From: a virus | Lineage: Duplodnaviria > Caudoviricetes | IMG/VR virus record: IMGVR_UViG_3300033463_000056 | Span: 30,279-94,278 of that record | Reading direction: 5' to 3' (one strand) | DNA length: 64,000 nucleotides | Part shown: positions 1 through 64,000 of the stretch, piece by piece | Layout of the letters: each line of letters starts with the position of its first letter | Numbering within the stretch: the stretch's first letter is position 1 | Notes under the pieces: generated by a model | What the model saw: the letters and a program-made list of their open reading frames with translations, nothing else | What the model was told of the DNA's origin: nothing | Database searches by the model: none | Program-made: the position numbers and the translations under genes

Positions 1-676
1 CATCCTTCTGGATCTTCTCATATCCAGTCTGGTAGAAGTTCTTCAAGGCGTCGAGCGCATCCTTCGCATCATCGATGTCGGAAGCAGACTTGAACGACTT
101 CTCGACCTCCTTCATCGCCTTCTCCTGCGTGTATCCGCGATTGATAAGGTCGTTGTAGATAAGGCTCTTCCGAAGCTGCTCGCCCTGTTCTCCTTCGTCG
201 CTGATAGCTTCGTCGGTAACAGAGCCGAGATAGGAAAGCGTCTGTTCGTACATCTTCACGGTATCAGGAGCGATTCCATTACCGAGAGCTTCATCGATAC
301 GCTTCTGCCTTTCATCCAGCCTCGAAGTGACTGCACGTTCAACCAGTTCGGCAAATGCCTCGGGCGTATTCGCCGCAGATAATTCTTCATCAGTGAACTC
401 GGGGAAGATGCCATCATTCTTCAGAGCAGTGGCTATGGAAGAAAGTATGGATGGAGAAGAACCATCACCCTGTGGCGTGACAGTATCTTCCCCGTGTTCT
501 TCCGTACCTACTTTCTCCGAATGACCTTCGCCATCCTCGGTCGGCTGATTTTCTTCTTCTTTTTCCTCGGCAGGTTCCTCATCGGGTTCCTGCAGAGGCT
601 TGGTTTCGTCAAAGAGCTTTTCGGCTTCCTCCGCAGAGAGAAGTCCGCTTGAAATGTCAAAACTAAAATCTTCCAT
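1..676 (-). CDS. crAss-like acidic scaffold-type protein, normally upstream of the major capsid gene; truncated by the window edge
   Basis: Hand-translated open frame from ATG at 676 (MEDFSFDISSGLLSAEEAEKLF...SSIATALKNDGIFP...LIYNDLINRGY) runs off position 1; TACATTTG promoter element upstream; family assignment from recalled crAss synteny. Confidence 0.7.
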   Translation of the reverse strand, partial: MEDFSFDISSGLLSAEEAEKLFDETKPLQEPDEEPAEEKEEENQPTEDGEGHSEKVGTEEHGEDTVTPQGDGSSPSILSSIATALKNDGIFPEFTDEELSAANTPEAFAELVERAVTSRLDERQKRIDEALGNGIAPDTVKMYEQTLSYLGSVTDEAISDEGEQGEQLRKSLIYNDLINRGYTQEKAMKEVEKSFKSASDIDDAKDALDALKNFYQTGYEKIQKD

Positions 677-786
677 TTTTCTCCATTTTGGTTTACGCAA
701 ATGTATTTAAATGGGAAAAGCGAATTACTCTTGTAAGTAACTCGCTTATCGCTAATTAAGAAATTTAATTATTTGAACAGAAACGA

Positions 787-1170
787 TTACAATCTTACGA
801 TTTCAACGGTTATTCCGTTCATATATCGCATCAGTTTCTGTTTGAGTTTGAATCCTTCTGTCAAAGGAGCCGTCTTTCCCTTCACGTCTACAACGTGTTC
901 TTTCCCTGTTGCAGTGTCAATGTACACAAAATCAGCAACATAGTGGGTTGCTTTCTGGATGGAATACTTCTTTTCCTTCGTCTTTGTCTTCAGATGCTGT
1001 ATCTTCGTTCCCCAAATAGCAGGTATGATTTCATACGGAACTTGCATCCGAAGATTGGATATCTCGTGATTCTCCTGCAACTGTTTCAGATACAAGTAAT
1101 AACTGCCTTCCTGTGTGGAGGCGAACTTGATTCCGTCGTGGACGACCGGTTTATTATGCCACTTGCTCAT
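787..1170 (-). CDS. DUF1064-family PD-(D/E)XK endonuclease
   Basis: MSKWHNK...DGIKFAS..E...Q.PYE...YVADFVY...VVDVKG motif pattern. Confidence 0.85.
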   Translation of the reverse strand: MSKWHNKPVVHDGIKFASTQEGSYYLYLKQLQENHEISNLRMQVPYEIIPAIWGTKIQHLKTKTKEKKYSIQKATHYVADFVYIDTATGKEHVVDVKGKTAPLTEGFKLKQKLMRYMNGITVEIVRL

Positions 1171-1206
1171 TTACAACGCTGCCAAACTGATAGCAATGGC
1201 TCGAAA

Positions 1207-1965
1207 TTATTTTTCTCCTCCACCGCCTTCGGAATCAGAAGCAGGAGACCAAAAAGTACCGTTTTCCTGATCGAATCCAAATATAATAATACCGTCTTCG
1301 GCGTATGTGGCAAGACTTATCCATACAGGAACATCTGGTTCTAATTCATCAATTGATATAAAATAAACCAAGCCACCAGCAAGTATATGCGCATAAGCCT
1401 CCGACCAAGTGGGAGAACCTTCGGCTGGGCTAACACCTTCGGAATCGCCGCTAGTTCCTCTTACAATCATCGGAGAAAGCGGAACGCTATATGTGGTGTT
1501 TCCGACCTTGATGTTTTCAAGAGCTGCGAGAGCCTGAGTCTGAGTATTGGCTTCAACTGGATATGTGTATGCAATTGTATATTCCCCGTCAGGCTTGCTT
1601 GCCGTGAAATAAATAGACCTTACGCCGCCAAGGACCGTCGCAAGACCAATCTCCTTGTAATCTATCCCGCCATTGGAACTGAATGTCTTCCGGAAATACT
1701 TCCCCTTCATTACAAGCAGGCAGTTGTCGCTGTCGAGTTTTTCAAGGTCAGAAGCACTCAGTGTACCAGTTGCGGGAAGATGATCATAAGTCAGTTCAAC
1801 AATCTGAATGTCAGAGTCTGAGCCTCCGCCACCACCAGAATTGCCGCCAGATATGGCTACCCATTCGCCGTTCTGGAACTTCTTCAGCGTTTTACCGTTC
1901 AACCACAGGTCGTTCTCGTTAGGAGCACCTTGGCTCTCTACTATTCTTTTCATGTCTGTTTTCAT
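1207..1965 (-). CDS. hypothetical virion/tail accessory protein
   Basis: 252-aa ORF, Gly linker, beta-rich, co-directional with structural genes. Confidence 0.55.
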   Translation of the reverse strand: MKTDMKRIVESQGAPNENDLWLNGKTLKKFQNGEWVAISGGNSGGGGGSDSDIQIVELTYDHLPATGTLSASDLEKLDSDNCLLVMKGKYFRKTFSSNGGIDYKEIGLATVLGGVRSIYFTASKPDGEYTIAYTYPVEANTQTQALAALENIKVGNTTYSVPLSPMIVRGTSGDSEGVSPAEGSPTWSEAYAHILAGGLVYFISIDELEPDVPVWISLATYAEDGIIIFGFDQENGTFWSPASDSEGGGGEK

Positions 1966-1976
1966 AATCTATATCT

Positions 1977-2465
1977 TTAGAATGTATATCCAAATGTTAC
2001 TCCGGCTCCGGCATATGGCTGAAATCCTTCCGGAGTATATCCTATACCAACCTGCGGTCCGACAGTGAAACTCCAGCGTTTCCTATATGGAACAGTTATC
2101 TTCGTTTCCTTCTGCTTGATCCACATTTCGACAAGCTCAGGCTGGAAGCCTTTGATGACGGCGTGATAGTATTCTCCTTCGTATGTCTTCTCGGTAATCG
2201 GAACGTCCACGAGGACCGAATCCCGTATCTTCGTCGTGTCGTGAACATCAATCGTATCGTGAACCGGAAGATAAACTGGTTTCCATTTGACGATGAAACT
2301 ATCCTTCGGCTCGTAGATGGTATCCCGTATCCATTTCGTAACGGTTACGGTATCGGGCTTCATCGTCTCAATTCCTTTCTTCGCCCCATATCCTTCCCCA
2401 AGAAAGAAGGATATAATCAAGCCAAGAAGGATAGCTGCGATGAGTATGATTGTTTTCCTGTCCAT
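1977..2465 (-). CDS. membrane-anchored lysis accessory (spanin-like) protein
   Basis: N-terminal TM, DT-rich repeats, C-terminal amphipathic beta strands ending in F; follows the endolysin. Confidence 0.55.
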   Translation of the reverse strand: MDRKTIILIAAILLGLIISFFLGEGYGAKKGIETMKPDTVTVTKWIRDTIYEPKDSFIVKWKPVYLPVHDTIDVHDTTKIRDSVLVDVPITEKTYEGEYYHAVIKGFQPELVEMWIKQKETKITVPYRKRWSFTVGPQVGIGYTPEGFQPYAGAGVTFGYTF

Positions 2466-2543
2466 AAAGAAGTCCGGAGAAAGCCTGACGAAACGAAATA
2501 AAGAAACAACAAATAATTACTATTATACACCATCTCCGGACTT

Positions 2544-2684
2544 CTATGTCACCGTGATAGTCCAGCCTTCAAAACCAAGATTGACAGAAGCAAATTCAAA
2601 AGCGGTTGCATAATCCTCGTATGGTCCGAAGCAGCGCTCGTCGCTCGTAATCACCCAGTAGTTGTAATACTTATCGTCCGGCAT
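2544..2684 (-). CDS. small hypothetical protein (46 aa)
   Basis: Hand translation MPDDKYYNYWVITSDERCFGPYEDYATAFEF...; fills the gap after the endolysin. Confidence 0.5.
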   Translation of the reverse strand: MPDDKYYNYWVITSDERCFGPYEDYATAFEFASVNLGFEGWTITVT

Positions 2685-2685
2685 G

Positions 2686-3123
2686 CTACTTTACATTCAG
2701 ATTCTTTGTTTCTCCCCTTTGCGAGCCCGTAGACGAATACAGTGATATATGGACCCATTTCGTCTTTCCCTGCATTTCAAAGAGAACCTGGTCGAACTTA
2801 ATCTTGTTCTTGATGAGCCATTCCTTCACAAACTTGCCGAAGTCGTCAATCTTTCCGTTACCCGGAGTTAAATCTGCAGCGTATCCATTCTTATGTGCAG
2901 AAGTGGACACGCCGCCGACAGCCTTGTTCAGAGCATCGCAACGATAACCGGAATTGACTTTGATGGATGAACCCCAGGCAAGGCGAAGCGGCTCCAGAAT
3001 CTTTTCCGTAAGCTCGGATAAATGCGCGACGATAGTGAACGAAGGGAAGTTATCAATCTTCTTCTTCGTAGCAACGTCAGAAGCGCACAGTTCCTTCAGA
3101 GAGAAATACTTGAAGTCAGCCAT
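2686..3123 (-). CDS. endolysin, peptidase M15 family
   Basis: SGYRC..LN.AVGG...SAH..G.AAD...WVHIS motifs. Confidence 0.92.
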   Translation of the reverse strand: MADFKYFSLKELCASDVATKKKIDNFPSFTIVAHLSELTEKILEPLRLAWGSSIKVNSGYRCDALNKAVGGVSTSAHKNGYAADLTPGNGKIDDFGKFVKEWLIKNKIKFDQVLFEMQGKTKWVHISLYSSTGSQRGETKNLNVK

Positions 3124-3572
3124 CAGTCTTCCTCCTTCTTGGCAAACTGTCCTTTGTTGTTACGGTTCTGATTCTGTGCGTTGACGCTTCTCTTACTCGG
3201 CACTACGTCAGGGCGGATTTCGCGGAGAGCATCACGGAGTTCTTCGTTTTCCTTCTTGAGCCGACCATTCTCCTCCTTGAGTTCCGCCATCTCTTTTTTT
3301 AATGTAGCGTTCTCGTCTTCCACAGATTGGACACTGATCCGTAAATCATCGACCATCTTTTTCAAGTCATCGATAGCTGGCTTGTAGATATCGTCAACAA
3401 TCTTCTTGATGTTGTCCACCTGCTTCTCCTTGGCTTCTTCAACGGTCTTCTGCGCTTCTGCCTGCTCCTGTTTGACGTGCGATCTCACAGTAAGGAGTCT
3501 AATGAGCCAGCCGCCGCCTACCACGACAACCAGCCCATCAATTACGAATTGAATGATTTCAAGTGTAGACAT
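3123..3572 (-). CDS. putative holin/lysis membrane protein with coiled coil
   Basis: N-terminal TM then long coiled coil; stop overlaps endolysin start. Confidence 0.55.
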   Translation of the reverse strand: MSTLEIIQFVIDGLVVVVGGGWLIRLLTVRSHVKQEQAEAQKTVEEAKEKQVDNIKKIVDDIYKPAIDDLKKMVDDLRISVQSVEDENATLKKEMAELKEENGRLKKENEELRDALREIRPDVVPSKRSVNAQNQNRNNKGQFAKKEED

Positions 3573-3583
3573 GACTATAAGTT

Positions 3584-3787
3584 TTATTCTTCTTTATGTG
3601 TGCGCTTATACTCGGCAATGAAGGGGAAAGCCGAAAGTATGATACCGACGATACCAGCAATATTGAACAATGCTCCGTGTTCTACGCCCCAGTTGAGTGC
3701 ACCGATACCGGAGATAACGCCGAGGAAGCACATCGCTCCAGCCGCAATGAAGCGAAGGCCCTCGTTATTTTTGATTTTGTTCCACAT
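3584..3787 (-). CDS. small two-TM membrane protein (holin candidate)
   Basis: Two hydrophobic helices; ATG start MWNKIK at 3787. Confidence 0.55.
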   Translation of the reverse strand: MWNKIKNNEGLRFIAAGAMCFLGVISGIGALNWGVEHGALFNIAGIVGIILSAFPFIAEYKRTHKEE

Positions 3788-3802
3788 AATTATATAGTTC
3801 AA

Positions 3803-6703
3803 TTACAGTGTCGGCACATCGTTCGGATCGAAAGTAGGACCGCTCATGGTATAGACGCCTCCACTTTCAGTGAACGTTGCAATCAAATTAGTATTTACAG
3901 TTCGTACACCGCCCTGACCGCTTGCAATCCTGACAACACTTGCAGAATAACCGTAAGTCCTATCAGGTTCAATCGGCATGATAATATACTCGCCAACCGG
4001 CAATTTGCTACTTGCATAATTTGCGGCAGTAGGTTTAGAGTAATATGTATCAAGATAATCTCCATCCATATCTGGCTTCGTAACACTGAAAGTGCTCATA
4101 GTGTACGGATCGAGATACAGCTTTACATATACTCCACTATTAGCGGCGGTTTCAGAATATCGATAACCAGCATCATATCTGTAGGCGGAAGTAGCTGTAG
4201 TGGGATCAATCGTTTCGTTACCGGCAAATCGATTCCCGGAAGAAGCAATAACTTTCAATTTCGTCCATTCGGGAACATTAATCGGACCATTATCCTTCAT
4301 AAGACCACCAGGGCCCAAGTCATATAGAAGCGTACCGAGCTGAGAGGAGGAACCGTCACTGTCATAGAATTTCAGAACCGGAGAAGAATCACCCGATTCC
4401 TGCCCCATGATAATACGAACGCGCCCCTGGTCATCGTAGAATTTAATCAGTCCATCATCAATAACAATATATGAATTGTTACCAGCGTTCGTGGTCATGT
4501 GGTCCACGGTAAGGCCACCAATATAGGCCGAAGTCGCTACGAGAATCTGAGCGTAAACAGCTCCGAGATTCTGGAATACGCTATAGACACGACCCTGATT
4601 ATACAGAAGCTCAGATTCGTTTCTCGTAGAAGCAATGGTATTCGTGTAGCTCGCGCTTGTGGGAAGCGACAAGTTCGTTCCAGAATAGCCACTTGCATAG
4701 GAACTCGAATAGTTCACGAGCAATAGGACAGGAGTTTCAACCGTACCAGTTCCAATAGGGTTGGAAATATTGAACGGATAAGGAACACGAGAAGGATAAT
4801 ATCCACTCGTAACAACAATCACATCACGGAACGGAGCGTCCTCCTCGAAGCCAGAGAATACGCGGTCATTACCGGTAAGCGTAACACCGCCGATTTCGCT
4901 CCAGTTACGAATACGGATAGGAAGCGCATCTTTACCATCTACACCATCAGTTCCATCAAGGCCATTGATACCGTAATGGGAATACAGGCGAGCCTTATTA
5001 TTTGTAGTACCATACCAAGCGCTCCAGACTCCGTTCTCCTTCTTTCTCCAAGCAACCCAGCAGAAAGGATATTCTGCACTTACACCACCGGGGTCGTCAG
5101 TCCAACCTTCTGACGTGGGAACATAATCATCCGTATTTGGAGAAGATGCAGGCAGATTAGGCGCAGTCGCCGTTGCAGTAAGCTTGAAGATATATTCATA
5201 GCCGAAACCATCCTGACCCTTCCAGTATTTCCATGTATAATCAGCAGGGTCGCTACTATCAGAAACGGTATAATCCCAGTAAACACCGATGTAATCGCCG
5301 GGATCCTCGCCGTCATTACCGGAGAAGTCTGCAGAAGCGGGAGTAGTCAGGACTCGAGGATCGTTGGAATATTTGATATGAAGAATAGCGTTAGAGCCAT
5401 TCGCGCCGGGATCACCCTTAATTTGTCCGCAATCCTCCCAAGAATCGCCATCCCAGACATAAAGATGACCATTTGTCGAAAGGATATAGCCATCTCCAAT
5501 TTCATTATCCGTAGCAGGAAGATCGCCGACATTACTCACGGAACCCTTAATATTGACGCTCGTACCATCCTTACCATCTTCGCCTTTAACCTTCACAAGC
5601 ATCCAAGTGCTTCCGGATTTATATGCACCATTACTGACTTCGCGCATGGCCATCCAGATGGTATTCTCATCAGCAGTATTGGACCACTGTGGATTGGTGT
5701 TGGCGGAAGTCGGAGAAGTCTTCACTGGAGCTGAAGGATTCTCGGCACTGGAAAATTCATAATCCATGAATTGACTATCGGCGACGAGTTCCGGAGTAGA
5801 CCAGTTCGCGTCACTATGCGTATTGTCCGAAGCAAAAGTACGAGAGCTCATCCACACGGCGTCATTCCCAGAAGGGATACCATCGCTCCATCCATTAGCG
5901 GGACTCGGAACAGGAGAAGAATAATTACCACCAGATGGTCTATCCGGTTGAGACGCGGCCCTCTTGAACACAAAGCTCTTGAAAGAAGCATAAGGAAGAA
6001 CCACATCTCCGATATTAATTATCGTCCACTCGCCCCAAGCACTTCCGGTCCAAAAACGAAGAGCCATCCAAACATCAGCGCCGGTACGAGTAGCGTGCCA
6101 ATTGGCAGGTGTTGTAGCGGGAGTTCCAGGATTAGTCGCTGCCGCAGAGAACATCATCTGAGCAGATTCAGAAGGGACAGAAGGAGTAGTGCCACCACCA
6201 GATGCAAGGTTCTTGAACACGAACTCAAAAATCTTCGCGGTATTCGGACCGGAAGCATTGACAGTAACGCCAACTTCTCCACTCTCATCGGTAGTAACAC
6301 TTGCTGTCGGAGTGCCGAATCCAGCCGAAGTTCCGGGGGTTCCAGAAGCTCCAGCAGGTCCAGTTGCACCCGCAGCACCAGCGGGGCCTTGCGCACCAGT
6401 ATCACCCTTATCGCCTTTATCTCCTTTCAGCGACTGAAGAAACTGAAGCGGTGTACCCTCATTGCCCTGCTCAAGCCAGATATCATATGCAGACTTTCCA
6501 TCTTCACCGTCGGCGATATCATCGGGAAGATAATCATGAATGAGCTTACGGACACCAACCTTCTTATTAATACCGCCCTGAACGATAGCAACAAGTTCAT
6601 CTCCACTCAGAGCAGAAGCATTCGGAAGGTCAGTATCGCGAACACCGAGTGTCGCAAGCTGTTTCCGAATCTCTTCAATTTGGGCTTTGGTAAAGTATTT
6701 CAT
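3803..6703 (-). CDS. tail fibre protein with collagen-like repeats
   Basis: GDKGDKGDTGAQGPAG repeats, GKSAYDIW motif, Trp-rich repeated beta modules. Confidence 0.85.
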   Translation of the reverse strand: MKYFTKAQIEEIRKQLATLGVRDTDLPNASALSGDELVAIVQGGINKKVGVRKLIHDYLPDDIADGEDGKSAYDIWLEQGNEGTPLQFLQSLKGDKGDKGDTGAQGPAGAAGATGPAGASGTPGTSAGFGTPTASVTTDESGEVGVTVNASGPNTAKIFEFVFKNLASGGGTTPSVPSESAQMMFSAAATNPGTPATTPANWHATRTGADVWMALRFWTGSAWGEWTIINIGDVVLPYASFKSFVFKRAASQPDRPSGGNYSSPVPSPANGWSDGIPSGNDAVWMSSRTFASDNTHSDANWSTPELVADSQFMDYEFSSAENPSAPVKTSPTSANTNPQWSNTADENTIWMAMREVSNGAYKSGSTWMLVKVKGEDGKDGTSVNIKGSVSNVGDLPATDNEIGDGYILSTNGHLYVWDGDSWEDCGQIKGDPGANGSNAILHIKYSNDPRVLTTPASADFSGNDGEDPGDYIGVYWDYTVSDSSDPADYTWKYWKGQDGFGYEYIFKLTATATAPNLPASSPNTDDYVPTSEGWTDDPGGVSAEYPFCWVAWRKKENGVWSAWYGTTNNKARLYSHYGINGLDGTDGVDGKDALPIRIRNWSEIGGVTLTGNDRVFSGFEEDAPFRDVIVVTSGYYPSRVPYPFNISNPIGTGTVETPVLLLVNYSSSYASGYSGTNLSLPTSASYTNTIASTRNESELLYNQGRVYSVFQNLGAVYAQILVATSAYIGGLTVDHMTTNAGNNSYIVIDDGLIKFYDDQGRVRIIMGQESGDSSPVLKFYDSDGSSSQLGTLLYDLGPGGLMKDNGPINVPEWTKLKVIASSGNRFAGNETIDPTTATSAYRYDAGYRYSETAANSGVYVKLYLDPYTMSTFSVTKPDMDGDYLDTYYSKPTAANYASSKLPVGEYIIMPIEPDRTYGYSASVVRIASGQGGVRTVNTNLIATFTESGGVYTMSGPTFDPNDVPTL

Positions 6704-6714
6704 ATCTTTCTATG

Positions 6715-9171
6715 TTATTTCTTTGTCGTAGATGACGTGCCTTTCATTCGGGCAATCTGTTTTTGAGCTTCGATTTTCTTGTACTCGATATCTTTCTTGT
6801 CTTTCCTTTCGTTTTCCTTTTCGTGTAACTCTCGATCAAACTGTCTGATTTGCTCAGCAAGTTTCTCTCTTTCGATATCAAGTTTTTCATGCACTAACTG
6901 CTCGTCGTTTTCCTCCGCATAGATACCGAGGCGGAGGTACTCGGCCTGGGAATTAATCTTCGCAACTTCAATCTTGGTTTCGTTGTCGCGCTGGTTGAGA
7001 ACATCCTTCTGCTGCATCTCCATCTGCTTCGCCTGCATATCAGCCTGGATTTTCTGCTGCTCAATCTGCTGTTGCTGCTGGGCGGCTTCCTGCTGCTGGG
7101 CCTGAATCTTCTTTTCAGAATCTTCAATAGCACGAATCTTTTCCTGCATCGAAAGCGAAGAATACATCTTCAAAAGCGTAGAGAACGGCATACCGTTCTG
7201 AGCCATAGCCTGACCGATGGTGTCAATCTGGGAATTCAGCTTCTGCGTATCCTGCGAGTTATCAACGACAAGACCATAATCGCATTCGCAGAATTCATCG
7301 CCATCAATCTCCATAATCTTTCGGGAATAATCCGAAAGGATATATTGGAACTTCTTGCTTCTTCCACGGAGTGCCGCCTTCGCATACTCAATAAAGCATT
7401 CGATAACTCGCTTCTTGGTATCGTCGTGCTTCTGGAACAGCCAGTCTGTGATATACGAAGACTGCAGGACAGCCCTTTCAATGCCGCCTACAGTCTCACG
7501 ATTGTATGTGTTTCCTTCCCGCTGGCGATTGATACCGACAAGATCCGACATCGCATCCTTCGTCCACTGAAGCAGATTCATGTAGTTCTGGATGGACTGT
7601 CCCCAGTCAGCATCGACATAGCCTTTGCTCGCATTATTCAGACCACCAGCCAGCTTTCCGGTAGCCGCACCCTTGTTTCCTTCATTGAACGAATCCTTGA
7701 TGAGAACCTTGTTGGCGCGGGCAAAATACATCCATTTCTCAACCTCCCAGTTCTTCGGCTTCATCGCAAGATCCATCTCGAGAAGCTTTCCCCAGTTGGT
7801 AGCGATAAGGTCAACAAGTTTCGCGTGGACGGCATCGTACATATAGTTGTACGGCTTCATCATATCCACGAGGGAATAAGGACGCGATTCGTTGAGGTTA
7901 TAGATGGTTCCGATAATACCGAAATGACATCTCGATGGATTGGAGATGCTGTTATGCTGGACAAGACAAGGACGCATCTGAACGTAGATGTGGTCGCCAA
8001 TCTTCGTACCTTCCCAAGCTTCGTTCACCCAAAGCGGAGTAGCTTCCTCGCCAGCCGCCTTATCGGGGATATAGGTCTCCGGGTAGAAGTCGAACACTTC
8101 CTCGCCGGTAACAGGGTCATAGGATTTGACCTTGAATATCTTTCTCTGGGACTTCCACCAGACGTGGATAACGCGGACATTGCCAGCCACATCATAAGGA
8201 AGAAGGTTCGTTCCGAACCCGCCGTTCAGTTCAGGGAACGCATCATATACATAATGGAGATTATCGCCGTTGATGTTGATTCCGTTCTCACCGACGAATG
8301 CGCCCTGCATGAAGGGATAGGCGTCGTTCACGCTGCCTTCAGGAAGTGTGGGTTCGGAGCCGCCGAATTCGGGAATCTCATCGGAGAGCCACTTGACATC
8401 TTTCGCGGAAAGATCATCATAATAGGTATCCAGAATCCTTCCACGGCTCCAGTAGTCCTCGTAGATGATGACATCGGCATCTTCGATACGGTTCGAATAA
8501 CCTGTTCCGAAAGCGCGAAGCTTGATAGGATTCGCCCTGTCAACAAACGGTTCGCCACCAACGATTCCGAGCATATAGATTTCCTGACCGACACAGGCGT
8601 CAACGAAACCGTCGTTGAACTTCTGTTTCCAGTTCTGCTCCTTGGAGTAATGATGGATAAGCTCATTTGCCCGTATCTCGCGCAGGTCCTGCCAGTTGTA
8701 GTTGTAATACTCCTGGGTTTCCTGCATCTGTTTCTGGGCCTGCTGGTCATCTATTCCAGCATCTTCGACGATGTTCTGGACAGTCTGGAAAAACTCCTGT
8801 TTCTTCTGTTCCTCAATCTGCGAAACGGAATAAGGATTGGTGACAATCACCTTCCAGTCAAACACGCGGGCTGCTTCCTCGCCACGAAGCGTGTTTATCT
8901 TGGAGTTCATTATCGGATAATGCTGGATCTTGTCCGGAATGAAAGCGGAAGCAATGTTGCCCGGATTCAAGACAGCCGCGATATCCTCCATGTGGATGAT
9001 GCCGTTCAGAAGGTCATAGTTGATCTTCAGGTTGACGGTACTCGTCCTTACCGGAGAATAGTTAAAATATGAACGCACGCATCCCCAGTCCACACACTTC
9101 TTACGCCAGGCATCTCCCTTCGATTTGAAGGGCAGCCTCTGGGCGGGGAACGTTGTCGTACTTAAATCCAT
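6715..9171 (-). CDS. portal protein (crAss-like)
   Basis: 818 aa, FPAQRLP..K...W start, IQHYPIMNSKIN.L.GEE, Q-rich C-terminal coiled coil, adjacent to terminase. Confidence 0.92.
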   Translation of the reverse strand: MDLSTTTFPAQRLPFKSKGDAWRKKCVDWGCVRSYFNYSPVRTSTVNLKINYDLLNGIIHMEDIAAVLNPGNIASAFIPDKIQHYPIMNSKINTLRGEEAARVFDWKVIVTNPYSVSQIEEQKKQEFFQTVQNIVEDAGIDDQQAQKQMQETQEYYNYNWQDLREIRANELIHHYSKEQNWKQKFNDGFVDACVGQEIYMLGIVGGEPFVDRANPIKLRAFGTGYSNRIEDADVIIYEDYWSRGRILDTYYDDLSAKDVKWLSDEIPEFGGSEPTLPEGSVNDAYPFMQGAFVGENGININGDNLHYVYDAFPELNGGFGTNLLPYDVAGNVRVIHVWWKSQRKIFKVKSYDPVTGEEVFDFYPETYIPDKAAGEEATPLWVNEAWEGTKIGDHIYVQMRPCLVQHNSISNPSRCHFGIIGTIYNLNESRPYSLVDMMKPYNYMYDAVHAKLVDLIATNWGKLLEMDLAMKPKNWEVEKWMYFARANKVLIKDSFNEGNKGAATGKLAGGLNNASKGYVDADWGQSIQNYMNLLQWTKDAMSDLVGINRQREGNTYNRETVGGIERAVLQSSYITDWLFQKHDDTKKRVIECFIEYAKAALRGRSKKFQYILSDYSRKIMEIDGDEFCECDYGLVVDNSQDTQKLNSQIDTIGQAMAQNGMPFSTLLKMYSSLSMQEKIRAIEDSEKKIQAQQQEAAQQQQQIEQQKIQADMQAKQMEMQQKDVLNQRDNETKIEVAKINSQAEYLRLGIYAEENDEQLVHEKLDIEREKLAEQIRQFDRELHEKENERKDKKDIEYKKIEAQKQIARMKGTSSTTKK

Positions 9172-9240
9172 AAATCTGCACAGTTTACATGGCGAATTTA
9201 TCTTTTAATCCACCACGAACTACGCAGATAAGCGAAACGC

Positions 9241-11517
9241 TTACTGGTCGAAAGTTGATTTATATTGAGGTCCTAACTTTTCGAGATGCCGCTTCCAATC
9301 CTTGTCGAAGAAATCGTCATCGGAATCATCCGGTTCGGTCTTCTGCACCTCATCGCCATCGCCGTATAGGATTTGATACTGATGACGATAAAGCATGACT
9401 TGCATAAGGGCGCTGACCCTATCCGTATTTGCGCCACCGCCATACGAAATCATTTCCTGAATCATGGCTCTGCTCCATAACCTATAAGCGCCAGGAACCA
9501 AAACAGTCTGTACTTCCCCATTTTCGTCAACCTGTTGTTCGACAGTTTCTTTCAAGAGCCAGTCGCGAATCAAATCCTGAGCGAAAGCGATAATGGCGGG
9601 TAGTGCCTGAACGCCCTTACTTGAAGAACCCGTAGTAGAATACTTCACCATCTCCCGCTCCTTAAGGTACTCTGGGCAGTCGGCGAGCATGTGTAATGAG
9701 TGTTTCTTCGCAAAATACGCATAAACATTTTTCTTGTTCGCCTCAGGCATACACTTAGCGTTATAGAAACGGCACATCAACCAAGCCATACGGCAGTTAT
9801 CCTCATTAAGCGGAAGCCGACCTGTATATTCGGCGACCGGAATATCCTGAAATAAGTCAAACATTACACAGGAAAATAACGATTCCGAATCTGCCTCTTC
9901 ATCATTTTCAACTGGGTCAATACCTAAAACGTATCTGTTCGGAGTGTTTTCGGTCCCGGGTGCAGGCATCTGGAAAATCTCCAATGCACCATGAACTCCA
10001 ATGGTATTCTTATGGTTCTTGTTTATCGGCCATTCACGAATTGGAATATCATTCGTCGTTATGAACTTCACACTACCGCCAGATTCGATAAGATTACCGA
10101 TATACATCTTATCATAAAAATGAGGAGACTGGTCTATCTGGCGCAGGCGTTCATTCAGCAAATCCGTCGGGAACAATCCACGGCGAACACGAAGAATTGC
10201 TTCTTCAGGGGTTATAGGACGCTGAGCTATGACACTAAGCAGTGTTTCTGGCTTCGACTTGCGAACACTGTTTCTATTATTCAAGATAGCAAGAATAGAC
10301 TTAATCACATCAGAATTGCCATCCTTATCCATGCATCCAGTGCGAGAAATATAAGAAGGAAAGAAATATCCGAACTTATCTCTACCCTTTCCGCTCATAT
10401 CATACACGTTCTCTATTGCATAGATTTCATATGCGTCCGGATCATACAGTATCTCCCTTGCTCCAGAGAAATCCGAATCCTTATCGCCGGCGGTTCCAAC
10501 GAGATATATCAGGGCGAACACTTCTTCACCATCCTTTACCGAGTCACGAGTATTATTATATGTGGCGAGTAGATTTTTGAACGAGCCCATTTCCTCAAAT
10601 AGGATAAATCCTCGTTTACCACGAACCTTCGCTTCGTCATCCTTGACGGCTACGCCCATAACAGAGTTTTTTGAACCATCGTTTACCCCATTTGAATTTA
10701 TCCTTCCGGCAATCCATAGCATATCGGACGGTCTATTGGTGCTGAGAAGACGAGGAAACTCCGTATTCGAAGCAACAAAATCCTTCATCTTGACAAATTT
10801 ATCAAGAGTACCATCTTTTTGGGAAAGATATTCTTTCGTATAACCGGCAAGAATCGTAGTAACTTCAGTCTTTGAAAACTCATTTTCACCAAGAACGAGA
10901 TTGTGTGACATTATCCCACCAAGAGTGTAAGATTTACCAGCTCCTCGACGAGCAAGTTCGATACAATGCTTATGTGCTTTGCGAGCTTGGTCTATATAAT
11001 GAAAACGATAGTAAACACCCTCCCAAAATAATGGGAATCCTGGTATCTGCGCAGATATTCCAGTCTTTGGGTCTTTCTTCGTAATCTTAATACGACAATA
11101 ATTCAGATACCAGTACATAAGTCCGGGTATCCATTCGCCGTCAGATTCCCTTACATAACCTTCCCTGCATCGTTTCGCTTCCTCCATAATCCATTTGCCA
11201 TACTCGCTTCGCGGATTCGGATTCGGTTTAAGAAAAGTATAGCAACCATTCTCCTCATAGAATTTTGCAGCTGGACGGAAGAAATCCGTATTCTCGAGGA
11301 TGTGTGGATGGGCAATATCGACTATAATCTTACCATCTCCGTCTCTCGGCAGGTCTTTCGCTTTGGGCCTATCTGGAGAAATCATCCATTGCAGGAGTGG
11401 GACATTATTCATAAAATCCAAAAATTGCTCCCTGACCCAAGGGTCGAGAGAAGCAATTAAGGATTCCGTAACCGGAGTTTGGAATTGATTAGTTGGTATA
11501 AAAACAGTGTCAGTCAT
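9241..11517 (-). CDS. terL: terminase large subunit
   Basis: Walker A ARRGAGKS, Walker B ILFEEMG, coupling motif GTAG, nuclease LGIDP ... DRVSA. Confidence 0.95.
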   Translation of the reverse strand: MTDTVFIPTNQFQTPVTESLIASLDPWVREQFLDFMNNVPLLQWMISPDRPKAKDLPRDGDGKIIVDIAHPHILENTDFFRPAAKFYEENGCYTFLKPNPNPRSEYGKWIMEEAKRCREGYVRESDGEWIPGLMYWYLNYCRIKITKKDPKTGISAQIPGFPLFWEGVYYRFHYIDQARKAHKHCIELARRGAGKSYTLGGIMSHNLVLGENEFSKTEVTTILAGYTKEYLSQKDGTLDKFVKMKDFVASNTEFPRLLSTNRPSDMLWIAGRINSNGVNDGSKNSVMGVAVKDDEAKVRGKRGFILFEEMGSFKNLLATYNNTRDSVKDGEEVFALIYLVGTAGDKDSDFSGAREILYDPDAYEIYAIENVYDMSGKGRDKFGYFFPSYISRTGCMDKDGNSDVIKSILAILNNRNSVRKSKPETLLSVIAQRPITPEEAILRVRRGLFPTDLLNERLRQIDQSPHFYDKMYIGNLIESGGSVKFITTNDIPIREWPINKNHKNTIGVHGALEIFQMPAPGTENTPNRYVLGIDPVENDEEADSESLFSCVMFDLFQDIPVAEYTGRLPLNEDNCRMAWLMCRFYNAKCMPEANKKNVYAYFAKKHSLHMLADCPEYLKEREMVKYSTTGSSSKGVQALPAIIAFAQDLIRDWLLKETVEQQVDENGEVQTVLVPGAYRLWSRAMIQEMISYGGGANTDRVSALMQVMLYRHQYQILYGDGDEVQKTEPDDSDDDFFDKDWKRHLEKLGPQYKSTFDQ

Positions 11518-12062
11518 TATATGTTTTCATATACCGCCTGTTCAGCATTACCACGAGCCGCATTCTCTGATTCGAAGTCTCTGGCAAGTTCCTTTTCGGC
11601 AACAGCAAGCATCTTGGACAATTCAAGACCCTGCTTGATTGCACTTGTCACTGAAGAAATTTGATATAGCGGTCTTCCCTTTTCGTCAAGTGTCCTCGGA
11701 TCAGCCTCACGGAAGAATGCACGAACGTTATTAATTCCATATCGAATATCTTCAATCAGAAGAGCAGATGTCGTAACCGCGAGTTTTCTGTACTGGTCCA
11801 TTGCAGCAACAAGCAATTCGCTCGGCTTCCAATCATCATCAAACCCCTCCTGGGCCTTTACTTCTGAAGCCCGTTCGGATTCATCGGTCAGATACATATA
11901 CGAACTTCGCGGATCGCACATGAACCAGAGATAGGAAATCTGCTTCCAAAATTCCTCCTTCTTCTTGGATTTATCTTTCTCGAACAATTCACGGATAGGT
12001 CTGACAAGCAAAGCTTCGTCAGCAATCTTGAATTCAAGTCCATCAAATTCAATTAGCTTCAT
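11517..12062 (-). CDS. conserved crAss-like protein upstream of terL (small terminase candidate)
   Basis: Likely start MKLIEF at 12062; D.SK.KE...YLWFMCDPRS motif; abuts terL. Confidence 0.65.
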   Translation of the reverse strand: MKLIEFDGLEFKIADEALLVRPIRELFEKDKSKKKEEFWKQISYLWFMCDPRSSYMYLTDESERASEVKAQEGFDDDWKPSELLVAAMDQYRKLAVTTSALLIEDIRYGINNVRAFFREADPRTLDEKGRPLYQISSVTSAIKQGLELSKMLAVAEKELARDFESENAARGNAEQAVYENI

Positions 12063-12276
12063 AAGAGGAGGAGTTATCAGAAATTCCCGTAGCAGTAATC
12101 TGATCATTCCACCACGGGGTGCATGGTGTCGCGGGCGGATAGACAGGAGTAAACGGATTCGGACCCGGACTGGGTGCGACAATCGGCTCAACGGAATCCA
12201 TTTCCGCAAGGAGCTCGGCGAGACGCTCCTTCGGCAGGCACATATAATCTTCTTTGGTAAGTTTCATTTCTGACAT
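12049..12276 (-). CDS. hypothetical protein
   Basis: 75-aa ORF filling the operon. Confidence 0.55.
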   Translation of the reverse strand: MSEMKLTKEDYMCLPKERLAELLAEMDSVEPIVAPSPGPNPFTPVYPPATPCTPWWNDQITATGISDNSSSYEAN

Positions 12277-12287
12277 CTCCTACTTTA

Positions 12288-12560
12288 TTACCAAGCGGGT
12301 GCCGCTGCAGGACAGGAAGGATACTCAAGATGAAGAGATCCTTTTTCTAACAATCCGTGGTATACACACCTGTCAGTAAGGGCCTGAAGATAATCCCTCA
12401 TGGAGTTGAACTGACGATGAAGCATCTGCCACTCTAATTCGCTGAACTTTTTATTCGGATCAGAGAAACAATTGGCTAACTTAAGAGTTCTTTCAAGGAG
12501 TTCCGTTCTTTCTTCCAGAAGACGCTTCTCCCATTCTTCGGCTGGTCTACTTTCTGTCAT
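12288..12560 (-). CDS. small helical phage protein (crAss001 gp48-like)
   Basis: RL.EE..EL..R..KL..F...E..ML..Q...M..YL..L..R pattern. Confidence 0.65.
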   Translation of the reverse strand: MTESRPAEEWEKRLLEERTELLERTLKLANCFSDPNKKFSELEWQMLHRQFNSMRDYLQALTDRCVYHGLLEKGSLHLEYPSCPAAAPAW

Positions 12561-12707
12561 GATTAATCGTTATGTTTATTTTCATTGAAGTAAAATAAAA
12601 GCACGGCGGGATATATAAAGGGGCATATGAATACTAAAGCACTTCGCGTGAGAATCAAATAAGCTCTCCCTGCGTACCTCGCGGCAGACTTTTCCGTGCT
12701 TGGTTTG

Positions 12708-13112
12708 TTACTGCAATAATCCTCCTTCGTCTACCTCGTATTCCTCAACGACATATTCGATATCGCGATCCTGAAGGAACAGATATTCTACATCTTCAAT
12801 GACGATGATAGGAACCTCGACATCCCAGTTCTGATTCATAAACTGCTTGTTCTCGGCTTCGTCGATTGCGCCTGGGACATGTTTCACGACCTGATAACGG
12901 CTGAAATTGATCTTGACGATATCGCCTTCCTTTACGTCTCTGACAGTACCGCCGACGGAAACGACAGTTTGATAAGGATTCAGGCTACCGTCCATTTTGC
13001 GCGTGTCAAGGATAAGACCACCCTTCTTTGCAGACTGGGTGCCAACATATTTCTTCGCCGTAGTGATGACTCCGGTAAAAAGCGGACGAACTTTCTTGAT
13101 TACAAATGCCAT
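12708..13112 (-). CDS. GroES-like co-chaperonin
   Basis: VRPLFTGV...GGLIL...VVSVGGTVRDVKEGDIV motifs; start MAFVIKK. Confidence 0.75.
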   Translation of the reverse strand: MAFVIKKVRPLFTGVITTAKKYVGTQSAKKGGLILDTRKMDGSLNPYQTVVSVGGTVRDVKEGDIVKINFSRYQVVKHVPGAIDEAENKQFMNQNWDVEVPIIVIEDVEYLFLQDRDIEYVVEEYEVDEGGLLQ

Positions 13113-13114
13113 AG

Positions 13115-13579
13115 TTATTTTTCTTTCGGAATGACCTGTCGGGCTGATTTCTTTCCATCTTGCCCGACAAGCCAAACGCGTTCATACATTTCTTTTCCTT
13201 TACGTTTTTTAAGCGGAGGAGGAGTTTGACCGGAGAGGATCGCGGCAGCCGTGCTTTCGATTTCACTCTGAGTCACCCGTCTCCGGTACGAACTCCTGGG
13301 AACCATATCTATCGTTTCCGATTCGTTGGCTCTCCACTTCAGATACTTGCTGTACACAGGCCCGAGTCTACCGATGAAAGGTATCTGCCTGACCTTGACA
13401 AACCGTTGGAACCCCTCGCTGGAATAAATCTTTCTCGGCGTGTCAAACGGGAGCGACTTTGCGTCTTGACACAAAACACTGAAAAAAGAGTCAACAACCT
13501 TCTTTACTTCCGTTTCGGTCAGGCAATACCTATCAGCCAATGTACGGCATCTCGCACTATCCTTGCTGTTCCTGCCCAT
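13115..13579 (-). CDS. HU/IHF-like DNA-binding protein
   Basis: LT..EVKKVVDSFF ... IPFIGRL; basic; crAss synteny. Confidence 0.6.
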   Translation of the reverse strand: MGRNSKDSARCRTLADRYCLTETEVKKVVDSFFSVLCQDAKSLPFDTPRKIYSSEGFQRFVKVRQIPFIGRLGPVYSKYLKWRANESETIDMVPRSSYRRRVTQSEIESTAAAILSGQTPPPLKKRKGKEMYERVWLVGQDGKKSARQVIPKEK

Positions 13580-13967
13580 TGATGGGATTCGCAGAAGATG
13601 ACCAGTCAAAGATGATGCTCAGCATAAACCTCGGATCTGTCGTAGTGTGCGGGATGTACTTCGGATTGATGTCTCCGTTCACGATGACTTCCGCTTCACG
13701 AAGTTTCGCGAGAATCATCTGGAAATGAGCCTGCGACATCTTCAGCGACTCGCGCATATCCTTCCGTGACGTATGTGACCAGAGTACTTCCTTCAGCATT
13801 TCAGGGTCAGGAATACTGTCCTTCAATTTGAAATACTGGGCGATAATCCTTGCCGCGACATCACGCTCACGCGAAGTGAGCTTATGGAACGGCGTAAGGA
13901 ACTCGAACCACATACGATAGAACGAGACATTCGTACACTTCAGGAAGATGACGTTATTCGGTTTCAT
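13557..13967 (-). CDS. winged-HTH-like conserved crAss protein
   Basis: FLTPFHKLT.RE.DV...MSQAHFQMILAKLR...INPKYIP. Confidence 0.6.
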   Translation of the reverse strand: MKPNNVIFLKCTNVSFYRMWFEFLTPFHKLTSRERDVAARIIAQYFKLKDSIPDPEMLKEVLWSHTSRKDMRESLKMSQAHFQMILAKLREAEVIVNGDINPKYIPHTTTDPRFMLSIIFDWSSSANPINGQEQQG

Positions 13968-14253
13968 CCGTCTTCTCCTCGGATTCAACCGGTTTCATCA
14001 TCTCGGCGAAGGAATACAGCGCATCCTGAATATGCTTCGCGGTCCATTCCACGAACTCATTTTCATACATCTCAGGATGTTCCATCACCTTGAACAGCAT
14101 CGAAAGGAAGAACGACGTGTAGTCGAAATCCTTGTTGTTCAAAGCCTGCATCGCCTTCTGGTAGGCGTCCACCAGCTTCTGATACTGAAGATGAAGCTCA
14201 CCGAAGTTCTTGGCGAGTTCTTCATAGGTAAGTTTTTTCTGTTTTTCTTCCAT
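13954..14253 (-). CDS. conserved hypothetical coiled-coil protein
   Basis: Start MEEKQKKLTYEEL; LFKVME motif. Confidence 0.6.
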   Translation of the reverse strand: MEEKQKKLTYEELAKNFGELHLQYQKLVDAYQKAMQALNNKDFDYTSFFLSMLFKVMEHPEMYENEFVEWTAKHIQDALYSFAEMMKPVESEEKTDETE

Positions 14254-14273
14254 AGTCTTTCTCTGTTGAATGA

Positions 14274-14693
14274 TTATCTGTATCTTGCTTTCAATCTCTT
14301 GCTTGTTCTGCCGGATTTGTCCTTTCCTACGGTTCGCAAGGCTCCACTTCCTCTGGACAAGGCCCAGTCGAGCCATCGCTCGAATTCGTCATCAGTTCCA
14401 GTATGTATCTCCCCCGTCCCAAATATTCGGCAATACGAAATACCAACAAGCCCGAGGAGCCTGACGGCGATTCGTCCGAAGGTATGAACAGGAGCTGTCC
14501 TTTCCTCAGCAAACACGAATCCGTATCCGTGCAACCGTTCTTCTCGCTGTCCGAGACGGTTGAGTCTGAGAAAGGCTTTACGCCCGACGGAAGCGTGGTA
14601 GTCTTCCCTGAAAAGCCTGTATGCCTGGTCTGCGTCATCGCAAAGCCGTTCTCCATAGTAGATTCTTCCATCTTTCCTTACAACTTCTGCCAT
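14274..14693 (-). CDS. hypothetical protein
   Basis: Likely start MAEVVRKDG at 14693. Confidence 0.5.
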   Translation of the reverse strand: MAEVVRKDGRIYYGERLCDDADQAYRLFREDYHASVGRKAFLRLNRLGQREERLHGYGFVFAEERTAPVHTFGRIAVRLLGLVGISYCRIFGTGEIHTGTDDEFERWLDWALSRGSGALRTVGKDKSGRTSKRLKARYR

Positions 14694-14893
14694 TCTATCT
14701 CCTTCCTTCGCTTCTCCCTTCGCTGTTCTTCGGCAACCCACTCGTCCATCGTACACTGTCCGACATCCGTCGAGTGGCATTTACCGCAGTAGGAGCCATC
14801 CCACATATCACTCGCAAGCGTCTCGTCGACAACTATGCAGAGGGAGTGGCAGCTCCTACAGTAAAAAACAAGTTCATCATCAATCTCAACCAT
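14678..14893 (-). CDS. small Zn-ribbon protein
   Basis: CxxC...CxxC (YCRSCHSL...YCGKCHST). Confidence 0.7.
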   Translation of the reverse strand: MVEIDDELVFYCRSCHSLCIVVDETLASDMWDGSYCGKCHSTDVGQCTMDEWVAEEQRREKRRKEIEWQKL

Positions 14894-14895
14894 TT

Positions 14896-15039
14896 CTACT
14901 CTTCGGCGAAATATACCAACGTGTACGTTCCGTCATTCGACTGGAAGATATTGACTATGTGCTCTTGCGGTATCGCATGCGCGTTTACGAAATCATTGAT
15001 TTCGCGCATACCGTTTTTAACGATTGTGAACATTTTCAT
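14896..15039 (-). CDS. small hypothetical protein (47 aa)
   Basis: Hand translation MKMFTIVKNGMREINDFVNAHAIPQEHIVNIF...; first gene after the promoter at 15061-15102. Confidence 0.55.
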   Translation of the reverse strand: MKMFTIVKNGMREINDFVNAHAIPQEHIVNIFQSNDGTYTLVYFAEE

Positions 15040-15060
15040 GGCTAATTCCTCTTGTTACCG

Positions 15061-15102
15061 CAAAGATAGCCAAATGCTTTCTAAAATAAAAACATTTTTG
15101 TT
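15061..15102 (-). promoter_or_regulatory. Bacteroidetes sigma-70-type promoter with AACA-N4-TGTT operator
   Basis: TATCTTTG (-7 element) on minus strand at 15061-15068; AACATTTTTGTT at 15091-15102. Confidence 0.65.
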
Positions 15103-15124
15103 TCATTTATTCTAACAGAATTAG

Positions 15125-15535
15125 TTACAAGGTATGCGGATAACTCTGCCTGCAACCAAATTCACAGACAACATCTATCAGAGCCCTGACCGAATCACCG
15201 GATATATATGCCGGTATCTCTGAATCAAGACGAACGCCCAAGGATTTCGCTATCGCATCAGCAAGATGTCTTATTTCGTGGGTAAGACTATCCTGGAATT
15301 CTGCACCTGAAGTTGTTGGACCGATAAGAACGACAGCCCTTCGTTTGTTCTGGTTAGTATAAGTAAAACCGCAATTATAGTCGCATGACAGCATCAGATC
15401 CTCCGCTTGTTCCATGATATAATCCGGTGCATAAGCGTCGTAAAGGCAAGCCAATACTCCATCAATATCATATCGCTTTGTCGCAAAAAGGAAATCGACT
15501 GTCCAACGCCCGATGGCAATGACACGGTGAATCAT
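15125..15535 (-). CDS. hypothetical protein with HExxH motif
   Basis: THEIRH...E..AY; possible zinc peptidase fold. Confidence 0.55.
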   Translation of the reverse strand: MIHRVIAIGRWTVDFLFATKRYDIDGVLACLYDAYAPDYIMEQAEDLMLSCDYNCGFTYTNQNKRRAVVLIGPTTSGAEFQDSLTHEIRHLADAIAKSLGVRLDSEIPAYISGDSVRALIDVVCEFGCRQSYPHTL

Positions 15536-15591
15536 ATTCGTATATTTTTATTATATTTGTATTATAAAAACCATTTAATAGAAACGCTATT

Positions 15592-16491
15592 ATGAATGAC
15601 AATTCCTATAAAATCTTTCGTGTTAACGAACACGAATACAAGGTGTTCTCAAATGGAGACATCGTATCATTGCCATATAACACAAAAGGTTGCGTAATCG
15701 GACTAACGAAAGAGAGAATGATTAAACCATTTATTGATAAAAATGGGTATACGAACGTAGAACTTGGTGGCATAACATACAAAATGCACTATCTTATAGC
15801 GTCATTATTCATCGATAACCCGAATAACGCTCCGCGAGTTATACATATTGACGGCGACAAATCAAACAACGCTGCCTCAAATCTTAAATGGTCAGATAGT
15901 ATCTCTAAAAATCAATCATCACTACCGATACCTAATTATTCTTTCTCATTAGCGGATTTACAAGATGAAGAGTGGAAAGCCATTTCAAATACCAATAATC
16001 ATTACTTCATAAGCTCATATGGAAGGGTAAAATCATGTCATAAAAGAACAATAATTCTTTCCCCAAAAATCAATTCATATGGCTACGCCAAAATTGCAAT
16101 CGTTAAAAATGGCAAGCGAGTTGACATCGCAATACATAGGCTCGTCGCATCAGAATTTATTGGCGACTGTAACGGATACGAAATTGATCATGTTGATGGA
16201 AATAGATTAAATAACAATATGAACAATTTGCGCATCGTTACACATACGCAAAACATGAACAACCCGCTTACCACAATTCAACTAAAAAAGCGGAAAGGAC
16301 CAATGACGGGACGACTCGGCAAGACAAACCATTTATCCAAACCAATATATGCAGTTAGCGATTCCGGAGAAATTCTCGAGTTTGAAGGAAGCTGGGACGC
16401 CAACAGAAAAGGATACAATTACAGCTCTGTTCAAGCGTGCCTTCACGGAAGGCAAAAAACATATAAAGGATTAAAATGGTTTTTTAGATAA
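15592..16491 (+). mobile_element. free-standing homing endonuclease with tandem NUMOD4-HNH units
   Basis: Two NUMOD4+HNH units (HIDGDKSNN..SNL; DHVDGNRLNN..NNL) and a C-terminal NUMOD1-like tail; AT-rich; antisense to neighbours. Confidence 0.9.
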
Positions 16492-16885
16492 GGTCGCTCC
16501 AGATAATCGGAATACCCTTTCCATTGCAGTCTGCAAGGAACCTGTCAAATACTATCCCGTCGTAGCCGTCTTTGTCGTCAATAGTATCCTTGACATAAAT
16601 GAGAGCGTGCATCTCATCAACCACAGAGCTGCCGAGATAATCGCTAACGCACATGTGAAACGAAAATACCGCATCGTAACCTTTGTCATTTTTCAATTCA
16701 ATCCCTCTGGAACGAAACAAAGAATCAATTTGCTCCTTTGAACGCATAGGCACTTTGTTCCCATTCATATCTCTCATGTTCGAAACAGCCCATTCGCACA
16801 TCTTGCGAGAAAAATGATGTCCGTAGTTCGAGAGATATGCATCCATTCCTTCCGGAAGAATATCGTAGTAATCCATTCTTGTCAT
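16484..16885 (-). CDS. conserved Bacteroidales phage protein
   Basis: P.GM.AYLS.YG.HFS.KMCEWAVS.M ... IIWSD pattern. Confidence 0.7.
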   Translation of the reverse strand: MTRMDYYDILPEGMDAYLSNYGHHFSRKMCEWAVSNMRDMNGNKVPMRSKEQIDSLFRSRGIELKNDKGYDAVFSFHMCVSDYLGSSVVDEMHALIYVKDTIDDKDGYDGIVFDRFLADCNGKGIPIIWSDLI

Positions 16886-16898
16886 AGCAATAAAGATT

Positions 16899-16920
16899 AG
16901 GGGCGAGTTTCCCCGCCCCA
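16899..16920 (-). terminator. GC hairpin, probable terminator
   Basis: GGGGCG...CGCCCC inverted repeat between genes. Confidence 0.5.
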
Positions 16921-16925
16921 GTTAA

Positions 16926-17132
16926 TTACATACGACGACGATAAGACTTGCGTTCACGAGGTTCATCCCACTCTTCGCGGTCATCGCGCTCGTCATAGCT
17001 GTACTTATCTTCCATTTCCTCGGACAGTTCGCAGAGCATCTCGATGCCTTTCTTCGCCATCTTCAGGGCTTTCTTGTATTCGTAGAGATCATCGCCTCCA
17101 CGCTTCATGATATGTACAATACCCATAGCCAA
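16926..17132 (-). CDS. small charged hypothetical protein
   Basis: 68-aa ORF within the operon. Confidence 0.6.
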   Translation of the reverse strand: MAMGIVHIMKRGGDDLYEYKKALKMAKKGIEMLCELSEEMEDKYSYDERDDREEWDEPRERKSYRRRM

Positions 17133-17137
17133 TCCTC

Positions 17138-17941
17138 CTAACCGTTAGAAGTTGTAGAAGCGGAAGAAGTGCGGGTCAGTGCAGTCACCTGACTGAACAG
17201 CGGAGCAAGATACGCTTCGAGCTGCGCAGTCTGTGCGGCGTTGTCAGCCTGATTGCGGAGCTGAGTGATGATATCGCCCTGCGTGTTAATCTTGTCCTGC
17301 ATATCGCGCTCGCGTGCAGCACAGAACTCAGAGATGGTAGTGGTCTTCAGGTCTGCGATAGCGTCCACGATACGCTGGTTACCAGAAGTGATAGCGCCGG
17401 TCAGAGCATTGGTCTGCTCGATAGTACGAATCTGATTCTGATAACCCTGTTCGGTGACAAGCTGTTTCATAGAGCAGCAGCATTCACACAATTTACTCTG
17501 CATAGCTGCGTTTCCGCTTTCGATAGCATTTACAATCTGCAGGGAAGACATACCGGTCTGGGTGGAAAGATTCGCGATACCGTCACGGATACCCTGGACA
17601 CCAGCATTGACGAGATTGAAGTCCTGACCAAGCATGGTAGCAAGATTCTGAACAGCAGAACGGGAAGCTTCGCCGTTGGAGTTGATAGCAGCCATCAGAA
17701 GGTCACGACCATTGTCATTGTTGATCTGGTTGGAAAGGAAACCGGCACCACCGGCGTTACCTCCGCCGAAGCCGCCATAACCTCCCCAGCCATTGCCGAA
17801 GAACAGACCGAGAAGGAATCCGAGGACACCTCCACCGAGTCCACCCCAGTTACCACCGAAGCCGCCATTGTTCATAGCAGCCATCCAAGCGGGAACAGTC
17901 CCGCCGTTGTTTTCTGGATAGAAAAAAGTTTCGTTAGCCAT
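17138..17941 (-). CDS. Gly-rich membrane/coiled-coil phage protein
   Basis: GGFGG-rich N-terminus with TM, LCECCC motif, coiled-coil C-terminus; TAATTTTG promoter element upstream. Confidence 0.75.
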   Translation of the reverse strand: MANETFFYPENNGGTVPAWMAAMNNGGFGGNWGGLGGGVLGFLLGLFFGNGWGGYGGFGGGNAGGAGFLSNQINNDNGRDLLMAAINSNGEASRSAVQNLATMLGQDFNLVNAGVQGIRDGIANLSTQTGMSSLQIVNAIESGNAAMQSKLCECCCSMKQLVTEQGYQNQIRTIEQTNALTGAITSGNQRIVDAIADLKTTTISEFCAARERDMQDKINTQGDIITQLRNQADNAAQTAQLEAYLAPLFSQVTALTRTSSASTTSNG

Positions 17942-18084
17942 TTTGCTTTAGTTTTTTGCAGTTAATTACTTTAGTGTTTCGTTGCGCAACTACTGCAAAA
18001 TTATAATGGCTTGCTCATAAAAGACAATAATGCTAAAGCCCCTGCAAGTCATTGGCTTACAGAGGCTTATAATAGCATCGAGTT

Positions 18085-18363
18085 TTATAACTTCTTTAAA
18101 TCTTTCTTATACCAGCGAAGCTCCTTAAAGCCTGGCACCTTCTTCCCCTTTGGTATCTTTCCTTCCCGTACAAGATTATCGAATTTCGCTCGGCTAATAC
18201 CGAGATATGTATATGCCTGATACTTACTCATAGGCAAATCCCGCCTGGCGACTTCCTTCATCACCTTTGCAATATGCAATGCTTCTTCTTCGGTGAGATT
18301 GGAATTACCGGCATCAATATCATCTACGATCCGAAGCAGGACTTCTTTCAACGCTTGCAGCAT
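18085..18363 (-). CDS. HTH DNA-binding protein (excisionase/AlpA-like)
   Basis: MSKYQAYTYLGISRAKFDNLVREGKIPKG...W. Confidence 0.8.
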   Translation of the reverse strand: MLQALKEVLLRIVDDIDAGNSNLTEEEALHIAKVMKEVARRDLPMSKYQAYTYLGISRAKFDNLVREGKIPKGKKVPGFKELRWYKKDLKKL

Positions 18364-18752
18364 TTCTCTTTTCTATAATAATACAGCGCAAGGTATGCGA
18401 AGATACCAGATATAAGAAGATAAACCCCGAACATCGCCCTGTCACTGACCGGAATCCAGATATAATAATCAATAAGATTCAAAATATCGGTAACGAGAAT
18501 ATAATGAAGAAACATCCGATGGTATGCACAAAACTGAAACACATACGAAACAAGATAGAAAAAAGCGAGTGGGATAAACGAGACGCCACCGAACAATGAA
18601 AGGATATCGCATCTAAACCCATAGAAGCTCAGACAAGTATTCAGTAGCGCACAAAATGCAAGGAGCATCGGAATTACTTTCAATGCCCCAAGCGTCAATT
18701 TATACCAGCTTTTACTTACAGATTTTTCCACCTTTTCCAAGCCTGTTGCCAT
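18348..18752 (-). CDS. four-TM membrane protein
   Basis: Hydrophobic helices; start uncertain because it overlaps the upstream peptide. Confidence 0.6.
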   Translation of the reverse strand: MATGLEKVEKSVSKSWYKLTLGALKVIPMLLAFCALLNTCLSFYGFRCDILSLFGGVSFIPLAFFYLVSYVFQFCAYHRMFLHYILVTDILNLIDYYIWIPVSDRAMFGVYLLISGIFAYLALYYYRKEKCCKR

Positions 18753-18849
18753 CAACACGGAATCCGGCACGAGGAAATATCGTCTGGTTTCTCGTCACCT
18801 TCTTACTCACAGTGGTTTTCTGTTTCGGTTTCTGTTTCTTTTCCGCCAT
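18712..18849 (-). CDS. small basic peptide with C-terminal xxxGG motif
   Basis: Hand translation MAEKKQKPKQKTTVSKKVTRNQTIFPRAGFRVDGNRLGKGGKICK. Confidence 0.6.
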   Translation of the reverse strand: MAEKKQKPKQKTTVSKKVTRNQTIFPRAGFRVDGNRLGKGGKICK

Positions 18850-18855
18850 ATCATT

Positions 18856-19209
18856 TTAGTTTATATGCCATTCTGTATTGCTGTAAACATAATTCTCAAC
18901 TTCGAAATCAGGATAAACCCAAAGGATTTCAGGTTCGATTTCGAGATAAGGCGTAGGAAGGATCTGACCACAGAAGTTGTCTATCTTGACGAAAATCGGA
19001 ACATTGCAGCTGGATGCTTTCGCAAGGAGTTTCGCATACGCGAAGTCTATGTTCGCGTCAAGGCTTGATACAGGCTGGACAACAAGACGAATCCTCGTCC
19101 TGGTCTTCTTTACAATCGAATAATCGACAGAAAGAGAACCGACACGCTCCACGCAGGTACATAATCCTCCGCTAATCAGTTCGACATCTGCGCGAAGACA
19201 TCTCATCAC
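18856..19209 (-). CDS. hypothetical tail-associated protein
   Basis: C-terminal YLEIEPE..WV...VYSNTEW (BACON-like end). Confidence 0.55.
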   Translation of the reverse strand: MMRCLRADVELISGGLCTCVERVGSLSVDYSIVKKTRTRIRLVVQPVSSLDANIDFAYAKLLAKASSCNVPIFVKIDNFCGQILPTPYLEIEPEILWVYPDFEVENYVYSNTEWHIN

Positions 19210-19520
19210 TTGACGGGTCTTAGCGGTCCGAGAGAAATAGATTCGACTTCCTTGCGATTATGGTCGGCGAAATCGTTGTCCGGTATATACGCCGTAATCA
19301 CCATTCGCATTACGCCAGGCTTCAGATTCTCCGTGTTGACAAGAAGATAGTATTCGCCGTCGAGACCCTCCTTCATGTCACTTTTGTTAAAATGCAACGG
19401 AGGATTGTCTCCGCAATAGAAGTCTATCTCGTAATTGTCATCTTTCTGGCTAAACCCTTCAGCAGTCAGGGTTATCTTGAACTTCAAGTCTTCACCGACA
19501 TAATATCTTCCTTCGTTCAT
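19206..19520 (-). CDS. Ig-like tail adaptor protein
   Basis: YYVGEDLKF...T..L.PG...TAYIPD.DF.D..RKE pattern. Confidence 0.6.
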   Translation of the reverse strand: MNEGRYYVGEDLKFKITLTAEGFSQKDDNYEIDFYCGDNPPLHFNKSDMKEGLDGEYYLLVNTENLKPGVMRMVITAYIPDNDFADHNRKEVESISLGPLRPVK

Positions 19521-19526
19521 AGCGTA

Positions 19527-19817
19527 TTATTTTATAAACAGCAACGCGATGTTACCGATAATCCAGTAAAGCAGGTTATGATACCATCTCAATTCGTAGT
19601 TCAAGTCGCAGTCGGCGGTCTTGTCACGACGGATATGGAGGGAATAGGCCAATGTATGTGTGGCCCACTCCCTCTTGATTGAACCCTCGCTCCGATGCCA
19701 AAGGCGACAAGTCGGATGCAAGGCGCGTATCGAACTCAACTCCCGCGAATACTTTGCCTTGGGAATGAGGTAGGAATCGATAATCTTTACCCTATCTCCG
19801 AGAATCTTGTATCTCAT
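19527..19817 (-). CDS. hypothetical protein
   Basis: 96-aa ORF with C-terminal TM. Confidence 0.55.
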   Translation of the reverse strand: MRYKILGDRVKIIDSYLIPKAKYSRELSSIRALHPTCRLWHRSEGSIKREWATHTLAYSLHIRRDKTADCDLNYELRWYHNLLYWIIGNIALLFIK

Positions 19818-20200
19818 GCCACAAGCAAGTCAAGTAGGTAGAATATTACAAGGCACAATGCGAAGAACCCGACATAGATGCCGACATACTTGAAGACTTT
19901 CTTCCAAGTCACATGTTCCTTGATGTAGCGGAAATCATCCTTGATGCCCTCCACGAACCACCGTTTGCCATACTTGTCTTTGTAATCGTCAACCCAATGG
20001 TAGGCAATCTGTCCGAGCGAGAAGGTAAACACCTCCAGAATGACGGTCACGAACGCCCATCCGAAGATGCACTTCATTACATGACCGAAAACGCTCATCC
20101 CTGCCTCAATGGGGGAATAGATGCCGACGAACACGAAAACGATGGCAGACACTACTGCGGTCAACGCAAAGGCCCGCTTCATAAATTTGAACTTGTCCAT
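19814..20200 (-). CDS. membrane protein
   Basis: Three hydrophobic segments. Confidence 0.6.
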   Translation of the reverse strand: MDKFKFMKRAFALTAVVSAIVFVFVGIYSPIEAGMSVFGHVMKCIFGWAFVTVILEVFTFSLGQIAYHWVDDYKDKYGKRWFVEGIKDDFRYIKEHVTWKKVFKYVGIYVGFFALCLVIFYLLDLLVA

Positions 20201-20225
20201 AGTAGTATTGTTTTAGTTTTTTTCA

Positions 20226-20978
20226 TTAAGTTGGTATCGTCCCGTCCTCGTTCAGTTCGTATATCTTACTTGCATAGTCGCTCCATTTTGCCGTCGATTT
20301 GTATGCCGCTAAAATAGAGTGGTCGGAGGAATATGGGACATATATCTTTTTCTTCCCGCTACCACTCCCCGCGAATGTATTTGTTGCCGGAAGATTTGGC
20401 GGTGATGTCCGTCTAACGACGACATTCCCAAGGTTGGACGTATCGTAGAATGATGCATTTGCGATGCTCGTCACCTTGCTGGGGATTTCAATGGAGATAA
20501 GCGCCGAGCATTGGCGGAAGGTGCTGTCGTTTATCGTCGTAAGGTTTGGAGGAAGGGTTATGCTCCGCAAGGCCGTACAGCCCCGGAACGGGGAGTTGGG
20601 GAGCGTCTTTACGCCCGTGAAATATACAAATTCATCAAACGACGTTATTGCCGTGTTATAGCGGAAATTAGTCCCGATCGAAGTGACTGCGGCAGCCTGG
20701 CTTGGTTTCAGCCCGATCCCGTCACCCCACTTTGTCGCACATATCTGCTCGACGGTGGCGTCTGCGAACACAATGTACGGTTCCGGCACCCCTTCCTGAT
20801 TCACCGTCAATTGGCGTATTATACTCCCCGTTGCGAACGTAACAACCTTTGTCCGGGTTGTGTAACCCGTGTTTGCATCGGAGGTGACGGCCACGGTCTG
20901 GTCGCCCTCCGATGCGTTGCGGGTGAGGTAGATGTTGTCTCCGGACCCGTCCCCCCAGGGTATGGTCGTAACAGCCAT
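20226..20978 (-). CDS. BACON-like domain plus BspA-type leucine-rich-repeat protein
   Basis: IPW.DGSGDNI N-terminus; FRGCTALRSITLP.NLT.I...F..C..L.SI.IP.KVTSI LRRs. Confidence 0.85.
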   Translation of the reverse strand: MAVTTIPWGDGSGDNIYLTRNASEGDQTVAVTSDANTGYTTRTKVVTFATGSIIRQLTVNQEGVPEPYIVFADATVEQICATKWGDGIGLKPSQAAAVTSIGTNFRYNTAITSFDEFVYFTGVKTLPNSPFRGCTALRSITLPPNLTTINDSTFRQCSALISIEIPSKVTSIANASFYDTSNLGNVVVRRTSPPNLPATNTFAGSGSGKKKIYVPYSSDHSILAAYKSTAKWSDYASKIYELNEDGTIPT

Positions 20979-21284
20979 TTAGGAGATCGTCCAGTTGGTG
21001 TTGGAGGAGACGGAGACACTTTGAGCCGGAGTACCAGCAGCAGGAATCGTGATAGTGGTCGGGCTGATGGTGAGGTAAGCGTCGCCAGCGGCTTGGGTAA
21101 TCGCGCAAACGACGGCATCGGAACTACCGCTATTCGGCGTAACCGTCAATTGGCTTGTCTTGGAAGAAATCGTTGTATTCTCGGCTATGTTCGAGAACGT
21201 GATAGAGAATGTGTATTGTTGGGTAGCGCCGGGGTCTCCCGTAATGGCCGAGCCGATGTAGGTGATGATTTCTCCTATTTCCAT
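20979..21284 (-). pseudogene. 3' part of a BACON-like tail protein gene, with a new start
   Basis: GDPGATQQYTFSITF...SVSSNTNWTIS; candidate 5' part stranded at 25256-25327. Confidence 0.55.
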
Positions 21285-21338
21285 GGTATTTGTTCTTTAT
21301 GTGGGGGCCCGGAGGCCCCCTGGTCCTGATCTGCTAAG

Positions 21339-21366
21339 TCAGTCAATTAGGGCCGAAAGTGGGTTA
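21339..21366 (-). repeat. cassette site A (28 bp)
   Basis: TAACCCACTT-TCGGCCCT-AATTGACTGA on the minus strand. Confidence 0.75.
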
Positions 21367-21531
21367 CTTCTTCGTGGTTGTATAAGTTGGCGTGGAAAGT
21401 GGCTTGAACATCTTACAATGCGTTCCACAATTCCGTATATCACACCCGGCAAGGCAACCCTTTTCGTAGTCATACGGGATGCCGTTGTTATCCGTTACCA
21501 CCCTTCCGAAGAAGTGTTTGCAGTTTATCAT
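21364..21531 (-). CDS. Cys-rich 55-aa cassette ORF
   Basis: Hand translation MINCKHFFGRVVTDNNGIPYDYEKGCLAGCDIRNCGTHCKMFKPLSTPTYTTTKK; fills the space between sites B and A. Confidence 0.65.
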   Translation of the reverse strand: MINCKHFFGRVVTDNNGIPYDYEKGCLAGCDIRNCGTHCKMFKPLSTPTYTTTKK

Positions 21532-21533
21532 AG

Positions 21534-21561
21534 TCATTCAATTAGGGCCGAAATTGATTGA
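21534..21561 (-). repeat. cassette site B (28 bp, near-perfect inverted arms)
   Basis: TCAATCAATT-TCGGCCCT-AATTGAATGA; arms 9/10 complementary. Confidence 0.8.
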
Positions 21562-21562
21562 G

Positions 21563-23005
21563 TTATGCCATTACGGAATCCATATAGGCGATTCTCTGCG
21601 TCACCCAATCGGCGATGATGGCGATTGAATCTATATCTCGGTTATCACCGATATATCCGGGGCAATCCGGCCACCTGGAGGCGTTCCGTTTATAGGCATC
21701 AAAACCTACCCACTTCGCCCATTCATCAAACAGGCCGATGATGTTCTCCGGGGTGAAGATACCGATGGACTGCAACTCCTTGTACCGAGCCTTGATTTCA
21801 TCCGCATAGATGCTTTCAAGTGCGACAAACCACGGCATAGACCGGGCCTTCTGGTTGTAGGTGTTGCTTGTTGGCGGATAGTACGGGGTGTAAATGCCGG
21901 AAGTCTTTCCACCGAATCCGTTGAACGAGTTGTTCATATCGTACACCATAGGCGAGAAATGAATCCCGTCCCAAGTGCCGTACAGGGTGTTTCTTGACCA
22001 CGAATCCCACACATTACATACATACATCATAAGATAGCAGTCAATGAAATCCTGGATGTTCAGCAACCCTTCAATGGTAGATTTCGGAGTGGATGCGGTG
22101 ATGCCCCACAGGGCGGTCTCCCAATTCACGATGGCGGTCTTGACCGGGCCATCATTCGGCTCTACACCCTCCGGGAATGACGGGTTTCCACTATCGGATT
22201 TCGGGTTGCGGATTTCAACACCCGTCCAGGAGAACGCACCACTATTGGAAAACCAATTCTGTGCGTCAAGGAAGATGTGGTCGGTGTCGCTCTTGTTGAA
22301 CTGATAATTGTCGCGGTGTTTCTTCAACCGCCACACATACAACCCCCAATAGACACCGTTGATGTAGAGTTCAATGGGGAAACCGTCCACCCGGCACAAT
22401 GCGTTTCCTCCGAAGAATCCCCGGTAGTTGCCTCCGAAATCGTTGTGGAACAGGAACGGTCTTTCCTCCGTTGCCTTGCGTGTCATATAAATCTGCTCCA
22501 TCATTTGGTTGCAGACCCAATCCCGGCACTTGATGAAGTCCTCATAAAATGCCTTGAGATGGAACGAATCAAACTCCAACCACTTGCCGAACTTGTGCTT
22601 GTTGGCGGTGTCAATGCCGAAGTTCTTTTGTGCATCGGCGAGAGATGTATTGCCTTGATAGTTGATTTCTATCCTGTCCGTGAAGTTGATGGACTGCGAT
22701 GAAAATTCAAGGATTACATCGTCCGTGTCCACACTACCAACAGGGTCTCCTGCTGCGTATGGGTTTGTGGTGTAGGTCAATGGGGCAACCGTGTTGTTGG
22801 TTGCGTCCGGGGTCAGCAGTTCCGAAACGATGTTCACCTTCGGGACATCGGTTGGAAGTCCGAAGTCCATCGCCCTCCGGGTTGTCCCCGACCCGACCCC
22901 GGCAAGGATTTCTTCAAGAGTTCTTCCGTTCCCGTCAATGACGGCCTTCGTGGAAGTCCTCGGATATACGGGATTCTCGTTCCCGTCTTGGTATTGTACT
23001 ATCAT
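21563..23005 (-). CDS. CotH kinase-like protein in the tail module
   Basis: QGNTSL...KNF.I, FHLKAFY.D, GFPIELYINGVYWGLY, DSW.RN, PMVYDMN.SF motifs. Confidence 0.8.
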   Translation of the reverse strand: MIVQYQDGNENPVYPRTSTKAVIDGNGRTLEEILAGVGSGTTRRAMDFGLPTDVPKVNIVSELLTPDATNNTVAPLTYTTNPYAAGDPVGSVDTDDVILEFSSQSINFTDRIEINYQGNTSLADAQKNFGIDTANKHKFGKWLEFDSFHLKAFYEDFIKCRDWVCNQMMEQIYMTRKATEERPFLFHNDFGGNYRGFFGGNALCRVDGFPIELYINGVYWGLYVWRLKKHRDNYQFNKSDTDHIFLDAQNWFSNSGAFSWTGVEIRNPKSDSGNPSFPEGVEPNDGPVKTAIVNWETALWGITASTPKSTIEGLLNIQDFIDCYLMMYVCNVWDSWSRNTLYGTWDGIHFSPMVYDMNNSFNGFGGKTSGIYTPYYPPTSNTYNQKARSMPWFVALESIYADEIKARYKELQSIGIFTPENIIGLFDEWAKWVGFDAYKRNASRWPDCPGYIGDNRDIDSIAIIADWVTQRIAYMDSVMA

Positions 23006-23008
23006 AGT

Positions 23009-24028
23009 TTACGCAATTACACTGAATGAACCAAGCCCGTCTGCGTGGGAGTTCCCGTAGAACTTTTGTCCCACCTTGTCCCAAAGGCCGTTCTCCCCGG
23101 CAAGGTGTGCATTACCGTCCCAAGCAGAAGTCCCAGGAATGTCGGAAACGAGAGTGCAGGGAACGAGTTTCATAACCGTCTCACTACCTACAATGATTTC
23201 ATATCCATGGAGTGTCATGTTTAGGGCAAGATAGCCTGCAGCACTTCCTCCTGCAAATAGGTGGATTGGCCTATCCGGGTCAGTTGCGTAGAAAGTCCCA
23301 AAATCATAAGGGAAGAAAATAGATTCGTCCCTGTCGGTTACGAAACCGGACATCGAAATTTCTTGTTTATATCTAACTCCGGTTGTCAGTTGGGTTGTTG
23401 ATGCTGCACCGACACCCGTGTCTGATGTTGTATCGCTACCGCCAAAACGAACTGCCTGTTTTGGCGTTGCTGCGGTTGTTACGATGGTGAGCATGTGCCT
23501 CGTTGTAGGATAGGACTCTCCACGATATGAGCCCCAAATATAACGATAAGTCGGGGTGGCAGTCGCAGTCGGGAGGGTATTGACAACATAGTCATACTTG
23601 ATTTTCGTGTTACGATTGCTCACAACATACCCGGTGTTGATTCTCGCCACACCATCGCCGACAAGTCCGGACTTTTCCTCATACACCATTCCATAGGAAA
23701 CGGTTACCGTCTTTTCTGCATAGATATTGCTATCTGCTGTGGAAGTGGCACGAATGACAACAGAATTTGAAAATGCCCCGACAAGAGGGGAAAGTTCCCC
23801 GGTTTCCGCATTGATTGATGCGTATGTGCCGCCGGAAACGATAGACCAAACGATGCCCCGTTGCGAAGTGTTCGCAGGGAAATAGTTCACCTGGTAATAG
23901 GACGGCTCGGTGATTGAGTCCTCCCCGATTATAGTGATGGAACGGACGGGAACACCGTCTTGAAGTGTTACCTTTCCAAGATTTGCATCTTGAAAACTGA
24001 CATTGGGAATAATAACTGCGATACCCAT
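23009..24028 (-). CDS. tail-fibre partner protein (Ig-like plus lectin-like domain)
   Basis: MGIAVII.N.SF N-terminus; PANTSQRGIVWSI Big_2-like unit; INTGY...LVPC...GLWD.V..KFY. Confidence 0.7.
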   Translation of the reverse strand: MGIAVIIPNVSFQDANLGKVTLQDGVPVRSITIIGEDSITEPSYYQVNYFPANTSQRGIVWSIVSGGTYASINAETGELSPLVGAFSNSVVIRATSTADSNIYAEKTVTVSYGMVYEEKSGLVGDGVARINTGYVVSNRNTKIKYDYVVNTLPTATATPTYRYIWGSYRGESYPTTRHMLTIVTTAATPKQAVRFGGSDTTSDTGVGAASTTQLTTGVRYKQEISMSGFVTDRDESIFFPYDFGTFYATDPDRPIHLFAGGSAAGYLALNMTLHGYEIIVGSETVMKLVPCTLVSDIPGTSAWDGNAHLAGENGLWDKVGQKFYGNSHADGLGSFSVIA

Positions 24029-24040
24029 AGTTGTATGATT

Positions 24041-25243
24041 TTATTCGTTGATAACTTCTGCCTTGAAGATGTTCTTCGCCCTCGCACCGTCATTGTCCAC
24101 GATGAAACCGATATTGAGGTTTTCATCCACAACCGCGAATCCGTCCTCGTTGGTGTTCACGAAGGAATCTCCAAAGAATCCGGCCTCCAGGAGCGCCTGG
24201 ACAAAGTGTGCAGACACCTTCGCCGCGTCAAATCCGTCTGCGGTATATTTCATCACCACATTCAGCAGTTCATCGGTAAGGAAGAATCCGTCCGGGACGG
24301 TGGCAGGAAGAAGCGCGGCCATATCGTCGTACACTTGATGGATTTTTCCCTCAAGCACGACACCCTGCTGGGCGGACAGTCCCTTGGTCGGATCGTTCGT
24401 CGTGAGGTTGTTGACGAGCTCGTAGGGATAGTCCACGGAGCTGCCCGTGTTGCCCTGCATACCCTGCGGGATCGTGACGTTCAGGACGGGGGCCTCCGGG
24501 ATGCCAGTGATCGTCACCACGACGGGCGTTCCAGGCTCGCCGGTGGTCACGGTGCCGACCGTGATGTTGGGAGTCGCACCCACCAGGCCTTTCGGGATGG
24601 ACAGGTTCAGCACGGGAGCTTCCGGGGTGCCGGTCATGGAGGCGGCGGCAGGGGTGCTTGGATCTCCGGTTGTGACGGTGCCGATGGTAATGTCGGGAGT
24701 TTCACCTGTTTCCCCCTTCAAGGAAGCAAGCCATTGCTCTTCCGTACCCTCGTATCCTTCGTCAACTGCAACCTGGTATGCGGACTTTCCCTGCGGGCCG
24801 GTCTCGCCTTGGGGACCTGTCGCACCCGTCGCGCCCTGCGGACCTTGCGGGCCTTGCGGGCCAGTTGCACCCGTCGCGCCCGGCGCACCAGCAGTTCCAT
24901 CGGCTCCCTTTAACCCGGAGAAATTCAAATAAAGCGTATCATTTTCAATCTGCTGTGATGCCGAAGGTGTTCCGCTTGTGTTATCAACACTGATTTCAAT
25001 ATACGAAAACCCAGAACCAGGGATTCCTTGCTGTCCTTGTTCACCACGCTCAAGAGAAAGAGCCCATATATTTGGATCCGTTCCGGGCCTCACGTTCTTA
25101 TTCGGCTTCTTGGACACATACGAACATCCGTCGCCACCATCTTCAGTAGCATTCAGAACGAGGCATAAGGCGTCGTACTCCGTACCGTGAACATATTTTC
25201 CACACGGCGTAATAGCGACCTTGTATAATTTTGTATCAGTCAT
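24041..25243 (-). CDS. tail fibre/receptor-binding protein, copy 2
   Basis: Collagen repeats, GKSAYQVA, TVTTG.P repeats; N-terminus and GNTGSSVDYPYELVNN shared with 26186-28243. Confidence 0.85.
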   Translation of the reverse strand: MTDTKLYKVAITPCGKYVHGTEYDALCLVLNATEDGGDGCSYVSKKPNKNVRPGTDPNIWALSLERGEQGQQGIPGSGFSYIEISVDNTSGTPSASQQIENDTLYLNFSGLKGADGTAGAPGATGATGPQGPQGPQGATGATGPQGETGPQGKSAYQVAVDEGYEGTEEQWLASLKGETGETPDITIGTVTTGDPSTPAAASMTGTPEAPVLNLSIPKGLVGATPNITVGTVTTGEPGTPVVVTITGIPEAPVLNVTIPQGMQGNTGSSVDYPYELVNNLTTNDPTKGLSAQQGVVLEGKIHQVYDDMAALLPATVPDGFFLTDELLNVVMKYTADGFDAAKVSAHFVQALLEAGFFGDSFVNTNEDGFAVVDENLNIGFIVDNDGARAKNIFKAEVINE

Positions 25244-25255
25244 ATTACGAAATCG

Positions 25256-25327
25256 TTAAATATCCGGTACGGTATCGTTACCATTACCGCTCGTTTTGTT
25301 GGGATTTGCCCATGATGCGTATGCCAT
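25256..25327 (-). pseudogene. stranded 5' end of a BACON-like gene
   Basis: MAYASWANPNKTSGNGNDTV joined to a copy of the 3' end of the 28245 gene. Confidence 0.55.
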
Positions 25328-25371
25328 ATGATATACTTTTGATTGTTATGCTAAAAGAATGACTTGACAAT

Positions 25372-26175
25372 CTATTGCGCATTATTTAAGATTCCGAAGT
25401 CCGTAGTGAACGTCCTGATGGCGGAGCTTACGATACGCGCTTCTGCGGCAGTTAAGCCATCACAGACACCACAAATGGACGTGCAGCAATATCCTTTCGC
25501 CAAGTTGAAGTAGGTCGTATTATTGGTAGATGTAAGGACAGAGGTCGTTAACTCGTCATCATCACACACAATAACACGGCTCCCGTTGTCCTTTGCAGAC
25601 ATCACAATCCAGTTCGGAGTGTCGAAACCGGTCGCTTTAGGTATAGAAGCGGTCGAGCCGCCAATAACCGCACAAGACATCACGGAGGCTTCCCATTTGA
25701 AGACAATTTCACCCAACTGCACCTGGGCGCCGGAGGAACTCTGCAAAGGATGCCCAAGCGCCAGAGTGAATGACGCAAACAGGCTCATCGAAGAATCCGT
25801 CAAACCATCCGTGAGGCTGGAATAGCCAATGCCTTCGGTGCCTCCTGCCATAGACGCGGGCTCAACACCCTTCTTGTCTTCAATAACAACCGTCGTGGAA
25901 GGATACGATTTGGGGTACGTCCCCTCGGTGATAATGTCGTAAAGCGAATTTGAATCCGCATCTGTGGAGACTGCAAGGCACGGCATATACAGATGCTTGA
26001 TCTTCGGCCAGATGCCGTTACTGCCATCCGCACCGAGTGAACGGAGAAAAGCCTCTACAGGAGCCTTGTTCGCATCTGTGAGACCACCGTAGTTTGAAAC
26101 AATGGTACTCATAAGGCCGCTGATATCGACAAGTCCATACACCGAGAAATCAGCATTTTTGATTATTATTCTCAT
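25372..26175 (-). CDS. tail-fibre partner protein
   Basis: MRIIIKNADFS N-terminus, similar in style to the 23009 gene. Confidence 0.65.
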   Translation of the reverse strand: MRIIIKNADFSVYGLVDISGLMSTIVSNYGGLTDANKAPVEAFLRSLGADGSNGIWPKIKHLYMPCLAVSTDADSNSLYDIITEGTYPKSYPSTTVVIEDKKGVEPASMAGGTEGIGYSSLTDGLTDSSMSLFASFTLALGHPLQSSSGAQVQLGEIVFKWEASVMSCAVIGGSTASIPKATGFDTPNWIVMSAKDNGSRVIVCDDDELTTSVLTSTNNTTYFNLAKGYCCTSICGVCDGLTAAEARIVSSAIRTFTTDFGILNNAQ

Positions 26176-26185
26176 ATGTTAATCT

Positions 26186-28243
26186 TTATAAATTAAATCG
26201 GTAGTGAATTTTCTTCGTCCGTTCCGTTTCGCTCATGTCGAACGCCTTGTACGCTCCGTAGTTCACGCGGTAGATATCCTGCGAAACAGTGTCAATTTCA
26301 AGCATCGTGAGCTTGATACTATTCAACGTTCCATCCTGCTTCGCAACCTTGTTGAGCGCAACGCCCTCTGCGCCCATTGACGGCGCGCCAAGCATAAGCA
26401 TGTCATACATCTTGCTTCCATCTGCCTTCTGTACCTGATATTCATTCTCGGAATGGATGTGTCCGAAAAGGTGACAGATGTAATGGAGATTACCGATGTT
26501 AGAAAAGTCCTCGTTGATGATTATGTTCCTGTCGCCGGAGTCATCTGCATAGGTCTTGGAAAGCGTGGTCTTTCGCTGCATCGCGTCAATAATATCGGGA
26601 ACCAGGAACGGATCTTGATGGAAGTTACAGTCAGACCTAAACGGTCCAGATGTCGTGTAATCATCACTAAGTTTTAAGTCCCCGAAGCCATAGTGCATCA
26701 TCGTGATTACTTTGTATCCGTTGTTCGCAGCACCTTTTAGAGTGTTGATCAACCAATTAATCTGCGTCTGAGAAAAGACACAGTTCATCGAGGCGAATCC
26801 AGCATACGGGGTGGTTTGGTTACTCCCATATACATTGTAGTATTCCCCATCGTCATAGTCCGCAGGATCAAGATTGATAACACGTATTGTTCCGATCGTG
26901 GCGTTCGGAGTGATATCTATATATCCGTATGCGCGATAGTTCGCGGAATCGCCGAAGTGATAGTTCGAGCCGTTCTTGCTCGCCATCATCGCACAGATGA
27001 TGTCATAATACTGTTTCTTCGTGATTCCAGGAACGTCGTGGTTGCCGGATGAAACGATGATAGGCAACGACGTAGCTCCTATAGCATTGACGTAAGCCGT
27101 CAACTCCGGGAGTGGATTACCAGGCGCAGCCCCCTGTGCCGCATTGGCGTTATCGCCCGTGTCCACGACGAGGTCGGCAAGGTCTTTTAAGCCAATGGCT
27201 TCATTAAGGTTCGCAATGGTCGCGTGGTTGTCCGAAAAGTGCATGATTCGGAGTCTGTCGTACCATACACGATTATACTTCCCCTTCTTATAGGAGTAGT
27301 AGTCTTCCTTGAACGCCAATTTCCTCTGCGCCTTGTCGTCAACGCCCGCACTTGTATTCTTCAACTCCTCAATTTCACTGACCACCTGCTCGGAATCGAA
27401 ATACTTCGTCCGAACGTGGCCTTCTTCAAAGAGAACAATATCCTTTCCGTTCTTGTCTCCGATTGACAGGTTGTTTATTCCTATATCCGAAACATCTCTA
27501 TAAATCTCAGAAAGAGATATTGAAGATGCTCCATCCTTGATCTTGACATCTGTTGCCTCAATCCCGGAGGTGTCAACCCTTGCGACGAACGAGCCACCGT
27601 CTGTCTGGAATTCCAAGCACTCATCTTGCGCCGGTGAGCTAACGAACGTGACGTTGTGCACCTTCTTGCTAAGAATATCAATATCATCACCGATACGCTT
27701 CCCCTCAGCAGCGCTTAAACCCTTCGTGGCATCGTCTGTGGTGCGGTTATTAACCAGTTCGTATGGATAATCAACGGATGAGCCCGTGTTTCCCTGCTCA
27801 CCCTTAATGCCAGAAAGGGATATGGAAAGAACACCATCGTTTACTCTCGCCGTACCGGAAGGGGATCCCGTTGTATTACTTACATTGACGGTGAATGTAC
27901 CACTGTTGATTCCAGCAGGTCCGACGGGGCCTGTCGCTCCAGTGTCACCCTTCGGCCCCTGCAATCCAGGAAGCCCCTGCTCGCCTTGTGGACCACGCTC
28001 GCCGGTATCGCCCTTGTCTCCTTTCTCGCCCTTCTCGCCTCTTCCGCTTCTTGAGGAACGTTTCCAAACAGTATCATCGGTTCCGGGGACAACATTCCGG
28101 TTCGGCTTTACGGATATATAAGAACATCCATCTCCGCCGTCTTCCTCGGCATAATACACCTGGGTCAGCGTGTCATAGTATTTACCATGCACATAATTGC
28201 CGTCAACCGTAATGGATACTTTGTATAATTTGTTATCAGTCAT
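26186..28243 (-). CDS. tail fibre/spike with collagen repeats and C-terminal metallophosphoesterase
   Basis: GEKGDKGD repeats; SDNH, TGD, GNHD, H, GHIH calcineurin-like motifs. Confidence 0.85.
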   Translation of the reverse strand: MTDNKLYKVSITVDGNYVHGKYYDTLTQVYYAEEDGGDGCSYISVKPNRNVVPGTDDTVWKRSSRSGRGEKGEKGDKGDTGERGPQGEQGLPGLQGPKGDTGATGPVGPAGINSGTFTVNVSNTTGSPSGTARVNDGVLSISLSGIKGEQGNTGSSVDYPYELVNNRTTDDATKGLSAAEGKRIGDDIDILSKKVHNVTFVSSPAQDECLEFQTDGGSFVARVDTSGIEATDVKIKDGASSISLSEIYRDVSDIGINNLSIGDKNGKDIVLFEEGHVRTKYFDSEQVVSEIEELKNTSAGVDDKAQRKLAFKEDYYSYKKGKYNRVWYDRLRIMHFSDNHATIANLNEAIGLKDLADLVVDTGDNANAAQGAAPGNPLPELTAYVNAIGATSLPIIVSSGNHDVPGITKKQYYDIICAMMASKNGSNYHFGDSANYRAYGYIDITPNATIGTIRVINLDPADYDDGEYYNVYGSNQTTPYAGFASMNCVFSQTQINWLINTLKGAANNGYKVITMMHYGFGDLKLSDDYTTSGPFRSDCNFHQDPFLVPDIIDAMQRKTTLSKTYADDSGDRNIIINEDFSNIGNLHYICHLFGHIHSENEYQVQKADGSKMYDMLMLGAPSMGAEGVALNKVAKQDGTLNSIKLTMLEIDTVSQDIYRVNYGAYKAFDMSETERTKKIHYRFNL

Positions 28244-28244
28244 A

Positions 28245-28643
28245 TTACACAATTCTTAAATATCCTGTTTCCTGATCGAAGACCAGATGCTGATTTACGC
28301 CGAATTCCCCTTCGACAAGATGGAGATACATGTTCTCATCGACATATGCATTCGACCAAATTGAATCGCCTTTGTCGCCCTTGATAATTTTCTGGGCTGC
28401 TTGGACTATTGCATCATACGCCTCCTTCGCATTCACGAAGGACTCGAGAAGCAATCCATAAGTGCAGCAGGTAGACATACCGATATCCCTTGTCTGGATC
28501 AACCGGTATCCATCACAATGCCTGCTTCCTCCATTCTTCAGTATCTGAAACGCATCTTTGTCGCTTGTGGCGGCAACCAACGCGATTCCGGATTCGGAAC
28601 CCACCGTGAAGGAGATAGTATACAGATGATATGCGTCGGTCAT
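28245..28643 (-). CDS. tail-module hypothetical protein
   Basis: 132 aa ending TGYLRIV; TATGTTTG promoter element upstream. Confidence 0.6.
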   Translation of the reverse strand: MTDAYHLYTISFTVGSESGIALVAATSDKDAFQILKNGGSRHCDGYRLIQTRDIGMSTCCTYGLLLESFVNAKEAYDAIVQAAQKIIKGDKGDSIWSNAYVDENMYLHLVEGEFGVNQHLVFDQETGYLRIV

Positions 28644-28768
28644 AAAAATTTCCCTTTTAATACGTTAACAAACATAAACAAAAGGGAAACTCGAACGACG
28701 AACACAAATGGTTCTGTTATATGGGAAAAGGAATTTGCTTTATTATCCGAATTATAGTATCTTTGAAT

Positions 28769-29158
28769 ATGATAACGCAAAACGATGAACTTATTCCGAT
28801 GCCGATATGCGGAATAGAAATCCTTGATTTTCTATTAGCATTAATTTATATCGTAATTCCTATCGCAATGTTAATAATTGCAATGAAAAGCGATATGAAT
28901 GTTGTTTTAAAGTCGATAATTGCAATAATATCGATAACGTCATGTATTTTAGCCACAAAAGAACTGATTGATTTCCTTGGAGCTTTCGAATCAGTTCATT
29001 GCAAGACCAGCTTGTTCCGTCATCCTTTAGGTGTAAGCAGAAGAACGGTTTACCAATCAATAAGAATGTTCGGGATAAACACTTTCAGTTTACCGGCGAC
29101 AATACTTACATTCCTCTCCATCGCATTTGTTATTATACGCGGATATTCCAAGGGCTAA
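28769..29158 (+). CDS. AT-rich three-TM membrane protein (moron)
   Basis: Antisense to neighbours; own TATCTTTG element immediately before the ATG. Confidence 0.6.
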   Translation: MITQNDELIPMPICGIEILDFLLALIYIVIPIAMLIIAMKSDMNVVLKSIIAIISITSCILATKELIDFLGAFESVHCKTSLFRHPLGVSRRTVYQSIRMFGINTFSLPATILTFLSIAFVIIRGYSKG

Positions 29159-32100
29159 ATTCCTCTTTTCCACTAACGCCCGCTATTTCATTTATTGCCT
29201 TTATGACGGCATCTTTCGAATGGTGCATCAGATATCGTAGATTCTTTCCTCCTTCATGCTCGAATATTTTGTCGTAGTCTGAGGATTTGAATTCCGCATT
29301 CGGGCCCATTGAATCAAATATCCCATTCTTCTGCAGGAAATATCGAAGTGCCATCAGGTCCGAATAGTTCTCGCTTGCCTCAGCGTCGTGTTCATTAACC
29401 TGTATATTCGGACGAAGAAGATACATCCAATACGGCGGAACCTTCGTATAGTCATTTCCATAATACGGAGACAAGTCCTTGTTTTTTCGAAGCGGATGAT
29501 ACCAATCATCATATCTTGTGTTAAACAAAGGATTCAAATGAGCCATTTCGTGTGCGGCAACAATGCCGGGATATAGCCCTTCGCCATATTTGTTATCTTC
29601 GGAAATCGCTTTGTCTATGATTGTTTTCCCGAGAATCGTATTTGACGTAGGAAAATCCATATAATACGGAACGAGCCCTATATTTACCTCGCCATTTCCG
29701 GACGTATACGAATCCCAAATATCCATGTCGGGATACACATACATTTCCGTTTTCAATTTCAAGTCTTTTGCCGGCAAACCAGCATCAGCCATCCTTTTCT
29801 TATATCCATCTGACGAATAGTAATTTTCAACAAAAGTTGTAGCGTCCCACGCGTCGTTCATATTGTCCGGAATTCTTACCGGTGTGTCAAGATATATAGC
29901 AGTTGTTCTTTTTGGACCGCCCTCTTCAAACTTATTCTCCTTAATTCTTTGAATCGCTTTCTTTAATTTGTCCGGTGAGTATTTCTCCATCATCCGCTTT
30001 GGAAGAATCATCGAACCACCTTCTTCGAACGCCCACTCCTGTTTAAGATAATCCTCTGGAACATCGACCTCATACCAGGTATTGCCCTTCGGATCGGTCA
30101 CTGTACGGATTTCTGCATTCTTATAGAGTTTCTTGAACTGCTTCGGAAAAGCATCATACTTCTGAAGAATCGTTTCAGCCGATTTCGGGTCCCCATCGAT
30201 AGTGTAGACCTCCTTTTTCGTAATTCCAGGTTTTAACTGAGAATGATTTTCAAGTATATTTCGCTTTTGGCCCTCAAGGTCTACTACATCTGAATATGTG
30301 TTTTGTGTCAGCCAAACAGTTTTATCATTTTCATGTCTGCGAAAAGCGATTGAGCCAAACTCCTCGTCTTTATTTGTTAAATCTTGAATTCGTTTTTCAA
30401 TATCATCGTATTTATTCTTCCATTCCTTTGAAAGCTCAGTTACGCTTCCACTCTTCGTAACATCGTTTCCGTTTACGTCGTAATATGCTTCGCCCTTACC
30501 ATATCCTTCAATCTTCGCCGCTGTTTCCCTTGTAGGATATCGCATCTTTTTCTGACCTTTTTCAGCCGCATAACGAAGATTTTCTTGAATCTGACGAGAA
30601 GTAAAATTGTCGGCAAGGTAGTCCTGCTGAGCAGCCAGTTTTGGGTTCTTTCGCATATCAAGTTCGTTAGAAAGTTCTTTCAACAACTGCTTATCCTTGT
30701 CTATTTGTTTCCTTAAAGAATCTTCGAACCACGCTGACATATCCGACCCGTCGTTCATCTTCTTAGTCCTTAGACCTTCCATCTCGCCATTTATCGAATC
30801 CCGAAGATTTTTTATCCTTCTTTCTAGAGAATTAATTCTTTTCTGGTTATACTCACCACCAAAATTCTTTTTGTCATACCGTTGCGCCCAATCACTCTGA
30901 CTTTCCATTACATGAAGCACGTCCGGTTCATCGGCTATAGTATAAGTACGAGAATGACCAAGCGTGTTTGGATCATAATGCCTCGCGGAGCCATTAGGAA
31001 TACGAGGAGAAGAGAACGTGTATGTATCCAATGTTACGCCATGCTCTTTTTTGTATAATGGCTCAAGTTGACCAATTGTATATTCGTCACCAGTTCTTGT
31101 GTCTATAAATTCACTTGGCCACTCATATTCCTTTTGATACGGCATTCTTTCACGCGCCGGCTTATAATATCCTTTTGATAACGCCCATTCTTTTATGTCC
31201 TTATCGCTTCCGCCCCAATTAAGTGCTTCTCCTCCATAATTGTCATACCTCGTATCCGGAGTCCTATCATAAGTAATCAACTCGTCCTGAACGGCCTTCC
31301 TGAATTTATTGTAGTCAATAGACTTTTGTCCGGCGAATTCCTCCGAAGAAAGCACCTTGTCAATGACAACCTGTTCCACTTTGCTTCCCTTATTGGCGAG
31401 CGCACGGACATTGTTCACATTGACTGTACCATTCTTCGATAATTGCTTTTCCAACGGATTTCCTCGCATCAGAGACTTCAGCATATATCCTCCACCAAGG
31501 TCTGCAATTTCATACGATTTCGTTGCAGCCGGAACAGCCTCCATCGTCGCCCTCGCCGCAGGCAACGCATAAGTGAAGTTCGTACTAACCCTCCCAGGAG
31601 TATTTTCAAGCATCGCACGAAAAATATCTTCGCCGAAATTCGTAGCTTCGTCAACATAATTACGCAGATATCCATAACCCCTTCCCAAGGCACCCAGACC
31701 AAGACCCATAGCAGCAGCCATGCCCAGGTCCCTTCCGACCTTTCCATATTCTCCGTTCGCAGTATCAGCGCCCATGTGCCCGAGCCAGGTTATCGCACCG
31801 GCTGGAGTAGGCGTAAGACCGACAACGGTATCAACCGTATTGAATATCTTTTGGCCAGCCCTGTTCATCGCCTCGGAAACAGGTTTCACTCCGTAAAGGT
31901 ATCCTTCAGCATATCTCCGTGCGGTCTCTTGAGAGCCGTTGAACTTTTCAGGCAATGCGGCAGTGATAACGGAAGGGTCAATAGTCCCCCCATACAAATC
32001 CGGCGTCTCCTGAAGATACTGTAGATAATCTCCGCCCAAAGGAATTACGCCATAGGGACCACCATCGTCGAAATAATTCTGCAAGAATCCTCCGTCCCCG

Positions 32101-33245
32101 TGGTGCCACTTTCTCGAATTCAGCGCGAACACAGCCATCTTCTTCTGTGCCGGTGTCCCATGAGCCTTAAACCAAGAAGCAGAATGCCCAGTGCGTTTCT
32201 TCAATGCCGTGAACTTTCCGCGATTTTCGGGCTTGATTCTAATCGGACCACCGTTCCTGCGGAAAATAGGATATTCATTCTCGAGCGTATCTATCTCCTC
32301 GAGCAATTTCTTATTCCTACCGAGCTCCTTTCCGCCAGAATATCTCTTGTAATTCTTCCGGATCATGTCCATATTCCCGGAATGGAATCCCTCCATCAAC
32401 GAAGGGAATTTCTGCAATCCCGGATTATACGAATAATCCACCAGGATACTCTGTGATTTATCACTCAACTTATCCCATTCTCCCTCCCCGTACTTCTTAT
32501 CATATACCCTCTTGGCCGCATCATAATACTTCTGGGCCAAAGTATCCGCAAATTCCGTAGCCTGCTCATCTGTGAGATATCCCTGCTTCAAAGCCAACTT
32601 CGCTTCCGGAGTACCATTGGACAGCTTGATCCCATATGCTATCGTATCAGCACCACCCTCTACAGATTTATGGGGATACCATCTACCTTCCTTCGCATTC
32701 CAACCACCTTTCGGATTCGTCTTGCTGTTCTCCACAGCCATAATCCTTCTGGCCGCATCCTTCACGGGATCGAGAATCGAAACAACGGCAGATTCTTCCA
32801 CGGTTCCGCGAGACGGGTCATACATGAAAGGAACCAATCCCCTAACCTCCGGAACCTGGACATCATACGCCAGTTCGCCGCTTCCATTCGGCAACAGATC
32901 CGGCTGGAAATACATCGGATACGCCTGCTTGTAATTCTCCGTGAAAATCTTCGCATCCGGCGTAGACATCTGTAACGTATCACCCCGATACACGGCCCTA
33001 TCATAAGCCATATCGTCATCAAACGCATGCAACCCATCACCTACGCTCTGCACGGTAGGATACACAACAGCATTCCCCTTCCCGTCATCACGATAAGCAA
33101 GACCGTGCGTAGAGAAACTTCCGTCATCGTTCACGACATACTGCCTTCTCTGGTCGAGAAGCCTTTTCACGAAATCAGCACTCGAGGTGGAATTCACCTT
33201 CTCGGCTATACGCTTCACTCTATCCGATGTATCAAATACTTTCAT
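29133..33245 (-). CDS. large multidomain virion cargo protein: lysozyme-like domain, FxxGG motifs, C-terminal HExxH peptidase
   Basis: DTIAYGIKL...LVDYSYNPGLQKFP; IRIKPENRGKFT...A.FA.N.RKW; FDDGG and two FEEGG; AAHEMAH...E. Confidence 0.7.
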   Translation of the reverse strand: MKVFDTSDRVKRIAEKVNSTSSADFVKRLLDQRRQYVVNDDGSFSTHGLAYRDDGKGNAVVYPTVQSVGDGLHAFDDDMAYDRAVYRGDTLQMSTPDAKIFTENYKQAYPMYFQPDLLPNGSGELAYDVQVPEVRGLVPFMYDPSRGTVEESAVVSILDPVKDAARRIMAVENSKTNPKGGWNAKEGRWYPHKSVEGGADTIAYGIKLSNGTPEAKLALKQGYLTDEQATEFADTLAQKYYDAAKRVYDKKYGEGEWDKLSDKSQSILVDYSYNPGLQKFPSLMEGFHSGNMDMIRKNYKRYSGGKELGRNKKLLEEIDTLENEYPIFRRNGGPIRIKPENRGKFTALKKRTGHSASWFKAHGTPAQKKMAVFALNSRKWHHGDGGFLQNYFDDGGPYGVIPLGGDYLQYLQETPDLYGGTIDPSVITAALPEKFNGSQETARRYAEGYLYGVKPVSEAMNRAGQKIFNTVDTVVGLTPTPAGAITWLGHMGADTANGEYGKVGRDLGMAAAMGLGLGALGRGYGYLRNYVDEATNFGEDIFRAMLENTPGRVSTNFTYALPAARATMEAVPAATKSYEIADLGGGYMLKSLMRGNPLEKQLSKNGTVNVNNVRALANKGSKVEQVVIDKVLSSEEFAGQKSIDYNKFRKAVQDELITYDRTPDTRYDNYGGEALNWGGSDKDIKEWALSKGYYKPARERMPYQKEYEWPSEFIDTRTGDEYTIGQLEPLYKKEHGVTLDTYTFSSPRIPNGSARHYDPNTLGHSRTYTIADEPDVLHVMESQSDWAQRYDKKNFGGEYNQKRINSLERRIKNLRDSINGEMEGLRTKKMNDGSDMSAWFEDSLRKQIDKDKQLLKELSNELDMRKNPKLAAQQDYLADNFTSRQIQENLRYAAEKGQKKMRYPTRETAAKIEGYGKGEAYYDVNGNDVTKSGSVTELSKEWKNKYDDIEKRIQDLTNKDEEFGSIAFRRHENDKTVWLTQNTYSDVVDLEGQKRNILENHSQLKPGITKKEVYTIDGDPKSAETILQKYDAFPKQFKKLYKNAEIRTVTDPKGNTWYEVDVPEDYLKQEWAFEEGGSMILPKRMMEKYSPDKLKKAIQRIKENKFEEGGPKRTTAIYLDTPVRIPDNMNDAWDATTFVENYYSSDGYKKRMADAGLPAKDLKLKTEMYVYPDMDIWDSYTSGNGEVNIGLVPYYMDFPTSNTILGKTIIDKAISEDNKYGEGLYPGIVAAHEMAHLNPLFNTRYDDWYHPLRKNKDLSPYYGNDYTKVPPYWMYLLRPNIQVNEHDAEASENYSDLMALRYFLQKNGIFDSMGPNAEFKSSDYDKIFEHEGGKNLRYLMHHSKDAVIKAINEIAGVSGKEEFSPWNIRV

Positions 33246-33576
33246 GTCGCAAATATTAACCAAATATCCTTTCAGGATACACGAGTAACAAGGTTACTTA
33301 TATCAAACAAGCCGCCCCCTTCTTCTTTTTCTGGCCATATCCCCCTACCCCTGCCTACTGTAAAAAATTTGGGCTGGGTAGCAATTTCAAGAAAACAAAC
33401 GATATGCGTTTATACGAGAAACGGACAGTATGTATTTATGCAGGAGGCTGCTATAATTTGGACCCCGTACAATATGTGTACGAGCGAAAGGTACTCCTAC
33501 TCATCCCCACCCCCAATACTTAGCGGGGTGCAGTGCCCCCGGAGTAAATATTTCTTAATTAAAACACACAATTATT

Positions 33577-34059
33577 ATGGAAAAGACCATTCTTGACCTG
33601 TTTCTTGACAAGGTGATTGTTGAACTTCGTTCCGAGCTCGCCGCTCGCCGTGAGAAGGACAAGGACGCCGACAGCGCTATGCTGAAGTTCGATGTCTTCG
33701 AAGTCCTTCGGGCTCTCGGTGCTGTTGCCGTGACCGGCTCTGTCGACATTCAGAAGGACTACGCGTGGCTCCGCGTGGAAGCGAAGCAGGAAGACGGCTT
33801 CTATCATCGCGTTCCCGATTTCAGCCAGCGCCGTCAGGCTACCAAGGCCGAGCTCGCAGAGATGAAGAAGCTCGTCGGTGAGCCCCTTGCGGAAGCCACC
33901 TGCATCGCTGGCCTGTATCAGGATACCGAAGGTGACCATTTCTCGATGAAGTGGGAGACGCTGTTCACCGCCGACGGCGAAGCCATCGCCTACAGCGGTC
34001 CGGTGCGTAAGTACCACGCCGACACCGACGCTTACGACGCTCCGGTGATGAGCGAGTAG
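33577..34059 (+). CDS. first early gene, hypothetical
   Basis: 160 aa, strongly biased codon usage, followed by a terminator. Confidence 0.7.
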   Translation: MEKTILDLFLDKVIVELRSELAARREKDKDADSAMLKFDVFEVLRALGAVAVTGSVDIQKDYAWLRVEAKQEDGFYHRVPDFSQRRQATKAELAEMKKLVGEPLAEATCIAGLYQDTEGDHFSMKWETLFTADGEAIAYSGPVRKYHADTDAYDAPVMSE

Positions 34060-34090
34060 GAGCAAGGGCCTTGTGCCCTTCTCCTTTCTT
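34058..34090 (+). terminator. rho-independent terminator
   Basis: AGGAGCAAGGGC...GCCCTTCTCCT followed by T-rich tract. Confidence 0.65.
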
Positions 34091-34706
34091 GTTTGGTTCC
34101 GAACGATTCAATAGACTTTCGCTGCCTTCACGATTCAGTAGACTTTAAGGGAAGGGGGAAAGGGGGTTAGGATTAATCCCGTGTTCCTTTTATCGATCTG
34201 ACACATCTGTTCCACTTCCATTTCTCCTTTCCCTTTCCTGTATCGTTTCTCTCGCGTGCGCGTCACGCGTTATAACCTAGCTATAATCCCATAACCTGGT
34301 TCTGTTCTTTTATCTTCTGTACTATGGATAACCTTGTTCTTTCCAATCTCGGTTCCGGTAATTTATTCTCTGCGATGACTACCGAAGACTATGCGGAGTT
34401 TCTGGAGAATTATGACTATCGGGAGCAGGATTAATTTCTGTGGGTGAGAGTGGGTATCTCTCTCCTTTCCCCTTTTCCTTCCTTGCTTTCCGTTTGCTGT
34501 TCCGTTCATCACTTCCCCCGGATTTTCCAAAACTCTGGGGGATTTGATTTTGGGTAGTCTCACGCTCTTACCGCATATTAATAGGGGAATTTTATTTTGG
34601 ATATGATATGTAGATTGAAATGGTAATCCATTTTCATTATTGGATATCTTTTATAGTCTTACTATATTTATATTCCAAAGAAATATATAAAGAAAGGTTT
34701 AAAGCC

Positions 34707-34985
34707 ATGATTGAAAACAGTAGGAAAAGTTATGATTCCGATTACATCAAGGAGAGTCGGAAGGACTATTACCTTTTGGTCGTCGATCATAAGCCGATGG
34801 GGATTTGCACGAAGTTCGAAACTGCCCAAGCGTGTGCCAAGTGTTACGCCAAAAAATACAAGGCTCGCGAGATTGACGGTGACGATGTGTACATCTTTGA
34901 GGATGGTGATGGAAAGCATCTTATTTCGATTGAGACAATCAAGAGAATCCGGATGCCTTACAGTCACGAGGAAGACCAAGAGTAA
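34707..34985 (+). CDS. hypothetical protein
   Basis: Likely start MIENSRK at 34707. Confidence 0.55.
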   Translation: MIENSRKSYDSDYIKESRKDYYLLVVDHKPMGICTKFETAQACAKCYAKKYKAREIDGDDVYIFEDGDGKHLISIETIKRIRMPYSHEEDQE

Positions 34986-34991
34986 CGTTTG

Positions 34992-35018
34992 GCCCTGAGA
35001 GAAATCTCGGGGCTTTTT
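34992..35018 (+). terminator. rho-independent terminator
   Basis: GCCCTGAGA GAAA TCTCGGGGC TTTTT. Confidence 0.8.
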
Positions 35019-35021
35019 AAT

Positions 35022-35093
35022 GACAGCCCGGGAGTCTTAAACATTGCACCTGATGAGACCGGGACGAAACGCCGTGATTGGCGTCGTGTGAAT
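35022..35093 (+). ncRNA. type I hammerhead ribozyme with loop II pseudoknot
   Basis: Core CUGAUGA (35050-56), GAAA (35066-69), GUC (35083-85); stem III ACGCC/GGCGU; stem I UUGCAC/GUGUGA; loop II CCGGG complementary to upstream CCCGG. Confidence 0.88.
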
Positions 35094-35097
35094 TTCT

Positions 35098-35130
35098 TTT
35101 GCACCTTATGTAACATTTTTGTTATATTTG
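35098..35130 (+). promoter_or_regulatory. sigma-70-type promoter with operator
   Basis: TTTG-21 nt-TATATTTG; AACATTTTTGTT at 35112-35123. Confidence 0.75.
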
Positions 35131-35304
35131 CAGTACTTCAGCTGATTAACCTATAAAAACACAATATTATGTATGCAATTACCAGAGCATTATTAGTCTC
35201 CATTATCGGGCTTTTCGTCATAATCGGATTCAGCTGTTGGTCCATAGAGCATTCGATTGATGACCTTACAGATGTATTAAGACAAATCAAAAACAAGATA
35301 AAAT

Positions 35305-36216
35305 ATGGAAGAGATTAAAACCCTTTCTTTCTTTGGCGAGAATGGTATTACTTCTACCAGCGCCAATCATGTTGCCAATCTTGCGAAGGAATATGTCCGT
35401 TCCTGCCAGGAGAAATTGGCTGCTGTCACATTCTACGATGAGAATATCAAGCTCATTGGTCAGAGTGAATCCACGCTTATTCATAGCGGTATTAACAAGA
35501 CTACGCTTGAATATCTTCCTGAGGTTGTCAAGACCATTGCCGATGCGCATTCTTTGATTGCCTGGCTCCGTGAAGCTATCAAGGAGAAAGAGCGTAAGAC
35601 GAAGGAGGCCCAGGAATGGGTGGATGAGGATGCTTGGAAGGAACTTTATGAAGAAGGTGTCAAGATCCATCTTGAGAAGCCCGTTAAGACTTCGTATCCT
35701 ACGGAAGAATCCATCCGTCAGACTTGGAGCATCGGTGAACAGGAAAAGTATCTTTCTCTTGAGGCTGAAGCCGCTGCTCTTGGTAAGTTCATCCATGAAG
35801 ACAGTCCGATGTCTAATGCCCGTATCGAGCTGATGCGCAAGATTGAGAATCCTTCATCTGTCCGTCTTAATGGTGCGGATACCATTGTTCATACTTATAC
35901 TTCTTCCGTGAATCTTGATGATGTGAATGAAGTGTTCAATTCGCTTCAGAAACGTCATCGTGAGGTTCAGGCCGAGTTGAATGGTATGAAGAAGAAGGTG
36001 GAGGATGAGATTTCCAATCGCAAGATGGAGATTGATGCTGCATATAATGCGGCTAATCGTCTGTATAACCAGATGGAATATCAGCACGACCAGAAGGTTC
36101 GCCTCTTCGAGGACGAAAGAGATTATAAGCGTACCGAGATGATGAAGCAGGTGCGCGAACTCAAGATCGTCATTCCAAATCGTCTTCGCTCCATTTATGA
36201 GATGCTGACGAAGTAG
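35305..36216 (+). CDS. long coiled-coil protein linked to a downstream structured RNA
   Basis: GITSTSANHVANLAKE...LIAWLREAIKEKE...EAEAAALGKFIH; 303 aa, predicted helical. Confidence 0.8.
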   Translation: MEEIKTLSFFGENGITSTSANHVANLAKEYVRSCQEKLAAVTFYDENIKLIGQSESTLIHSGINKTTLEYLPEVVKTIADAHSLIAWLREAIKEKERKTKEAQEWVDEDAWKELYEEGVKIHLEKPVKTSYPTEESIRQTWSIGEQEKYLSLEAEAAALGKFIHEDSPMSNARIELMRKIENPSSVRLNGADTIVHTYTSSVNLDDVNEVFNSLQKRHREVQAELNGMKKKVEDEISNRKMEIDAAYNAANRLYNQMEYQHDQKVRLFEDERDYKRTEMMKQVRELKIVIPNRLRSIYEMLTK

Positions 36217-36229
36217 TTATAATCATCTA

Positions 36230-36447
36230 AGGATAGTACTGAGTGCTTGCACGAATCTGTCCTGAATACCGGTAACGGGTGTGTAATTTTCTTAGAAAGT
36301 AAAATCAATTTCAAACATTTCTCCATTGGGGTGAATTTCCTTGTCCTATGATGGCTGACTGCCTACGGATAGCTCTCGCCCTGGATGCCTGATGGAGGTT
36401 TTTGCTCTTGATATTGCTTTCGTTTTTGCGCACATCCGTTACCGGTA
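36230..36447 (+). ncRNA. long rod-like structured RNA
   Basis: 17-bp closing stem TACCGGTAACGGGTGTG/CACATCCGTTACCGGTA plus inner stems GAAAGTAA/TTGCTTTC, ATCAA/TTGAT, TCTCCATT/GATGGAGG. Confidence 0.65.
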
Positions 36448-36458
36448 AGATGATTATT

Positions 36459-36528
36459 GGTCCAGTATATCAACGGTAGAAAGAGCGTAACAACGCTTTT
36501 GTCGCTGGTTCGACTCCAGCCTGGACCA
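36459..36528 (+). tRNA. tRNA-like element with non-canonical 6-nt anticodon loop
   Basis: Acceptor GGTCCAG/CTGGACC-A; T-arm GCTGG TTCGACT CCAGC; anticodon stem GAGCG/CGCTT with loop TAACAA. Confidence 0.7.
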
Positions 36529-36807
36529 CCTCGTCTGGGTGAACATCTTACAAACCACATGTCGTGGAGGGGATTGTTCTGAAATTATAAGAGACCAGAG
36601 CAAGGCTGTCAGTGAAGGGCAGTCAGGGAAGTTGTGAACCCAACGGAAGACCAGGATCTACATTCATAGAATTGTCCTGGTCTTTATCTTTTAAGGTGCG
36701 ATTCCGCTGTGAAGTGCATTTGAGGTAAATTTTTTTTTGTTGTTTTCATTCGTTTGTTCCGCCTCTCGCACCTTTCTTTTGAATATTAACTTTTAATCCA
36801 TAGTACA

Positions 36808-36996
36808 ATGAAAAAGAACAACAAAGTACGGAAGACTCGTCCTTATGACGGTCTCGTAAGACAGCTTAACAAGGAGACTCTGGTTCTCTGTAATCTCGCT
36901 AACTTCGAAGGCTTCAAGAAAGCTCTCGATAATCGGAATATCGAGTATGAACTCGGTGATTTCTACAAGGATGGTATAATCGTGGTGAAGAAATGA
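36808..36996 (+). CDS. hypothetical protein
   Basis: 62-aa ORF with AT-rich leader. Confidence 0.6.
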   Translation: MKKNNKVRKTRPYDGLVRQLNKETLVLCNLANFEGFKKALDNRNIEYELGDFYKDGIIVVKK

Positions 36997-37080
36997 AAAT
37001 CCTCATTATGATTATCCTCATTGCCTTGCTCGTGGTGTGCGAGGTGATGACCGCGTGGAGCGTATTCAACGACAAGTAAT

Positions 37081-37470
37081 ATGCCTGTTTACGAAGACGA
37101 AAAAAATCCTATGCGAATCCCTGACCTGTCCCCGATGTATGAGGCGGTCAGGGATCTCGTTAAGGAGAATCAGGGAGATAAGGGATACATTGATTGTCAA
37201 CCTTCTCTTGGATGTGACATCATCTATGGTATGATGTACGATGATGATTATGGTGCAGGAACAGAGCAATATGTATATGGCGTCAGAGTCATTGATGATG
37301 AGCTTGAAGTATTGCTTGAACCGATTATGCGAACTTATCGTGTAGTATATAAGGACGAGGACTTCATGAATTCTGACAATGAAAACAAATGGTATTCTCT
37401 CAGATGGAGTGATGTCTATTATGTTCCAACTATCTTTAATATCGCCGAGTGTATTCAAGAATATGTTTAG
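37081..37470 (+). CDS. hypothetical acidic protein
   Basis: ORF in the early operon. Confidence 0.6.
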   Translation: MPVYEDEKNPMRIPDLSPMYEAVRDLVKENQGDKGYIDCQPSLGCDIIYGMMYDDDYGAGTEQYVYGVRVIDDELEVLLEPIMRTYRVVYKDEDFMNSDNENKWYSLRWSDVYYVPTIFNIAECIQEYV

Positions 37471-37472
37471 TT

Positions 37473-37940
37473 ATGCATTTCCCAATAATTGAAATCAATT
37501 CAGAAAACTACAAGGACGAGCATTTCTCCATTTACGATGATCCTACGCTCGAGTATTATACCGATTATTACGGCGAAGAATACAATAGCGAAGAACGGAT
37601 GAGACTTCTTGAATCAGAATGGTTCAATGAGATGTTCGATGGTATCGGAAAGGTAATACCGGAGAAAGGAATCATTCAACTTTTTGATGAAGATACTATC
37701 CGCAGGACGCTGGATTCGTATTTTCTTGATGTCGTTGAAGAAATTGCCAGACACGTGGATGATGATAGGATTTGGAGAAAATTCTATGCCATCCGGAATG
37801 CTGGTAGCGAATACAAACATTGCTCCGCATTGTTCTTTTATAATGGCAGCGGTCATACTTCTATGCAATTTATGGAAGATGTTATTTACAGCGCCGGAGA
37901 ACAAATGTATATTGGACAAATCTATGATGCCCATTATTAG
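37473..37940 (+). CDS. hypothetical protein
   Basis: Likely start MHFPIIE; ends YIGQIYDAHY. Confidence 0.6.
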   Translation: MHFPIIEINSENYKDEHFSIYDDPTLEYYTDYYGEEYNSEERMRLLESEWFNEMFDGIGKVIPEKGIIQLFDEDTIRRTLDSYFLDVVEEIARHVDDDRIWRKFYAIRNAGSEYKHCSALFFYNGSGHTSMQFMEDVIYSAGEQMYIGQIYDAHY

Positions 37941-38119
37941 TCATGACTAAAGAACAGAAAAAGGAACTGGCAAAGGAGATGATTCAGAATATGGATCTGA
38001 CTAAGGAACAGTATATTGAGATGTGCAGGATGATAGATGAGTTACATTTAGTTCCGAAAGGTGATGAGCCTCTCGATCCGGAAGAAATGGATTGGGATGA
38101 TATTCTCGAAGAAAACTGA

Positions 38120-38157
38120 AACATTTTTGTTTTAGTCTCTGATTTTCACTATCTTTG
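38120..38157 (+). promoter_or_regulatory. sigma-70-type promoter with operator over the -33 element
   Basis: TTTG-20 nt-TATCTTTG; AACATTTTTGTT at 38120-38131; ATG at 38163. Confidence 0.75.
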
Positions 38158-38162
38158 TGTAT

Positions 38163-38714
38163 ATGCCAGACAAATTATTACTCACACCGGAAGTCAAGTT
38201 CTGTGTCAGATATCTCGTCAGTCGAGGAATCAATGCCTTCAATTTCAGGCAGGCTCAACTTGCCCTTGGAGACAATGATCCCGACTTTGAGCTTGTGAAG
38301 GTGACTGATGTAGAATATGATTTCTTTGAAGAGCTTGCAACGAAGCTTCGCGAGTTGTGGCCTCCTGGAGAAAAAGACGGGAAATGGCCTTGGCGAGATT
38401 CCGTTTCCAATCTATCACGGAGGTTGAAGACTCTTTGGAAAGACAGACAGTTGAAGGATATATCCATCGATGACTGCCTGATGGCTGCACGTCGTTACTT
38501 GGCTCAGTTCGAAGAGAATGCCAGGTATATGAAGACATTGAAGTATTTCATTCTCAAGCAGGATAAGCTCATTGCAGAGAATGGGCGAATCACATACACG
38601 AACAATTCTCTATTTGCCGATATGCTTGAAGGTAAGGTAGAGATTGGTGCCGGTATGGATGATGAATGGAATGCGATTCTTAACGGAACCGAAGATATAG
38701 GAGAAATTATATGA
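38163..38714 (+). CDS. putative replication initiator/helicase loader
   Basis: L.ELWP.G.K....WR...A.RY....YMKTLKYFILK; directly upstream of and overlapping the DnaB gene. Confidence 0.55.
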   Translation: MPDKLLLTPEVKFCVRYLVSRGINAFNFRQAQLALGDNDPDFELVKVTDVEYDFFEELATKLRELWPPGEKDGKWPWRDSVSNLSRRLKTLWKDRQLKDISIDDCLMAARRYLAQFEENARYMKTLKYFILKQDKLIAENGRITYTNNSLFADMLEGKVEIGAGMDDEWNAILNGTEDIGEII

Positions 38715-40003
38715 TTGAAGGCCATAATTCCATCAAGATTGATTACGGTGAAGAACCGGATGTCGATATTGCAATAGGTTGCGGTGCAAACTTCGATCTG
38801 TCTATGTCTGATGTTATCGCTGATTTACGCGAAAGAAAGAGAACTGTTGAAAAAGGTGGCATTAATTGTATTCCGCTTCCGTTCAAGAGATTTCGTAGCG
38901 AGATTCCCGGCATAGAACAGGAACAATATGTTGTTGTGACCGCACCTACCAAGGGCGGGAAGTCAATGTTCGCAAGTTTTGTATACCTATATCATGTTCT
39001 TGATTACTCTTTTGCGCATCCTGACCAGTGTTCTGTCCATGTGATTTATTTCGCATTGGAGGAGTCTCAGATGCGTATCAAGCACAGATATATATCTCAC
39101 CTGTTGTATCAGCTGGACCATATCCGCGTCTCTCCTACCGATCTTCGTTCAACTGATGTGGATTTTCCGTTGTCTGATGGAATTCTGAATCTTCTTGAAA
39201 CTCCAAGATATCAGGAAAGGCTTGAGTTCTTTGACAGATGCGTACAGTTCGAGACTGAAGATACTAATCCAACCGGTATCCTTCGCGTTTGTGAAGAGTA
39301 TGCGAAGTCTGTTGGTGAATATAAATCTGTCAAGAAGAAATCTCGTGGAAGTAACCAGGAAGTTGAGGTCTTTCAGTCTTATACCCCGTATGACAAGAAG
39401 CATTATAAGATTGTCTTCATAGACCATATCGGTCTTGTGGATTTGGAACGGGGTATGACGCTGAAGCAGTCGATGGATAAACTCTCCGAGTATTGTGTAA
39501 AGTATTTGCGTAATAGATACAAGTTCACTATCGTCGCTATTCAGCAGCAGGCTATGGAGAGTGAGGGACTTGAAGCAATCAAGCAAAAGCGGATGATGCC
39601 GAGTGTGGCTACTCTTGGTGATACCAAATATACCGCGAGAGATGCTAATCTTGTTATTGGCTTGTTTGATCCGTCATTCTTCGGACTTCCGACATTCAAC
39701 AAATATACGATACAGGACTCTTCCAATATCGGCTTGTTGAATTATTGTCGATTCGCTCAGCTCATTCGTGGCCGAGATGGAGAGCAGGGCGGTATATGTC
39801 CTTTGTTCTTCGATGGCGCCGTATGCCATTTCGAAGAATTGCCAAGATATGACGATCCGGTTATTGACCAGTATTACGCAAAAGCCAAACAGCTTAAGAT
39901 GGCGAAGCGGAACAAGACTCAACCGAAAGTCACTAATCTCACATTATTATCTCTTCTCAAGTTCAAACCCAAATGGAAGAAAACAAAGTTATTTTATCTG
40001 TAA
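38711..40003 (+). CDS. DnaB-like replicative helicase
   Basis: APTKGGKS, YFALEES, VFIDHIGL, IQQQ, GRDG. Confidence 0.9.
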   Translation: MIEGHNSIKIDYGEEPDVDIAIGCGANFDLSMSDVIADLRERKRTVEKGGINCIPLPFKRFRSEIPGIEQEQYVVVTAPTKGGKSMFASFVYLYHVLDYSFAHPDQCSVHVIYFALEESQMRIKHRYISHLLYQLDHIRVSPTDLRSTDVDFPLSDGILNLLETPRYQERLEFFDRCVQFETEDTNPTGILRVCEEYAKSVGEYKSVKKKSRGSNQEVEVFQSYTPYDKKHYKIVFIDHIGLVDLERGMTLKQSMDKLSEYCVKYLRNRYKFTIVAIQQQAMESEGLEAIKQKRMMPSVATLGDTKYTARDANLVIGLFDPSFFGLPTFNKYTIQDSSNIGLLNYCRFAQLIRGRDGEQGGICPLFFDGAVCHFEELPRYDDPVIDQYYAKAKQLKMAKRNKTQPKVTNLTLLSLLKFKPKWKKTKLFYL

Positions 40004-40227
40004 CAAAAGACGAAACAGGGTCTTCTGTCAAACTCGAAGCAAATGGGTCAGAAGAGCTTTTCGCCGTCGCTCTCGGTATTCACGAAGTAATTCAGAATTG
40101 TCCCGAAGTGTGCTTTTTCCTGAGCACCATCATTATGATGAGTAAGGACGAAAACTTCAAGAAGCAAATCGAAGAACATACTATCGAGATGCCCGATTTT
40201 GATTCAATCCTTAAAAACACTAAGTAA
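39973..40227 (+). CDS. hypothetical protein
   Basis: 84-aa ORF. Confidence 0.55.
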   Translation: MEENKVILSVTKDETGSSVKLEANGSEELFAVALGIHEVIQNCPEVCFFLSTIIMMSKDENFKKQIEEHTIEMPDFDSILKNTK

Positions 40228-40229
40228 TT

Positions 40230-40634
40230 ATGCCTCGCGGTAAAGATCTGACCACCACTGAACTGAACGAAATGAAGGGCCTTTTGAATGAAGGCTTATC
40301 TTATGGCGAAGTTGCCGAACTTCTCGGAAGGACGAAGAAGTCTGTTGCCAATGCCGCTTTCAGATATAAGCTGAAAGACAACAATGCTATCAAGAAAAAG
40401 AAGGAGACTCCAAAAGAATGGGAGAGCGAACTTGTCAAGAAGGTTATCGAGAATACCAATAAACCCGAAGGGCCCGTCGTGAAACAGCAACCCGTCAAGG
40501 AAAAGACGCTCAAGGATTTCAATCCGAGAGATATCATCAAGTATATGTATGAACTTGGCTATCGCATCGAGGACAATAAACTCGTGTGCTATGTCAAGCA
40601 GACAGTTAATGTAAAAGATATTGTAAATGGCTAA
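40230..40634 (+). CDS. HTH DNA-binding protein
   Basis: GLSYGEVAELLGRTKKSV HTH. Confidence 0.75.
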   Translation: MPRGKDLTTTELNEMKGLLNEGLSYGEVAELLGRTKKSVANAAFRYKLKDNNAIKKKKETPKEWESELVKKVIENTNKPEGPVVKQQPVKEKTLKDFNPRDIIKYMYELGYRIEDNKLVCYVKQTVNVKDIVNG

Positions 40635-41304
40635 AACTATTCTCATTTGCGGAAAGACTGGTACAGGTAAGACTTCCGCTATTCGTACACTCGATCCTTC
40701 GGAGACCGTTATCTTCAAGGTCATCAATCGCACGCTTCCGTTTAAGTTTGCCGGAGTGTATGGCAAGGAGCAGAAGAATTTGTTCAATGCTCCTACCTAT
40801 GAAGATGTTCTGAAAGGTCTTTCTTGGGCCAACAAGCAGCCGAATATCAAAAATGTCGTCATCACTGATGGTACTTATATCATTCGGCAGGAGTATTTCA
40901 AGCTCGCCGCCCAGAAAGGTTACGATAAGTACACTGCATTTGCGATGCATATGCAGCAGATTCTCAAGGCTATTCAGGAACTCCGTGATGACATTAAGGT
41001 GTTTATGGAGTATCATGTCGAAGTCGTGATGACTGATGGTGGCGCTGTCGAGTACAAGCCGTCTACTGTTGGTAAACTTCTGGACAGTCAGTACAACATT
41101 CTCGAGAATGTGGATATCGTTCTGTTTGCCAATCCACAGTATGAAGACAAGAAGATTACCTATGGCTTCGTGACTAATCGTACCATTGATCGTGCAGGTG
41201 CTGAGATTCCGGCGAAGTCTCCAATGGGCATGTTCGAGGATGAGTTCATTCCGAACGATCTTGCTCTTGTTGCGAAGAAGATTGATGAATTCTATGCGGA
41301 ATGA
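40627..41304 (+). CDS. AAA_24/Sak4-like ATPase
   Basis: GKTGTGKT, TVGKLLD, AKSPMGMF...IPND. Confidence 0.85.
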   Translation: MAKTILICGKTGTGKTSAIRTLDPSETVIFKVINRTLPFKFAGVYGKEQKNLFNAPTYEDVLKGLSWANKQPNIKNVVITDGTYIIRQEYFKLAAQKGYDKYTAFAMHMQQILKAIQELRDDIKVFMEYHVEVVMTDGGAVEYKPSTVGKLLDSQYNILENVDIVLFANPQYEDKKITYGFVTNRTIDRAGAEIPAKSPMGMFEDEFIPNDLALVAKKIDEFYAE

Positions 41305-42392
41305 CTAAAGATGAACTTCAAGGAATCGCAGCGCAAAGACTTGTGAAATCTCGAAGGCTTGTCTGTATGTGGGCTACTGGTACGGGTAAAAGCCGGGTGG
41401 CGTTGCGATTCCTTGAGGACCATCCTGGAATTACTTGTCTTATTCTCGTACCGGAGGAAAACAATATCCAGAACTGGCGTGATGAATTTGCGAAGTTTGG
41501 CGTCGATGATGCCAATGTGACGATCTCTTGTTACGCCTCTCTGCATAAGCACCTACATACAAGCTGGAATCTTCTCGTACTTGATGAAGTGCCGCATACT
41601 GATACAGAGAAACGGACCGCAATGCTCAAGACCGTTTGGGCGGATTATATCCTTGCTCTCGGTGCCGTTGTGGATGAACAGGAGATGAATTCCCTTAAAT
41701 CCGTTTACGGCACGTTCGATGTTTCGAGGATATCGCTTGAGCGGGCCATCGAAGAAGGATGGATACCAAGAGTGACCGTGAAGGTGATGCATATGCAGAT
41801 GGACGATACGGTACCGATGTACTGGTATATGGGAAGGACTTATACCGAGAAAGGATATTACAAGGTTCTAAACAACCAGGTGGAAAAAGCCGTTAATACT
41901 TATAACCAGAAAGCTAATGCTTTTAACAAGATGCGTATGCTTTCTGCGGGTAATGAACGAAAACGCTTTCTCGGCGAAAGAAAACTTAATGCTATTAAGC
42001 GTATTTGCGAGAAACTGGACCAGAAAGGAAAGCGTTATCTCTGCTTCTGTTCTTCTATCAAGCAAGCGAACGAATTGGGTGGAGAAAATGCTTTTACTTC
42101 CAAGAGCGCAAAGTCTTTCGCCCATCTTGACAAATTCAATAACCACGAGATAAACTCCCTGTTTGTCGTTGGCAAACTTATCGAGGGACAGAATCTAAAG
42201 GATATTGATTGCGGCGTCATCGGACAGCTTGGAGGAACTACACGAATCTCTGTTCAGCAGGTTGGAAGGGTATTAAGGAGTAAAGAGCCTGTGGTTTATA
42301 TCCCTGTATTTGACGGTACTAAAGATGATAGTTTTCTGTACACTGTAACAAGCAATATTTCAAGGGATTGCATCAAACATTACAAATTTTAA
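41301..42392 (+). CDS. SF2 helicase
   Basis: ATGTGKS, LDEVPH, EGQNL, QQVGRVLR. Confidence 0.88.
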   Translation: MTKDELQGIAAQRLVKSRRLVCMWATGTGKSRVALRFLEDHPGITCLILVPEENNIQNWRDEFAKFGVDDANVTISCYASLHKHLHTSWNLLVLDEVPHTDTEKRTAMLKTVWADYILALGAVVDEQEMNSLKSVYGTFDVSRISLERAIEEGWIPRVTVKVMHMQMDDTVPMYWYMGRTYTEKGYYKVLNNQVEKAVNTYNQKANAFNKMRMLSAGNERKRFLGERKLNAIKRICEKLDQKGKRYLCFCSSIKQANELGGENAFTSKSAKSFAHLDKFNNHEINSLFVVGKLIEGQNLKDIDCGVIGQLGGTTRISVQQVGRVLRSKEPVVYIPVFDGTKDDSFLYTVTSNISRDCIKHYKF

Positions 42393-42417
42393 TTAACTGA
42401 CTTAAATATTATAACCA

Positions 42418-43017
42418 ATGTTATCTGAACTTACCAAGAAAGGAATTCTTGCCATTAAAGGACTTTTGGATGAGTGCAAGGCAGGAATCGAGCAGACTAA
42501 TAAGGACCTCGAGGTCATCGACGAGAAGTATCGGAAGATTATCGCCGAAGAGAAGAAAACGCTGAAGGGTAATCTTGCCGAGTATAAGGCGCAGATGAAG
42601 CAGTATGAGAAGATGTTCTCGTCTTTCGATGCCACGGCTGTCAAGGAAGTACTGGGCGATTTCGAGTCTACGGTGACCGAAGAGCCTGACGCTGTTGCGG
42701 AGACAACGCCTACCGAGGAAGACGAAGGAACTGTTTTCGACACCGTTTTCCCGGAAAACAATACCGAGGAGGAAGAGGAGGAGAAGGAAGACGAGAAGGA
42801 ACTTGTTCCTGTTCTTGCGGAAGAGAAGAAGGACCTCGATGCGGAAGAAGATGCCGACTGGGACGAGAAGATTGAATCTGGAGAAATCAAAAAGATGACA
42901 CAGGAAGATATCGTCAATTCTCTTGAAGCGGCAGGATTCGTCAATGTGGAGAAGAAGGAGGTCCCTACTCTCGTAGATGGAGAAGATGATTGGCCTATTC
43001 CTGAAGACTGGAAGTAA
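42418..43017 (+). CDS. coiled-coil plus acidic-tail protein
   Basis: Highly acidic C-terminus. Confidence 0.65.
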   Translation: MLSELTKKGILAIKGLLDECKAGIEQTNKDLEVIDEKYRKIIAEEKKTLKGNLAEYKAQMKQYEKMFSSFDATAVKEVLGDFESTVTEEPDAVAETTPTEEDEGTVFDTVFPENNTEEEEEEKEDEKELVPVLAEEKKDLDAEEDADWDEKIESGEIKKMTQEDIVNSLEAAGFVNVEKKEVPTLVDGEDDWPIPEDWK

Positions 43018-43382
43018 TGGGCTACTACACTTCATATAGTCTTTCCATCGAAGCCGACAAAGGTTATGAGCTTGATGAAGAGCGTTTTCAGGTTGCGCTT
43101 TTAGAAGCAACCAAGCACGCTGACGGACACTATGATAGTGAGGTTAAAGATCTCATAAACACTGGTGTGTGGGGGAAACTCTACGATATTGTTGATACAA
43201 TTACTGAAATAGCCGTCAATTTCCCACATCTTCTCATTATGCTTTCCGGAGATGGAGAGGATAGTGATGATTTATGGGAACAAAGATGGAAGGGCAGTGA
43301 AAAAGAATATCAGATATTCACGATTCCTCCGTTTCAGAATCCTAATCTCAAGACCGAATACGAAAAGAAAAACGATTGTTAA
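43017..43382 (+). CDS. hypothetical protein
   Basis: MGY.T.Y...L.GDGEDSDDLW pattern common in phages. Confidence 0.65.
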   Translation: MGYYTSYSLSIEADKGYELDEERFQVALLEATKHADGHYDSEVKDLINTGVWGKLYDIVDTITEIAVNFPHLLIMLSGDGEDSDDLWEQRWKGSEKEYQIFTIPPFQNPNLKTEYEKKNDC

Positions 43383-43394
43383 ACATTTATAACT

Positions 43395-44357
43395 ATGATT
43401 GAAAACTCTAACGCTTCTAAAAACAGTTCTGGCGAGAACTATGTCGATGTCAAAAAGTATATCGGTGTGGCATCCGTGAATGTTCTCGCAGTCAATCCCA
43501 ACAATGCTATGCTCCGTATGTATGGCTGGCAGATTCCTGACGATGCTGATGAGCCGAAGTATGTGACTACGAACAATGACGGCAAGCCTTCTGCCCGTGT
43601 CCGTTTCCTTGCTCAAATTCAGGATCTGGATGACAAGCCTGTTGTCGCTCTCGATTTCTGGATTCGTCCGGATGTCTATTTCAACAGCGATATGACCAAG
43701 TGCCAGGTCATCGATGCTTATGGTCGTACTGCCTGGGCTTCCAAGACGGAGGTTCAGAAGCACGAGATTCCGGTGCTTTCTACGGGTAGCCGTGCGAATA
43801 TCAGTTCCGATTATAAGCCGGCTCACCGTGGTCAGGCTGAAATCATCGCATTTCTTCTGAAGTATCTGAATGTGACTCCGCTTCAGATGTTCAGCAAAGA
43901 CAGGAACGAGTGGGTTCCTACGAAGAATCCGGGACGCCTCACCATTGATAACTGGAGTCTTCTGTGCAATGGTAACGCAAACGAGGTCAAGGAATATGTC
44001 TCTCTTCGGCCCGATAACCGCGTGAAGGTTATTCTCGGTATTCGCACTACTGATGACAACAAGACTTATCAGTCCGTTCTTATCGGCGATAGCAAAAGTG
44101 GCGCGTTCATTGGTAACGGTGCTCGTGTTGATATCACCACTGGTGAATATACTTCTGCTCGGAAGGCTATCGATAAAGCCCGTAAGTGGTATGACGAGAA
44201 CGATAAGGATTATCCGTTCATCTATTCCGCTGCCCCGGTCAAGGAGTGGACTCAGACTGCTACCGAAGTTCAGGACAATTCCACGGCTGAGGATATGCCT
44301 GACTTCGATAGCCCCGAATATACGACTTACGACGAAACGGATCTTCCGTTCAAGTAA
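43395..44357 (+). CDS. crAss-like single-stranded DNA-binding protein
   Basis: Y.GVASVNVLAVNP; QVIDAYGRTAW; acidic tail ending DLPFK. Confidence 0.75.
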   Translation: MIENSNASKNSSGENYVDVKKYIGVASVNVLAVNPNNAMLRMYGWQIPDDADEPKYVTTNNDGKPSARVRFLAQIQDLDDKPVVALDFWIRPDVYFNSDMTKCQVIDAYGRTAWASKTEVQKHEIPVLSTGSRANISSDYKPAHRGQAEIIAFLLKYLNVTPLQMFSKDRNEWVPTKNPGRLTIDNWSLLCNGNANEVKEYVSLRPDNRVKVILGIRTTDDNKTYQSVLIGDSKSGAFIGNGARVDITTGEYTSARKAIDKARKWYDENDKDYPFIYSAAPVKEWTQTATEVQDNSTAEDMPDFDSPEYTTYDETDLPFK

Positions 44358-44368
44358 TCGTTAAGGCG

Positions 44369-45442
44369 ATGAGTCGCCAATTCTTTCAAATGATAACGCA
44401 GACAAAGAAGAATACCCACGATATAAGGCGTGAGGATATCTCTTTGTCTGACCGGGAAATCCTTCATCGGTATATGGGGTTGAAGGATTTCCCTTGTTCT
44501 ATCAATTCTCCGCTTCGGGATGATGACAAGAATCCGTCGTTTTCGTTGACTGAACGGAACGGTACGGTATTCTGGTATGATTTCGGAACGGGTGAAGGAG
44601 GAACGGCGACAACCTTGATGGCGAAATTATGGAATGTATCTTATTCCGAAGCACTGCTGAAGATAAAGCTCGATACGGGGGAGCCAATCCCCCGTGTTGG
44701 GCTTATCAGAAAATATAGGGGAAAGATACATCTGACCAACAGTTCTTCATTGAAGGTAAAGACTCGCGAATGGAAAGACTGGGACAGGGAATTCTGGAAC
44801 AGTTTCGGAATCAGCGAGCAGTTCGCCAAATGGTGTAATGTATATCCCATATCTCACGCTTTTTTCACGCGTCCAGATGAGAATGGCAAAGACCATACAA
44901 CCTGCGTCCCGATGGATAAGTATGCCTATGCCTATTTTGAGTGGAAGGACGGGAAGGAGAGCATTAAGCTCTATCAGCCGTATTCCACGACGATGAAGTG
45001 GTTGTCCAAGCACGACCATTCCGTCTGGGATTTATGGAAGCAGGCTTTCAAATGGGCGGAGAAGAAGAGCGACGAATGCCTGATATTGACTTCATCGAGG
45101 AAAGATGCCATGTGTCTCTGGGAGAATCTTGGAGTACCGGCTATGTCCTTGCAGGGCGAAGGATATGTACCAAAGCCTCAGGTGATGAAACAGGTCTTGG
45201 ATAGGTTCAAACAAGTCTATATCTGGTATGACAACGATTTCAGCCATAAGGATGATAATCCCGGACAGGATAACGCGAAGAAAATAATAGAAGCATATCC
45301 GTCTATTGTCAATATTTGCATACCGGAAATATATCAGAGCAAGGATCCGAGCGATTTGTTCAAGAACCACGGATATCAGGCATTGAAGGATATATGGGAT
45401 ATCAATAGAATCAATTATGAAAGTAATAGTACTGAATTATAG
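44369..45442 (+). CDS. DNA primase
   Basis: SPLRDDDKNPSF...DFGTG; KLYQP; TSSRKD; Toprim YDND; KDPSD. Confidence 0.9.
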   Translation: MSRQFFQMITQTKKNTHDIRREDISLSDREILHRYMGLKDFPCSINSPLRDDDKNPSFSLTERNGTVFWYDFGTGEGGTATTLMAKLWNVSYSEALLKIKLDTGEPIPRVGLIRKYRGKIHLTNSSSLKVKTREWKDWDREFWNSFGISEQFAKWCNVYPISHAFFTRPDENGKDHTTCVPMDKYAYAYFEWKDGKESIKLYQPYSTTMKWLSKHDHSVWDLWKQAFKWAEKKSDECLILTSSRKDAMCLWENLGVPAMSLQGEGYVPKPQVMKQVLDRFKQVYIWYDNDFSHKDDNPGQDNAKKIIEAYPSIVNICIPEIYQSKDPSDLFKNHGYQALKDIWDINRINYESNSTEL

Positions 45443-45632
45443 CGGATGTTATGTGGAAGTCTCAGATGTGCCGATGCAGATTGCAAATGCAATGAATGAA
45501 GGCAGGATGGATGACACGGAAGCACTCAGCTATATGGGATATGATTTGGATGGCATCCATTGGATGTTCTCCGAGAATGATCAGTTTCCAGTCTTTTGGA
45601 AGAATGAGGTTGCACCTTATGCTACATTGTGA
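45417..45632 (+). CDS. hypothetical protein
   Basis: 71-aa ORF. Confidence 0.55.
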   Translation: MKVIVLNYSGCYVEVSDVPMQIANAMNEGRMDDTEALSYMGYDLDGIHWMFSENDQFPVFWKNEVAPYATL

Positions 45633-46021
45633 TGACAAGGGAAGAATTTAAATCTCACGACTGGAAAATAGGAGAGGTTCTTTATATCGTCGGATATAGG
45701 AGATGTTATCATTTCAGCATTCCAACAAGAGTTATAAGGGCGAAACTTGTCAATGACGATTGCGGCTGGCATTTCATGGAAGCCTGTAATAAGAAATACC
45801 ATGAGATGATGCCGTTCTATGGGTTCAAAACCTATGACCGAGCTTTCTGCGATGTGTTCTTCAACAAGGAAGACGCGCAGAAAAAGTTGGAAGAAAAGAT
45901 TGGCGACTTCAAAAAGAACCATCTTGTAAATTTCAGGGACTTTCTTGTCAGCAAGTTGTATGAGCTTGACAAGGAGAAGAACCGTATCCTGAACAGGTTT
46001 AAACTGGAAATCTTTTATTGA
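45629..46021 (+). CDS. hypothetical protein
   Basis: 130-aa ORF. Confidence 0.55.
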   Translation: MMTREEFKSHDWKIGEVLYIVGYRRCYHFSIPTRVIRAKLVNDDCGWHFMEACNKKYHEMMPFYGFKTYDRAFCDVFFNKEDAQKKLEEKIGDFKKNHLVNFRDFLVSKLYELDKEKNRILNRFKLEIFY

Positions 46022-46022
46022 T

Positions 46023-47399
46023 ATGGATTTTGAGAAAATCTGTACGATCTTTTCGATGCAGGAACCCTATTATGGAATTCTGTTATCTGCTATGGACAGA
46101 TTTCAGACTACGAAAATTCCTACAATGGGAGTGTGCAAGTCTGGAAATGTATTCAGGTTGGGATATAATCCGTCTTTCGTAGAGAACAAGGATCTGAATA
46201 CGATGCTTGCATATCTGAAGCACGAAGTCCTTCATGTCGCTTTCAACCATTTTACTCTCTTCGACACAGAACCGTCTTGCCAGGCGGAACAGACGCTTCG
46301 GAATATGGCGGCTGATTTGGAAGTGAACAGTTATGTCGACTTCTCGAATGCAGACTCGAGAGGATTATTGTTTGCAAAGGATTTTGGCTGGGACAATCGT
46401 CTTGGAACAATGGAGTATTATCGTAGGCTCTCCCAGACAAATCAGCAACAGCAACAGCCTCAACAGCAGAAAGCAAAGGCGAAGAATCCGAGCAAGCCGT
46501 GTAATGGCGGACAGGGTGGTCAGTCCCAACAGAATCAGCAGCAGAATCAGCCGCAAGGCAACCGTCAGACCCCGCAGCAATCCGGAAAACCACAGAACGG
46601 TAATGATGATGATGCAGCGGATGATTTTACGGACCGTTCACAGCCGCAGGAAGACACGGAATTGTCTCCGCAGATGCAGCAGGAAGCCGAGAAGTCTTTC
46701 GATGACCACTCTATGTGGCCTAAGGATATGACGGAAGATGAGGTTGAGAACTTGAAACAGGCGATTGATGACCTTTGTGAATTTGCCGCTGAAGAAGTGG
46801 AGAAGTCTTGTGGTAAGCTTCCTGGTGAAATGGAAGGAAGAATCAAACTCATTCGCGAGAAGAAAAGGCCGAAACCCGTCGCTGACTGGAAGAAGTATTT
46901 CCGTCGTTATATCGGTAATGAGTTCTCTGACCAGATTAAGAAGTCTCGCAAGAGAGAATCCAAGCGTTTCCCGGATGCTGCTGGTAACCGTCATAAGCGC
47001 AAGTCTCATATTCTCGTCGGTATAGATACTTCCGGTTCCGTATCGATGCCGGAATATAACGAGTTCTTCGGTCAGATCAAGACGATGAAGGATGTAACTT
47101 TCCATGTCGTAGAGTGTGATGCAATGATTCAGCACGAGTACGACTTCCACGGTATCGTCCCTCAGACTCTTCACGGCGGTGGAGGAACAAGCTTCCAGCC
47201 GGTTGTAGATATGTATAATAGGAACCGAAGGAGGTATGAGGGTCTCGTCTATTTCACTGATGGTGAGTGTTGTATTCCTCGCGATACTCCGAAGGAAACA
47301 CTTTGGGTTGTTTCTTCAAGAGGTGACCATAACAGAAAGAAGTATCTCGTGAATGGTGCTTCAGTAGTGTTTATTCCAAAGAAACAGAACAATGCCTAA
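46023..47399 (+). CDS. DUF2201-like metallopeptidase plus VWA domain protein
   Basis: HEVLH; Q-rich linker; DTSGS, GGGT, FTDG MIDAS motifs. Confidence 0.88.
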   Translation: MDFEKICTIFSMQEPYYGILLSAMDRFQTTKIPTMGVCKSGNVFRLGYNPSFVENKDLNTMLAYLKHEVLHVAFNHFTLFDTEPSCQAEQTLRNMAADLEVNSYVDFSNADSRGLLFAKDFGWDNRLGTMEYYRRLSQTNQQQQQPQQQKAKAKNPSKPCNGGQGGQSQQNQQQNQPQGNRQTPQQSGKPQNGNDDDAADDFTDRSQPQEDTELSPQMQQEAEKSFDDHSMWPKDMTEDEVENLKQAIDDLCEFAAEEVEKSCGKLPGEMEGRIKLIREKKRPKPVADWKKYFRRYIGNEFSDQIKKSRKRESKRFPDAAGNRHKRKSHILVGIDTSGSVSMPEYNEFFGQIKTMKDVTFHVVECDAMIQHEYDFHGIVPQTLHGGGGTSFQPVVDMYNRNRRRYEGLVYFTDGECCIPRDTPKETLWVVSSRGDHNRKKYLVNGASVVFIPKKQNNA

Positions 47400-47973
47400 C
47401 TGGTGCAATACTGATTATAAGATTTTCGGAGAGAAGGAAGAGCTTGATAAGCTTTATTCCATTATTGAAGAATTGGCAAAGCTTCCTGAGCCTCGAATTC
47501 CAAATGGATTTGGTAAACTGTGGCTCGGTTGTTTGATTGACGCCCTTGGAGGTGATTGGGATGATGTTTATTGCCGTGGCGAGATTACTGATTACAGAAG
47601 GGATGAAGATTGTGTCGTGATAGCTACGGAGACGGCTTGGGCTGAAATGGATCTGGTAAGACATTTCCTGGAAGAGAAATTCCCGAGTTTTGACATCTAC
47701 TATATCTCCGAAGAGGGAGGAATGGGAGAATACTATACGAACGACAAAGATGGTAGTATATTCCATACTCGATATGCGGTGGATTTGGAGGACTATGACT
47801 ATGAGTATTTTGAAACGATTGAAGGCGCTGCTGAATGGATCAATAAAGCTGAAGGATATGACTTCCATGTGGAGCCGACTGAAGAATCTATCAGAGCTGC
47901 ATTCGATGAGTTCGAAGAAGAAAACGAAGACAGATATGTCAATTTCATCAAGTTCAAATATGATGGGAGTTAA
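47392..47973 (+). CDS. DUF1281/Api92-like protein
   Basis: MPNWC.T...TETAW...YISEE.G. Confidence 0.65.
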   Translation: MPNWCNTDYKIFGEKEELDKLYSIIEELAKLPEPRIPNGFGKLWLGCLIDALGGDWDDVYCRGEITDYRRDEDCVVIATETAWAEMDLVRHFLEEKFPSFDIYYISEEGGMGEYYTNDKDGSIFHTRYAVDLEDYDYEYFETIEGAAEWINKAEGYDFHVEPTEESIRAAFDEFEEENEDRYVNFIKFKYDGS

Positions 47974-48142
47974 AGTAGGAGACAGGATCAAGATTGTCAA
48001 ATTGGAAGACCCGTATGCCTTGGACACTTATAACGGAAGGCAGGGAATCGTAGAGCATATCGATTCCATCGGGCAGTTACATGGTACTTGGGGAGGTCTT
48101 GCCGTTATCCCCGGAGAAGACGAATTTGAAATCGTAAGATGA
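47960..48142 (+). CDS. DUF4314-like protein
   Basis: GDRI...G.VEHIDSIGQLHGTWGGLAVIPGED. Confidence 0.75.
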   Translation: MMGVKVGDRIKIVKLEDPYALDTYNGRQGIVEHIDSIGQLHGTWGGLAVIPGEDEFEIVR

Positions 48143-48311
48143 AGAAAATCCAAATGGTTTATGAATTCGATTCTGCTGAAAGATATATCATATGTCAATT
48201 AGCTTATGAGGCGATGAAGAAAATGGAGGATGAAAACGGCGAAATTGAACATTTGACTGTCACGCAGAAGAAGATTTACGATGTCTTGCATGGTATTTAT
48301 CAGACAATAGA

Positions 48312-48563
48312 ATGAAAGACGTTATCAAACAATTACAGGAGTACCAGCTTGATGCGGCTCAGAAGGGTATTTCCTATGACCTGGAAATCAATGTACAGGA
48401 TTCAAGCATCACTTCCGTCACTGTGAAGATGTATCACAGTGATGTTGGCGAAGTCCTTGATTATCGTAGCTTCAACACTTCTATCAGTGTGGATGATAAG
48501 TTCAGGTCATTTAAGCTGAAGCGCATCGAGAAGTTTATCAAGAATGTAGAAGAAGAAAAGTAA
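48312..48563 (+). CDS. hypothetical protein
   Basis: 83-aa ORF. Confidence 0.55.
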   Translation: MKDVIKQLQEYQLDAAQKGISYDLEINVQDSSITSVTVKMYHSDVGEVLDYRSFNTSISVDDKFRSFKLKRIEKFIKNVEEEK

Positions 48564-48565
48564 TT

Positions 48566-49831
48566 ATGGCAAAAGCAACTGTTAAGATGAAGGAGGTCAA
48601 GAACCTCATCAATCACGCTATCGATACCAATCTCGAACTGGAAAAGAACGGCAAGACGCCGAGAGCAATCAGCTTCGAGGGAGAAGCTGGTACTGGCAAG
48701 ACATCCATTGTCCGCCAGGTGGCGAAAGAGCGCGGAATGAATTTCGTGAAGCTTAATTTCGCGCAGATTGACGAGGCGGGTGATTTGGCTGGTTATCCTA
48801 TCAAGGAATATGAATGCCAGATGGCTCGTCAGGTTAAGGATGAGAACGGTAATCCCAAGATGCAGGTTATGCCGGGAACTGTTTGGCTTAACGAAAAGCA
48901 GATTGACCAGCCGATGAAGGGCGTGGCTTATCGTCAGACCGGCAAGACAAGAATGGGCTATGCAAAGCCCGCGTGGGTTCCCGATTATAATGAAAAGGGA
49001 ACCATTGTTCTCTTTGATGACTATAATAGAGCGAATCAGGCTATCTTGAAGGCTGCGATGGATTTGATCCTTGAACAGAAGTATATCTCCTGGTCTCTTC
49101 CCGAGCGCACTACGATTGTCATTACCCAGAATCCGGATAATGGTTCGTATAACGTGGAATCCCAGGATGAGGCCCAGGGTGGACGATATCTTGATTTCAA
49201 GTCCGAGCTGGATATCGATGCATGGGCGCAGTGGGCGGAGACTTCCGGTATGGATGGTCGCTGCATCAATTTCGTCCTGACCTATTTCGGAGAGCTGTTC
49301 AATTCTGACGAAGACGGCAACCATATCTGTAACCCTCGTTCCTTCGAGATGTTCTCCGATATGATTTCCGGTATCAAGGATTGGGAGGTCCCTTCCAATC
49401 TCGAATTCATTCAGCTTATCGCGAAGGGTTGCTTCAAGGATGAAGGTGGTCGGTTCAACAAGATTTTTGCATCGTTCATTCGGAACAAGATGCACCTGCT
49501 CATTCAGCCGAAAGATGTTCTGCTCGGCGATTGGAAGACCATTCAGCAGAAGATGGAAGAGACGGTCTATGACGGTAACGGTCAGTATCGTCCCGATCTT
49601 GCTTCCCTGATTGAACGCAGGTTCGTGAACTATGTGTCTCTCTGGCTAGATTCCGACAAGGATACGCCTATCGATAAGGTTAAGAAGCGTATCGTGGATT
49701 TCATTGACAATCCGAAGATGCTCTTCAATAACGACCTGATGATTCATATGGTCAAGACCATTCTCTCCGACCACAAGCGTCAGACTTGCAAGTTGATGGG
49801 CGAACCGAAGATCGCGAAGCTTGCTGTTTAA
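48566..49831 (+). CDS. MoxR-like AAA+ ATPase
   Basis: GEAGTGKT, LFDDYNRA, NPRS; partner of the VWA gene. Confidence 0.88.
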   Translation: MAKATVKMKEVKNLINHAIDTNLELEKNGKTPRAISFEGEAGTGKTSIVRQVAKERGMNFVKLNFAQIDEAGDLAGYPIKEYECQMARQVKDENGNPKMQVMPGTVWLNEKQIDQPMKGVAYRQTGKTRMGYAKPAWVPDYNEKGTIVLFDDYNRANQAILKAAMDLILEQKYISWSLPERTTIVITQNPDNGSYNVESQDEAQGGRYLDFKSELDIDAWAQWAETSGMDGRCINFVLTYFGELFNSDEDGNHICNPRSFEMFSDMISGIKDWEVPSNLEFIQLIAKGCFKDEGGRFNKIFASFIRNKMHLLIQPKDVLLGDWKTIQQKMEETVYDGNGQYRPDLASLIERRFVNYVSLWLDSDKDTPIDKVKKRIVDFIDNPKMLFNNDLMIHMVKTILSDHKRQTCKLMGEPKIAKLAV

Positions 49832-50928
49832 TGTCACTATTTGGATATGTAAATATGGTAACAACGATTCATACCTACGACGAGCTATATCTTCTCGATG
49901 TCGGTATTCGTGGCGATAGAAGCTGCTATATTCCGTATGATGGAGAAATAGAATATCATAGAAGGGAAGTCATCAACAAGATGGCTTGCTACTTTCCGTA
50001 TGAACAGGGAGATTTGGTTTCATTGCTCTATGATGCGACTGTTACGGATAGTGTTCCTGTGGCGGGTAATCTTTATTTTGCAAAGGAGTGTAAGACGAAC
50101 CGTGATGTCTATCGTAATTCCGGTTATTCCATTGTCCGGGACGCTGATAAGGCAAATATCGTCGTGGTTCCAGATGTCCTTTCGGATTACTATACCAAGA
50201 TGACTTGCAATATCGTCGCAAAAGATGAGAGCTGCAACCATCTTTATCTTGTAACAATCAAGAAGAATGGTTACAGCAAGGGACAGTTCGACGCGGCAGA
50301 TCTCGATGCGGTAAGGAGTTATCTGCGTGATGTCAAAGGTTTCGTCGTTGACAATGCACAGTGTTTCAATCTCGCTGTTTGGTTCATTCCGAAATGCGAT
50401 ATCATCTGTGATGTCTTGAATTCTACTCACAAAGAGAGAGTGTATTGTCAGGAAAACAAGATTCCCATCAAGGCTCCTACGAATATCTGTCCGGAGACTC
50501 TTATCTTCTGGGAGAATATGACGGATATCAATCTTCTTACCCGTACTATCTGCACAAGCGACTGGAGGAATTATCCGCTTACCACGATGGTATTTCTCTC
50601 TATCAAGCAAGGTATGCCGGATTCGAATTTCACCAGATATATCACGGGGGACTTCAGGAATCTTATCAACAATGTCGGTTGGACTTATTGGGCAGACCTT
50701 AAGTATAATCTTGAAGGGCGTTCTGTCTCCCCGAAGGATTATAAGATGCTTCAGTCATATCTGTTCGCAAAGATTGGCGTCGATGAGAATGGCGGCTTCG
50801 TAGGCCAGAAAGACCTGAACCGTATTCCGAAGGAGCTTCAGGAATTGCTTCTTTTCAAGGTAGCATTGAAGCCTCAGGATATTCCGAATAAACTTAATCT
50901 GAATGTCATCAGAAATATTGTCGGATAG
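49831..50928 (+). CDS. hypothetical protein coupled to the MoxR gene
   Basis: ATG overlaps the ATPase stop. Confidence 0.65.
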   Translation: MSLFGYVNMVTTIHTYDELYLLDVGIRGDRSCYIPYDGEIEYHRREVINKMACYFPYEQGDLVSLLYDATVTDSVPVAGNLYFAKECKTNRDVYRNSGYSIVRDADKANIVVVPDVLSDYYTKMTCNIVAKDESCNHLYLVTIKKNGYSKGQFDAADLDAVRSYLRDVKGFVVDNAQCFNLAVWFIPKCDIICDVLNSTHKERVYCQENKIPIKAPTNICPETLIFWENMTDINLLTRTICTSDWRNYPLTTMVFLSIKQGMPDSNFTRYITGDFRNLINNVGWTYWADLKYNLEGRSVSPKDYKMLQSYLFAKIGVDENGGFVGQKDLNRIPKELQELLLFKVALKPQDIPNKLNLNVIRNIVG

Positions 50929-50929
50929 T

Positions 50930-50961
50930 ATTGTAATTTACTAACATTTTTGTTACATTTG
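50930..50961 (+). promoter_or_regulatory. sigma-70-type promoter with operator
   Basis: TACATTTG at 50954-61; AACATTTTTGTT at 50943-50954. Confidence 0.7.
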
Positions 50962-51142
50962 CTGTGGATTAACCACTTACAGCAGATGTGTCACTTAAAA
51001 CATAAAGGGGGAACCGCGTGGATAATGCCACAAGGCGGTATGGGGCGTTCTGTCCGGTTTTAGTCATACGAGGTTCTTATTTTCTATTCATTCAAGCTTA
51101 CCGTTCGGTTCCTCCTTTTTCTTTTAACAAATACCAATCAAT

Positions 51143-52168
51143 ATGAAGCACTCATTAAGAGATTATTCACTCAATCTTCCTGAGCAGGAGTATCACGACC
51201 TTCCATACTGGTCGTATTCTACGATTGCAAAGTATGCCCGTAATGGATTCTCTGCTATCGCTACGCTTCACGATAAGATTAAACCGACCCCGGAGATGGA
51301 ATTCGGTTCCTTGTTCGACAGCTTCATCACGAAGGGGAAGAAGACCTTGGAGGAGTACGCCGTCGTGGATTTCACCGTTCCACCCGCAGAGAAGGGCGTT
51401 CTGGATGTCCTTGCGGCTACTTCCTCCTATACGCATTTCGATGAGGTCCCGATGTATGATGTCATCAATGCCGCGGAGACGGTCAGTTATCAGCCCAAGT
51501 GGAAGCCGGATACGAGATACAGCCATATCTGCGAATACGCGAAATACTACGATACTGTCAAGTCCGGCAAGAAGCTCGTTTCCAAGCAGGACTGGGACGA
51601 TGCGATGGAGATGTATCGGGTTTTCCGCAACGACGCTTACCTGAAGAATATTTTCGGCGCGAAGGATACGGATGAAGTTGAGTTCATCTATCAGGCGCAG
51701 TTCAAGGTCAATGTCTGGATTGAAGCTGAGAATGTGACGGTGAAGATTATGCCAGATCTCATCATCGTCAATCATACGAACAGGACCATCCAGCTTGTCG
51801 ACCTAAAGACCAGCACGATGCCGGGGTATGATTTCGCCGAGCATTTCGTCAAGATGCGGTATGATATCCAGGGCGAGCTTTATACCGAGGTCATGAAGAT
51901 GATTGCGTATGCTGACGAGGAGTATATGGATTACACCTTCCTTCCGTATCTGTTCGTGGATATCTCCAGGGTCGACAAGGTTCCTGTTACATACGAGATC
52001 GACCTGTCCAACGGTTTCTCCTTCTCCAAGGGCGAGAAAGTGTATGAGTATAAGGGCTGGAAGGACCTGCTGGCGGAGATCCTTGTCTACGAAGCTAACG
52101 AGTCCAAGGTTCCTGATTATATCACCACTACTGGTCCGAATGATTTGATTGAAATCCTCGGAAGATGA
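51143..52168 (+). CDS. PD-(D/E)XK exonuclease (RecE/DUF3799-like)
   Basis: YH....SYS, FGSLFD, KIMPD...VDLKT...YDIQ..LY. Confidence 0.85.
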   Translation: MKHSLRDYSLNLPEQEYHDLPYWSYSTIAKYARNGFSAIATLHDKIKPTPEMEFGSLFDSFITKGKKTLEEYAVVDFTVPPAEKGVLDVLAATSSYTHFDEVPMYDVINAAETVSYQPKWKPDTRYSHICEYAKYYDTVKSGKKLVSKQDWDDAMEMYRVFRNDAYLKNIFGAKDTDEVEFIYQAQFKVNVWIEAENVTVKIMPDLIIVNHTNRTIQLVDLKTSTMPGYDFAEHFVKMRYDIQGELYTEVMKMIAYADEEYMDYTFLPYLFVDISRVDKVPVTYEIDLSNGFSFSKGEKVYEYKGWKDLLAEILVYEANESKVPDYITTTGPNDLIEILGR

Positions 52169-52599
52169 TGGAGAGAAAAACTGTACCGCTTCGTTTCTGC
52201 AAATCGAAGGTGCCGCTTGTTACTTTTCGACTTGTCGGGGAAGATTACTATGCAATTATTGATACGGGCTCGGAGACAACGATGCTTGGAATTCAATTGA
52301 ATGGCTTAGTGAAGATAAGAGAACTTGAAGGAGAAGGGAGTCTTGTCGGAATGAATGGGAAGAGTGAATACAATAAGATTACGCAAGGAGCGTGTTGTGC
52401 TACATTAGAAACCGTAGATGGCGAACAGGTAGAAGTAGTTCTCGGCGGAATGATGTATGATCTTACAGTTATTTCCAGTCATTTCAAGAATAAAAATGAT
52501 GAATTCATTCCGATTTCCGCAATTATTGGTGGTGAATTTCTGAAGCATTACAATGCGAAGATTGACTACAAAAAGAAAACATTGACCATCGATGGATAA
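52165..52599 (+). CDS. retropepsin-like aspartic protease
   Basis: AIIDTGS and IIGGEFLK motifs. Confidence 0.85.
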   Translation: MMERKTVPLRFCKSKVPLVTFRLVGEDYYAIIDTGSETTMLGIQLNGLVKIRELEGEGSLVGMNGKSEYNKITQGACCATLETVDGEQVEVVLGGMMYDLTVISSHFKNKNDEFIPISAIIGGEFLKHYNAKIDYKKKTLTIDG

Positions 52600-52892
52600 A
52601 TGGAAAGATAAGAATTTCGGCAAATGTCCTCAGGATCCAGATTATCTTGAGGACTATGACGCCGAAGAAGACTACGATAGATATCTTGACGAAGTTGAAC
52701 TGAAAGAAATGGAACGAGAGGGAAACTAATATGGAAATAGTAAAGTATATTCTTGATTTTTTCTTTGGGCCTGAATGTGGTTGGCATTTCCTAGGGTTGT
52801 GTGTCATATGTTTATGCCTTTCCTCAAAAACGTATAATTCAATTAATCATAAAGATGAGTGATATGGACACATACGAAAAGAAATACCAAAT

Positions 52893-53105
52893 ATGGGTTA
52901 CAAACGCGAATTGAGAGAGCCACGCGAATATGACGGGAGAAAAAGTTTATTTACGGATATGGGTGGAATCCGTGACGATATTCCTGCGGAACTGAAAGAT
53001 ATGTTCAAAGAAGCCGGAGGGCTCCTTGAATCATTTGGTGTTCCGTACTTAAAAAGAATAGTCTATTGCTATATGTATCACGCTTATAACATTAACAGAA
53101 AATGA
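52893..53105 (+). CDS. hypothetical protein
   Basis: 70-aa ORF. Confidence 0.5.
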   Translation: MGYKRELREPREYDGRKSLFTDMGGIRDDIPAELKDMFKEAGGLLESFGVPYLKRIVYCYMYHAYNINRK

Positions 53106-53259
53106 CACAAGACGAATTACGCGAACTCATGCGTGACAAGAATGAGAAAAGCATCCATCCTCTCATTGAGAAAATGACACTTCTTCTCTGTGAGGCATAC
53201 GAAACCGGATTTAATGTTGGGATAGAAATATCCGAAAAGTTACATCAAGCGAAATAGCC

Positions 53260-53733
53260 ATGACACAAGAAGAAAAGGCGAAAGCCTACGATATGGCTTT
53301 GGAAAGAGCAAGAGACTTCCACGACGGTCCTACCGCAAATATAGTAACGAGGACATTCCTTGAATCAGTTTTTCCCGAACTCCGCGAGAGCGAGGACGAG
53401 AGGATAAGGAAAGAGATTATTGACATCGTTGAATCTTATCGTAGTAACTGCGTTTACGAGGGTACGCATCGGTTTGACGAATGCATCGCTTGGCTCGAAA
53501 AGCAGAAAAAACAAGTAACTGATGAATCCGACAAGATTGCGGCAGCATATCAACTTGGGATAAAGGACAAAGAACAGAAGTCTGTGGAAGGTCTGGACGA
53601 GGCGGCGGATGTGTCTGCAAAAATGAAATATCCTTACGAGGGCGGTATGAAGGGAGAGATTTGCGAATACTCAATCCCAATCTTCGTAGATGGTTTCAAG
53701 GCCGGAGCGGAATGGGCGATGAAACAAAAATAA
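53260..53733 (+). CDS. modular Bacteroidales phage protein
   Basis: KAKAYD.AL, FPELRESEDERIRK, IAWLEKQ, FKAGAEW modules. Confidence 0.7.
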   Translation: MTQEEKAKAYDMALERARDFHDGPTANIVTRTFLESVFPELRESEDERIRKEIIDIVESYRSNCVYEGTHRFDECIAWLEKQKKQVTDESDKIAAAYQLGIKDKEQKSVEGLDEAADVSAKMKYPYEGGMKGEICEYSIPIFVDGFKAGAEWAMKQK

Positions 53734-53821
53734 AAGGAGCAGTCCCGAAAGACTGCCCACTCCGATAACTAATAAATGCTTCCAGGCGGCGGTATTAGTT
53801 AATGCAAAGATAAGAAAAATA

Positions 53822-53980
53822 ATTGGTAATTACCTTGGATTATCGGAAACCGTTTACCGTACATATATCCGTATGATGGACGAAACCGGGACGCAGTTCT
53901 TCCGTTATGTGAATATCAATGTATCTACCGGGGCATACACTAACGACTCCGGATGGAAAAAGATTGTACCGGCTACCTAA
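53822..53980 (+). pseudogene. start-less fragment resembling a tail-fibre C-terminus
   Basis: IGNYLGLSETVYRTYIRMMDETGTQFFRYVNINVSTGAYTNDSGWKKIVPAT*; its stop lies in the left arm of site C. Confidence 0.45.
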
Positions 53981-54007
53981 TCATTTTTTACCCTAATTGA
54001 TTGAATT

Positions 54008-54199
54008 ATGTGGATTAACGCAAAAGCAGAATTGCCCGAAAAGGAAGGATGGTATTTCGTATGCTCCAACGATATGGGAACACCAACCTCGCTTGGAATT
54101 TCGTATTGGGATGCCATCCTTGACAAGTGGCTTGATGTAGAAGGCGATGAGGACACGGGTATTGACTATTGGATGCCCGTCCCTCCTATCGTGGATTAA
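54008..54199 (+). CDS. DUF551-like cassette ORF
   Basis: MWINAK.ELPEK...YWMPVPP. Confidence 0.75.
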   Translation: MWINAKAELPEKEGWYFVCSNDMGTPTSLGISYWDAILDKWLDVEGDEDTGIDYWMPVPPIVD

Positions 54200-54222
54200 A
54201 TCCGGCCCTAATTGATTGAGAT

Positions 54223-54393
54223 ATGTATAGAATCGAATCACGCTATCCGTGCTATTACGGGTGTATTCCCGTCACGGGATATTTCGTTCAACGATTGCAA
54301 GAAGGTTTTTTGTTTGACAAGTGGGTGGATATTAAAGGGTTTGATAGTTATAAGAAAGCAAAAGAACTTCTTGACATCTTGAAAGGTAGATAA
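54223..54393 (+). CDS. 56-aa cassette ORF
   Basis: Hand translation MYRIESRYPCYYGCIPVTGYFVQRLQEGFLFDKWVDIKGFDSYKKAKELLDILKGR. Confidence 0.7.
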   Translation: MYRIESRYPCYYGCIPVTGYFVQRLQEGFLFDKWVDIKGFDSYKKAKELLDILKGR

Positions 54394-54416
54394 TTCCGGC
54401 CCTAATTCGCTGACTT

Positions 54417-54632
54417 ATGACTTGGTTATTGTCGCGTATATTTCCGCATTATTGGGAAGTGAGTTCTTTCGGACAGACTCCCGTTTGGAAAACTCATTTC
54501 CTAACAAAGAAGGAAGCATACGAATATGCAAATACGCATAAGGGTTGCGTTGTGGATTATTACATCAACGCAAGACCGTGGTATTTGATAAGAGTGTCTA
54601 AAGAACACAAAGCATTTTATCCAATTCGCTGA
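54417..54632 (+). CDS. 71-aa cassette ORF
   Basis: Between sites E and F; its TGA is the end of the F right arm. Confidence 0.65.
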   Translation: MTWLLSRIFPHYWEVSSFGQTPVWKTHFLTKKEAYEYANTHKGCVVDYYINARPWYLIRVSKEHKAFYPIR

Positions 54633-54635
54633 CTT

Positions 54636-54818
54636 ATGAAAGAACTTGAAAGGGCGATACAAACCATCGTGGATTTAACGGAAGATGATGATTATATCTG
54701 CGGGATGATGCACGAGACTTCTTCCGGGTCGGAATGGTGCAGAATGAACTGCGGAGAACGGACTTCCCCGGACTTCGTATGTTGCAAGGAATGGATATTT
54801 AACCATTGGAAAAGTTAA
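54636..54818 (+). CDS. Cys-rich 60-aa cassette ORF
   Basis: Between sites F and G. Confidence 0.65.
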   Translation: MKELERAIQTIVDLTEDDDYICGMMHETSSGSEWCRMNCGERTSPDFVCCKEWIFNHWKS

Positions 54819-54838
54819 ACACTTTTTACCCTAACTAT

Positions 54839-55015
54839 ATGAGCAACGAAGAAAATGAACTTGCTTGTTCTGGAACGGGCTGTCGTTTCAGGTTGGTCTG
54901 TGAGCGCTATATCAAGTGGATGACATCAGACGAAGCTGACATCGCTGCATTAATTCCTTTGTATGATAAAGGAGATTGCCCGAATTTGATTCGAACAAAA
55001 TTCTATGGCGGATAA
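54839..55015 (+). CDS. small Cys-rich protein
   Basis: ATG inside the site G right arm; CSGTGC....CERY...C. Confidence 0.6.
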   Translation: MSNEENELACSGTGCRFRLVCERYIKWMTSDEADIAALIPLYDKGDCPNLIRTKFYGG

Positions 55016-55487
55016 CATTATAAATGGCGGAATAATGGACAACAAACTCTTAAACAGGTTGACAAAGCAAGACATTGGCGAGATCGCGGATATGCTGAAA
55101 TCCGTAGATTCACCTGAGATTGATTCAGAGAAAAGAAATTCGGAAGTATTGAAACAGTTGAGGAAATCGAACGAAGATTATAAGCCGTACTGTAAAGACA
55201 GATATAAGGTTCTTCTCGAAATCGCAGAGAAAGTAACCGAGCATCATTATCAGGATAACCGTCAATTCGGGAACGTTCTTATCAAATGCCTCGTGTCAAA
55301 CCGGCTTCGTGACGAAGAATACACACTCAGTGAAATTGGCAGGGCGATGAACAAGCATCATTCAACTGTGATGTTCTACATTGACAAGATGAAGGATATG
55401 CTCTCATTGCCGTTGATGTATGCCAATGAAATCAGGATGCGAAATCTATTCAATATTGCAATTGAAGAACATGATGGACAGGAATAA
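55005..55487 (+). CDS. HTH protein with DnaA C-terminal-like motif
   Basis: TLSEIGRAMNKHHSTVMFY. Confidence 0.65.
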   Translation: MADNIINGGIMDNKLLNRLTKQDIGEIADMLKSVDSPEIDSEKRNSEVLKQLRKSNEDYKPYCKDRYKVLLEIAEKVTEHHYQDNRQFGNVLIKCLVSNRLRDEEYTLSEIGRAMNKHHSTVMFYIDKMKDMLSLPLMYANEIRMRNLFNIAIEEHDGQE

Positions 55488-55683
55488 GTTCTGGCGAACA
55501 GCTCTCGCAATTTCACTATGTATGATATTCCTCTGGCTTGGTTTCTGTTCCTGGAACTGGGCTTTCGAGCTTTCCGCAAAGACAAATCTGCCCGTAAAGG
55601 CATTTGATGTCATTGCGTGGTCACTTTGCTTTATGGGTTTCTTGTCTATCTGTATTGTGAACGAATGGAAAAGAAAGAACTGA
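55471..55683 (+). CDS. two-TM membrane protein
   Basis: Two hydrophobic helices. Confidence 0.55.
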   Translation: MMDRNKFWRTALAISLCMIFLWLGFCSWNWAFELSAKTNLPVKAFDVIAWSLCFMGFLSICIVNEWKRKN

Positions 55684-55880
55684 CGCTTGAAGAATCCATC
55701 TACACGCTGATGCGAAAGATGGACGGGAATACGAAACTTGTCGTTCCACTTCAACACTGGGCGCTGGTAAGAAATTACGCTGGACAGCTGCAAAGGGACT
55801 TCGATGCAAAGTACGAGGTACACAGGATGAAGACAAGGAATATGAAATACGACCTTATCTTGATAACACGAAGTCAATAA
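55665..55880 (+). CDS. small basic protein (recombination directionality factor candidate)
   Basis: Convergent on and overlapping the integrase 3' end; function inferred from position only. Confidence 0.45.
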   Translation: MEKKELTLEESIYTLMRKMDGNTKLVVPLQHWALVRNYAGQLQRDFDAKYEVHRMKTRNMKYDLILITRSQ

Positions 55881-57072
55881 CGCGCCTGTTGGCCTCATCT
55901 ACTTTGCTTTGTTCGAACTTCACATAGATTAAGGTAGTCCTATTCCCAGCCGAATGCCCCAATGCCTGACTTATGACATCCAATGGTATTCCGGCTTCGT
56001 AGGCGAAGGTCGCCCAGCAGTGTCTGGCATAGTAGGTCGAGATTTCCGGGATGACTGGTGTGATAATCCTTTCCGGCTTCGGCGGAGCGAACAGGTCATC
56101 AGGGTCGGGAACCATCTCCCATCTGACGTCTCCGATTTCCTTCAGACGGTCATTCATCTCGTGGGCGAAGTTGCGGTAGTCCTTGCAATGGTCCATCGCC
56201 TCCAGCAGATAGTCCTTCCCTTCATATCTTTTCAGCAGTTCCTCGGCTTCCGGTTCTATCCTGATTGAGTAGCGTTTGTGTGTTTTTTCGCGTATGTATT
56301 CCAGCCTGCCACCACTAACCTGTTCCTTTTTAACCAACAGCAGGTCCTTGGAATTCATCCCGATCAGGTAGAACATCAGCTTGAAGTAATCACGGTAACG
56401 GTTATTCGCCGGTGTCGTTGGATAGTCGAGGAACTTCCTGAAAAGTTCTATCGGGACGCTCCGTTTCTTCGTCGGTTCCTGCTTGATGGAGAAGTTCCTG
56501 AAGGCATAGGACAGGTTGTACTGGTGTGAACCGTAGTTGCACACCGCACGAAGGGAACGGAGATAGATGGCGCGACCATTCACCCCCTGACTCTTCGACA
56601 AAAACTTTTCAAACTGATGAATCCATTTCAAATCTATGTTTTCCATCTTCAACGACTTGCCTCCGAACGCAAGAACCTTCGACAGGGTAGCACGATAGAT
56701 ATCCTTCGTTCCATCAGAGATATCCGTAGCAAGATATTCCGCAAACAGTTCTGACACCAGATGACTGGAGACCCTCGGTTTATTGGATGTGATATGCGCC
56801 TTGATATCGGAGGCGGACATCCGATCAAATCTTTCATCAAAAGAAAGCAAGGCAATAGCGCGGTCTATCTTTCCTTTCTTTTCCTGGAGGGCGGCGTTCT
56901 GGGTTTCAGAGCCAACGGTTTTAATCCTTTCTCCGTCCCACTCGTTTGGAGCGACACGGATACCGGTGGATACCGTAGTCATAGTACGGTTATGAAAGAT
57001 ATGGATAAGGATAGTACCCTTACCGTCAGCGGCTCTGCCCCGCATATCGAGGTAGAATTTTGTGCTTGCCAT
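55855..57072 (-). CDS. int: tyrosine integrase (Bacteroidetes type, arm-binding plus SAM-like plus catalytic domains)
   Basis: KFYLDMR..DG...I.I.H...STGI.V..EW arm domain; YIREKT; YYARHCWAT; ISQALGHS..TT.IY. Confidence 0.93.
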   Translation of the reverse strand: MASTKFYLDMRGRAADGKGTILIHIFHNRTMTTVSTGIRVAPNEWDGERIKTVGSETQNAALQEKKGKIDRAIALLSFDERFDRMSASDIKAHITSNKPRVSSHLVSELFAEYLATDISDGTKDIYRATLSKVLAFGGKSLKMENIDLKWIHQFEKFLSKSQGVNGRAIYLRSLRAVCNYGSHQYNLSYAFRNFSIKQEPTKKRSVPIELFRKFLDYPTTPANNRYRDYFKLMFYLIGMNSKDLLLVKKEQVSGGRLEYIREKTHKRYSIRIEPEAEELLKRYEGKDYLLEAMDHCKDYRNFAHEMNDRLKEIGDVRWEMVPDPDDLFAPPKPERIITPVIPEISTYYARHCWATFAYEAGIPLDVISQALGHSAGNRTTLIYVKFEQSKVDEANRRVIDFVLSR

Positions 57073-57100
57073 TTGATTCTCTTTTCGCAAAGAAAAACAA

Positions 57101-57350
57101 TCTGCAATCAATCTGCAAGTTTTTCTGCAAACGGGCACAGAAGGCTGAAAGATTGACGAAAAATAAGAAAATCTTGGCAACCAAGTAACAAGATTGTTTC
57201 ATTACCTGATTGCCAAGACATTACAAGGTGGAGATAGTCGGATTCGAACCGGCGACCCCATGCTTGCAAAGCATGAGATAAACGACAATAACAATTTAAT
57301 AACCAAGCAGATACAAAATCTTTGGATTTATTCTGCAAATAAATCTGCAA
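57101..57350. other. attP: tRNA-Ala(TGC) 3'-half core with TCTGCAA arm-type repeats
   Basis: Minus strand 57275-57227 CATGC TTTGCAA GCATG GGGTC GCCGG TTCGAAT CCGAC TATCTCC ACC; TCTGCAA at 57101, 57112, 57124 and 57332, 57344. Confidence 0.85.
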
Positions 57351-57352
57351 AA

Positions 57353-57679
57353 ATGAACTCAAGATTACAAGATGTTCGCGACAGCGCATTGAATTCAATC
57401 CGCCTGGCTCTGCGGAGCAACAACATTGAACTCATAGAGGCATATGACATTGAACCGGGTTCCAGTCCTATTATTCAGGAAGACCCGTTTGATAATAATA
57501 ACACTTATACTCTGGACAGGATAATTCTTGACGGAGACACAATTTACTTCGACGGAAGTAATGCTGCCCAGAATTGCTCCTGGAACGATGAAAACATTCC
57601 GACTGATGCTTTGCTTGACATTGCCGAGTATCTGGATGATTACGCTGATGAAATCAGAGAATTTGCAAACGAAGAATAA
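57353..57679 (+). CDS. hypothetical acidic protein
   Basis: Start MNSRLQD after attP. Confidence 0.6.
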   Translation: MNSRLQDVRDSALNSIRLALRSNNIELIEAYDIEPGSSPIIQEDPFDNNNTYTLDRIILDGDTIYFDGSNAAQNCSWNDENIPTDALLDIAEYLDDYADEIREFANEE

Positions 57680-57680
57680 T

Positions 57681-57902
57681 ATGGAACGAATAGTAATCAT
57701 TGATCACGACGAACATATACTTTTCATCGAAGACCTTGACGAAGATGGACTCGAGAAGAAATACGGTGGTGAGGAAGAAGAATATATCAAGGACAATTAC
57801 AATCTGGGTAAGAACTGGTCATGGGAATTCATTACAAGAATCGAGTATTATCCCTGCGACTACCAAGACCCAATTGAGCTTGAGCCTAAAGACTTATTAT
57901 GA
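57681..57902 (+). CDS. hypothetical protein
   Basis: Start MERIVIID. Confidence 0.55.
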   Translation: MERIVIIDHDEHILFIEDLDEDGLEKKYGGEEEEYIKDNYNLGKNWSWEFITRIEYYPCDYQDPIELEPKDLL

Positions 57903-58372
57903 ACTACGATCTGACAGATAAACAGCAGAGAAGGAAGTTCGTCAAATACGCGAACAGCCTTCTGAAGAACAAACGCACACTGGTTTCGTTGGAAGACAAG
58001 TCCAACCGCACTCTTTCCCAGAACTGTTACATCCATGTATTGTGCAGGATACTTGCACAGGACACAGGCGTAACGGAGTATTATGCCAAGCAGGTATATT
58101 TCAAGGAGCTGGCAAATGCTGATATCTTCGTTCATCCTACAAAGGATGCACTTACCGGAAAGATGATACGAACTGTTCGTAGCTCGGCTGATTTGTCCAT
58201 CCAGGAAATGGCAAAGGCGATTACGAACTTCAGAAACTGGGCGTCGGAACAGGGATATTATCTTCCAGAGGCTACGCTTAATGACGATGGGACGATGACA
58301 TTCAATGATGAACGAGACAAGGAAGCGTTCCGTCAGGCGGAGATTGAAACAAGCAAAGAAATAGGATTGTAA
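57899..58372 (+). CDS. NinB/Orf-like recombination protein
   Basis: RTLSQN.Y.H...RSSADLS..EM..AI..F..WA. Confidence 0.7.
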   Translation: MNYDLTDKQQRRKFVKYANSLLKNKRTLVSLEDKSNRTLSQNCYIHVLCRILAQDTGVTEYYAKQVYFKELANADIFVHPTKDALTGKMIRTVRSSADLSIQEMAKAITNFRNWASEQGYYLPEATLNDDGTMTFNDERDKEAFRQAEIETSKEIGL

Positions 58373-58692
58373 TGAGTAAAACTAAAAAGCAATTACTGAA
58401 AATTGCAGAAGAGCTTGATTGGAATGTTCGTGATTACGGAGATACCGTTGAGTTTTCTAAGTATTCTGATTACGGACAGGATTACGATTTCTGCATCAAT
58501 TCTCATAACCTTATTGATGAACTCGATTCGTATATAATGGGATTTGATATTTCAGAAGAAGCTTATAAATGGCTTGATGAAACAGGTCACGGAGCGAATG
58601 GCGCACCATATGAGATGATTGATGTTTACAAAGATATGGAGAATTGCAAGGAAATGATGGAAGAGCTTCTTTATGAATGGAAGGGCGAATAA
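58372..58692 (+). CDS. hypothetical protein
   Basis: 106-aa acidic ORF. Confidence 0.6.
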   Translation: MSKTKKQLLKIAEELDWNVRDYGDTVEFSKYSDYGQDYDFCINSHNLIDELDSYIMGFDISEEAYKWLDETGHGANGAPYEMIDVYKDMENCKEMMEELLYEWKGE

Positions 58693-58968
58693 TGAAAAAG
58701 AAACAAAATAAAGGATATCATCACGACATCCTTTATTTCGATCACTAAAGGTTTTTACATGTTTAATGTGCCATTACAAAGATAACGATTAATCCGCATA
58801 AAACAAAAGGAGGATGTCATCACGACGTCCTCCTTTCAAACCTTAAACACCAAATCAATTATGAAGTAAAAACACCATAATAAAGATGGTGTGATTTATT
58901 ACTTAAAATACATCAATAAGATGTTTAGTTGTTTGAAACAATTCATATATTTGCAGAAATCATTTAAT

Positions 58969-59376
58969 ATGAAACGAATTATATTTCTCTTGTTCTTTAT
59001 CATTCCAATATTAGCTTATTCGCAGGAAGATACAATGCAGAAGCGTAAACAAGTTGGAACAAATGTAACGAAGGTAGAAGATCTTTATAAAATAGCCCGT
59101 GACCCATCCGTTACCGGATATAGTCGCGATTTGTCGCACGAAGCAGCGGAAGCTGGCTGGGGAACATCAAAGTGGGACAAGGGGGCATTTGACCCAGAAA
59201 AAGACTTGAAAGAAATGCGTCGCATTGAACGGGAAGATTATTCGGCCAATCAATTTAAGATTGTCGGTATGGTTGTAGGAATAGCAATATTAGTATGTAT
59301 CATCGCCTATTTTGTCAGTAAAAATGAAAAGAAAAAGAAGAACTCCGATTGGAATTCTTCTTCTACTCTTGATTAG
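58969..59376 (+). CDS. exported membrane-anchored protein (moron)
   Basis: Signal peptide MKRIIFLLFFIIPILAYSQ, C-terminal TM plus basic tail; own TATATTTG promoter element. Confidence 0.7.
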   Translation: MKRIIFLLFFIIPILAYSQEDTMQKRKQVGTNVTKVEDLYKIARDPSVTGYSRDLSHEAAEAGWGTSKWDKGAFDPEKDLKEMRRIEREDYSANQFKIVGMVVGIAILVCIIAYFVSKNEKKKKNSDWNSSSTLD

Positions 59377-62300
59377 AACTGCAAGTCATTCTTGTAATAG
59401 TTTATCAGCGGTGTCGGATCGATGACGTGCTGAATCTGCTTGTAGAGCGACAGGATAGGGAGCTCGAAGATAATCTTCTCTGCCTTGGACTTGCCCTTGA
59501 AAGCGCCGGACTTAACTTTACTGGTATATGTTCCGGGCCACAGGAGATAAGGAATACGGAGAAGTCTTCTCATCGGCTCGATAGCCGCAATAGGACTGGA
59601 TAGCGTATTGGTAATCTCCTTGAAAATAAGCGGGGAAGGAGCGACGGAACCCATTTCATTACGCAGGCGGAACATCTGGTAAACAGCCATACTATCAAAC
59701 CATCCGCCGAAGTCTTCCTCATTCTTCTTCTTATCAGGACCGAACTTCGAATGAAGCATCAGGGCGAGGCAGATTCCCATTAGCGTTGAAATTTCAACAA
59801 GGGCACGGGACAGATTCGATTTCTCGTAATCAGTCATCTTGGACTTGTTGAGCTGCATATTTGCGAAAGTCTGTTTTACCCGCTGAATGACATTCATCGC
59901 GACACGGGCGCCTTCTTCATCGGTAAGTGTTTCCCTGAAGGATTCGCCGACCCAGTTCGCAACAGTCCTCCAATAGCCTTCACCTTCCTGACCCGTAAGC
60001 GGGTTGTAACCAGCTTTGCCATATCTACGGACAATAGCCGGATGCATCCATTTACGGTACATCATCACAAGCGAACCGAAAGCGTATTGCTGGATTGCGC
60101 TCTTATCGTCGGAGTTGTATATACCCTGCAAACGGAAGTTCGTTCCGATGACGAGCTTGGCGAATTTTTCCTCCGCCTGCTTGTCGATGGGAGAACCATC
60201 AGCCATCACATATCCGTCCTTGATTTGGAGATAAGCTCCGGTATTATCCGGACCGGAATACTTAACTTCAAAAGCATCCCAGAGGTTTGTGTTCTTCCAA
60301 TTGCCATTGGCATCCTTATACTTCACTCCGGTATTCTTCGCAATGGCCAGAGCCGTAGTAAGGGCAAGGAAGTCTTCACCCATATTCAATCCTGCGAACA
60401 TAAGGTTCGTATTGAATGTTCTGGATGCGCGGCTCTTGGTAAATGACTTGTTTACCTTACCGTTGTTCTGATGAAGATCGTAGCGTTCCGCGAACAGAGA
60501 AAGCTTATCACGAGATTCCAAAGCCCCAGTTTCAAGGATTCGCCTTCCGCTATGCTTCATATATTCCTTCGTAGCCCAAGCGAAATTGGCAGCAGTGAAA
60601 GCGCCCTTACCTGCGGTTTCAACTGCGATGTTCATCATACCGGCTCCGACATTGGAAAGACGCTGTTGCAGGTTGAAGGCCATCTGTGAGTAAGATGCAG
60701 CGGCATTCACCGCATTGGAAACCTTTCGTGCGGATACCCTTGTTCCAAGGAGGCCACCCTCCTGCTTCTCAAGCTTTCCGTACAGATGCATCTGGAAGAA
60801 ATCATCAAGAGCCTTCTGGATGTTCGTGTGCATCTGCTTCTTGGTGAACGGTTCGTCGTAAGACAAATCATCTTCGGTATTCCCGGTCTTGACGCGCTCA
60901 ACGAGTTTTTGCCATCCGGACTTCTGCTGAATTTCGCGGTTCATAGACATATACCGAGCGTTCTCAAGCATTGCGAGGACCTGATTAAGCTCGTCATATT
61001 CATAACCCATCGAAGCATAAGCGATGATTGACATTGCCACATCATCGGTCATATCATCCCAGCTCTCGTTCTTACCCTTACTGACGTACTTGATAGGAAG
61101 ATTATCAATCTTATTTCCCTGGAAGTCAACTTGGACGGAACGCTCTTCCTTATCGGCTTCTTCGGAGTTATCGAGGAAAGCGTTCTTGACGTTTTCGCCG
61201 AAAGCGTCGAGTTTTCCGTGAATTCCATCAGCGCCCTTAATCCTGTCAAAACCGAACTTACGAAGGGCCACAATACGATATTCGCTTTTGATGAGTGCAG
61301 GAGGCAGACAATCGTCGATATCCTGCTTGATAGCAATCATCTCCTTATAGAAATCGTACTGGGGTTTGGAGAGAGTGAGTTTCGCTTTTTCGTTCGAGAT
61401 GTAATCTCCGGTACGATGCATCTTGCCATCTTCGCCCTTCTCCATCTCGAACATGAAGCTCTGGTCCTTCGAACCGGTTTCACGAACGAGCTTATCAAAA
61501 GCAACAACAACACGACGGTGAGCTTCGGCTGCTCTCTGGCGACCATTAATCTTCGCTTTTCTCGTTACATCATCAAAGGCGGCGAGGACATAATCACCGC
61601 AATCAGCGATAGAACTCAGCAGACGGGTAGCAAGACTGATATCACGGTCTCCGTGGCGAGCCATTTCTTCGATGGTCAACACCTTTCCGCGATCCTTACC
61701 AAGGGTACGGGTAATCCCGTGTTCTCCATAGACATTGGCAAGCATCCGTTCGAAGAAACGCATACCGAGGCGTTCGTACTTCGTCATAAACTTATCCATC
61801 TCGTCCTTCACATCTTTCTGGATGGAAGTAAGCTGACCGGAAGGAATGATTTCTCCACTTTCGGTAGCGTCATTGATAAGTTTCATCACGCTGGCGTAGC
61901 TGTACAGCGTGTCGCGGACCTTATTCAGTTCACGGCAGATGGTATTCACCTTGTCTCCGTACATCACCTTGTTATCCAGCGAAGCCTCAGTATCCTTGAG
62001 GAACTGCAAGGAGTTCTTCAGGTAATCGACAAGCGCGGATTCAACCTTATGATTCTTGATTGCGTCTTCGAGAATGGAAATCTGCTTCTCGGTAGCAATC
62101 ATCGCTGCGCTTTTCTGGTCATTATTGATAGGACCGGCACGCTTCTTCAATAGCGCGAGGCGCTTGCTTTCGCGTTTCAGGATATCGTTCAAGAGTCCCT
62201 GTTTCTCATTCAGATTCTTCTGAACTTGAGCGAACGAATCGGAACGGGAAATATTCTCGAGGCTCATATCATCGAGAAGCCTTCCAGACATGATATCTCG

Positions 62301-64000
62301 TGCGAGTTTGGAAGACAGCTGATTGGCATCCATAATCGCATCAAAAACCTGCCAGGAACCAATCCTGCGGAGGAAGTTCTTGATAGCGTCAATGATACGC
62401 TTGATAAGCGGGCGCGTCTCAGGAGTTTCAATTCTCTGTTCACGAAGGAGGGTTTTGGCAAGGAGTTTACCGGCAGCTTCAAGACGAAGTTTCTCTGCGT
62501 CATCCTTATACAGCTCCTTATATTCCTCATACTGGCCTTCGAAGGCTTCCTTCATTGCCCGTTCGTTTCTCTCGAGTTCGTTGAGGAGACGACGAACGAG
62601 TTCGTGATCGTGACCAAGCATCTCCAAGGCAAGGTGAGCGAATTCTTCGGGCAATGCTTCTTCACCCTTGTATCCTTCAGCAAGACGGATAAGTTCACGA
62701 AGTCCGTGAGCATTGATTTGTGTCAGCTTGCTGAAATCCGTAATACCTTGAGCAGCAAGACGGGCATCCGCTTCTGTGAGTGAACCGATTGCAACACCAA
62801 GTCGAGGAAGAATTTCTTCGCGGAGTTTCTTGTTCAACGCGACATAAGCCTTCTGTTCACGGGACTGACGGACCGTATCAGGAGTCCAATTTGCGGTTTT
62901 AGTAACAACGTGTTTGTTACCGTTCTCGTCAATTTCGATTCGGGTAAGATAAAGAAGCTCGCCTTCTTCCGCTTCCATCGGGGTAAACAACGATTTACTC
63001 TGCGTTTCAGCCTGAGGAGTTTCTCCACGGGCGCGACTATTAAGAACGGCATCGATACCACGAGAAGACTCCATAGCGGCTTCCGTAGTAGTAGGCTTCT
63101 GTTCATCTTTCTTCGCAAGTGCGGCGTCATTCTTTTTCGCATTGATTTCAGACTGTGCCGCGTACTGGTCAAAGACATCAGCCCACTCCTTGACTTCCGT
63201 TCCGTAGTGTTTGACGGGTTTCTGATAATCATCCTCGGTAAGAGAATCTGCGATTGCAGCTCTTTCTTCCTCTGTCATCTGGTCTCCGCTGATATCGGAA
63301 GCATCGGAGTTCTTGATGTTCGAAGTGCCAAAATCTCCCCAAGCGGAATCGAGACCAGCCTGATGCGGGATAATATTATTGAAGTCATTATCCGGCTCAT
63401 ACTGGACAGTTACCTGATTGCGCTTTGTCCGGTGTCCAGTCTTCGGAACCTCAACGAGGTCATTCAAAGTCTGATCGTCATTCAGAACAGGATAGAAGAC
63501 TTTCTTCTCGGATTTACCCTTGACCGTGAACATTACATGGTCAGTGATATTTCCGAATTTCTTCTTAGCCTCGGCGTCTTTCTTCTCGTTAAGAAGCTTA
63601 ATCTTCGAATCGAACTTCTTATTCAAGATTTCGCGAATATAGTTCGGAAGCTCATCAACGGTGAATTCACGAACAAGACGCTGGTCGCCCCAGTGATTGG
63701 CGTGAAGCTGTAAGAAGAAGTTCGTCCCGTCCTTTGCAGTGTCCGTAAATTGAGCGTTGTCACGCATCGCATTAAGCGCATCAAGATAACCGGGAACCTG
63801 CTCAAGAACGGTATAAGGAGCGAAGTGTGCGAATTCGTACATTCCGTACCCGAAACCGCTGGTGAAAGCATTATACTTGAACAGATCGATGGCCATCTTT
63901 CGGATTTCTTCGAACGGAGAAACCGACATCATCGCCCAGTCATAGGTAATCTTTTCGCCGAAGTTATCCATCGTGACACCGCCTTTCTGGAAGAACAGGC
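59373..64000 (-). CDS. 3' part of a giant crAss-like virion protein (virion RNA polymerase/ejection protein class); 5'-truncated by the window
   Basis: Frame stays open to position 64000; over 1540 aa; A.DLF.Y...SGF.....F.H..P, LPEEFAH, G.Y...DK....Q...G.LVMMYRKW; catalytic RNAP motif not in the window. Confidence 0.7.
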   Translation of the reverse strand, partial: LFFQKGGVTMDNFGEKITYDWAMMSVSPFEEIRKMAIDLFKYNAFTSGFGYGMYEFAHFAPYTVLEQVPGYLDALNAMRDNAQFTDTAKDGTNFFLQLHANHWGDQRLVREFTVDELPNYIREILNKKFDSKIKLLNEKKDAEAKKKFGNITDHVMFTVKGKSEKKVFYPVLNDDQTLNDLVEVPKTGHRTKRNQVTVQYEPDNDFNNIIPHQAGLDSAWGDFGTSNIKNSDASDISGDQMTEEERAAIADSLTEDDYQKPVKHYGTEVKEWADVFDQYAAQSEINAKKNDAALAKKDEQKPTTTEAAMESSRGIDAVLNSRARGETPQAETQSKSLFTPMEAEEGELLYLTRIEIDENGNKHVVTKTANWTPDTVRQSREQKAYVALNKKLREEILPRLGVAIGSLTEADARLAAQGITDFSKLTQINAHGLRELIRLAEGYKGEEALPEEFAHLALEMLGHDHELVRRLLNELERNERAMKEAFEGQYEEYKELYKDDAEKLRLEAAGKLLAKTLLREQRIETPETRPLIKRIIDAIKNFLRRIGSWQVFDAIMDANQLSSKLARDIMSGRLLDDMSLENISRSDSFAQVQKNLNEKQGLLNDILKRESKRLALLKKRAGPINNDQKSAAMIATEKQISILEDAIKNHKVESALVDYLKNSLQFLKDTEASLDNKVMYGDKVNTICRELNKVRDTLYSYASVMKLINDATESGEIIPSGQLTSIQKDVKDEMDKFMTKYERLGMRFFERMLANVYGEHGITRTLGKDRGKVLTIEEMARHGDRDISLATRLLSSIADCGDYVLAAFDDVTRKAKINGRQRAAEAHRRVVVAFDKLVRETGSKDQSFMFEMEKGEDGKMHRTGDYISNEKAKLTLSKPQYDFYKEMIAIKQDIDDCLPPALIKSEYRIVALRKFGFDRIKGADGIHGKLDAFGENVKNAFLDNSEEADKEERSVQVDFQGNKIDNLPIKYVSKGKNESWDDMTDDVAMSIIAYASMGYEYDELNQVLAMLENARYMSMNREIQQKSGWQKLVERVKTGNTEDDLSYDEPFTKKQMHTNIQKALDDFFQMHLYGKLEKQEGGLLGTRVSARKVSNAVNAAASYSQMAFNLQQRLSNVGAGMMNIAVETAGKGAFTAANFAWATKEYMKHSGRRILETGALESRDKLSLFAERYDLHQNNGKVNKSFTKSRASRTFNTNLMFAGLNMGEDFLALTTALAIAKNTGVKYKDANGNWKNTNLWDAFEVKYSGPDNTGAYLQIKDGYVMADGSPIDKQAEEKFAKLVIGTNFRLQGIYNSDDKSAIQQYAFGSLVMMYRKWMHPAIVRRYGKAGYNPLTGQEGEGYWRTVANWVGESFRETLTDEEGARVAMNVIQRVKQTFANMQLNKSKMTDYEKSNLSRALVEISTLMGICLALMLHSKFGPDKKKNEEDFGGWFDSMAVYQMFRLRNEMGSVAPSPLIFKEITNTLSSPIAAIEPMRRLLRIPYLLWPGTYTSKVKSGAFKGKSKAEKIIFELPILSLYKQIQHVIDPTPLINYYKNDLQF

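Follow-up and report, generated by a model that had tools for sequence, protein, structure and literature searches.

T4-type phages carry mobile regulatory cassettes known as promoter-early stem-loops (PeSLs; Arbiol et al., 2010, PMC2839356; Comeau et al., 2014, PMC4122927). Each consists of a strong early sigma-70-type promoter and a terminating stem-loop, and recombination between neighboring copies gives rise to mini-circles (PMC2839356; PMC4122927). The linker described here resembles them in being a short conserved non-coding unit that flanks small non-essential ORFs in hyperplastic regions, and in its likely role as a point of homologous exchange making insertions, deletions and replacements between phages. 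Indels and replacements between phages end in the linker beside small accessory ORFs, and one type of linker, the end-type, is also paired with a stable stem-loop. There are, however, clear differences. The linker has no promoter, its core being made of three staggered stop codons instead of a promoter and a terminator, it also bounds genes of fibre clusters, and it is common to phages with unrelated core genes. Besides, mini-circles are a property of PeSLs, and exchange at the linker is deduced here from assemblies.

At the mosaic junctions of lambdoid phages there are reportedly conserved boundary or linker sequences. As in the case described here, these are short conserved sequences at gene boundaries that join unrelated modules, presumably by homologous recombination. 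What differs is that a single nearly invariant sequence, with a three-frame stop plus restart logic, now recurs, both in multiple copies within a genome and from one lineage to another. Another relevant comparison is the integron, whose attC sites are long imperfect palindromes (57–141 nt) that fold as hairpins. The likeness lies in cassettes of one promoterless ORF each, which are oriented alike, flanked by a repeated site and present in variable number at a fixed position. Unlike integrons, these phages have no IntI-type integrase, attI or Pc, and the site spans 28–40 nt without a long palindrome that could fold as single-stranded DNA. Furthermore, each half-site goes with the gene next to it, as happens in plain homologous exchange.

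The tips of fibre genes determine the host range of phages, and their transfer between unrelated phages, like that of small accessory genes, has mostly been deduced from mosaicism. In many rumen phages, a single short sequence forms the 3′ seam of both fibre-cluster genes and single-gene cassettes, and the direct evidence of exchange includes an identical cassette in another context, empty and occupied alleles, and an import island, recognized by its composition, that ends at the site. The linker could be used as a searchable marker of exchangeable modules in uncultivated Bacteroidales phages, one of them crAss-like. Its three-frame stop followed by a restart can be regarded as a natural “universal adaptor”, and two 30-nt linkers around a reporter would provide a simple system to see whether short conserved junctions are what drives modular exchange.

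The linker at sites A and B

The window analyzed is a stretch of 64,000 nt (positions 30279–94278 of the IMG/VR record IMGVR_UViG_3300033463_000056, a Caudoviricetes genome of 94,278 bp). Two copies of the linker are found on its minus strand. Site B (21534–21561; TCAATCAATT-TCGGCCCT-AATTGAATGA) is an internal-type linker of a rare A flavour (AATTGAATGA) that begins 1 nt after the stop codon of a CotH-like gene, and 2 nt after it comes the ATG (21531) of a 55-aa ORF. The TAA of this ORF (21366–21364) is the start of site A (21339–21366; TAACCCACTT-TCGGCCCT-AATTGACTGA, then CTTA), a linker of the end-type or C flavour. The common form of the linker is YCGGCCC followed by TAA-N-TGA-N-TGA and then either an ATG 2–3 nt further on or a hairpin. 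In its fuller layout, of about 30–40 nt, it comprises an upstream stop, (A)CTT, YCGGCCC and TAA-N-TGA-N-TGA, with an ATG 2–3 nt behind. The same sequence is present on the plus strand in a cassette array of the early region (sites C, D and E, 53982–54419), in the sense orientation of its own operon.

A sequence-only reading of this DNA had given the position, order and spacing of A and B, the bracketing of the 55-aa ORF by B (through its ATG) and A (through its TAA), a unit size and layout matching those of the 54-kb array, and a spacer one base different from that of D and E. All of this proved exact to the base: A and B are 195 nt apart, compared to 215 and 194 nt in the array, and their spacer TCGGCCCT is CCGGCCCT in D and E. 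The same reading considered A and B inverted relative to sites C–G, and suggested that recombination between both loci could invert about 32.5 kb. The orientation is correct, but not the significance given to it. The minus strand carries the genes from 1 to ~34 kb, and the plus strand those from 34.6 to 59 kb; the sites look inverted only because each is read in the same direction as the genes around it. Gene direction accounts for the orientation and the closest sibling phage (G011) is collinear with this genome, which leaves the inversion without support.

We used a position weight matrix trained on sites from other phages. Site A scored 45.1 bits of a maximum of 47.7, its flavour matching that of the sites located after long fibre-type genes elsewhere, followed by D (39.6), E (34.0), B (26.7) and C (23.0). 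Over the whole 94,278-bp genome there were six sites with at least 8 bits, the sixth being the reverse strand of B, which is quasi-palindromic (9 of 10 arm positions). As a reference, twenty shuffles under the same matrix gave 0–1 sites each. In IMG/VR the core, with 16 specified bases, had 52 matches in 41 stretches, compared to six for the backwards pattern (about ninefold). Short AT-rich words do recur, and an 11-mer with two mismatches is found at chance level, which could be taken to indicate a chance similarity or a local duplication of no wider meaning. However, the full site is highly significant both within the genome and across collections, and the conserved flanks and the position at gene junctions return in dozens of unrelated contexts, so that we consider this explanation already refuted and its probability practically nil.

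The cassette gene

The 55-aa gene (21364–21531, minus strand) forms a single-gene cassette and codes for a Cys/His-rich protein (57 aa if translated from an in-frame ATG at 21537). The protein had no match in Pfam, PHROG or Atlas and no relative was found in IMG/VR, while its AlphaFold2 model, built with four sequences, was unusable (pLDDT 45). Comparison with its homologues shows that the gene is real and conserved. These are 85, 79 and 76% identical to it, with C4, H6, C26, C35, H38 and C39 invariant, and the differences from the homologue in L047 are distributed by codon position as 13/4/22.

The cassette sits behind three different enzyme-tipped fibre-type genes. In the record L046 its ORF is present with 168 of 168 nt identical, and the homology with the window (209 nt, 99%) begins inside B and ends at the end of A. 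In L046 a polysaccharide-deacetylase-type gene is found upstream instead of the CotH-like gene, and another cassette downstream instead of the hairpin. The cassette is accompanied there by the right half of site B, A flavour included. In L047 the 76% homologue is located behind a GDSL-type gene and both flanking linkers have been lost, which indicates that expression in place can do without the linker. In short, the cassette is mobile.

Distribution of the linker and mosaic junctions

The linker is common to many otherwise unrelated rumen phages, with genomes of 32–98 kb, 46–61% GC and unrelated core genes, most of which carry an integrase. In all cases the sites are in sense orientation relative to the flanking genes, and within each record they are clustered on one strand. 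Two major flavours could be distinguished. The T-type, GATTGA plus (G/A)(A/T)T-ATG, is found between small ORFs, and the C-type, GACTGA plus CTTA, behind long ORFs (444–1173 aa). Seven of ten long ORFs upstream of C-type sites have fibre hallmarks, and the tips of these long genes differ (CotH, GDSL, S9-type esterase, polysaccharide deacetylase). Over ten genomes the linker follows only 7 of the 164 large ORFs (≥300 aa), and all seven are read, from their position and domain content, as the last large gene of a fibre cluster. The position is therefore specific.

Variant sites keep the stop-N-stop-N-stop arrangement through swaps among TGA, TAA and TAG, with variable N positions, and the real upstream ORFs use all three stop codons. 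The CGGCCC “spacer” is swapped for AACCCC, TTACCC and others while the right half is retained. The sequences upstream of the sites are mutually unrelated; when 57 distinct sites were compared, one pair was alike on both sides, two only upstream and three only downstream. Palindromic matches in L006, L008, L015, L018, L022, L043 and L044 come from a non-coding region rich in iterons in a different type of phage, and we left them out of the statistics on junctions. A literature search for the motif string retrieved only unrelated primers.

The linker at the fibre end is empty in L030, L039, G001, G004 and G005, one linker-bounded cassette is present in the window and in G003, four cassettes (with five sites) in G008, and L046 has at least six sites. 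The earlier proposal that the site accepts cassettes, with empty alleles in related phages, is borne out by the finding of both kinds of allele and by the identical cassette of L046. This last record is a mosaic, with one cassette after another finding its match in a different phage. The blocks that meet at a linker overlap only within the linker, and one junction (~1650) has none. The 32-kb genome of G008 has been purged of GGCC, all 13 copies being within 6649–9954, a region that contains the cassette array and part of a fibre gene and ends in a terminal C-type site. Its composition marks this region as an island of recent import. A general role of the core as a GGCC restriction site was rejected, given that the GC core is replaceable and that avoidance of GGCC is limited to G008 and, to a mild degree, the genome studied here (G000). 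Junctions were also found at the conserved hairpin and leader and at points without the motif, as would be expected of general rather than site-specific recombination.

The hairpin behind the end-type linker

Site A is followed, 18 nt further on, by a GC hairpin (21303–21320, minus strand; GGGGGCC-UCCG-GGCCCCC) with a cUNCGg-type tetraloop and no U tract, and directly behind it there is an A-rich leader (21285–21302, minus strand). An identical cUCCGg hairpin was found behind C-type sites in eight contexts, with a ninth represented by a variant one pair longer, and behind none of 38 T-type sites. When GC-rich hairpins of any kind were counted, they were within 110 nt of 11 of the 48 C-type sites, nine of them being cUCCGg or its variant. 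In most contexts the hairpin precedes a small hydrophobic holin-like protein, of which there are at least five unrelated sequences. The hairpin at 21303–21320 was not called as a terminator, and an Rfam search of 20900–21800 gave no match.

We also considered signals within the linker itself. An RNA hairpin formed by the linker was discarded, since only B folds in this way (fold of 21270–21575). The same applies to a promoter. A scan for promoter-like sequences over 20800–21800 gave no prediction at either site, inspection of the motif by eye revealed no TTTG...TAnnTTTG pattern of the Bacteroidota type, and the ATG located 2–3 nt past the linker leaves no room for one.

Proposed explanation and alternatives

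On balance, the evidence leans towards homologous exchange at a PeSL-like stop-restart linker, moving single-gene cassettes and fibre-end genes. Sites A and B would be two copies of a portable gene-junction linker that, in rumen-type Bacteroidales phages, would stand at the 3′ end of the most exchangeable genes, namely small accessory genes and the gene that closes the fibre or receptor-binding cluster. In the transcript, it is predicted to shut all three reading frames behind any upstream gene and to set the next start codon in an AU-rich context, and we propose that this allows genes to be joined in any combination. At the DNA level, the invariant 13–25 nt would act as a patch of homology, at which homologous recombination between co-infecting or resident phages would join unrelated segments in the manner of PeSLs. 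As to the enzyme, this phage encodes a candidate, a RecE-like PD-(D/E)XK exonuclease (51143–52168; phrog_412, 1.3e-19), within an operon at about 49.8–52.6 kb. Exchange would add, remove or replace fibre-end genes as well as single-gene cassettes, of which the 55-aa Cys/His-rich ORF would be one.

The linker might instead be purely a signal of gene expression, for stop-restart or RNA processing, with a hairpin that ends or attenuates the transcript; selection would conserve it, and it would coincide with mosaic boundaries only because it lies between genes. The constant sense orientation, the stop-to-ATG spacing fixed at 2–3 nt, the three staggered stops kept in the variants and the cUCCGg hairpin, an RNA-type feature ahead of small membrane-protein genes, are all in agreement with it. 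We nevertheless regard it as rather unlikely. The sites are present only at variable loci, six per 94 kb and none between core genes, the collinear sibling G011 manages its late genes without any linker, and L047 has none around the same cassette gene. Besides, homology blocks overlap exactly in the linker, and the import island of G008 ends at one. A point against the explanation that we favor is the near-invariance of 17–25 nt between phages of 46–61% GC with unrelated core genes, which exceeds what stopping and restarting need and suggests a sequence-specific reader, although none was found. Another alternative is a dedicated site-specific cassette system, with a 10-8-10 site bound and cut by a specific recombinase or nuclease, encoded by the phage or the host, and circular single-gene cassettes inserted and excised at the ends of fibre genes (a “phage integron”). 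The direct repeats around single promoterless ORFs and a motif far more conserved than its surroundings fit such a system. So does the complementarity of the arms (mean 5.2 of 10, against 2.7 of 10 in control flanks, with only B reaching 9 of 10), since a value above the control is what the site of a recombinase or other dimer would show, although a TAA placed at a favored distance could account for part of it. The most widely shared family is that of the tyrosine integrases (nine of ten motif-bearing genomes), often a few kb from the arrays, but they are only 22–34% identical between lineages (63–90% in a few close pairs), and G005 has the site and no integrase at the threshold used. The only integrase of this genome (55855–57180; Arm-DNA-bind_5, SAM-like and Phage_integrase domains) has an arm-binding architecture of the lambda type, and 32 kb separate it from the two sites. 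The replaceable CGGCCC “spacer” and the junctions off the site also argue against this system. No recombinase or repressor conserved across the ten motif-bearing genomes was found, the dyad symmetry is weak, and the species representatives of GTDB (596 Gb scanned) contained no host chromosomal copy, 34 of the 36 matches lacking the extended motif and belonging to unrelated taxa (the other two are on small contigs of one ruminal Cryptobacteroides MAG, in a phage-type context). Such a system is therefore not supported, and we consider it quite unlikely.

There is also a slim chance that the linker is the recognition site of some other sequence-specific activity, whether a factor supplied by the rumen Bacteroidales host or a small protein encoded by the phage. 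If so, it would amount to an integrase-independent “phage integron” moving receptor-binding tips and accessory genes between unrelated lineages, with a built-in three-frame stop to ensure the correct expression of every insertion. A separate alternative is a prophage repressor, bound at gene ends and blocking read-through in lysogens, in the way of the stoperators reportedly present in cluster A mycobacteriophages. Stoperators of the mycobacteriophage L5 type have many copies genome-wide and are bound by a cognate repressor that co-varies with them. The linker is likewise asymmetric, oriented with transcription in both divergent arms of the genome and often overlapping stop codons, and most motif-bearing phages carry an integrase, eight of ten having a CI-like repressor (HTH_3 plus S24). 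However, its copies are few and confined to cassettes and fibre ends, i.e., variable loci, with no conserved cognate repressor alongside. The repressors are 21–54% identical (72% in one close pair) while the site is invariant, and this family was not found in the genome studied here. All this makes a stoperator function very improbable. Among known types of site, those of the Xer/dif type (IMEX, pdif modules) have a host chromosomal copy, an 11-6-11 layout and conserved arms, and were rejected because the GTDB scan found no chromosomal copy. A DGR target, in which receptor-binding genes end in VR/IMH and a hairpin, was rejected as well; a repeat search detected no TR/VR-like pair near 21–23 kb, and the subset of ORFs scanned contained no reverse transcriptase. 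As the enzyme acting on the site, an HNH endonuclease (15592–16491) is not supported, since it is absent from G011 and is an insertion here; as an inference only, a genome would not be expected to retain its own cleavage sites.

The captured fibre module

The history of A and B in this genome is that of the captured 4-kb second fibre module that carries them (21255–25267, minus strand), which has no counterpart in the sibling G011. No linker was found in the late region of this phage, the closest sibling. The module contains, all on the minus strand, a fibre gene (24041–25243), 66–71% identical to the fibres of three records of 21–41 kb (G001, G004, G005), a partner gene (23009–24028), the CotH-like gene (21563–23005, 480 aa; Pfam CotH 2.4e-20, phrog_27151 1.4e-30; TAA at 21565–21563), which is its last large gene, and then B, the cassette, A, the hairpin and a holin-like start. 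A search of IMG/VR by peptide patterns found no relative of the CotH-like protein, and a search of the INPHARED phages gave only collagen-repeat matches.

Site A, the cUCCGg hairpin and the A-rich leader would represent the native boundary between the fibre cluster and the lysis genes of the donor lineage. The unit arrived in this crAss-like genome together with the module, by illegitimate insertion into a BACON-like gene. Since the linkers came in on the module, A and B were inherited with it as passengers. Exchange could still take place at them, but the last event occurred elsewhere. The earlier proposal that the site marks the downstream boundary of variable receptor-binding modules stands for other phages, as indicated by the 7 of 164 large ORFs, but does not apply to the module boundary in this one.

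The insertion can be followed at both ends of the module, and the alignments place the breakpoints within the BACON-like gene and outside the linker. A chimeric ORF of 101 aa (20979–21284, minus strand) combines ~13 holin-like codons with the C-terminal half of a BACON-like protein, and is the downstream breakpoint. Its start and leader have 82% nucleotide identity to L039, while window positions 21254–20982 match residues 114–202 of a 202-aa protein of G007 (59%). At the other end, the first 20 codons of the split BACON-like gene were left orphaned at 25268–25327 (minus strand), with a tblastn identity of 75% to residues 1–20 of the same G007 protein.

Two linker copies at the end of the second fibre module

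The last large gene of the second fibre module in the window is a CotH-like gene on the minus strand (21563-23005, Pfam CotH 2.4e-20), and one base past its TAA stop we found, on the same strand, a copy of the gene-junction linker, site B (TCAATCAATT-TCGGCCCT-AATTGAATGA, 21534-21561). A 55-codon ORF begins with an ATG 2 bases past B (an alternative in-frame ATG 6 bases upstream gives 57 aa) and its TAA is the first triplet of the second copy, site A (TAACCCACTT-TCGGCCCT-AATTGACTGA, 21339-21366). Eighteen bases past A, still on the minus strand, lies the hairpin GGGGGCC-TCCG-GGCCCCC (21320-21303), followed by an A-rich leader and a 101-aa ORF with its ATG at 21284. The sequence-only reading had described this arrangement around the 55-aa ORF, with a unit size like that of the early-region cassette array at 54 kb (sites C, D and E), and both points are borne out, the spacing of A and B being 195 nt versus 215 and 194 nt for the units of the array. 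A weight matrix trained solely on sites from other phages scored six sites in the entire 94,278-bp genome, namely A to E plus B once more on its reverse strand (B being quasi-palindromic), versus 0-1 in shuffled sequences. With its exact layout and this excess over shuffles, the observation holds and chance does not account for it.

The genes up to ~34 kb are encoded by the minus strand and those between 34.6 and 59 kb by the plus strand; each site is sense-oriented relative to its own genes. The apparent inversion of A and B with respect to the array is thus explained by the switch in gene direction. Recombination between A/B and D/E had been proposed to invert about 32 kb; this is topologically possible, and all gene-linker-gene joints would stay sense-oriented, but the idea has no support: orientation is set by gene direction, and the sibling phage G011 (98.6 kb, with direct terminal repeats) is collinear with the window phage genome-wide at 45-90% protein identity.

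The linker in phage genomes

The linker is a phage feature and not a host chromosomal site. Its core of 16 specified bases (CGGCCCTAATTGANTGA), used as the database pattern, gave 52 matches in IMG/VR (41 stretches, 37 contigs), versus 6 for the reversed core. No host copy of the site was found in the GTDB species representatives (596 Gb), where 34 of the 36 core matches came from unrelated taxa and had no extended similarity, the other two being small contigs (one ruminal Cryptobacteroides MAG, the rumen link coming from its title) with a phage-type context.

Once eight matches from a non-coding, iteron-rich region in a different type of phage had been left out, two flavours could be recognized. 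The internal type (GATTGA, then (G/A)(A/T)T-ATG) lies between small ORFs, with the ATG nearly always 3 nt past the last stop. The end type (GACTGA, then CTTA) lies 3' of long ORFs (444-1173 aa); seven of these ten carry fibre hallmarks, including the phage fibre repeat, collagen repeats and a tail-tip domain, some with GDSL or S9-type esterase ends. All three frames are closed by the core TAA-N-TGA-N-TGA, and each stop terminates actual upstream ORFs. Variant sites retain the stop pattern with changed letters (TAATTAGATGA, TAACTGACTAA, TAAATGATTGA, TAATTGACTAA), both N positions being free to vary, as would be expected if selection acts on the staggered stops themselves. A search anchored on the right half plus ATG alone revealed a more variable left half, with CGG before CCC in 19 of 28 sites and AAC, CAC, CGC etc. 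in the others; each half segregates with the gene beside it, the left with the upstream one, the right with the downstream one. Separately, contig L044 (1890-2010; also L006, L008, L015, L018, L022 and L043) contains two inverted motif-like sequences, one on either side of a 35-nt centre made up of GGAACAATG repeats. The region is non-coding, rich in repeats and C-runs, belongs to phages of ~36 kb and resembles a replication origin or a stretch of iterons.

Empty and occupied fibre ends

Fibre modules of other phages do end at this site, with or without a cassette, as the sequence-only reading had anticipated. Empty ends were found in G001 (contig L030), where a 1173-aa GDSL fibre is followed by one site, 7 nt, the same hairpin, a leader, a small two-TM-like protein and a DUF5675 protein; in L039, with a 1058-aa collagen fibre, one site, 64 nt, the hairpin and a gene whose start, MDFGEF, resembles the MEIGEI of the window's 101-aa ORF; and in G004 and G005. 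Occupied ends are those of the window, with one cassette, of G008, with five sites 3' of the fibre gene, and of G003 (L021), where a 1110-aa Metallophos gene is followed by a 51-aa ORF and a variant site, then by an unrelated 43-aa cassette with an end-type site behind it, and finally by tandem repeats and the hairpin. The repeats (L021 2330-2420) contain ACTGCG with a period of ~10-11 nt and fill the 82 nt between linker and hairpin. Over ten complete or partial genomes, a site lies just past the stop of 7 of the 164 ORFs of at least 300 aa, and, from their domains and their position beside fibre-family genes, each of the seven is in our reading the final large gene of a fibre cluster.

Independent evidence comes from G008 (IMGVR_UViG_3300031993_000398), whose 32-kb genome has 13 GGCC versus ~104 expected, which looks like strong restriction avoidance. 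All 13 fall in a 3.3-kb island (6649-9954) covering the cassette array and part of the fibre gene (7866-10760), five of them in linkers, and the island terminates in the terminal end-type site. It looks like a recent import that is bounded by the linker on the 3' side. The window phage strongly avoids several 4-nt palindromes (CTAG, 8 versus 75 expected; observed/expected 0.29 for GATC, 0.31 for ACGT, 0.35 for CATG and 0.54 for GGCC).

The identical cUCCGg hairpin was found 3' of end-type sites in eight contexts, with a one-pair-longer variant in a ninth, and after none of the 38 internal-type sites. It mostly precedes a small hydrophobic protein, of which there are at least five unrelated sequences. 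Since the hairpin is tied to end-type sites and such genes lie downstream, the composite of linker and hairpin marks the boundary between the fibre cluster and putative lysis-like genes. A 128-aa ORF of the window (19814-20200, minus strand) has a homologue in G003 that lies directly 3' of the cUCCGg hairpin and whose N-terminal part is hydrophobic; the window ORF may be this phage's own holin-like gene, now split from the fibre cluster by BACON/LRR genes.

A mobile Cys/His-rich gene

To judge from its relatives, the 55-aa ORF is a real and mobile gene. Homologues are 85, 79 and 76% identical, with C4, H6, C26, C35, H38 and C39 invariant, and the differences from the 76% homologue number 13, 4 and 22 at codon positions 1, 2 and 3. 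The protein had no match in Pfam, PHROG or Atlas, and its AF2 model (pLDDT 45) was unusable. The decisive observation for mobility is L046, a 3.3-kb metagenome contig in which the ORF is identical over 168/168 nt. The match to the window (209 nt, 99%) begins inside B at the core CCC and ends at the last base of A; upstream is a different long gene (at least 437 aa, polysaccharide deacetylase domain) and on the downstream side the site has a right half of the internal flavour, which leads to another cassette. The contig is a patchwork, its successive cassettes matching G000 (the window phage), G006/L014, L033, L035/L040, G008/L031 and L007/L028. Blocks that meet at a linker overlap solely within it, and one junction, at ~1650, has no linker.

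The 76% homologue lies in contig L047 behind a GDSL-type gene (at least 588 aa), its joints being short AACCCCAA-ATG sequences and not full linkers. There (1780-2121) it forms an in-frame fusion of 113 aa with the small ORF that follows, and 3' of the fusion come a variant linker (TTTAACCCCTAATTGACTGACTT) and a Bacteroidota-type promoter. The gene or its homologue was found behind three different enzyme-tipped genes, a position that reflects either a fibre-related role or merely a hot spot.

Exchange at the linker

The closest known system is PeSL of T4-type phages, like the linker a conserved non-coding unit flanking small ORFs in variable regions and serving as an exchange point (PMC2839356, PMC4122927). 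However, the linker has no promoter, is built on three stops and a restart codon, delimits fibre-cluster genes as well and occurs across phage lineages. It lacks the features that define integron attC/IntI, Xer/dif sites, stoperators and DGR targets.

At the level of sequence comparison, independently assorting segments are shown to meet at the linker and cassette number at the fibre end to vary; junctions also occur at the hairpin plus leader and at non-motif points. The reading that we consider probable is homologous exchange at a stop-restart linker, in which recombination would act on 13-25 invariant bases, perhaps assisted by phage recombination functions. A RecE-like PD-(D/E)XK exonuclease (phrog_412, DUF3799) is encoded at 51143-52168 (plus strand), 2 kb upstream of the early array. 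The sequence would persist through its usefulness in the mRNA, where all three frames are stopped before a restart, and also since cassettes with intact linkers would spread more.

No promoter was found at the sites and no Rfam family matched the region. That the linker is purely an expression signal is unlikely. We regard a dedicated site-specific system as somewhat less likely still. Complementarity between the arms exceeds that of control flanks (5.2 versus 2.7 of 10), a weak and ambiguous sign; a TAA at a favoured distance may account for part of it, and the GC "spacer" can be replaced. Nor was a conserved reader found for the invariant site: integrases from different lineages share 22-34% identity and CI-like repressors 21-54%, bar a few closely related pairs. 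Stoperator-like sites are very improbable, and chance recurrence of the motif has practically no weight.

A and B as passengers of a captured module

Motif-bearing phages are of 32-65 kb and 51-61% GC, versus 94 kb and 46% in the window phage. What they have in common with it is limited to fibre domains, a divergent integrase and a small block that corresponds to window 15125-17941; judging by gene content, they are not related to it in core genes. In its sibling G011, the early array contains a single linker and the late region lacks it.

The 101-aa ORF (20979-21284) is chimeric. Its first ~13 codons, a foreign holin-like start, match with the preceding leader and hairpin the L039-type start (82% nt), and residues 14-101 correspond to 114-202 in a BACON-like protein (202 aa) of phage G007, codons 114-202 of the split gene (21254-20982) being fused in frame to the foreign start. 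Residues 1-20 of the G007 protein were found 4 kb upstream (25327-25268). Since the two ends of the BACON-like gene flank it, a 4-kb module appears to have been inserted there, with deletion of codons 21-113. The module runs from a fibre gene and a partner gene through the CotH-like gene to B, the cassette and A, with the hairpin and the holin-like start behind them, and its breakpoints are off the linker. Because its fibre gene resembles those of G001, G004 and G005 (66-71% identity), a lineage type with the standard order fibre, linker, hairpin and small membrane gene, A and B are probably the native 3' end of the donor module and passengers in this genome.

A free-standing HNH/NUMOD4 (I-HmuI-like) homing-endonuclease gene (15592-16491, plus strand) lies on the opposite strand between a DUF7841 gene (16484-16885) and a 136-aa gene (15125-15535); it is an insertion in the window phage, since these two genes are 7 nt apart in the collinear G011.

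Follow-up and report, generated by a model that had tools for sequence, protein, structure and literature searches.

The repeated sites described here are copies of a motif that is real and specific to a rumen phage community, and their best explanation, at a probability of about one half, is a portable intercistronic junction whose 23-31 bp of identity would also allow modules to be exchanged by general recombination. The window, i.e., the whole 64,000-nucleotide stretch of phage DNA that was analysed, carries seven co-oriented copies of this motif (TTYCGG-CCC-TAA-n-TGA-n-TGA-nnT-ATG), five on the plus strand (53977-54842) and two on the minus strand (21339-21561). The junction element as a whole measures about 30-35 bp and is composed, in this order, of an upstream stop, TTYCGG, CCC, TAA-n-TGA-n-TGA, nnT and ATG. 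An earlier sequence-only reading of this DNA had overlooked the coding logic of the site, in which stops in three frames are used, selectively kept and followed by a restart ATG. This logic, together with the precedent of T4-like phages, in which PeSL elements mediate shuffling by homologous recombination, points to a simpler mechanism than a site-specific recombinase.

Motif Copies and Cassettes in the Window

The five plus-strand sites, C to G, lie exactly where the sequence-only reading had placed them, and the intervals of 215, 194, 219 and 210 bp that it had reported between them were confirmed. Site D (54192..54219) is the canonical copy, TAA-ATCCGG-CCCTAATTGATTGA-GAT-ATG, and its allele of 29-31 nt recurs in three other phage loci (L008, L030 and L041). 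Site C (53977..54004) consists of a left arm, the centre TTTACCCT and the right arm AATTGATTGA, and its left arm and centre hold the TTTTTA variant that, in sites C and G, replaces the TTYCGG of the other sites. Site E (54386..54413) has lost the middle stop (TAA-T-TCG-C-TGA). Sites F (54605..54632; TTTTATCC-AATTCGCTGA-CTT-ATG) and G (54815..54842; CCCTAACTATATGA) are degenerate copies, the former being kept in the related contig G001. The CCCT cores begin at 53991, 54206, 54400 and 54829, and the right arm of site F occupies 54623-54632. Allowing at most one mismatch, AATTSRYTGANNTATG gave five matches vs 0.19 expected, a number reached by none of 100 shuffles, and the strict core occurs five times in the whole 94-kb genome and not once in the reversed control.

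The array is made of unrelated, single, co-oriented and promoterless ORFs, all on the plus strand. ORF1 (54008..54199, 63 aa) is weakly DUF551-like and encodes a protein 100% identical to that of G001; ORF2 (54223..54393, 56 aa) belongs to no family; ORF3 (54417..54632, 71 aa) ends at the TGA of site F; ORF4 (54636..54818, 60 aa) and ORF5 (54839..55015, 58 aa) are both Cys-rich, and ORF5 is replaced in G001 beyond its first five codons. The earlier claim that each interval holds one ORF stood in the window (63, 56, 71 and 60 aa) but not in G002/L015, where 1-3 ORFs were found per interval. Likewise, the ATG placed by that reading 3 nt past the right arm was found at sites C to F, 3 nt after the TGA, but not at site G, where it overlaps the arm (TATATGA). 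Each ORF was also correctly said to stop within the next site, either in its left arm or, for ORF3, at that site's own TGA. For the start-less 85-codon frame that precedes site C, no homolog was found among all the sequences compared.

The two minus-strand copies, sites A and B (21339-21561), enclose a single Cys-rich ORF of 55 aa (21364..21531, minus strand). Site B (21534..21561) is located immediately 3′ of the stop of a 480-aa gene closing the tail-fibre module. Site A (21339..21366) belongs to the class II copies, characterized by GACTGA-CTTA, and is followed by a GC hairpin (GGGGGCCTCCGGGCCCCC) and then by a 101-aa ORF (20979-21284), an arrangement also seen in L012, L017 and L032. No Rfam family reached the gathering score in the window, and 53.0-55.6 kb gave no meaningful match at E <= 1. 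Kinship with block 1 (TAAG-N7-CTTA) of the tripartite promoters of this genome was considered and rejected, the likeness being a loose TAAT-N7-CTTA and the other two blocks being absent.

The orientation of the motif follows that of the genes. Gene orientation was judged by a purine-skew proxy; ORF length was unfit for this purpose, as sense frames are cut short by the motif. Immediately after the array, a 160-aa DnaA-domain-IV-like HTH protein is encoded (55005..55487, plus strand); this candidate DNA-binding partner was rejected as the reader of the motif, with homologs in only 8 of 14 motif-bearing genomes.

Distribution of the Motif

Besides this genome, at least 38 IMG/VR phage contigs (32-99 kb), whose source is apparently bovine rumen, contain the core, and the exact 15-base core was present in 43 IMG/VR stretches, with no more than 6-7 copies per contig; in total, about 71 non-redundant copies were gathered from roughly 2 Mb of related sequence. 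The motif is nearly invariant across dozens of otherwise unrelated rumen Bacteroidales phages. The strict 17-mer was detected in only one of 401 genomes of the host family, and there only on two small phage-like contigs. Among GenBank phages nothing matched the region or site D, and a literature search for the motif strings found them in no phage context. Some copies are terminal and face only a terminator (G434 at 1262 and G417 at 47322). In five loci (L007, L009, L019, L046 and L047), two divergent copies enclose TGTGGAACAA iterons at a distance of about 30-37 nt from each other, a configuration that looks like a DNA-level regulatory site.

Gene Exchange at the Motif

In the alignments, homology between phages starts and stops at the motif. 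G001 carries other sequence in place of ORF2, namely an unrelated 98-aa ORF, and in place of ORF5, and the flanking cassettes remain 97-99% identical. Homology to this contig begins exactly at 53991 (site C), resumes at 54388 (site E) and ends at 54853, 15 nt into ORF5 (site G). All four breakpoints between G000 and G001 fall at sites. Moreover, run X5 holds D-ORF2-E by itself in a foreign context, ORF4 forms a separate 190-nt unitig in run X4, the contigs of the source run break at site D, and the comparison of assembled contigs revealed alternative junctions at D, E and G in three further samples. Circle or deletion joints did not appear among these assembled contigs, an absence that carries no information. 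G003 and L030 differ by exactly one cassette and one site. It was also observed that a tail-fibre swap between L038 and L043 breaks at the motif, and that phages with 40-76% identity in the neighbouring genes share cassettes of 97-100% identity. A homolog of ORF2 (72%) in L122 has no motif beside it.

The replacements in G001, the foreign-context D-ORF2-E and the difference between G003 and L030 bear out the proposal that the units are exchangeable cassettes bounded by the sites. A check suggested with that proposal, the gain or loss of genes at the sites among relatives, gave the same picture: no resolvable breakpoint lies outside the range of -8 to +25 nt around a motif copy, and nine of nine locus pairs that share one flank only break within this range of the core, one of them being a clean presence/absence of a single cassette between 23-nt direct repeats. 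The crossover had been expected exactly at the spacer, but the apparent junction at G lies 15 nt inside the next ORF. The motif being identical on both partners, apparent breakpoints cannot be placed more closely within it and cannot tell a homologous from a site-specific crossover.

Since many genes of phages that infect the same hosts together are flanked by identical stretches of 23-31 bp, crossovers by general recombination would be expected there. In support of this, the phage encodes general recombination genes, namely a PDDEXK/exonuclease VIII-like recombination nuclease (51143..52168, plus strand) and a NinB/Orf homolog (57899-58372). Candidate enzymes for the crossover would be this exonuclease VIII-like nuclease with NinB/Orf, or the host RecA. 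By such crossovers, single small genes and tail-fibre modules may be gained, lost or replaced, in the way known for the PeSL elements of T4-like phages.

A different account of the same breakpoints, which we regard as unlikely, is that a tyrosine recombinase, either a phage integrase or an enzyme of the host, cleaves and religates the motif, a 28-bp site whose asymmetric 8-bp centre is conserved, whose right arm is strong and whose left arm is weak. The promoterless cassettes would then leave as circles and enter at other copies, in the manner of integrons. The 10-8-10 arm layout claimed by the sequence-only reading exceeds background, with 5.1 of 10 complementary positions vs 2.6 in controls, but its conservation is weak. 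Conservation is higher in the centre and the right arm than in the left arm, a bias likewise known at the sfx sites of the R64 shufflon and for XerD relative to XerC arms. Cassettes are flanked by copies on both sides, which includes the terminal copies placed before a terminator only, and diverged phages hold near-identical cassettes. The tyrosine integrase family is the only protein common to 13 of 14 near-complete motif-bearing genomes, and its gene is nearer to the sites (median 3.5 kb) than expected under random rotation (p about 0.0006). However, accessory genes are common beside att/int in temperate phages, which would explain this proximity; the integrases are just 24-70% identical against an invariant site; and the complete motif-bearing genome G428 has no integrase. 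The integrase of the window (55855..57180, minus strand, convergent with the array) contains Arm-DNA-bind_5 and Phage_int_SAM_5 domains, which are typical of complex att systems. Its gene, 1 kb downstream of the array, qualifies the earlier statement that there is no IntI gene, which is strictly correct.

Further observations argue against a dedicated recombinase. The G junction is placed 15 nt past an ATG, active direct repeats would destabilise arrays, and the stop-preserving variants described below indicate selection at the level of translation. No covariation was found between arm positions (-11/+10), in agreement with the earlier claim that attC hairpins are absent, and the lack of hairpin covariation also counts against a folded recombination site. 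A dif-like copy, one per host genome, was not found in 401 genomes of the host family or in 61 of the host genus: at <=3 mismatches, 60 genomes gave 17 scattered matches vs 6 for the control, and these did not amount to one per genome. It is improbable that the rumen Bacteroidales phage community shares a cassette-exchange system in which a tyrosine recombinase, acting on a 28-bp asymmetric site, would move single promoterless mini-genes and tail-fibre modules between unrelated phages, the insertions being stopped in three frames and restarted. If true, this system would be a phage-borne, hairpin-less integron analogue.

Stop Codons and Restart

The portable junction would account for a second set of observations, which concern translation. 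The core has a stop in each of the three reading frames, and upstream ORFs make use of all of them. Among 57 sites, the upstream ORF stopped within the motif at +3 (7 sites), +7 (9) or +11 (8), or else 7-18 nt upstream (29). In unbiased scans, 8 of 17 variant stop triplets were still stops (TGA to TAA or TAG), a proportion above chance (p ~0.0002-0.01, estimated by hand and varying with the substitution model, with some of the 17 variants possibly related by descent), and the most variable positions of the core were its two spacer positions. An ATG was present at +17, i.e., 3 nt past the last stop, in 22 of 53 sites. The 31 distinct ORFs that begin right after the motif have a median of 63 aa and fall into 29 unrelated families. 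The motif was also found 9-18 nt after large genes, four of ten of which matched tail-fibre PHROGs.

On the mRNA, the junction would insulate neighbouring cassettes and couple their translation by termination and reinitiation. Such coupling cannot be the role of the class II copies, about half of all, since their next ATG is 20-115 nt away. A strong downstream hairpin was found in 6 of 26 class II copies and in none of the ATG-adjacent copies (class I vs class II, p = 0.03). For TTYCGGCCC and the weak left arm, an additional role in protein binding or in transcription is probable; the strong conservation of the former and the weak symmetry of the latter weigh against the junction model. A further argument against it is that invariance across phages so diverse normally implies one shared recognising factor; a search for a single such factor common to the motif-bearing phages found none.

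The fixed 3-nt distance between motif and ATG in class I copies could also suggest a translation leader that pairs with the host 16S rRNA in place of a Shine-Dalgarno sequence, with conservation being purely a matter of RNA-rRNA contacts. Bacteroidetes seldom use Shine-Dalgarno sequences. However, the duplex energy with a 16S rRNA of the candidate host genus equalled that of shuffled motifs, whether the full rRNA or just its 3′ tail was taken, and half of the copies are far from any ATG. Pairing with 16S rRNA is very improbable and can be considered weakly refuted.

Another possibility, also doubtful, is that the motif is a phage-specific promoter or operator, read on DNA by a putative transcription factor or polymerase of phage or host, and that mosaicism is a by-product. 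Transcription would start at the conserved purine 4 nt past the TGA, yielding a leaderless mRNA where an ATG is placed at +17 and an mRNA led by a 5′ hairpin elsewhere. Consistent with this, sites without ATG keep T at +16 (23 of 31) and a purine at +17 (22 of 31), and in several class II copies, whose downstream structure is slightly stronger (p = 0.03), the hairpin starts right after CTT(A/G). The divergent copies flank iterons, the plus strand of 38.2-55.5 kb lacks a full host-type TTTG...TAnnTTYG promoter, and the -7 box was found in only 3 of 30 class II leaders. In phage phi14:2, the promoters of early genes transcribed by the virion RNAP are still to be defined (bioRxiv 10.1101/2020.03.07.982082). 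On the other hand, the motif is unlike the Bacteroidetes -33/-7 consensus and unlike the tripartite promoters of this genome, no RNA polymerase or regulator is common to all motif-bearing genomes, and the search for a sigma factor gave no Sigma70_r2 match and weak generic HTH matches to r4_2 only. Moreover, terminal copies have nothing to transcribe, as they point into a terminator or a convergent gene, and a protein-DNA site would not predict substitutions that preserve stops.

Comparison with Known Systems

The closest known system to the portable junction is that of the PeSL cassettes of T4-like phages, elements running from stop to start codon before ORFans, through which indels and replacements arise and mini-circles are formed (PMC2839356, PMC4122927). 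A PeSL comprises a host sigma-70 consensus promoter, a poly-G/poly-C stem-loop and a Shine-Dalgarno sequence (Arbiol et al. 2010, PMC2839356; Comeau et al. 2014, PMC4122927). Both elements are short conserved intergenic modules that extend from an upstream stop to a downstream start codon, precede small ORFans where the genome is plastic, a few copies being located in virion modules, and bound the indels and replacements that distinguish related phages. PeSL recombination gives rise to single-gene mini-circles, and the sequence-only reading had proposed such circles for the array of the window. Unlike PeSL, the rumen motif lacks a host-type promoter (none was found within it or in 50.5-56 kb); a stem-loop is not obligatory in it, and its stops cover all three frames and are followed by a restart 3 nt later. 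It is also nearly unchanged in temperate phages of 32-99 kb from several lineages, whereas PeSL elements belong to one phage family.

If the portable junction is confirmed, it would be a defined sequence, open to searching, where small accessory genes, with likely roles in host takeover or anti-defence, and host-range (tail-fibre) modules pass across lineages between uncultured phages of the rumen and gut, and the mosaicism of the Bacteroidales virome would become mappable, countable and testable. The PeSL idea, so far confined to T4-like lytic phages, would extend to temperate Bacteroidales phages through a differently built element. The combination of an all-frame stop with a fixed restart would be a natural "universal linker" design, which bears on how genes are expressed where bacteria make no use of Shine-Dalgarno sequences. 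Should a dedicated recombinase be involved, a new cassette system would have been found.

The likeness to integrons lies in co-oriented arrays of single, mostly promoterless and unrelated small ORFs, each bounded by a recombination-associated repeat, in a tyrosine recombinase gene nearby and in a very diverse cassette pool. However, attC sites are imperfect hairpins of 57-141 bp, recombined as folded single strands and with little sequence conservation, whereas the rumen site is 28-35 bp long and sequence-invariant and has no pairing covariation. The integrase of the window is of the arm-binding phage type and convergent, 1 kb downstream, and IntI is divergent; neither an attI nor a Pc was identified.

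Among simple recombinase sites, loxP and FRT offer for comparison a layout of two inverted recombinase-binding arms on either side of an asymmetric 6-8-bp spacer; the rumen arms, complementary at 5.1 of 10 positions vs 2.6 in controls, differ from each other in that the right one is near-invariant and the left one weak. In the pdif modules of Acinetobacter plasmids and in IMEX, XerC/XerD act on modules found in many unrelated replicons, with 28-bp two-arm sites of which one arm is better conserved. The rumen cassettes resemble these modules in being bounded by 28-bp sites with arms of unequal conservation around a short centre. They differ in that pdif sites are 11-6-11, alternate in orientation and mimic dif, while the rumen sites are 10-8-10, all direct and have no dif-like host copy.

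In lambdoid phages, short conserved sequences at gene boundaries are crossover points for module exchange. The modular theory is reportedly that of Susskind and Botstein, and Juhala in 2000, Clark in 2001 and De Paepe in 2014 are said to have dealt with lambdoid boundary sequences and relaxed short-homology recombination. The rumen phages share with lambdoid phages an accessory region between the tail-fibre genes and att/int, like the b region of lambda, and the possession of their own recombination functions (exonuclease and NinB/Orf). Lambdoid linkers are heterogeneous and mostly pairwise, whereas in the rumen phages one defined motif, whose internal design can be recognised, is found at many junctions in many phages.

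Exchange of small genes at the junction motif

The IMG/VR virus record, of which the window covers the final 64 kb, spans 94,278 bp and carries direct terminal repeats. The DNA belongs to a tailed phage, and its minus strand encodes the portal, the large terminase and the tail fibres. The plus strand encodes a DnaB-like helicase, a PDDEXK (DUF3799, exonuclease VIII-like) nuclease (51143-52168), a NinB/Orf-family recombination mediator (57899-58372), whose homolog is common to six motif-bearing genomes, and an arm-binding tyrosine integrase. Five plus-strand copies of a ~30-bp motif (sites C to G, 53977-54842) were found where the sequence-only reading had placed them, spaced by 215, 194, 219 and 210 bp, with one ATG-initiated ORF in each interval (ORF1 to ORF4; 63, 56, 71 and 60 aa) and ORF5 beyond site G. 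A gene-start pattern derived from the right arm matched five times in the window, against 0.19 expected. Two more copies (A and B, minus strand, 21339-21561) bracket a 55-aa ORF, and site B lies directly 3′ of a 480-aa gene, the last of the tail-fibre module. The small ORFs matched no Pfam or PHROG family, except for a weak DUF551 match of ORF1.

It had been proposed that mini-genes move as cassettes in an integron-like manner, and the cassette idea was supported by site-bounded replacement, presence/absence and cassettes in foreign contexts. The related contig G001 carried the same array (C-ORF1-D 99% and E-ORF3-F-ORF4-G 97% identical to the window), with an unrelated 98-aa ORF in place of ORF2 and with ORF5 replaced past its first 15 nt, whereas the genes neighbouring the array were only 40-76% identical. 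All four breakpoints between the two (53991, 54229, 54388 and 54853) fell at sites, the G junction lying inside ORF5. One contig from other samples repeated the G001 arrangement, a 2.7-kb contig from another sample aligned to the window at 54203-54407 only (D-ORF2-E), its remaining context being unaligned, and further contigs from other samples carried ORF4 alone or foreign DNA joined to site G. Contigs of the window's own source sample broke at D and G. Among all collected loci, nine pairs shared one site flank only, each breaking between -8 and +25 nt relative to the core. In one of these pairs, contig G003 and locus L030 differed by exactly one 85-aa cassette and one site, between 23-nt direct repeats; in another, loci L038 and L043 had different genes upstream, that of L043 encoding a 1018-aa protein with tail-fibre matches. 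A homolog of ORF2 (72% identical) was found in a phage devoid of the motif, indicating that the motif belongs to the junction and not to the gene.

Architecture and coding logic of the motif

A logo was built from 53 non-redundant contexts, position 0 being the first C of CCCT. It showed A or AA enriched at -17/-16, -12 and -8, TT-Y-CGG at -6 to -1 (CGG in ~86% of sites), the core CCC-TAA-n-TGA-n-TGA, T at +15/+16 and a purine at +17. Two sub-types were distinguished: class I (GATTGA-GAT-ATG), with the ATG exactly at +17 in 22 of the 53 sites, and class II (GACTGA-CTTA), in which the next ATG is 20-115 nt away and a GC hairpin directly follows CTTA in some copies. Class II copies frequently lie 3′ of large genes (470-1177 codons), with tail-fibre PHROG matches in 4/10. 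The motif strand was the purine-rich coding strand in 49/59 downstream and 44/56 upstream flanks, and the motif is therefore co-oriented with genes.

The sequence-only reading overlooked the coding logic of the site. The TAA (3-5), TGA (7-9) and TGA (11-13) of the core occupy three different frames; the motif closes whichever reading frame enters it, and in class I the following ATG stands one codon past the final stop and in the same frame. Among 57 non-redundant sites, the end of the longest ORF upstream was at +3 in 7, at +7 in 9, at +11 in 8, and 7-18 nt upstream in 29. Directly after the motif, 31 distinct ORFs of 29 unrelated families begin (median 63 aa). Scans anchored only on neighbouring motif parts returned TGA 65, TAA 3, TAG 1, TCG 1 and CAA 1 for the middle triplet, and TGA 65, TAA 4, CGA 3, TTA 2, TGC 1 and TAT 1 for the third. 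A stop codon was thus retained in 8 of 17 variant triplets, compared with ~11-20% expected under neutral substitution (p 0.0002-0.01 by a rough hand-computed binomial), and the most variable core positions were the two spacers between stops. The kept stops and variable spacers point to selection acting at the level of translation.

The preserved stop codons also weaken the alternative that the motif is a promoter or operator, as do the terminal copies with nothing downstream to transcribe and the lack of any polymerase or sigma factor common to motif-bearing genomes; several points nevertheless support it, namely the T at +16 and purine at +17 kept even without an ATG, hairpins at putative transcript 5′ ends in class II, a divergent site pair on either side of TGTGGAACAA iterons, and the absence of a canonical plus-strand promoter over 17 kb upstream. 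Pairing of the motif with rRNA was not supported.

Distribution

The exact core GGCCCTAATTGANTGA was present in 43 stretches of IMG/VR contigs, with as many as six or seven on one contig, the smallest records being complete genomes of 32-35 kb and the largest genomes of 99 kb. Bovine gut or rumen metagenomes were the source of the DNA runs containing the window. The motif is not a feature of host chromosomes: when each prokaryote species was represented by a single genome, matches were at chance level only, apart from a ruminal Candidatus Cryptobacteroides MAG in which two small phage-like contigs matched, and the 17-mer occurred in 1/401 genomes of that MAG's family, namely the MAG itself. 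With up to three mismatches, matches were scattered (17 versus 6 in the control), with no one-per-genome site in the genomes scanned. No match was found in GenBank phages or in the literature searched.

Mechanism of exchange

Sites in different phages have identical patches of 23-31 nt in common, roughly the shortest identity on which homologous recombination works efficiently. Among described elements, the PeSL of T4-like phages comes closest to the rumen-phage motif: it is a conserved intergenic module that spans stop to start ahead of ORFans, and homologous recombination between PeSL copies generates indels, replacements and even encapsidated mini-circles (PMC2839356, PMC4122927). Unlike the PeSL, the motif carries neither a host-type promoter nor an obligatory stem-loop; it is also differently built, cross-lineage and found with a different host phylum. 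Considering the PeSL precedent, the shared identity and the exonuclease VIII-like nuclease and NinB/Orf of the phage, general recombination is favoured, with a probability of about 0.5, and would exchange cassettes at a functionally constrained junction. The exchange is viewed as PeSL-like modular shuffling mediated by the junction.

Site-specific recombination by a putative dedicated recombinase is considered rather unlikely, yet retains real support. The arm symmetry of the sequence-only reading is real at the family level and conserved, albeit weak (5.1/10 complementary positions versus 2.6 in controls). The left arm (consensus TCAwTCAcTT) is less conserved than the centre and right arm, which favours such a system, and variable arm positions showed no covariation, so that the symmetry is not a selected hairpin. 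In addition, a terminator or a convergent gene is all that follows the terminal copies (contigs G434 and G417), the sole protein common to 13/14 near-complete motif-bearing genomes is of the tyrosine integrase family, and its gene lies near the sites (median 3.5 kb; rotation test, p ~0.0006). However, accessory genes commonly adjoin att/int in any case, the integrases of motif-bearing genomes are diverged (24-70% identity), one such genome has none, that of the window is of the arm-binding type, and the site G junction falls within an ORF.

Neighbouring elements

In G434 (C1:1260-1420; L038:1262 onward), the last motif copy of the array is followed by the host-type -7 box TATCTTTG, then by a short hairpin and by a canonical intrinsic terminator, beyond which lies the integrase gene. 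The part ahead of the integrase gene may represent a ~60-80-nt small RNA gene or simply the terminator of the array. In five loci (L007, L009, L019, L046 and L047; e.g., L019:6898-6966), a pair of motif copies, one with CCCTAAGTGATTGA, point in divergent directions ~30-37 nt apart. The gap between them is taken up by TGTGGAACAA direct repeats, two or three in number, which resemble DnaA-box iterons, and an inverted repeat TTGTTCCGG/CCGGAACAA lies around one copy. This region looks like an origin or regulatory switch region. A 160-aa protein (55005-55487), DnaA domain IV-like in its C-terminal half (HTH_38 and Bac_DnaA_C matches, both below cut-off), is encoded 3′ of motif sites, and co-oriented with them, in the window's genome, G003 and G004; it was found in 8/14 motif-bearing genomes, with few homologs in a 5.8-billion-protein set.

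Tripartite promoters (TAAG-N7-CTTA, GTAnTTCG, TAnnTTYG) precede virion operons and plain TTTG-N17-23-TAnnTTTG promoters precede early/replication operons, consistent with the phi14:2 middle/late promoter description; promoters of either type were located at 748 and 9243 (minus strand) and at 35098 and 38126 (plus strand). The 257 nt ahead of site C (53734-53990) hold no convincing gene and two hairpins, the first of which (53737-53758) has the form of a terminator on the minus strand. A start-less 85-codon open frame there ends in the left arm of site C and had no homolog among the collected sequences. After the stop of a 363-aa gene (41301-42392), TAATTAACTGACTTA at 42390-42404 resembles a class II right arm with one mismatch, lacks the CGGCCC part and lies 13 nt ahead of an ATG (42418); it may be a decayed motif copy. 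Finally, a ~50-nt patch (~53371-53423, in 53303-53504 of the 157-aa gene 53260-53733), encoding ...PELRESEDERIRKE..., showed a contig depth ~10-fold above its surroundings in all four runs and many alternative joints, and matched dozens of contigs, phages >300 kb included, at 82-97% DNA identity; it may be a further recombination patch with a wide distribution, or else a highly conserved protein motif.

Follow-up and report, generated by a model that had tools for sequence, protein, structure and literature searches.

The integrase gene

The DNA analysed here (the window) is a stretch of 64,000 nucleotides that forms the right-hand part of a complete phage genome of 94,278 bp with terminal repeats of 127 bp. 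On its minus strand it carries a gene for a tyrosine integrase of 405 aa (55855–57072) and, upstream of this gene, a phage attachment site (attP) of 250 bp (57101–57350), in which an arm, a core, a terminator and a second arm follow one another. The integrase is composed of an N-terminal arm-binding domain (Arm-DNA-bind_5, PF17293; 24.6 bits, with a Pfam cutoff of 22.6), a SAM-like core-binding domain (Phage_int_SAM_5, PF13102; 38.8 bits) and a catalytic domain, of which only the C-terminal part is matched by Phage_integrase (PF00589), with 26.1 bits, slightly below the cutoff of 27.1. The open reading frame is also assigned to the integrases by PHROGs, in agreement with the arm-domain integrase proposed in the preliminary description of this DNA. 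Translation probably starts at the ATG at 57072; a frame of 441 aa that extends to a TTG is unlikely to mark the real start, given that it crosses the arm boxes of attP.

The residues of the canonical R-K-H-R-H/W-Y set are only partly conventional in this enzyme. K266, R350, H373 and Y383 are present and, together with R227, N240 and Y347, are invariant in 18 integrase homologues of 55–86% identity, while the C-terminal segment (RHCWAT, LGHS and IY) aligns with the XerC-like box II of 4a8e. The position of the canonical first arginine is occupied by N240, with the invariant R227 located 13 residues upstream, and the histidine position of the HxxR motif is occupied by Y347. A residue other than arginine at the first of these positions is typical of IntDOT-like enzymes, and IntDOT presumably shows the same trait (S259/R247) that is seen here in R227/N240. 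The family to which the integrase belongs comprises more than 120 clusters at 54% identity or more, at least eight of which are found on contigs of 93–103 kb. Identity to any integrase outside the crAss-like clade is at most 39%, and the nearest of these proteins are encoded at the ends of ordinary IMG/VR viral contigs of 12–62 kb, which is the layout expected of prophages.

Anatomy of the attachment site

The core of attP (57227–57275, minus strand) lies approximately 155 bp upstream of the integrase gene and consists of 49 nt that correspond to the 3' half of a tRNA-Ala(TGC), that is, positions 27–73 followed by CC. It begins at the 5' strand of the anticodon stem (CATGC, loop TTTGCAA with the anticodon TGC, GCATG), continues through the variable loop and a T arm with one C:A mismatch (GCCGG, TTCGAAT, CCGAC), and ends in the acceptor strand TATCTCC-A-CC, which carries the U70 that is typical of tRNA-Ala. 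With ARAGORN detecting no complete tRNA anywhere in the window, the core is a half only.

The core is flanked by direct repeats, three on the side of the integrase and two on the other, as the preliminary description had noticed. The integrase-proximal arm (57101–57130, minus strand, 29–58 nt upstream of the integrase ATG) contains three TTGCAGA boxes, read as TCTGCAA on the plus strand at 57101, 57112 and 57124, with a spacing of 11–12 bp; the distal arm (57332–57350, minus strand) contains two (TCTGCAA on the plus strand at 57332 and 57344) and stops 3 nt before the ATG of a rightward ORF (57353–57679). All five boxes are on the same strand. TCTGCAA occurs 19 times in the window, where 9.5 copies are expected, and the chance of finding five on one strand within 250 nt is about 1e-10 per position.

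Between the core and the proximal arm, starting 8 nt past the end of the core, there is a predicted intrinsic terminator (57158–57219, minus strand), formed by a hairpin of 21 bp (57219–57171) and a U-rich tail. Its predicted RNA fold has a ΔG of −27.6 kcal/mol and a z-score of −5.6, none of 200 shuffled sequences was as good, and the same segment is picked up by a terminator scan.

Conservation of the module in related phages

Four further copies of attP were found (L004, L005, L006 and L010), three of them in phage genomes of 79–100 kb and one in a contig of 2 kb, next to integrases that are 70–79% identical to the one described here. In these related copies there are boxes at −76 and −64 from the core, with the variant TTGCAGG at −64 in L006. 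On the integrase side, boxes stand at +99 and +111 from the tRNA end in all five copies (at +110 and +122 in L004), and a third box, at +122 to +139, is present in three of the five. The integrase-proximal boxes are invariant columns of an alignment in which the DNA around them is approximately 74% identical. A hairpin followed by a T-run, of different sequence, occupies the equivalent place in each of the four relatives, and the tRNA is truncated at the same base in every one of the five copies.

The cores themselves differ among the relatives in a paired manner: position 28:42 is A-T in some and C-G in others, and the T stem is either GCCGG/CCGAC or AGGGG/CCCCT. These paired changes maintain the tRNA helices, which means that the cores track real tRNA alleles and are not drifting. 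The module is also fixed in its genomic position, with phage genes on both sides, as had been noted, and in the same order in L004, L005 and L006; the flanking gene on the attP side encodes a NinB/Orf-like recombination mediator (57899–58372, plus strand; Pfam PF05772, phrog_72).

Identity of the phage

The large terminase (TerL; 9241–11517, minus strand; phrog_6681) is 49% identical to those of crAss001 and Kehishuvirus across 94–95% of its length, and its 147 matches all belong to crAss-like phages or to their Flavobacterium/Cellulophaga relatives. The portal protein (6715–9171, minus strand) matches phrog_6547 over its full length (E 9e-131). The capsid protein (L123:4251–5780) is 52% identical to that of DAC17, 48% to that of crAss001 and 37% to that of Cellulophaga phi14:2, and identities to other crAss-like families fall to 24–26%. 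Judged by these three proteins, the phage is crAss-like, as was first supposed, and the closest family would be the Steigviridae (beta crAss-like phages: crAss001, DAC15/DAC17, PhiCrAssBcn), with best-hit identities of 48–52% for TerL and capsid protein. The Steigviridae also share with it the portal family, the genome size and the division of the genome into virion and replication blocks, whereas their cultured members have neither an integrase nor an attachment site (PMC6235969). Identities below 60% to the Steigviridae suggest a separate genus or subfamily; TerL is 59–60% identical to its counterparts in the three integrase-bearing relatives.

Host tRNA-Ala genes that match the core

Intact tRNA-Ala(TGC) genes identical to the core in 48 or 49 of its 49 bases are present on 28 independent metagenome contigs. 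The block of identity starts exactly at the 5' edge of the anticodon stem (GAGCA|CATGC in the host, TATCT|CATGC in the phage) and stops 1–2 nt past A73. These genes carry the same C:A pair in the T stem, and the mismatch to which the preliminary description drew attention is therefore a property of the host tRNA and not a sign of decay. The matching gene is the end of a 16S-tRNA-Ile-tRNA-Ala operon with no 23S gene downstream, and most of the host genes are also followed by a hairpin and a T-run.

The bearers of this operon are uncultured Bacteroidota. The idea that the core would identify the host is upheld to that level and to nothing finer: the 47-nt core was absent, with up to 3 mismatches allowed, from 401 genomes of the family to which a Prevotella MAG belongs and, with up to 2, from 401 genomes of its order. 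DNA that adjoins 16S genes is usually missing from MAGs, so the absence of the core from these 802 sampled Bacteroidales species genomes carries little weight.

Search for integrated copies and lysogeny genes

The core pattern occurs on 31 metagenome contigs. Thirty of these hold intact tRNA-Ala genes, 28 with the exact core, and one holds another attP; none is an attL or attR junction. Two contigs that start 2–3 nt before the core (L016 and L029) were considered as junction breaks and rejected, since their extra bases are of the host type and they represent attB. A scan of IMG/VR for phage DNA adjoining a complete tRNA-Ala returned only an unrelated phage contig of 177 kb (L124) with a tRNA-Ala of its own, and a scan with the full core of the L004 type returned no match. 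TerL has no match in 301 sampled Bacteroidales genomes, and the search of genome contigs with the integrase yielded only relatives of 33% identity, located beside tRNA-Ser(GGA) in two Prevotella MAGs, and no integrated copy. All these searches were partial in their coverage. Neither a repressor nor an antirepressor nor an excisionase scored above threshold in Pfam or PHROGs among 20 ORFs between 33.5 and 59.4 kb. The lineage may be temperate, as was inferred at the outset, with no junction or prophage copy among the sequences searched.

Proposed function of the module

The arrangement described above is that of an unintegrated attP, as originally proposed, with a core that matches real host genes and a layout that is conserved in the four other copies. 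We consider it likely that the integrase and attP constitute a site-specific integration module of the working type in a Steigviridae-like crAss phage, and this branch of the crAss-like phages can very probably insert into the host chromosome. By analogy with the integrases of the lambda and CTnDOT/NBU types, the N-terminal domain would bind the TTGCAGA arm boxes, the core-binding and catalytic domains would bind the symmetric anticodon stem CATGC/GCATG, and attP and the tRNA-Ala(TGC) gene of the host would exchange strands in or beside the anticodon loop of 7 nt. Because the phage copy would contribute the whole segment that begins with the anticodon stem and runs to the 3' end, the tRNA would be rebuilt with no base change. 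The phage hairpin would take the place of the terminator of the host. In the stable lysogens that may result, the same hairpin would shield the co-directional integrase gene from read-through of the 16S-tRNA-Ile-tRNA-Ala operon.

Several other explanations of the module have to be weighed against this one. It could be a relic, in which case an ancestor was temperate, the integrase and attP have been kept by inertia or for another use, and the present phages are lytic, in a carrier state or plasmid-like. The outcome of the searches for junctions, prophage copies and regulators agrees with such a history, as does the fact that the record itself is a free and complete form, that every one of the clade's four full IMG/VR genomes is a free form, and that cultured Steigviridae lack lysogeny genes (PMC6235969, PMC8375218). 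The core of a relic would drift, however, and this one remains identical to living host genes at 49 of 49 bases; sister phages carry different tRNA-Ala alleles that are internally compensated; and the arm boxes, their spacing and the catalytic residues are invariant in spite of the divergence of the DNA around them. We therefore regard a relic as unlikely. The absence of integrated forms from the searches would also fit a recombinase that serves an episome by resolving multimers of a circular or plasmid-like form, in the manner of Cre/lox in P1 or Xer/dif in chromosomes, and the prototypic crAssphage has been proposed to be a phage-plasmid (bioRxiv 10.1101/2024.03.20.585998). Multimers can be resolved, on the other hand, with neither an exact copy of the 3' half of a host tRNA that follows the alleles of the host nor a terminator directly behind the tRNA end, and arm-type sites and an arm-binding domain are likewise not required; such a role appears distinctly improbable.

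That the integrase and its site form a small mobile element nested in the phage, with boundaries of its own, as the preliminary description had envisaged as an alternative, is very improbable. Outside the clade, the nearest integrases do come from other mobile elements and prophages of Bacteroidota, and for this reason horizontal acquisition of the integrase gene at some stage is probable; yet the core is present once in the genome of 94,278 bp, which leaves no flanking repeats, the module comprises 1.5 kb with no cargo, and it keeps the same phage gene neighbours in relatives whose TerL has diverged as described. It is harder still to believe that the core is what remains of a decayed tRNA gene of the phage, located beside a recombinase by chance. 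Genes for tRNAs are common in crAss-like and other large phages, and the 177-kb contig mentioned above is a case of a phage with its own tRNA-Ala, but decay does not account for a truncation at an identical base in all five copies, for a retained part that is 100% identical to host genes while the lost part has left no trace, or for the conserved boxes that frame the piece at fixed distances.

Relation to known integration systems

The phages P4, P22 and mv4 are well-known examples in which a lambda-type attP has the 3' part of a tRNA gene as its target. The present module resembles these systems in the union of arm-binding, core-binding and catalytic domains in one heterobivalent integrase, in a P-O-P' site of approximately 250 bp with repeated arm sites around the core and the integrase gene beside it, and in a core that extends from the anticodon stem to the 3' end of a tRNA gene, which is restored on insertion. 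Given where its identity block begins and ends, the core fits the anticodon-loop sublocation, a class of tRNA-gene integration sites reportedly defined by Williams in 2002. In contrast to the lambda type, the carrier is a crAss-like genome of 94 kb of the podovirus type, and not a lambdoid or P2/P4-type phage, its five arm boxes all point one way, and no Xis or repressor is recognised among the 20 ORFs searched.

A second group of relatives is formed by IntDOT of CTnDOT, IntN1 of NBU1, IntN2 of NBU2 and the integrases of Bacteroides temperate phages (BS-TP2, 37.6% identity; F1, F2 and F4, 35%), all of which have the same combination of Arm-DNA-bind_5, Phage_int_SAM_5 and a divergent catalytic domain. 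A residue other than arginine at the first arginine position is likewise a trait of IntDOT. NBU elements likewise target tRNA 3' ends. The present integrase differs from those of CTnDOT and the NBUs in being carried by a virus and not by a conjugative or mobilisable element.

Integrases in crAss-like phages have been reported before. Forty-eight crAss-like genomes with an integrase and flanking host DNA were described by Nayfach in 2021 (MGV; PMC8241571), and later catalogues contain integrase modules or crAss-like prophages (PMC13503771, PMC12454387), among them prophages from pigs (PMC12454387), while epsilon crAss-like genomes appear among the earlier integrase-bearing or integrated reports (PMC11054128). 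In the Steigviridae such modules are rare according to a mouse catalogue of 2026 (PMC13503771), and integrases go unmentioned in the main text of Yutin 2021 (PMC7886860), which another paper nevertheless cites for them. The earlier genomes are similar to the present one in their lysogeny genes or flanks of host DNA; they differ in that the reports are counts at the level of catalogues or concern other families (alpha, zeta, epsilon). An attP anatomy, a tRNA-Ala target and the present clade are found in none of PMC8241571, PMC12454387, PMC11054128 and PMC13503771, as far as their text is readable. As a mark of novelty, the premise that characterised gut crAss-like isolates do not integrate was overstated, crAss-like genomes with an integrase having already been published (PMC8241571).

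Relevance of the module

The crAss-like phages are among the most abundant viruses of the gut, and since no cultured member has lysogeny genes, their persistence alongside hosts that they do not eliminate calls for an explanation. The rare integrase-bearing or integrated crAss-like genomes already on record mean that the present module does not overturn current views. It is, however, clean and experimentally tractable, with a 405-aa integrase, a 250-bp attP and a defined attB of 49 nt in a lineage near the cultured Steigviridae, which makes crAss-like integration directly testable. The tRNA-Ala allele is distinctive and closes an unlinked 16S operon, which makes it at the same time a host marker for an uncultured group of Bacteroidota, and the module is a possible tool for site-specific integration in these bacteria.

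A more speculative proposal, which we think is unlikely, is that a sizeable gut clade of Steigviridae-like crAss phages, with more than 120 integrase clusters, is truly temperate and inserts at the very end of the 23S-unlinked 16S-tRNA-Ile-tRNA-Ala operon, where leakage through the terminator could couple the supply of integrase, and with it the stability or excision of the prophage, to the growth rate of the host. If this were true, the integrase gene of the prophage would lie directly downstream of the strongest promoters of the cell, behind a terminator supplied by the phage.

Neighbouring reading frames

Two small HTH proteins are encoded at 55005–55487 and 40230–40634, both with scores below the Pfam cutoffs, and most of the 20 ORFs between 33.5 and 59.4 kb bear no family assignment. 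A long frame of more than 1,532 aa occupies 59373–63998 on the minus strand. Downstream of the integrase gene, a minus-strand frame of 150 aa was rejected, the conserved frame at that place being an ORF of 70 aa on the plus strand (55665–55880), which is convergent with the integrase gene, overlaps its end and has counterparts of 51–52% identity in L005 and L006. Its GTG-extended form of 87 aa (55617–55880) has no match in Pfam or PHROGs; by position only, the 70-aa product is a candidate for a directionality factor.

Attachment site and integrase

The tyrosine integrase of the window (405 aa from its ATG; 55855-57072, minus strand; PHROGs: integrase) carries the Pfam domains Arm-DNA-bind_5 and Phage_int_SAM_5, with a C-terminal Phage_integrase match just under the cutoff, and is indeed the arm-domain enzyme of the preliminary description. 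Upstream of it and in the same direction lies the 49-bp core at 57227-57275 (minus strand), the 3' half of a tRNA-Ala(TGC) from the anticodon stem to the ACC, as described. The core comprises an anticodon stem (CATGC/GCATG) with the loop TTTGCAA and the anticodon TGC, a variable loop (GGGTC), a T arm with one C:A mismatch (GCCGG-TTCGAAT-CCGAC) and the acceptor strand TATCTCC, followed by A73 and CC; the acceptor strand includes U70, a feature of alanine tRNAs. ARAGORN finds no complete tRNA in the window.

The core is flanked, again as described, by three TCTGCAA direct repeats at 57101-57130 (proximal arm) and two at 57332-57350 (distal arm), all five on one strand and spaced by 11-12 bp; at the background rate of the window, five copies on one strand would fall within 250 nt by chance with a probability of about 1e-10 per position. 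The proximal boxes lie 29-58 nt upstream of the integrase ATG, so the integrase bound there may also regulate its own promoter, and the distal boxes stop 3 nt short of the start codon (ATG) of an ORF at 57353-57679. Integrase, core and boxes very probably constitute an intact, unintegrated attP together with its integrase in a crAss-like phage, a reading that is well supported by the match to host genes, the conserved layout and the free state of the genome.

Relatives of the integrase in a large protein collection number 654 at an E-value of 1e-40 or better; identity is at least 54% for the top 120, and at least eight of these are on contigs of 93-103 kb. An alignment with 18 relatives (55-86% identical) shows R227, N240, K266, Y347, R350, H373 and Y383 to be invariant, and the C-terminal RHCWAT...LGHS...IY aligns with box II of a XerC-like structure. 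The canonical first-arginine position is occupied by Asn, with an invariant Arg 13 residues upstream of it, and the HxxR histidine position by Tyr. A non-arginine at the first of these positions is also known from IntDOT of CTnDOT, and membership of an IntDOT-like subgroup is likely.

No integrase outside the clade is more than 39% identical; the nearest ones are located terminally on viral contigs of 12-62 kb or come from temperate Bacteroides phages, BS-TP2 and F1 among them. More distantly, a 99.8-kb human-faecal 'Bacteriophage sp.' (GenBank MT835494.1) encodes an integrase that is 29% identical, and to judge from its length may be another crAss-size genome with an integrase. Two Prevotella MAG contigs (L002 and L003) encode integrases 33% identical, with a complete tRNA-Ser(GGA) gene some 170 nt upstream of them, which is the layout expected of an inserted element.

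The phage genome and the conservation of the module

IMG/VR lists the 94,278-bp record with direct terminal repeats and 100% completeness, and an exact 127-bp repeat is present at both ends; the genome is therefore a free, fully assembled phage and not an excised prophage. That it is crAss-like is borne out by three markers. The large terminase (9241-11517, minus strand) shows 49% identity over 94-95% of its length to TerL of crAss001, of Kehishuvirus and of the PhiCrAssBcn isolates, and the portal (6715-9171, minus strand) matches phrog_6547 end to end (E 9e-131). The capsid protein, encoded just left of the window (L123:4251-5780, minus strand), is 52% identical to that of Bacteroides phage DAC17, 48% to that of crAss001, 37% to that of Cellulophaga phi14:2 and only 24-26% to those of crAss-like genomes of other families. 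These markers assign the phage to the Crassvirales, nearest to the Steigviridae as judged from protein identities to the best matches, with identity to any GenBank phage below 60%.

Three close relatives in IMG/VR, namely G403 (99,880 bp, terminal repeats, 100% complete), G405 (98,613 bp, terminal repeats, 100% complete) and G404 (79,413 bp, linear, 82% complete), have integrases 70-71% and TerL 59-60% identical to those of the window, and each contains a single core copy. A further attP was found on a 2-kb contig (L010), with the same core, non-tRNA sequence in front, a phage-type arm behind and an integrase 79% identical to that of the window. Across these five attP copies, TGCRGA boxes occur at -76 and -64 from the core (TTGCAGG at -64 in L006, the locus of one relative) and, on the tRNA-end side, at +99 and +111 (+110 and +122 in locus L004), with a third box between +122 and +139 in three of the five; in an attP alignment of 74% mean identity the boxes are invariant columns. 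The cores of L004 and L006 have CTGC...GCAG and AGGGG/CCCCT, whereas that of the window has CATGC...GCATG and GCCGG/CCGAC, and the third relative's locus (L005) mixes both. These differences are paired changes that preserve the tRNA helices, as would be expected of phages that each follow the tRNA-Ala allele of their particular host.

The possibility that integrase and attachment site belong to a separate inserted element with its own boundaries can be discarded: the module has neither a second core copy nor cargo, and phage genes lie on both sides of it, as originally noted, in the same order as in the relatives. One flank consists of a giant minus-strand gene and a NinB-like gene, the other of a small convergent ORF, beyond which come exonuclease and ATPase genes. 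In this phage lineage the module is old and fixed in place, not a nested element.

The probable host target

A metagenome collection was searched with the core sequence, any base being allowed at the three variable T-stem pairs, which yielded 31 contigs, L010 among them. Intact tRNA-Ala(TGC) genes whose 3' half is identical to the phage core at 48 or 49 of 49 positions are present on 28 of these, and they include the GCCGG/CCGAC mismatch noted in the phage T stem. The mismatch thus belongs to the host tRNA and did not arise by decay in the phage. Host and phage become identical exactly where the anticodon stem opens (host ...GAGCA|CATGC versus phage ...TATCT|CATGC); the identity and ends one or two bases past A73, a pattern that Williams reportedly described in 2002 for integrases crossing over at the anticodon loop.

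Annotation of eight longer contigs with Rfam and ARAGORN gives the order 16S rRNA 3' end, tRNA-Ile(GAT), tRNA-Ala(TGC), hairpin terminator and protein genes; the 16S end is visible on the five that reach far enough upstream, and Rfam detects no 23S within up to 14 kb downstream of the tRNA-Ala in the eight. This arrangement of 16S, tRNA-Ile, tRNA-Ala, terminator and protein genes without a nearby 23S can be seen on L018, L024, L025, L030, L036 and L039. BACON-domain proteins, a SusC-like receptor and a GH3 enzyme are encoded nearby, and an aspartokinase from the locus groups with Bacteroidota. Gene order and neighbouring genes point to an uncultured Bacteroidota lineage with this 16S operon unlinked from the 23S. 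This bears on the mechanism: in an ordinary linked operon, a 94-kb insertion after tRNA-Ala would part the 16S gene from the 23S gene, whereas the gene targeted here closes its operon.

No match to the core was found when 401 species genomes from the family of a Prevotella MAG and 401 from its order were sampled; DNA adjoining 16S genes is usually missing from MAGs, so this absence says little. The proposal that the core identifies the host thus holds as far as an uncultured Bacteroidota, through the genes of the locus, but nothing closer.

Two other loci may be mentioned. On L027 (76-140, tRNA-sense) the tRNA-Ala gene is followed by two direct TTACGCACCA repeats in place of the usual terminator context; these repeats may be arm sites for some other element that has entered the same attB. 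A complete tRNA-Ala(TGC) of its own is also encoded by a 177-kb phage contig (IMGVR_UViG_2061766007_001346); the anticodon stem of this tRNA is the same but its T arm differs, and it is unrelated to the attP.

Likelihood of integration and lysogeny

Judged from its intact integrase and attP, the lineage is likely to form prophages, which agrees in part with the temperate lineage proposed earlier; yet among the 31 core-pattern contigs there is neither an attL (whole tRNA, then phage arm and integrase) nor an attR (phage distal arm, core, host terminator), and no integrated copy was found in metagenome, genome-contig and IMG/VR searches or in a search for TerL in 301 sampled Bacteroidales genomes. 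Pfam and PHROGs identify no repressor, antirepressor or excisionase among the 20 ORFs of 33.5-59.4 kb, most of which match nothing. A conserved 70-aa ORF (55665-55880, plus strand; 51-52% identical in two sister phages), which has no family match, converges on the integrase gene and overlaps its end, and by position only is a candidate directionality factor.

Cultured crAss-like phages have been described as lacking lysogeny genes (PMC6235969, PMC8375218), and the prototypic crAssphage has been proposed to be a phage-plasmid (bioRxiv 10.1101/2024.03.20.585998). An integrase with host flank occurs in 48 of 9,395 putative crAss-like genomes (0.51%; Nayfach et al., 2021, PMC8241571), twelve crAss-like prophages were reported in a pig study (PMC12454387), and epsilon crAss-like phages encode repressors and antirepressors and are related to prophages of Parabacteroides (PMC11054128). 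According to a 2026 mouse catalogue, Intestiviridae and the zeta group are enriched in integrase, excisionase and repressor modules, which are rare in Steigviridae (PMC13503771). Integrases in crAss-like phages go unmentioned in the literature examined on rumen and slurry viromes, and no published description of this attP, its tRNA-Ala target or its clade was found. The system is of a well-known kind, rare but not unheard of in crAss-like phages; its value lies mainly in its clean, testable anatomy, its closeness to cultured Steigviridae and its unusual target, the closing gene of a 16S operon without linked 23S.

A terminator hairpin after the core

In the tRNA direction (minus strand), a terminator hairpin of 21 bp with a U-rich run (57219-57171) starts 8 bases past the end of the core; its folding energy is -27.6 kcal/mol (z-score -5.6), and none of 200 shuffles folds as well. 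A hairpin and T-run occur at the same place in the other four attP copies, with partly or wholly different sequence, and most host tRNA-Ala genes have their own hairpin terminator downstream. Once the phage is inserted, its hairpin would terminate the 16S-tRNA operon and would also shield the integrase gene, which points the same way, from the very strong transcription of that operon.

Some smaller sequence features accompany these terminators. The 12-mer AACAAGATTGTT (57189-57200) sits at the tip of the phage hairpin. Just after the host tRNA-Ala terminator, GGAGAT(A/G) and, behind it, a GC-rich hairpin recur on L011, L019, L021, L026 and L039, and on L019 TGGAGATAGTCG, also just after the terminator, is an inverted copy of the tRNA 3' end.
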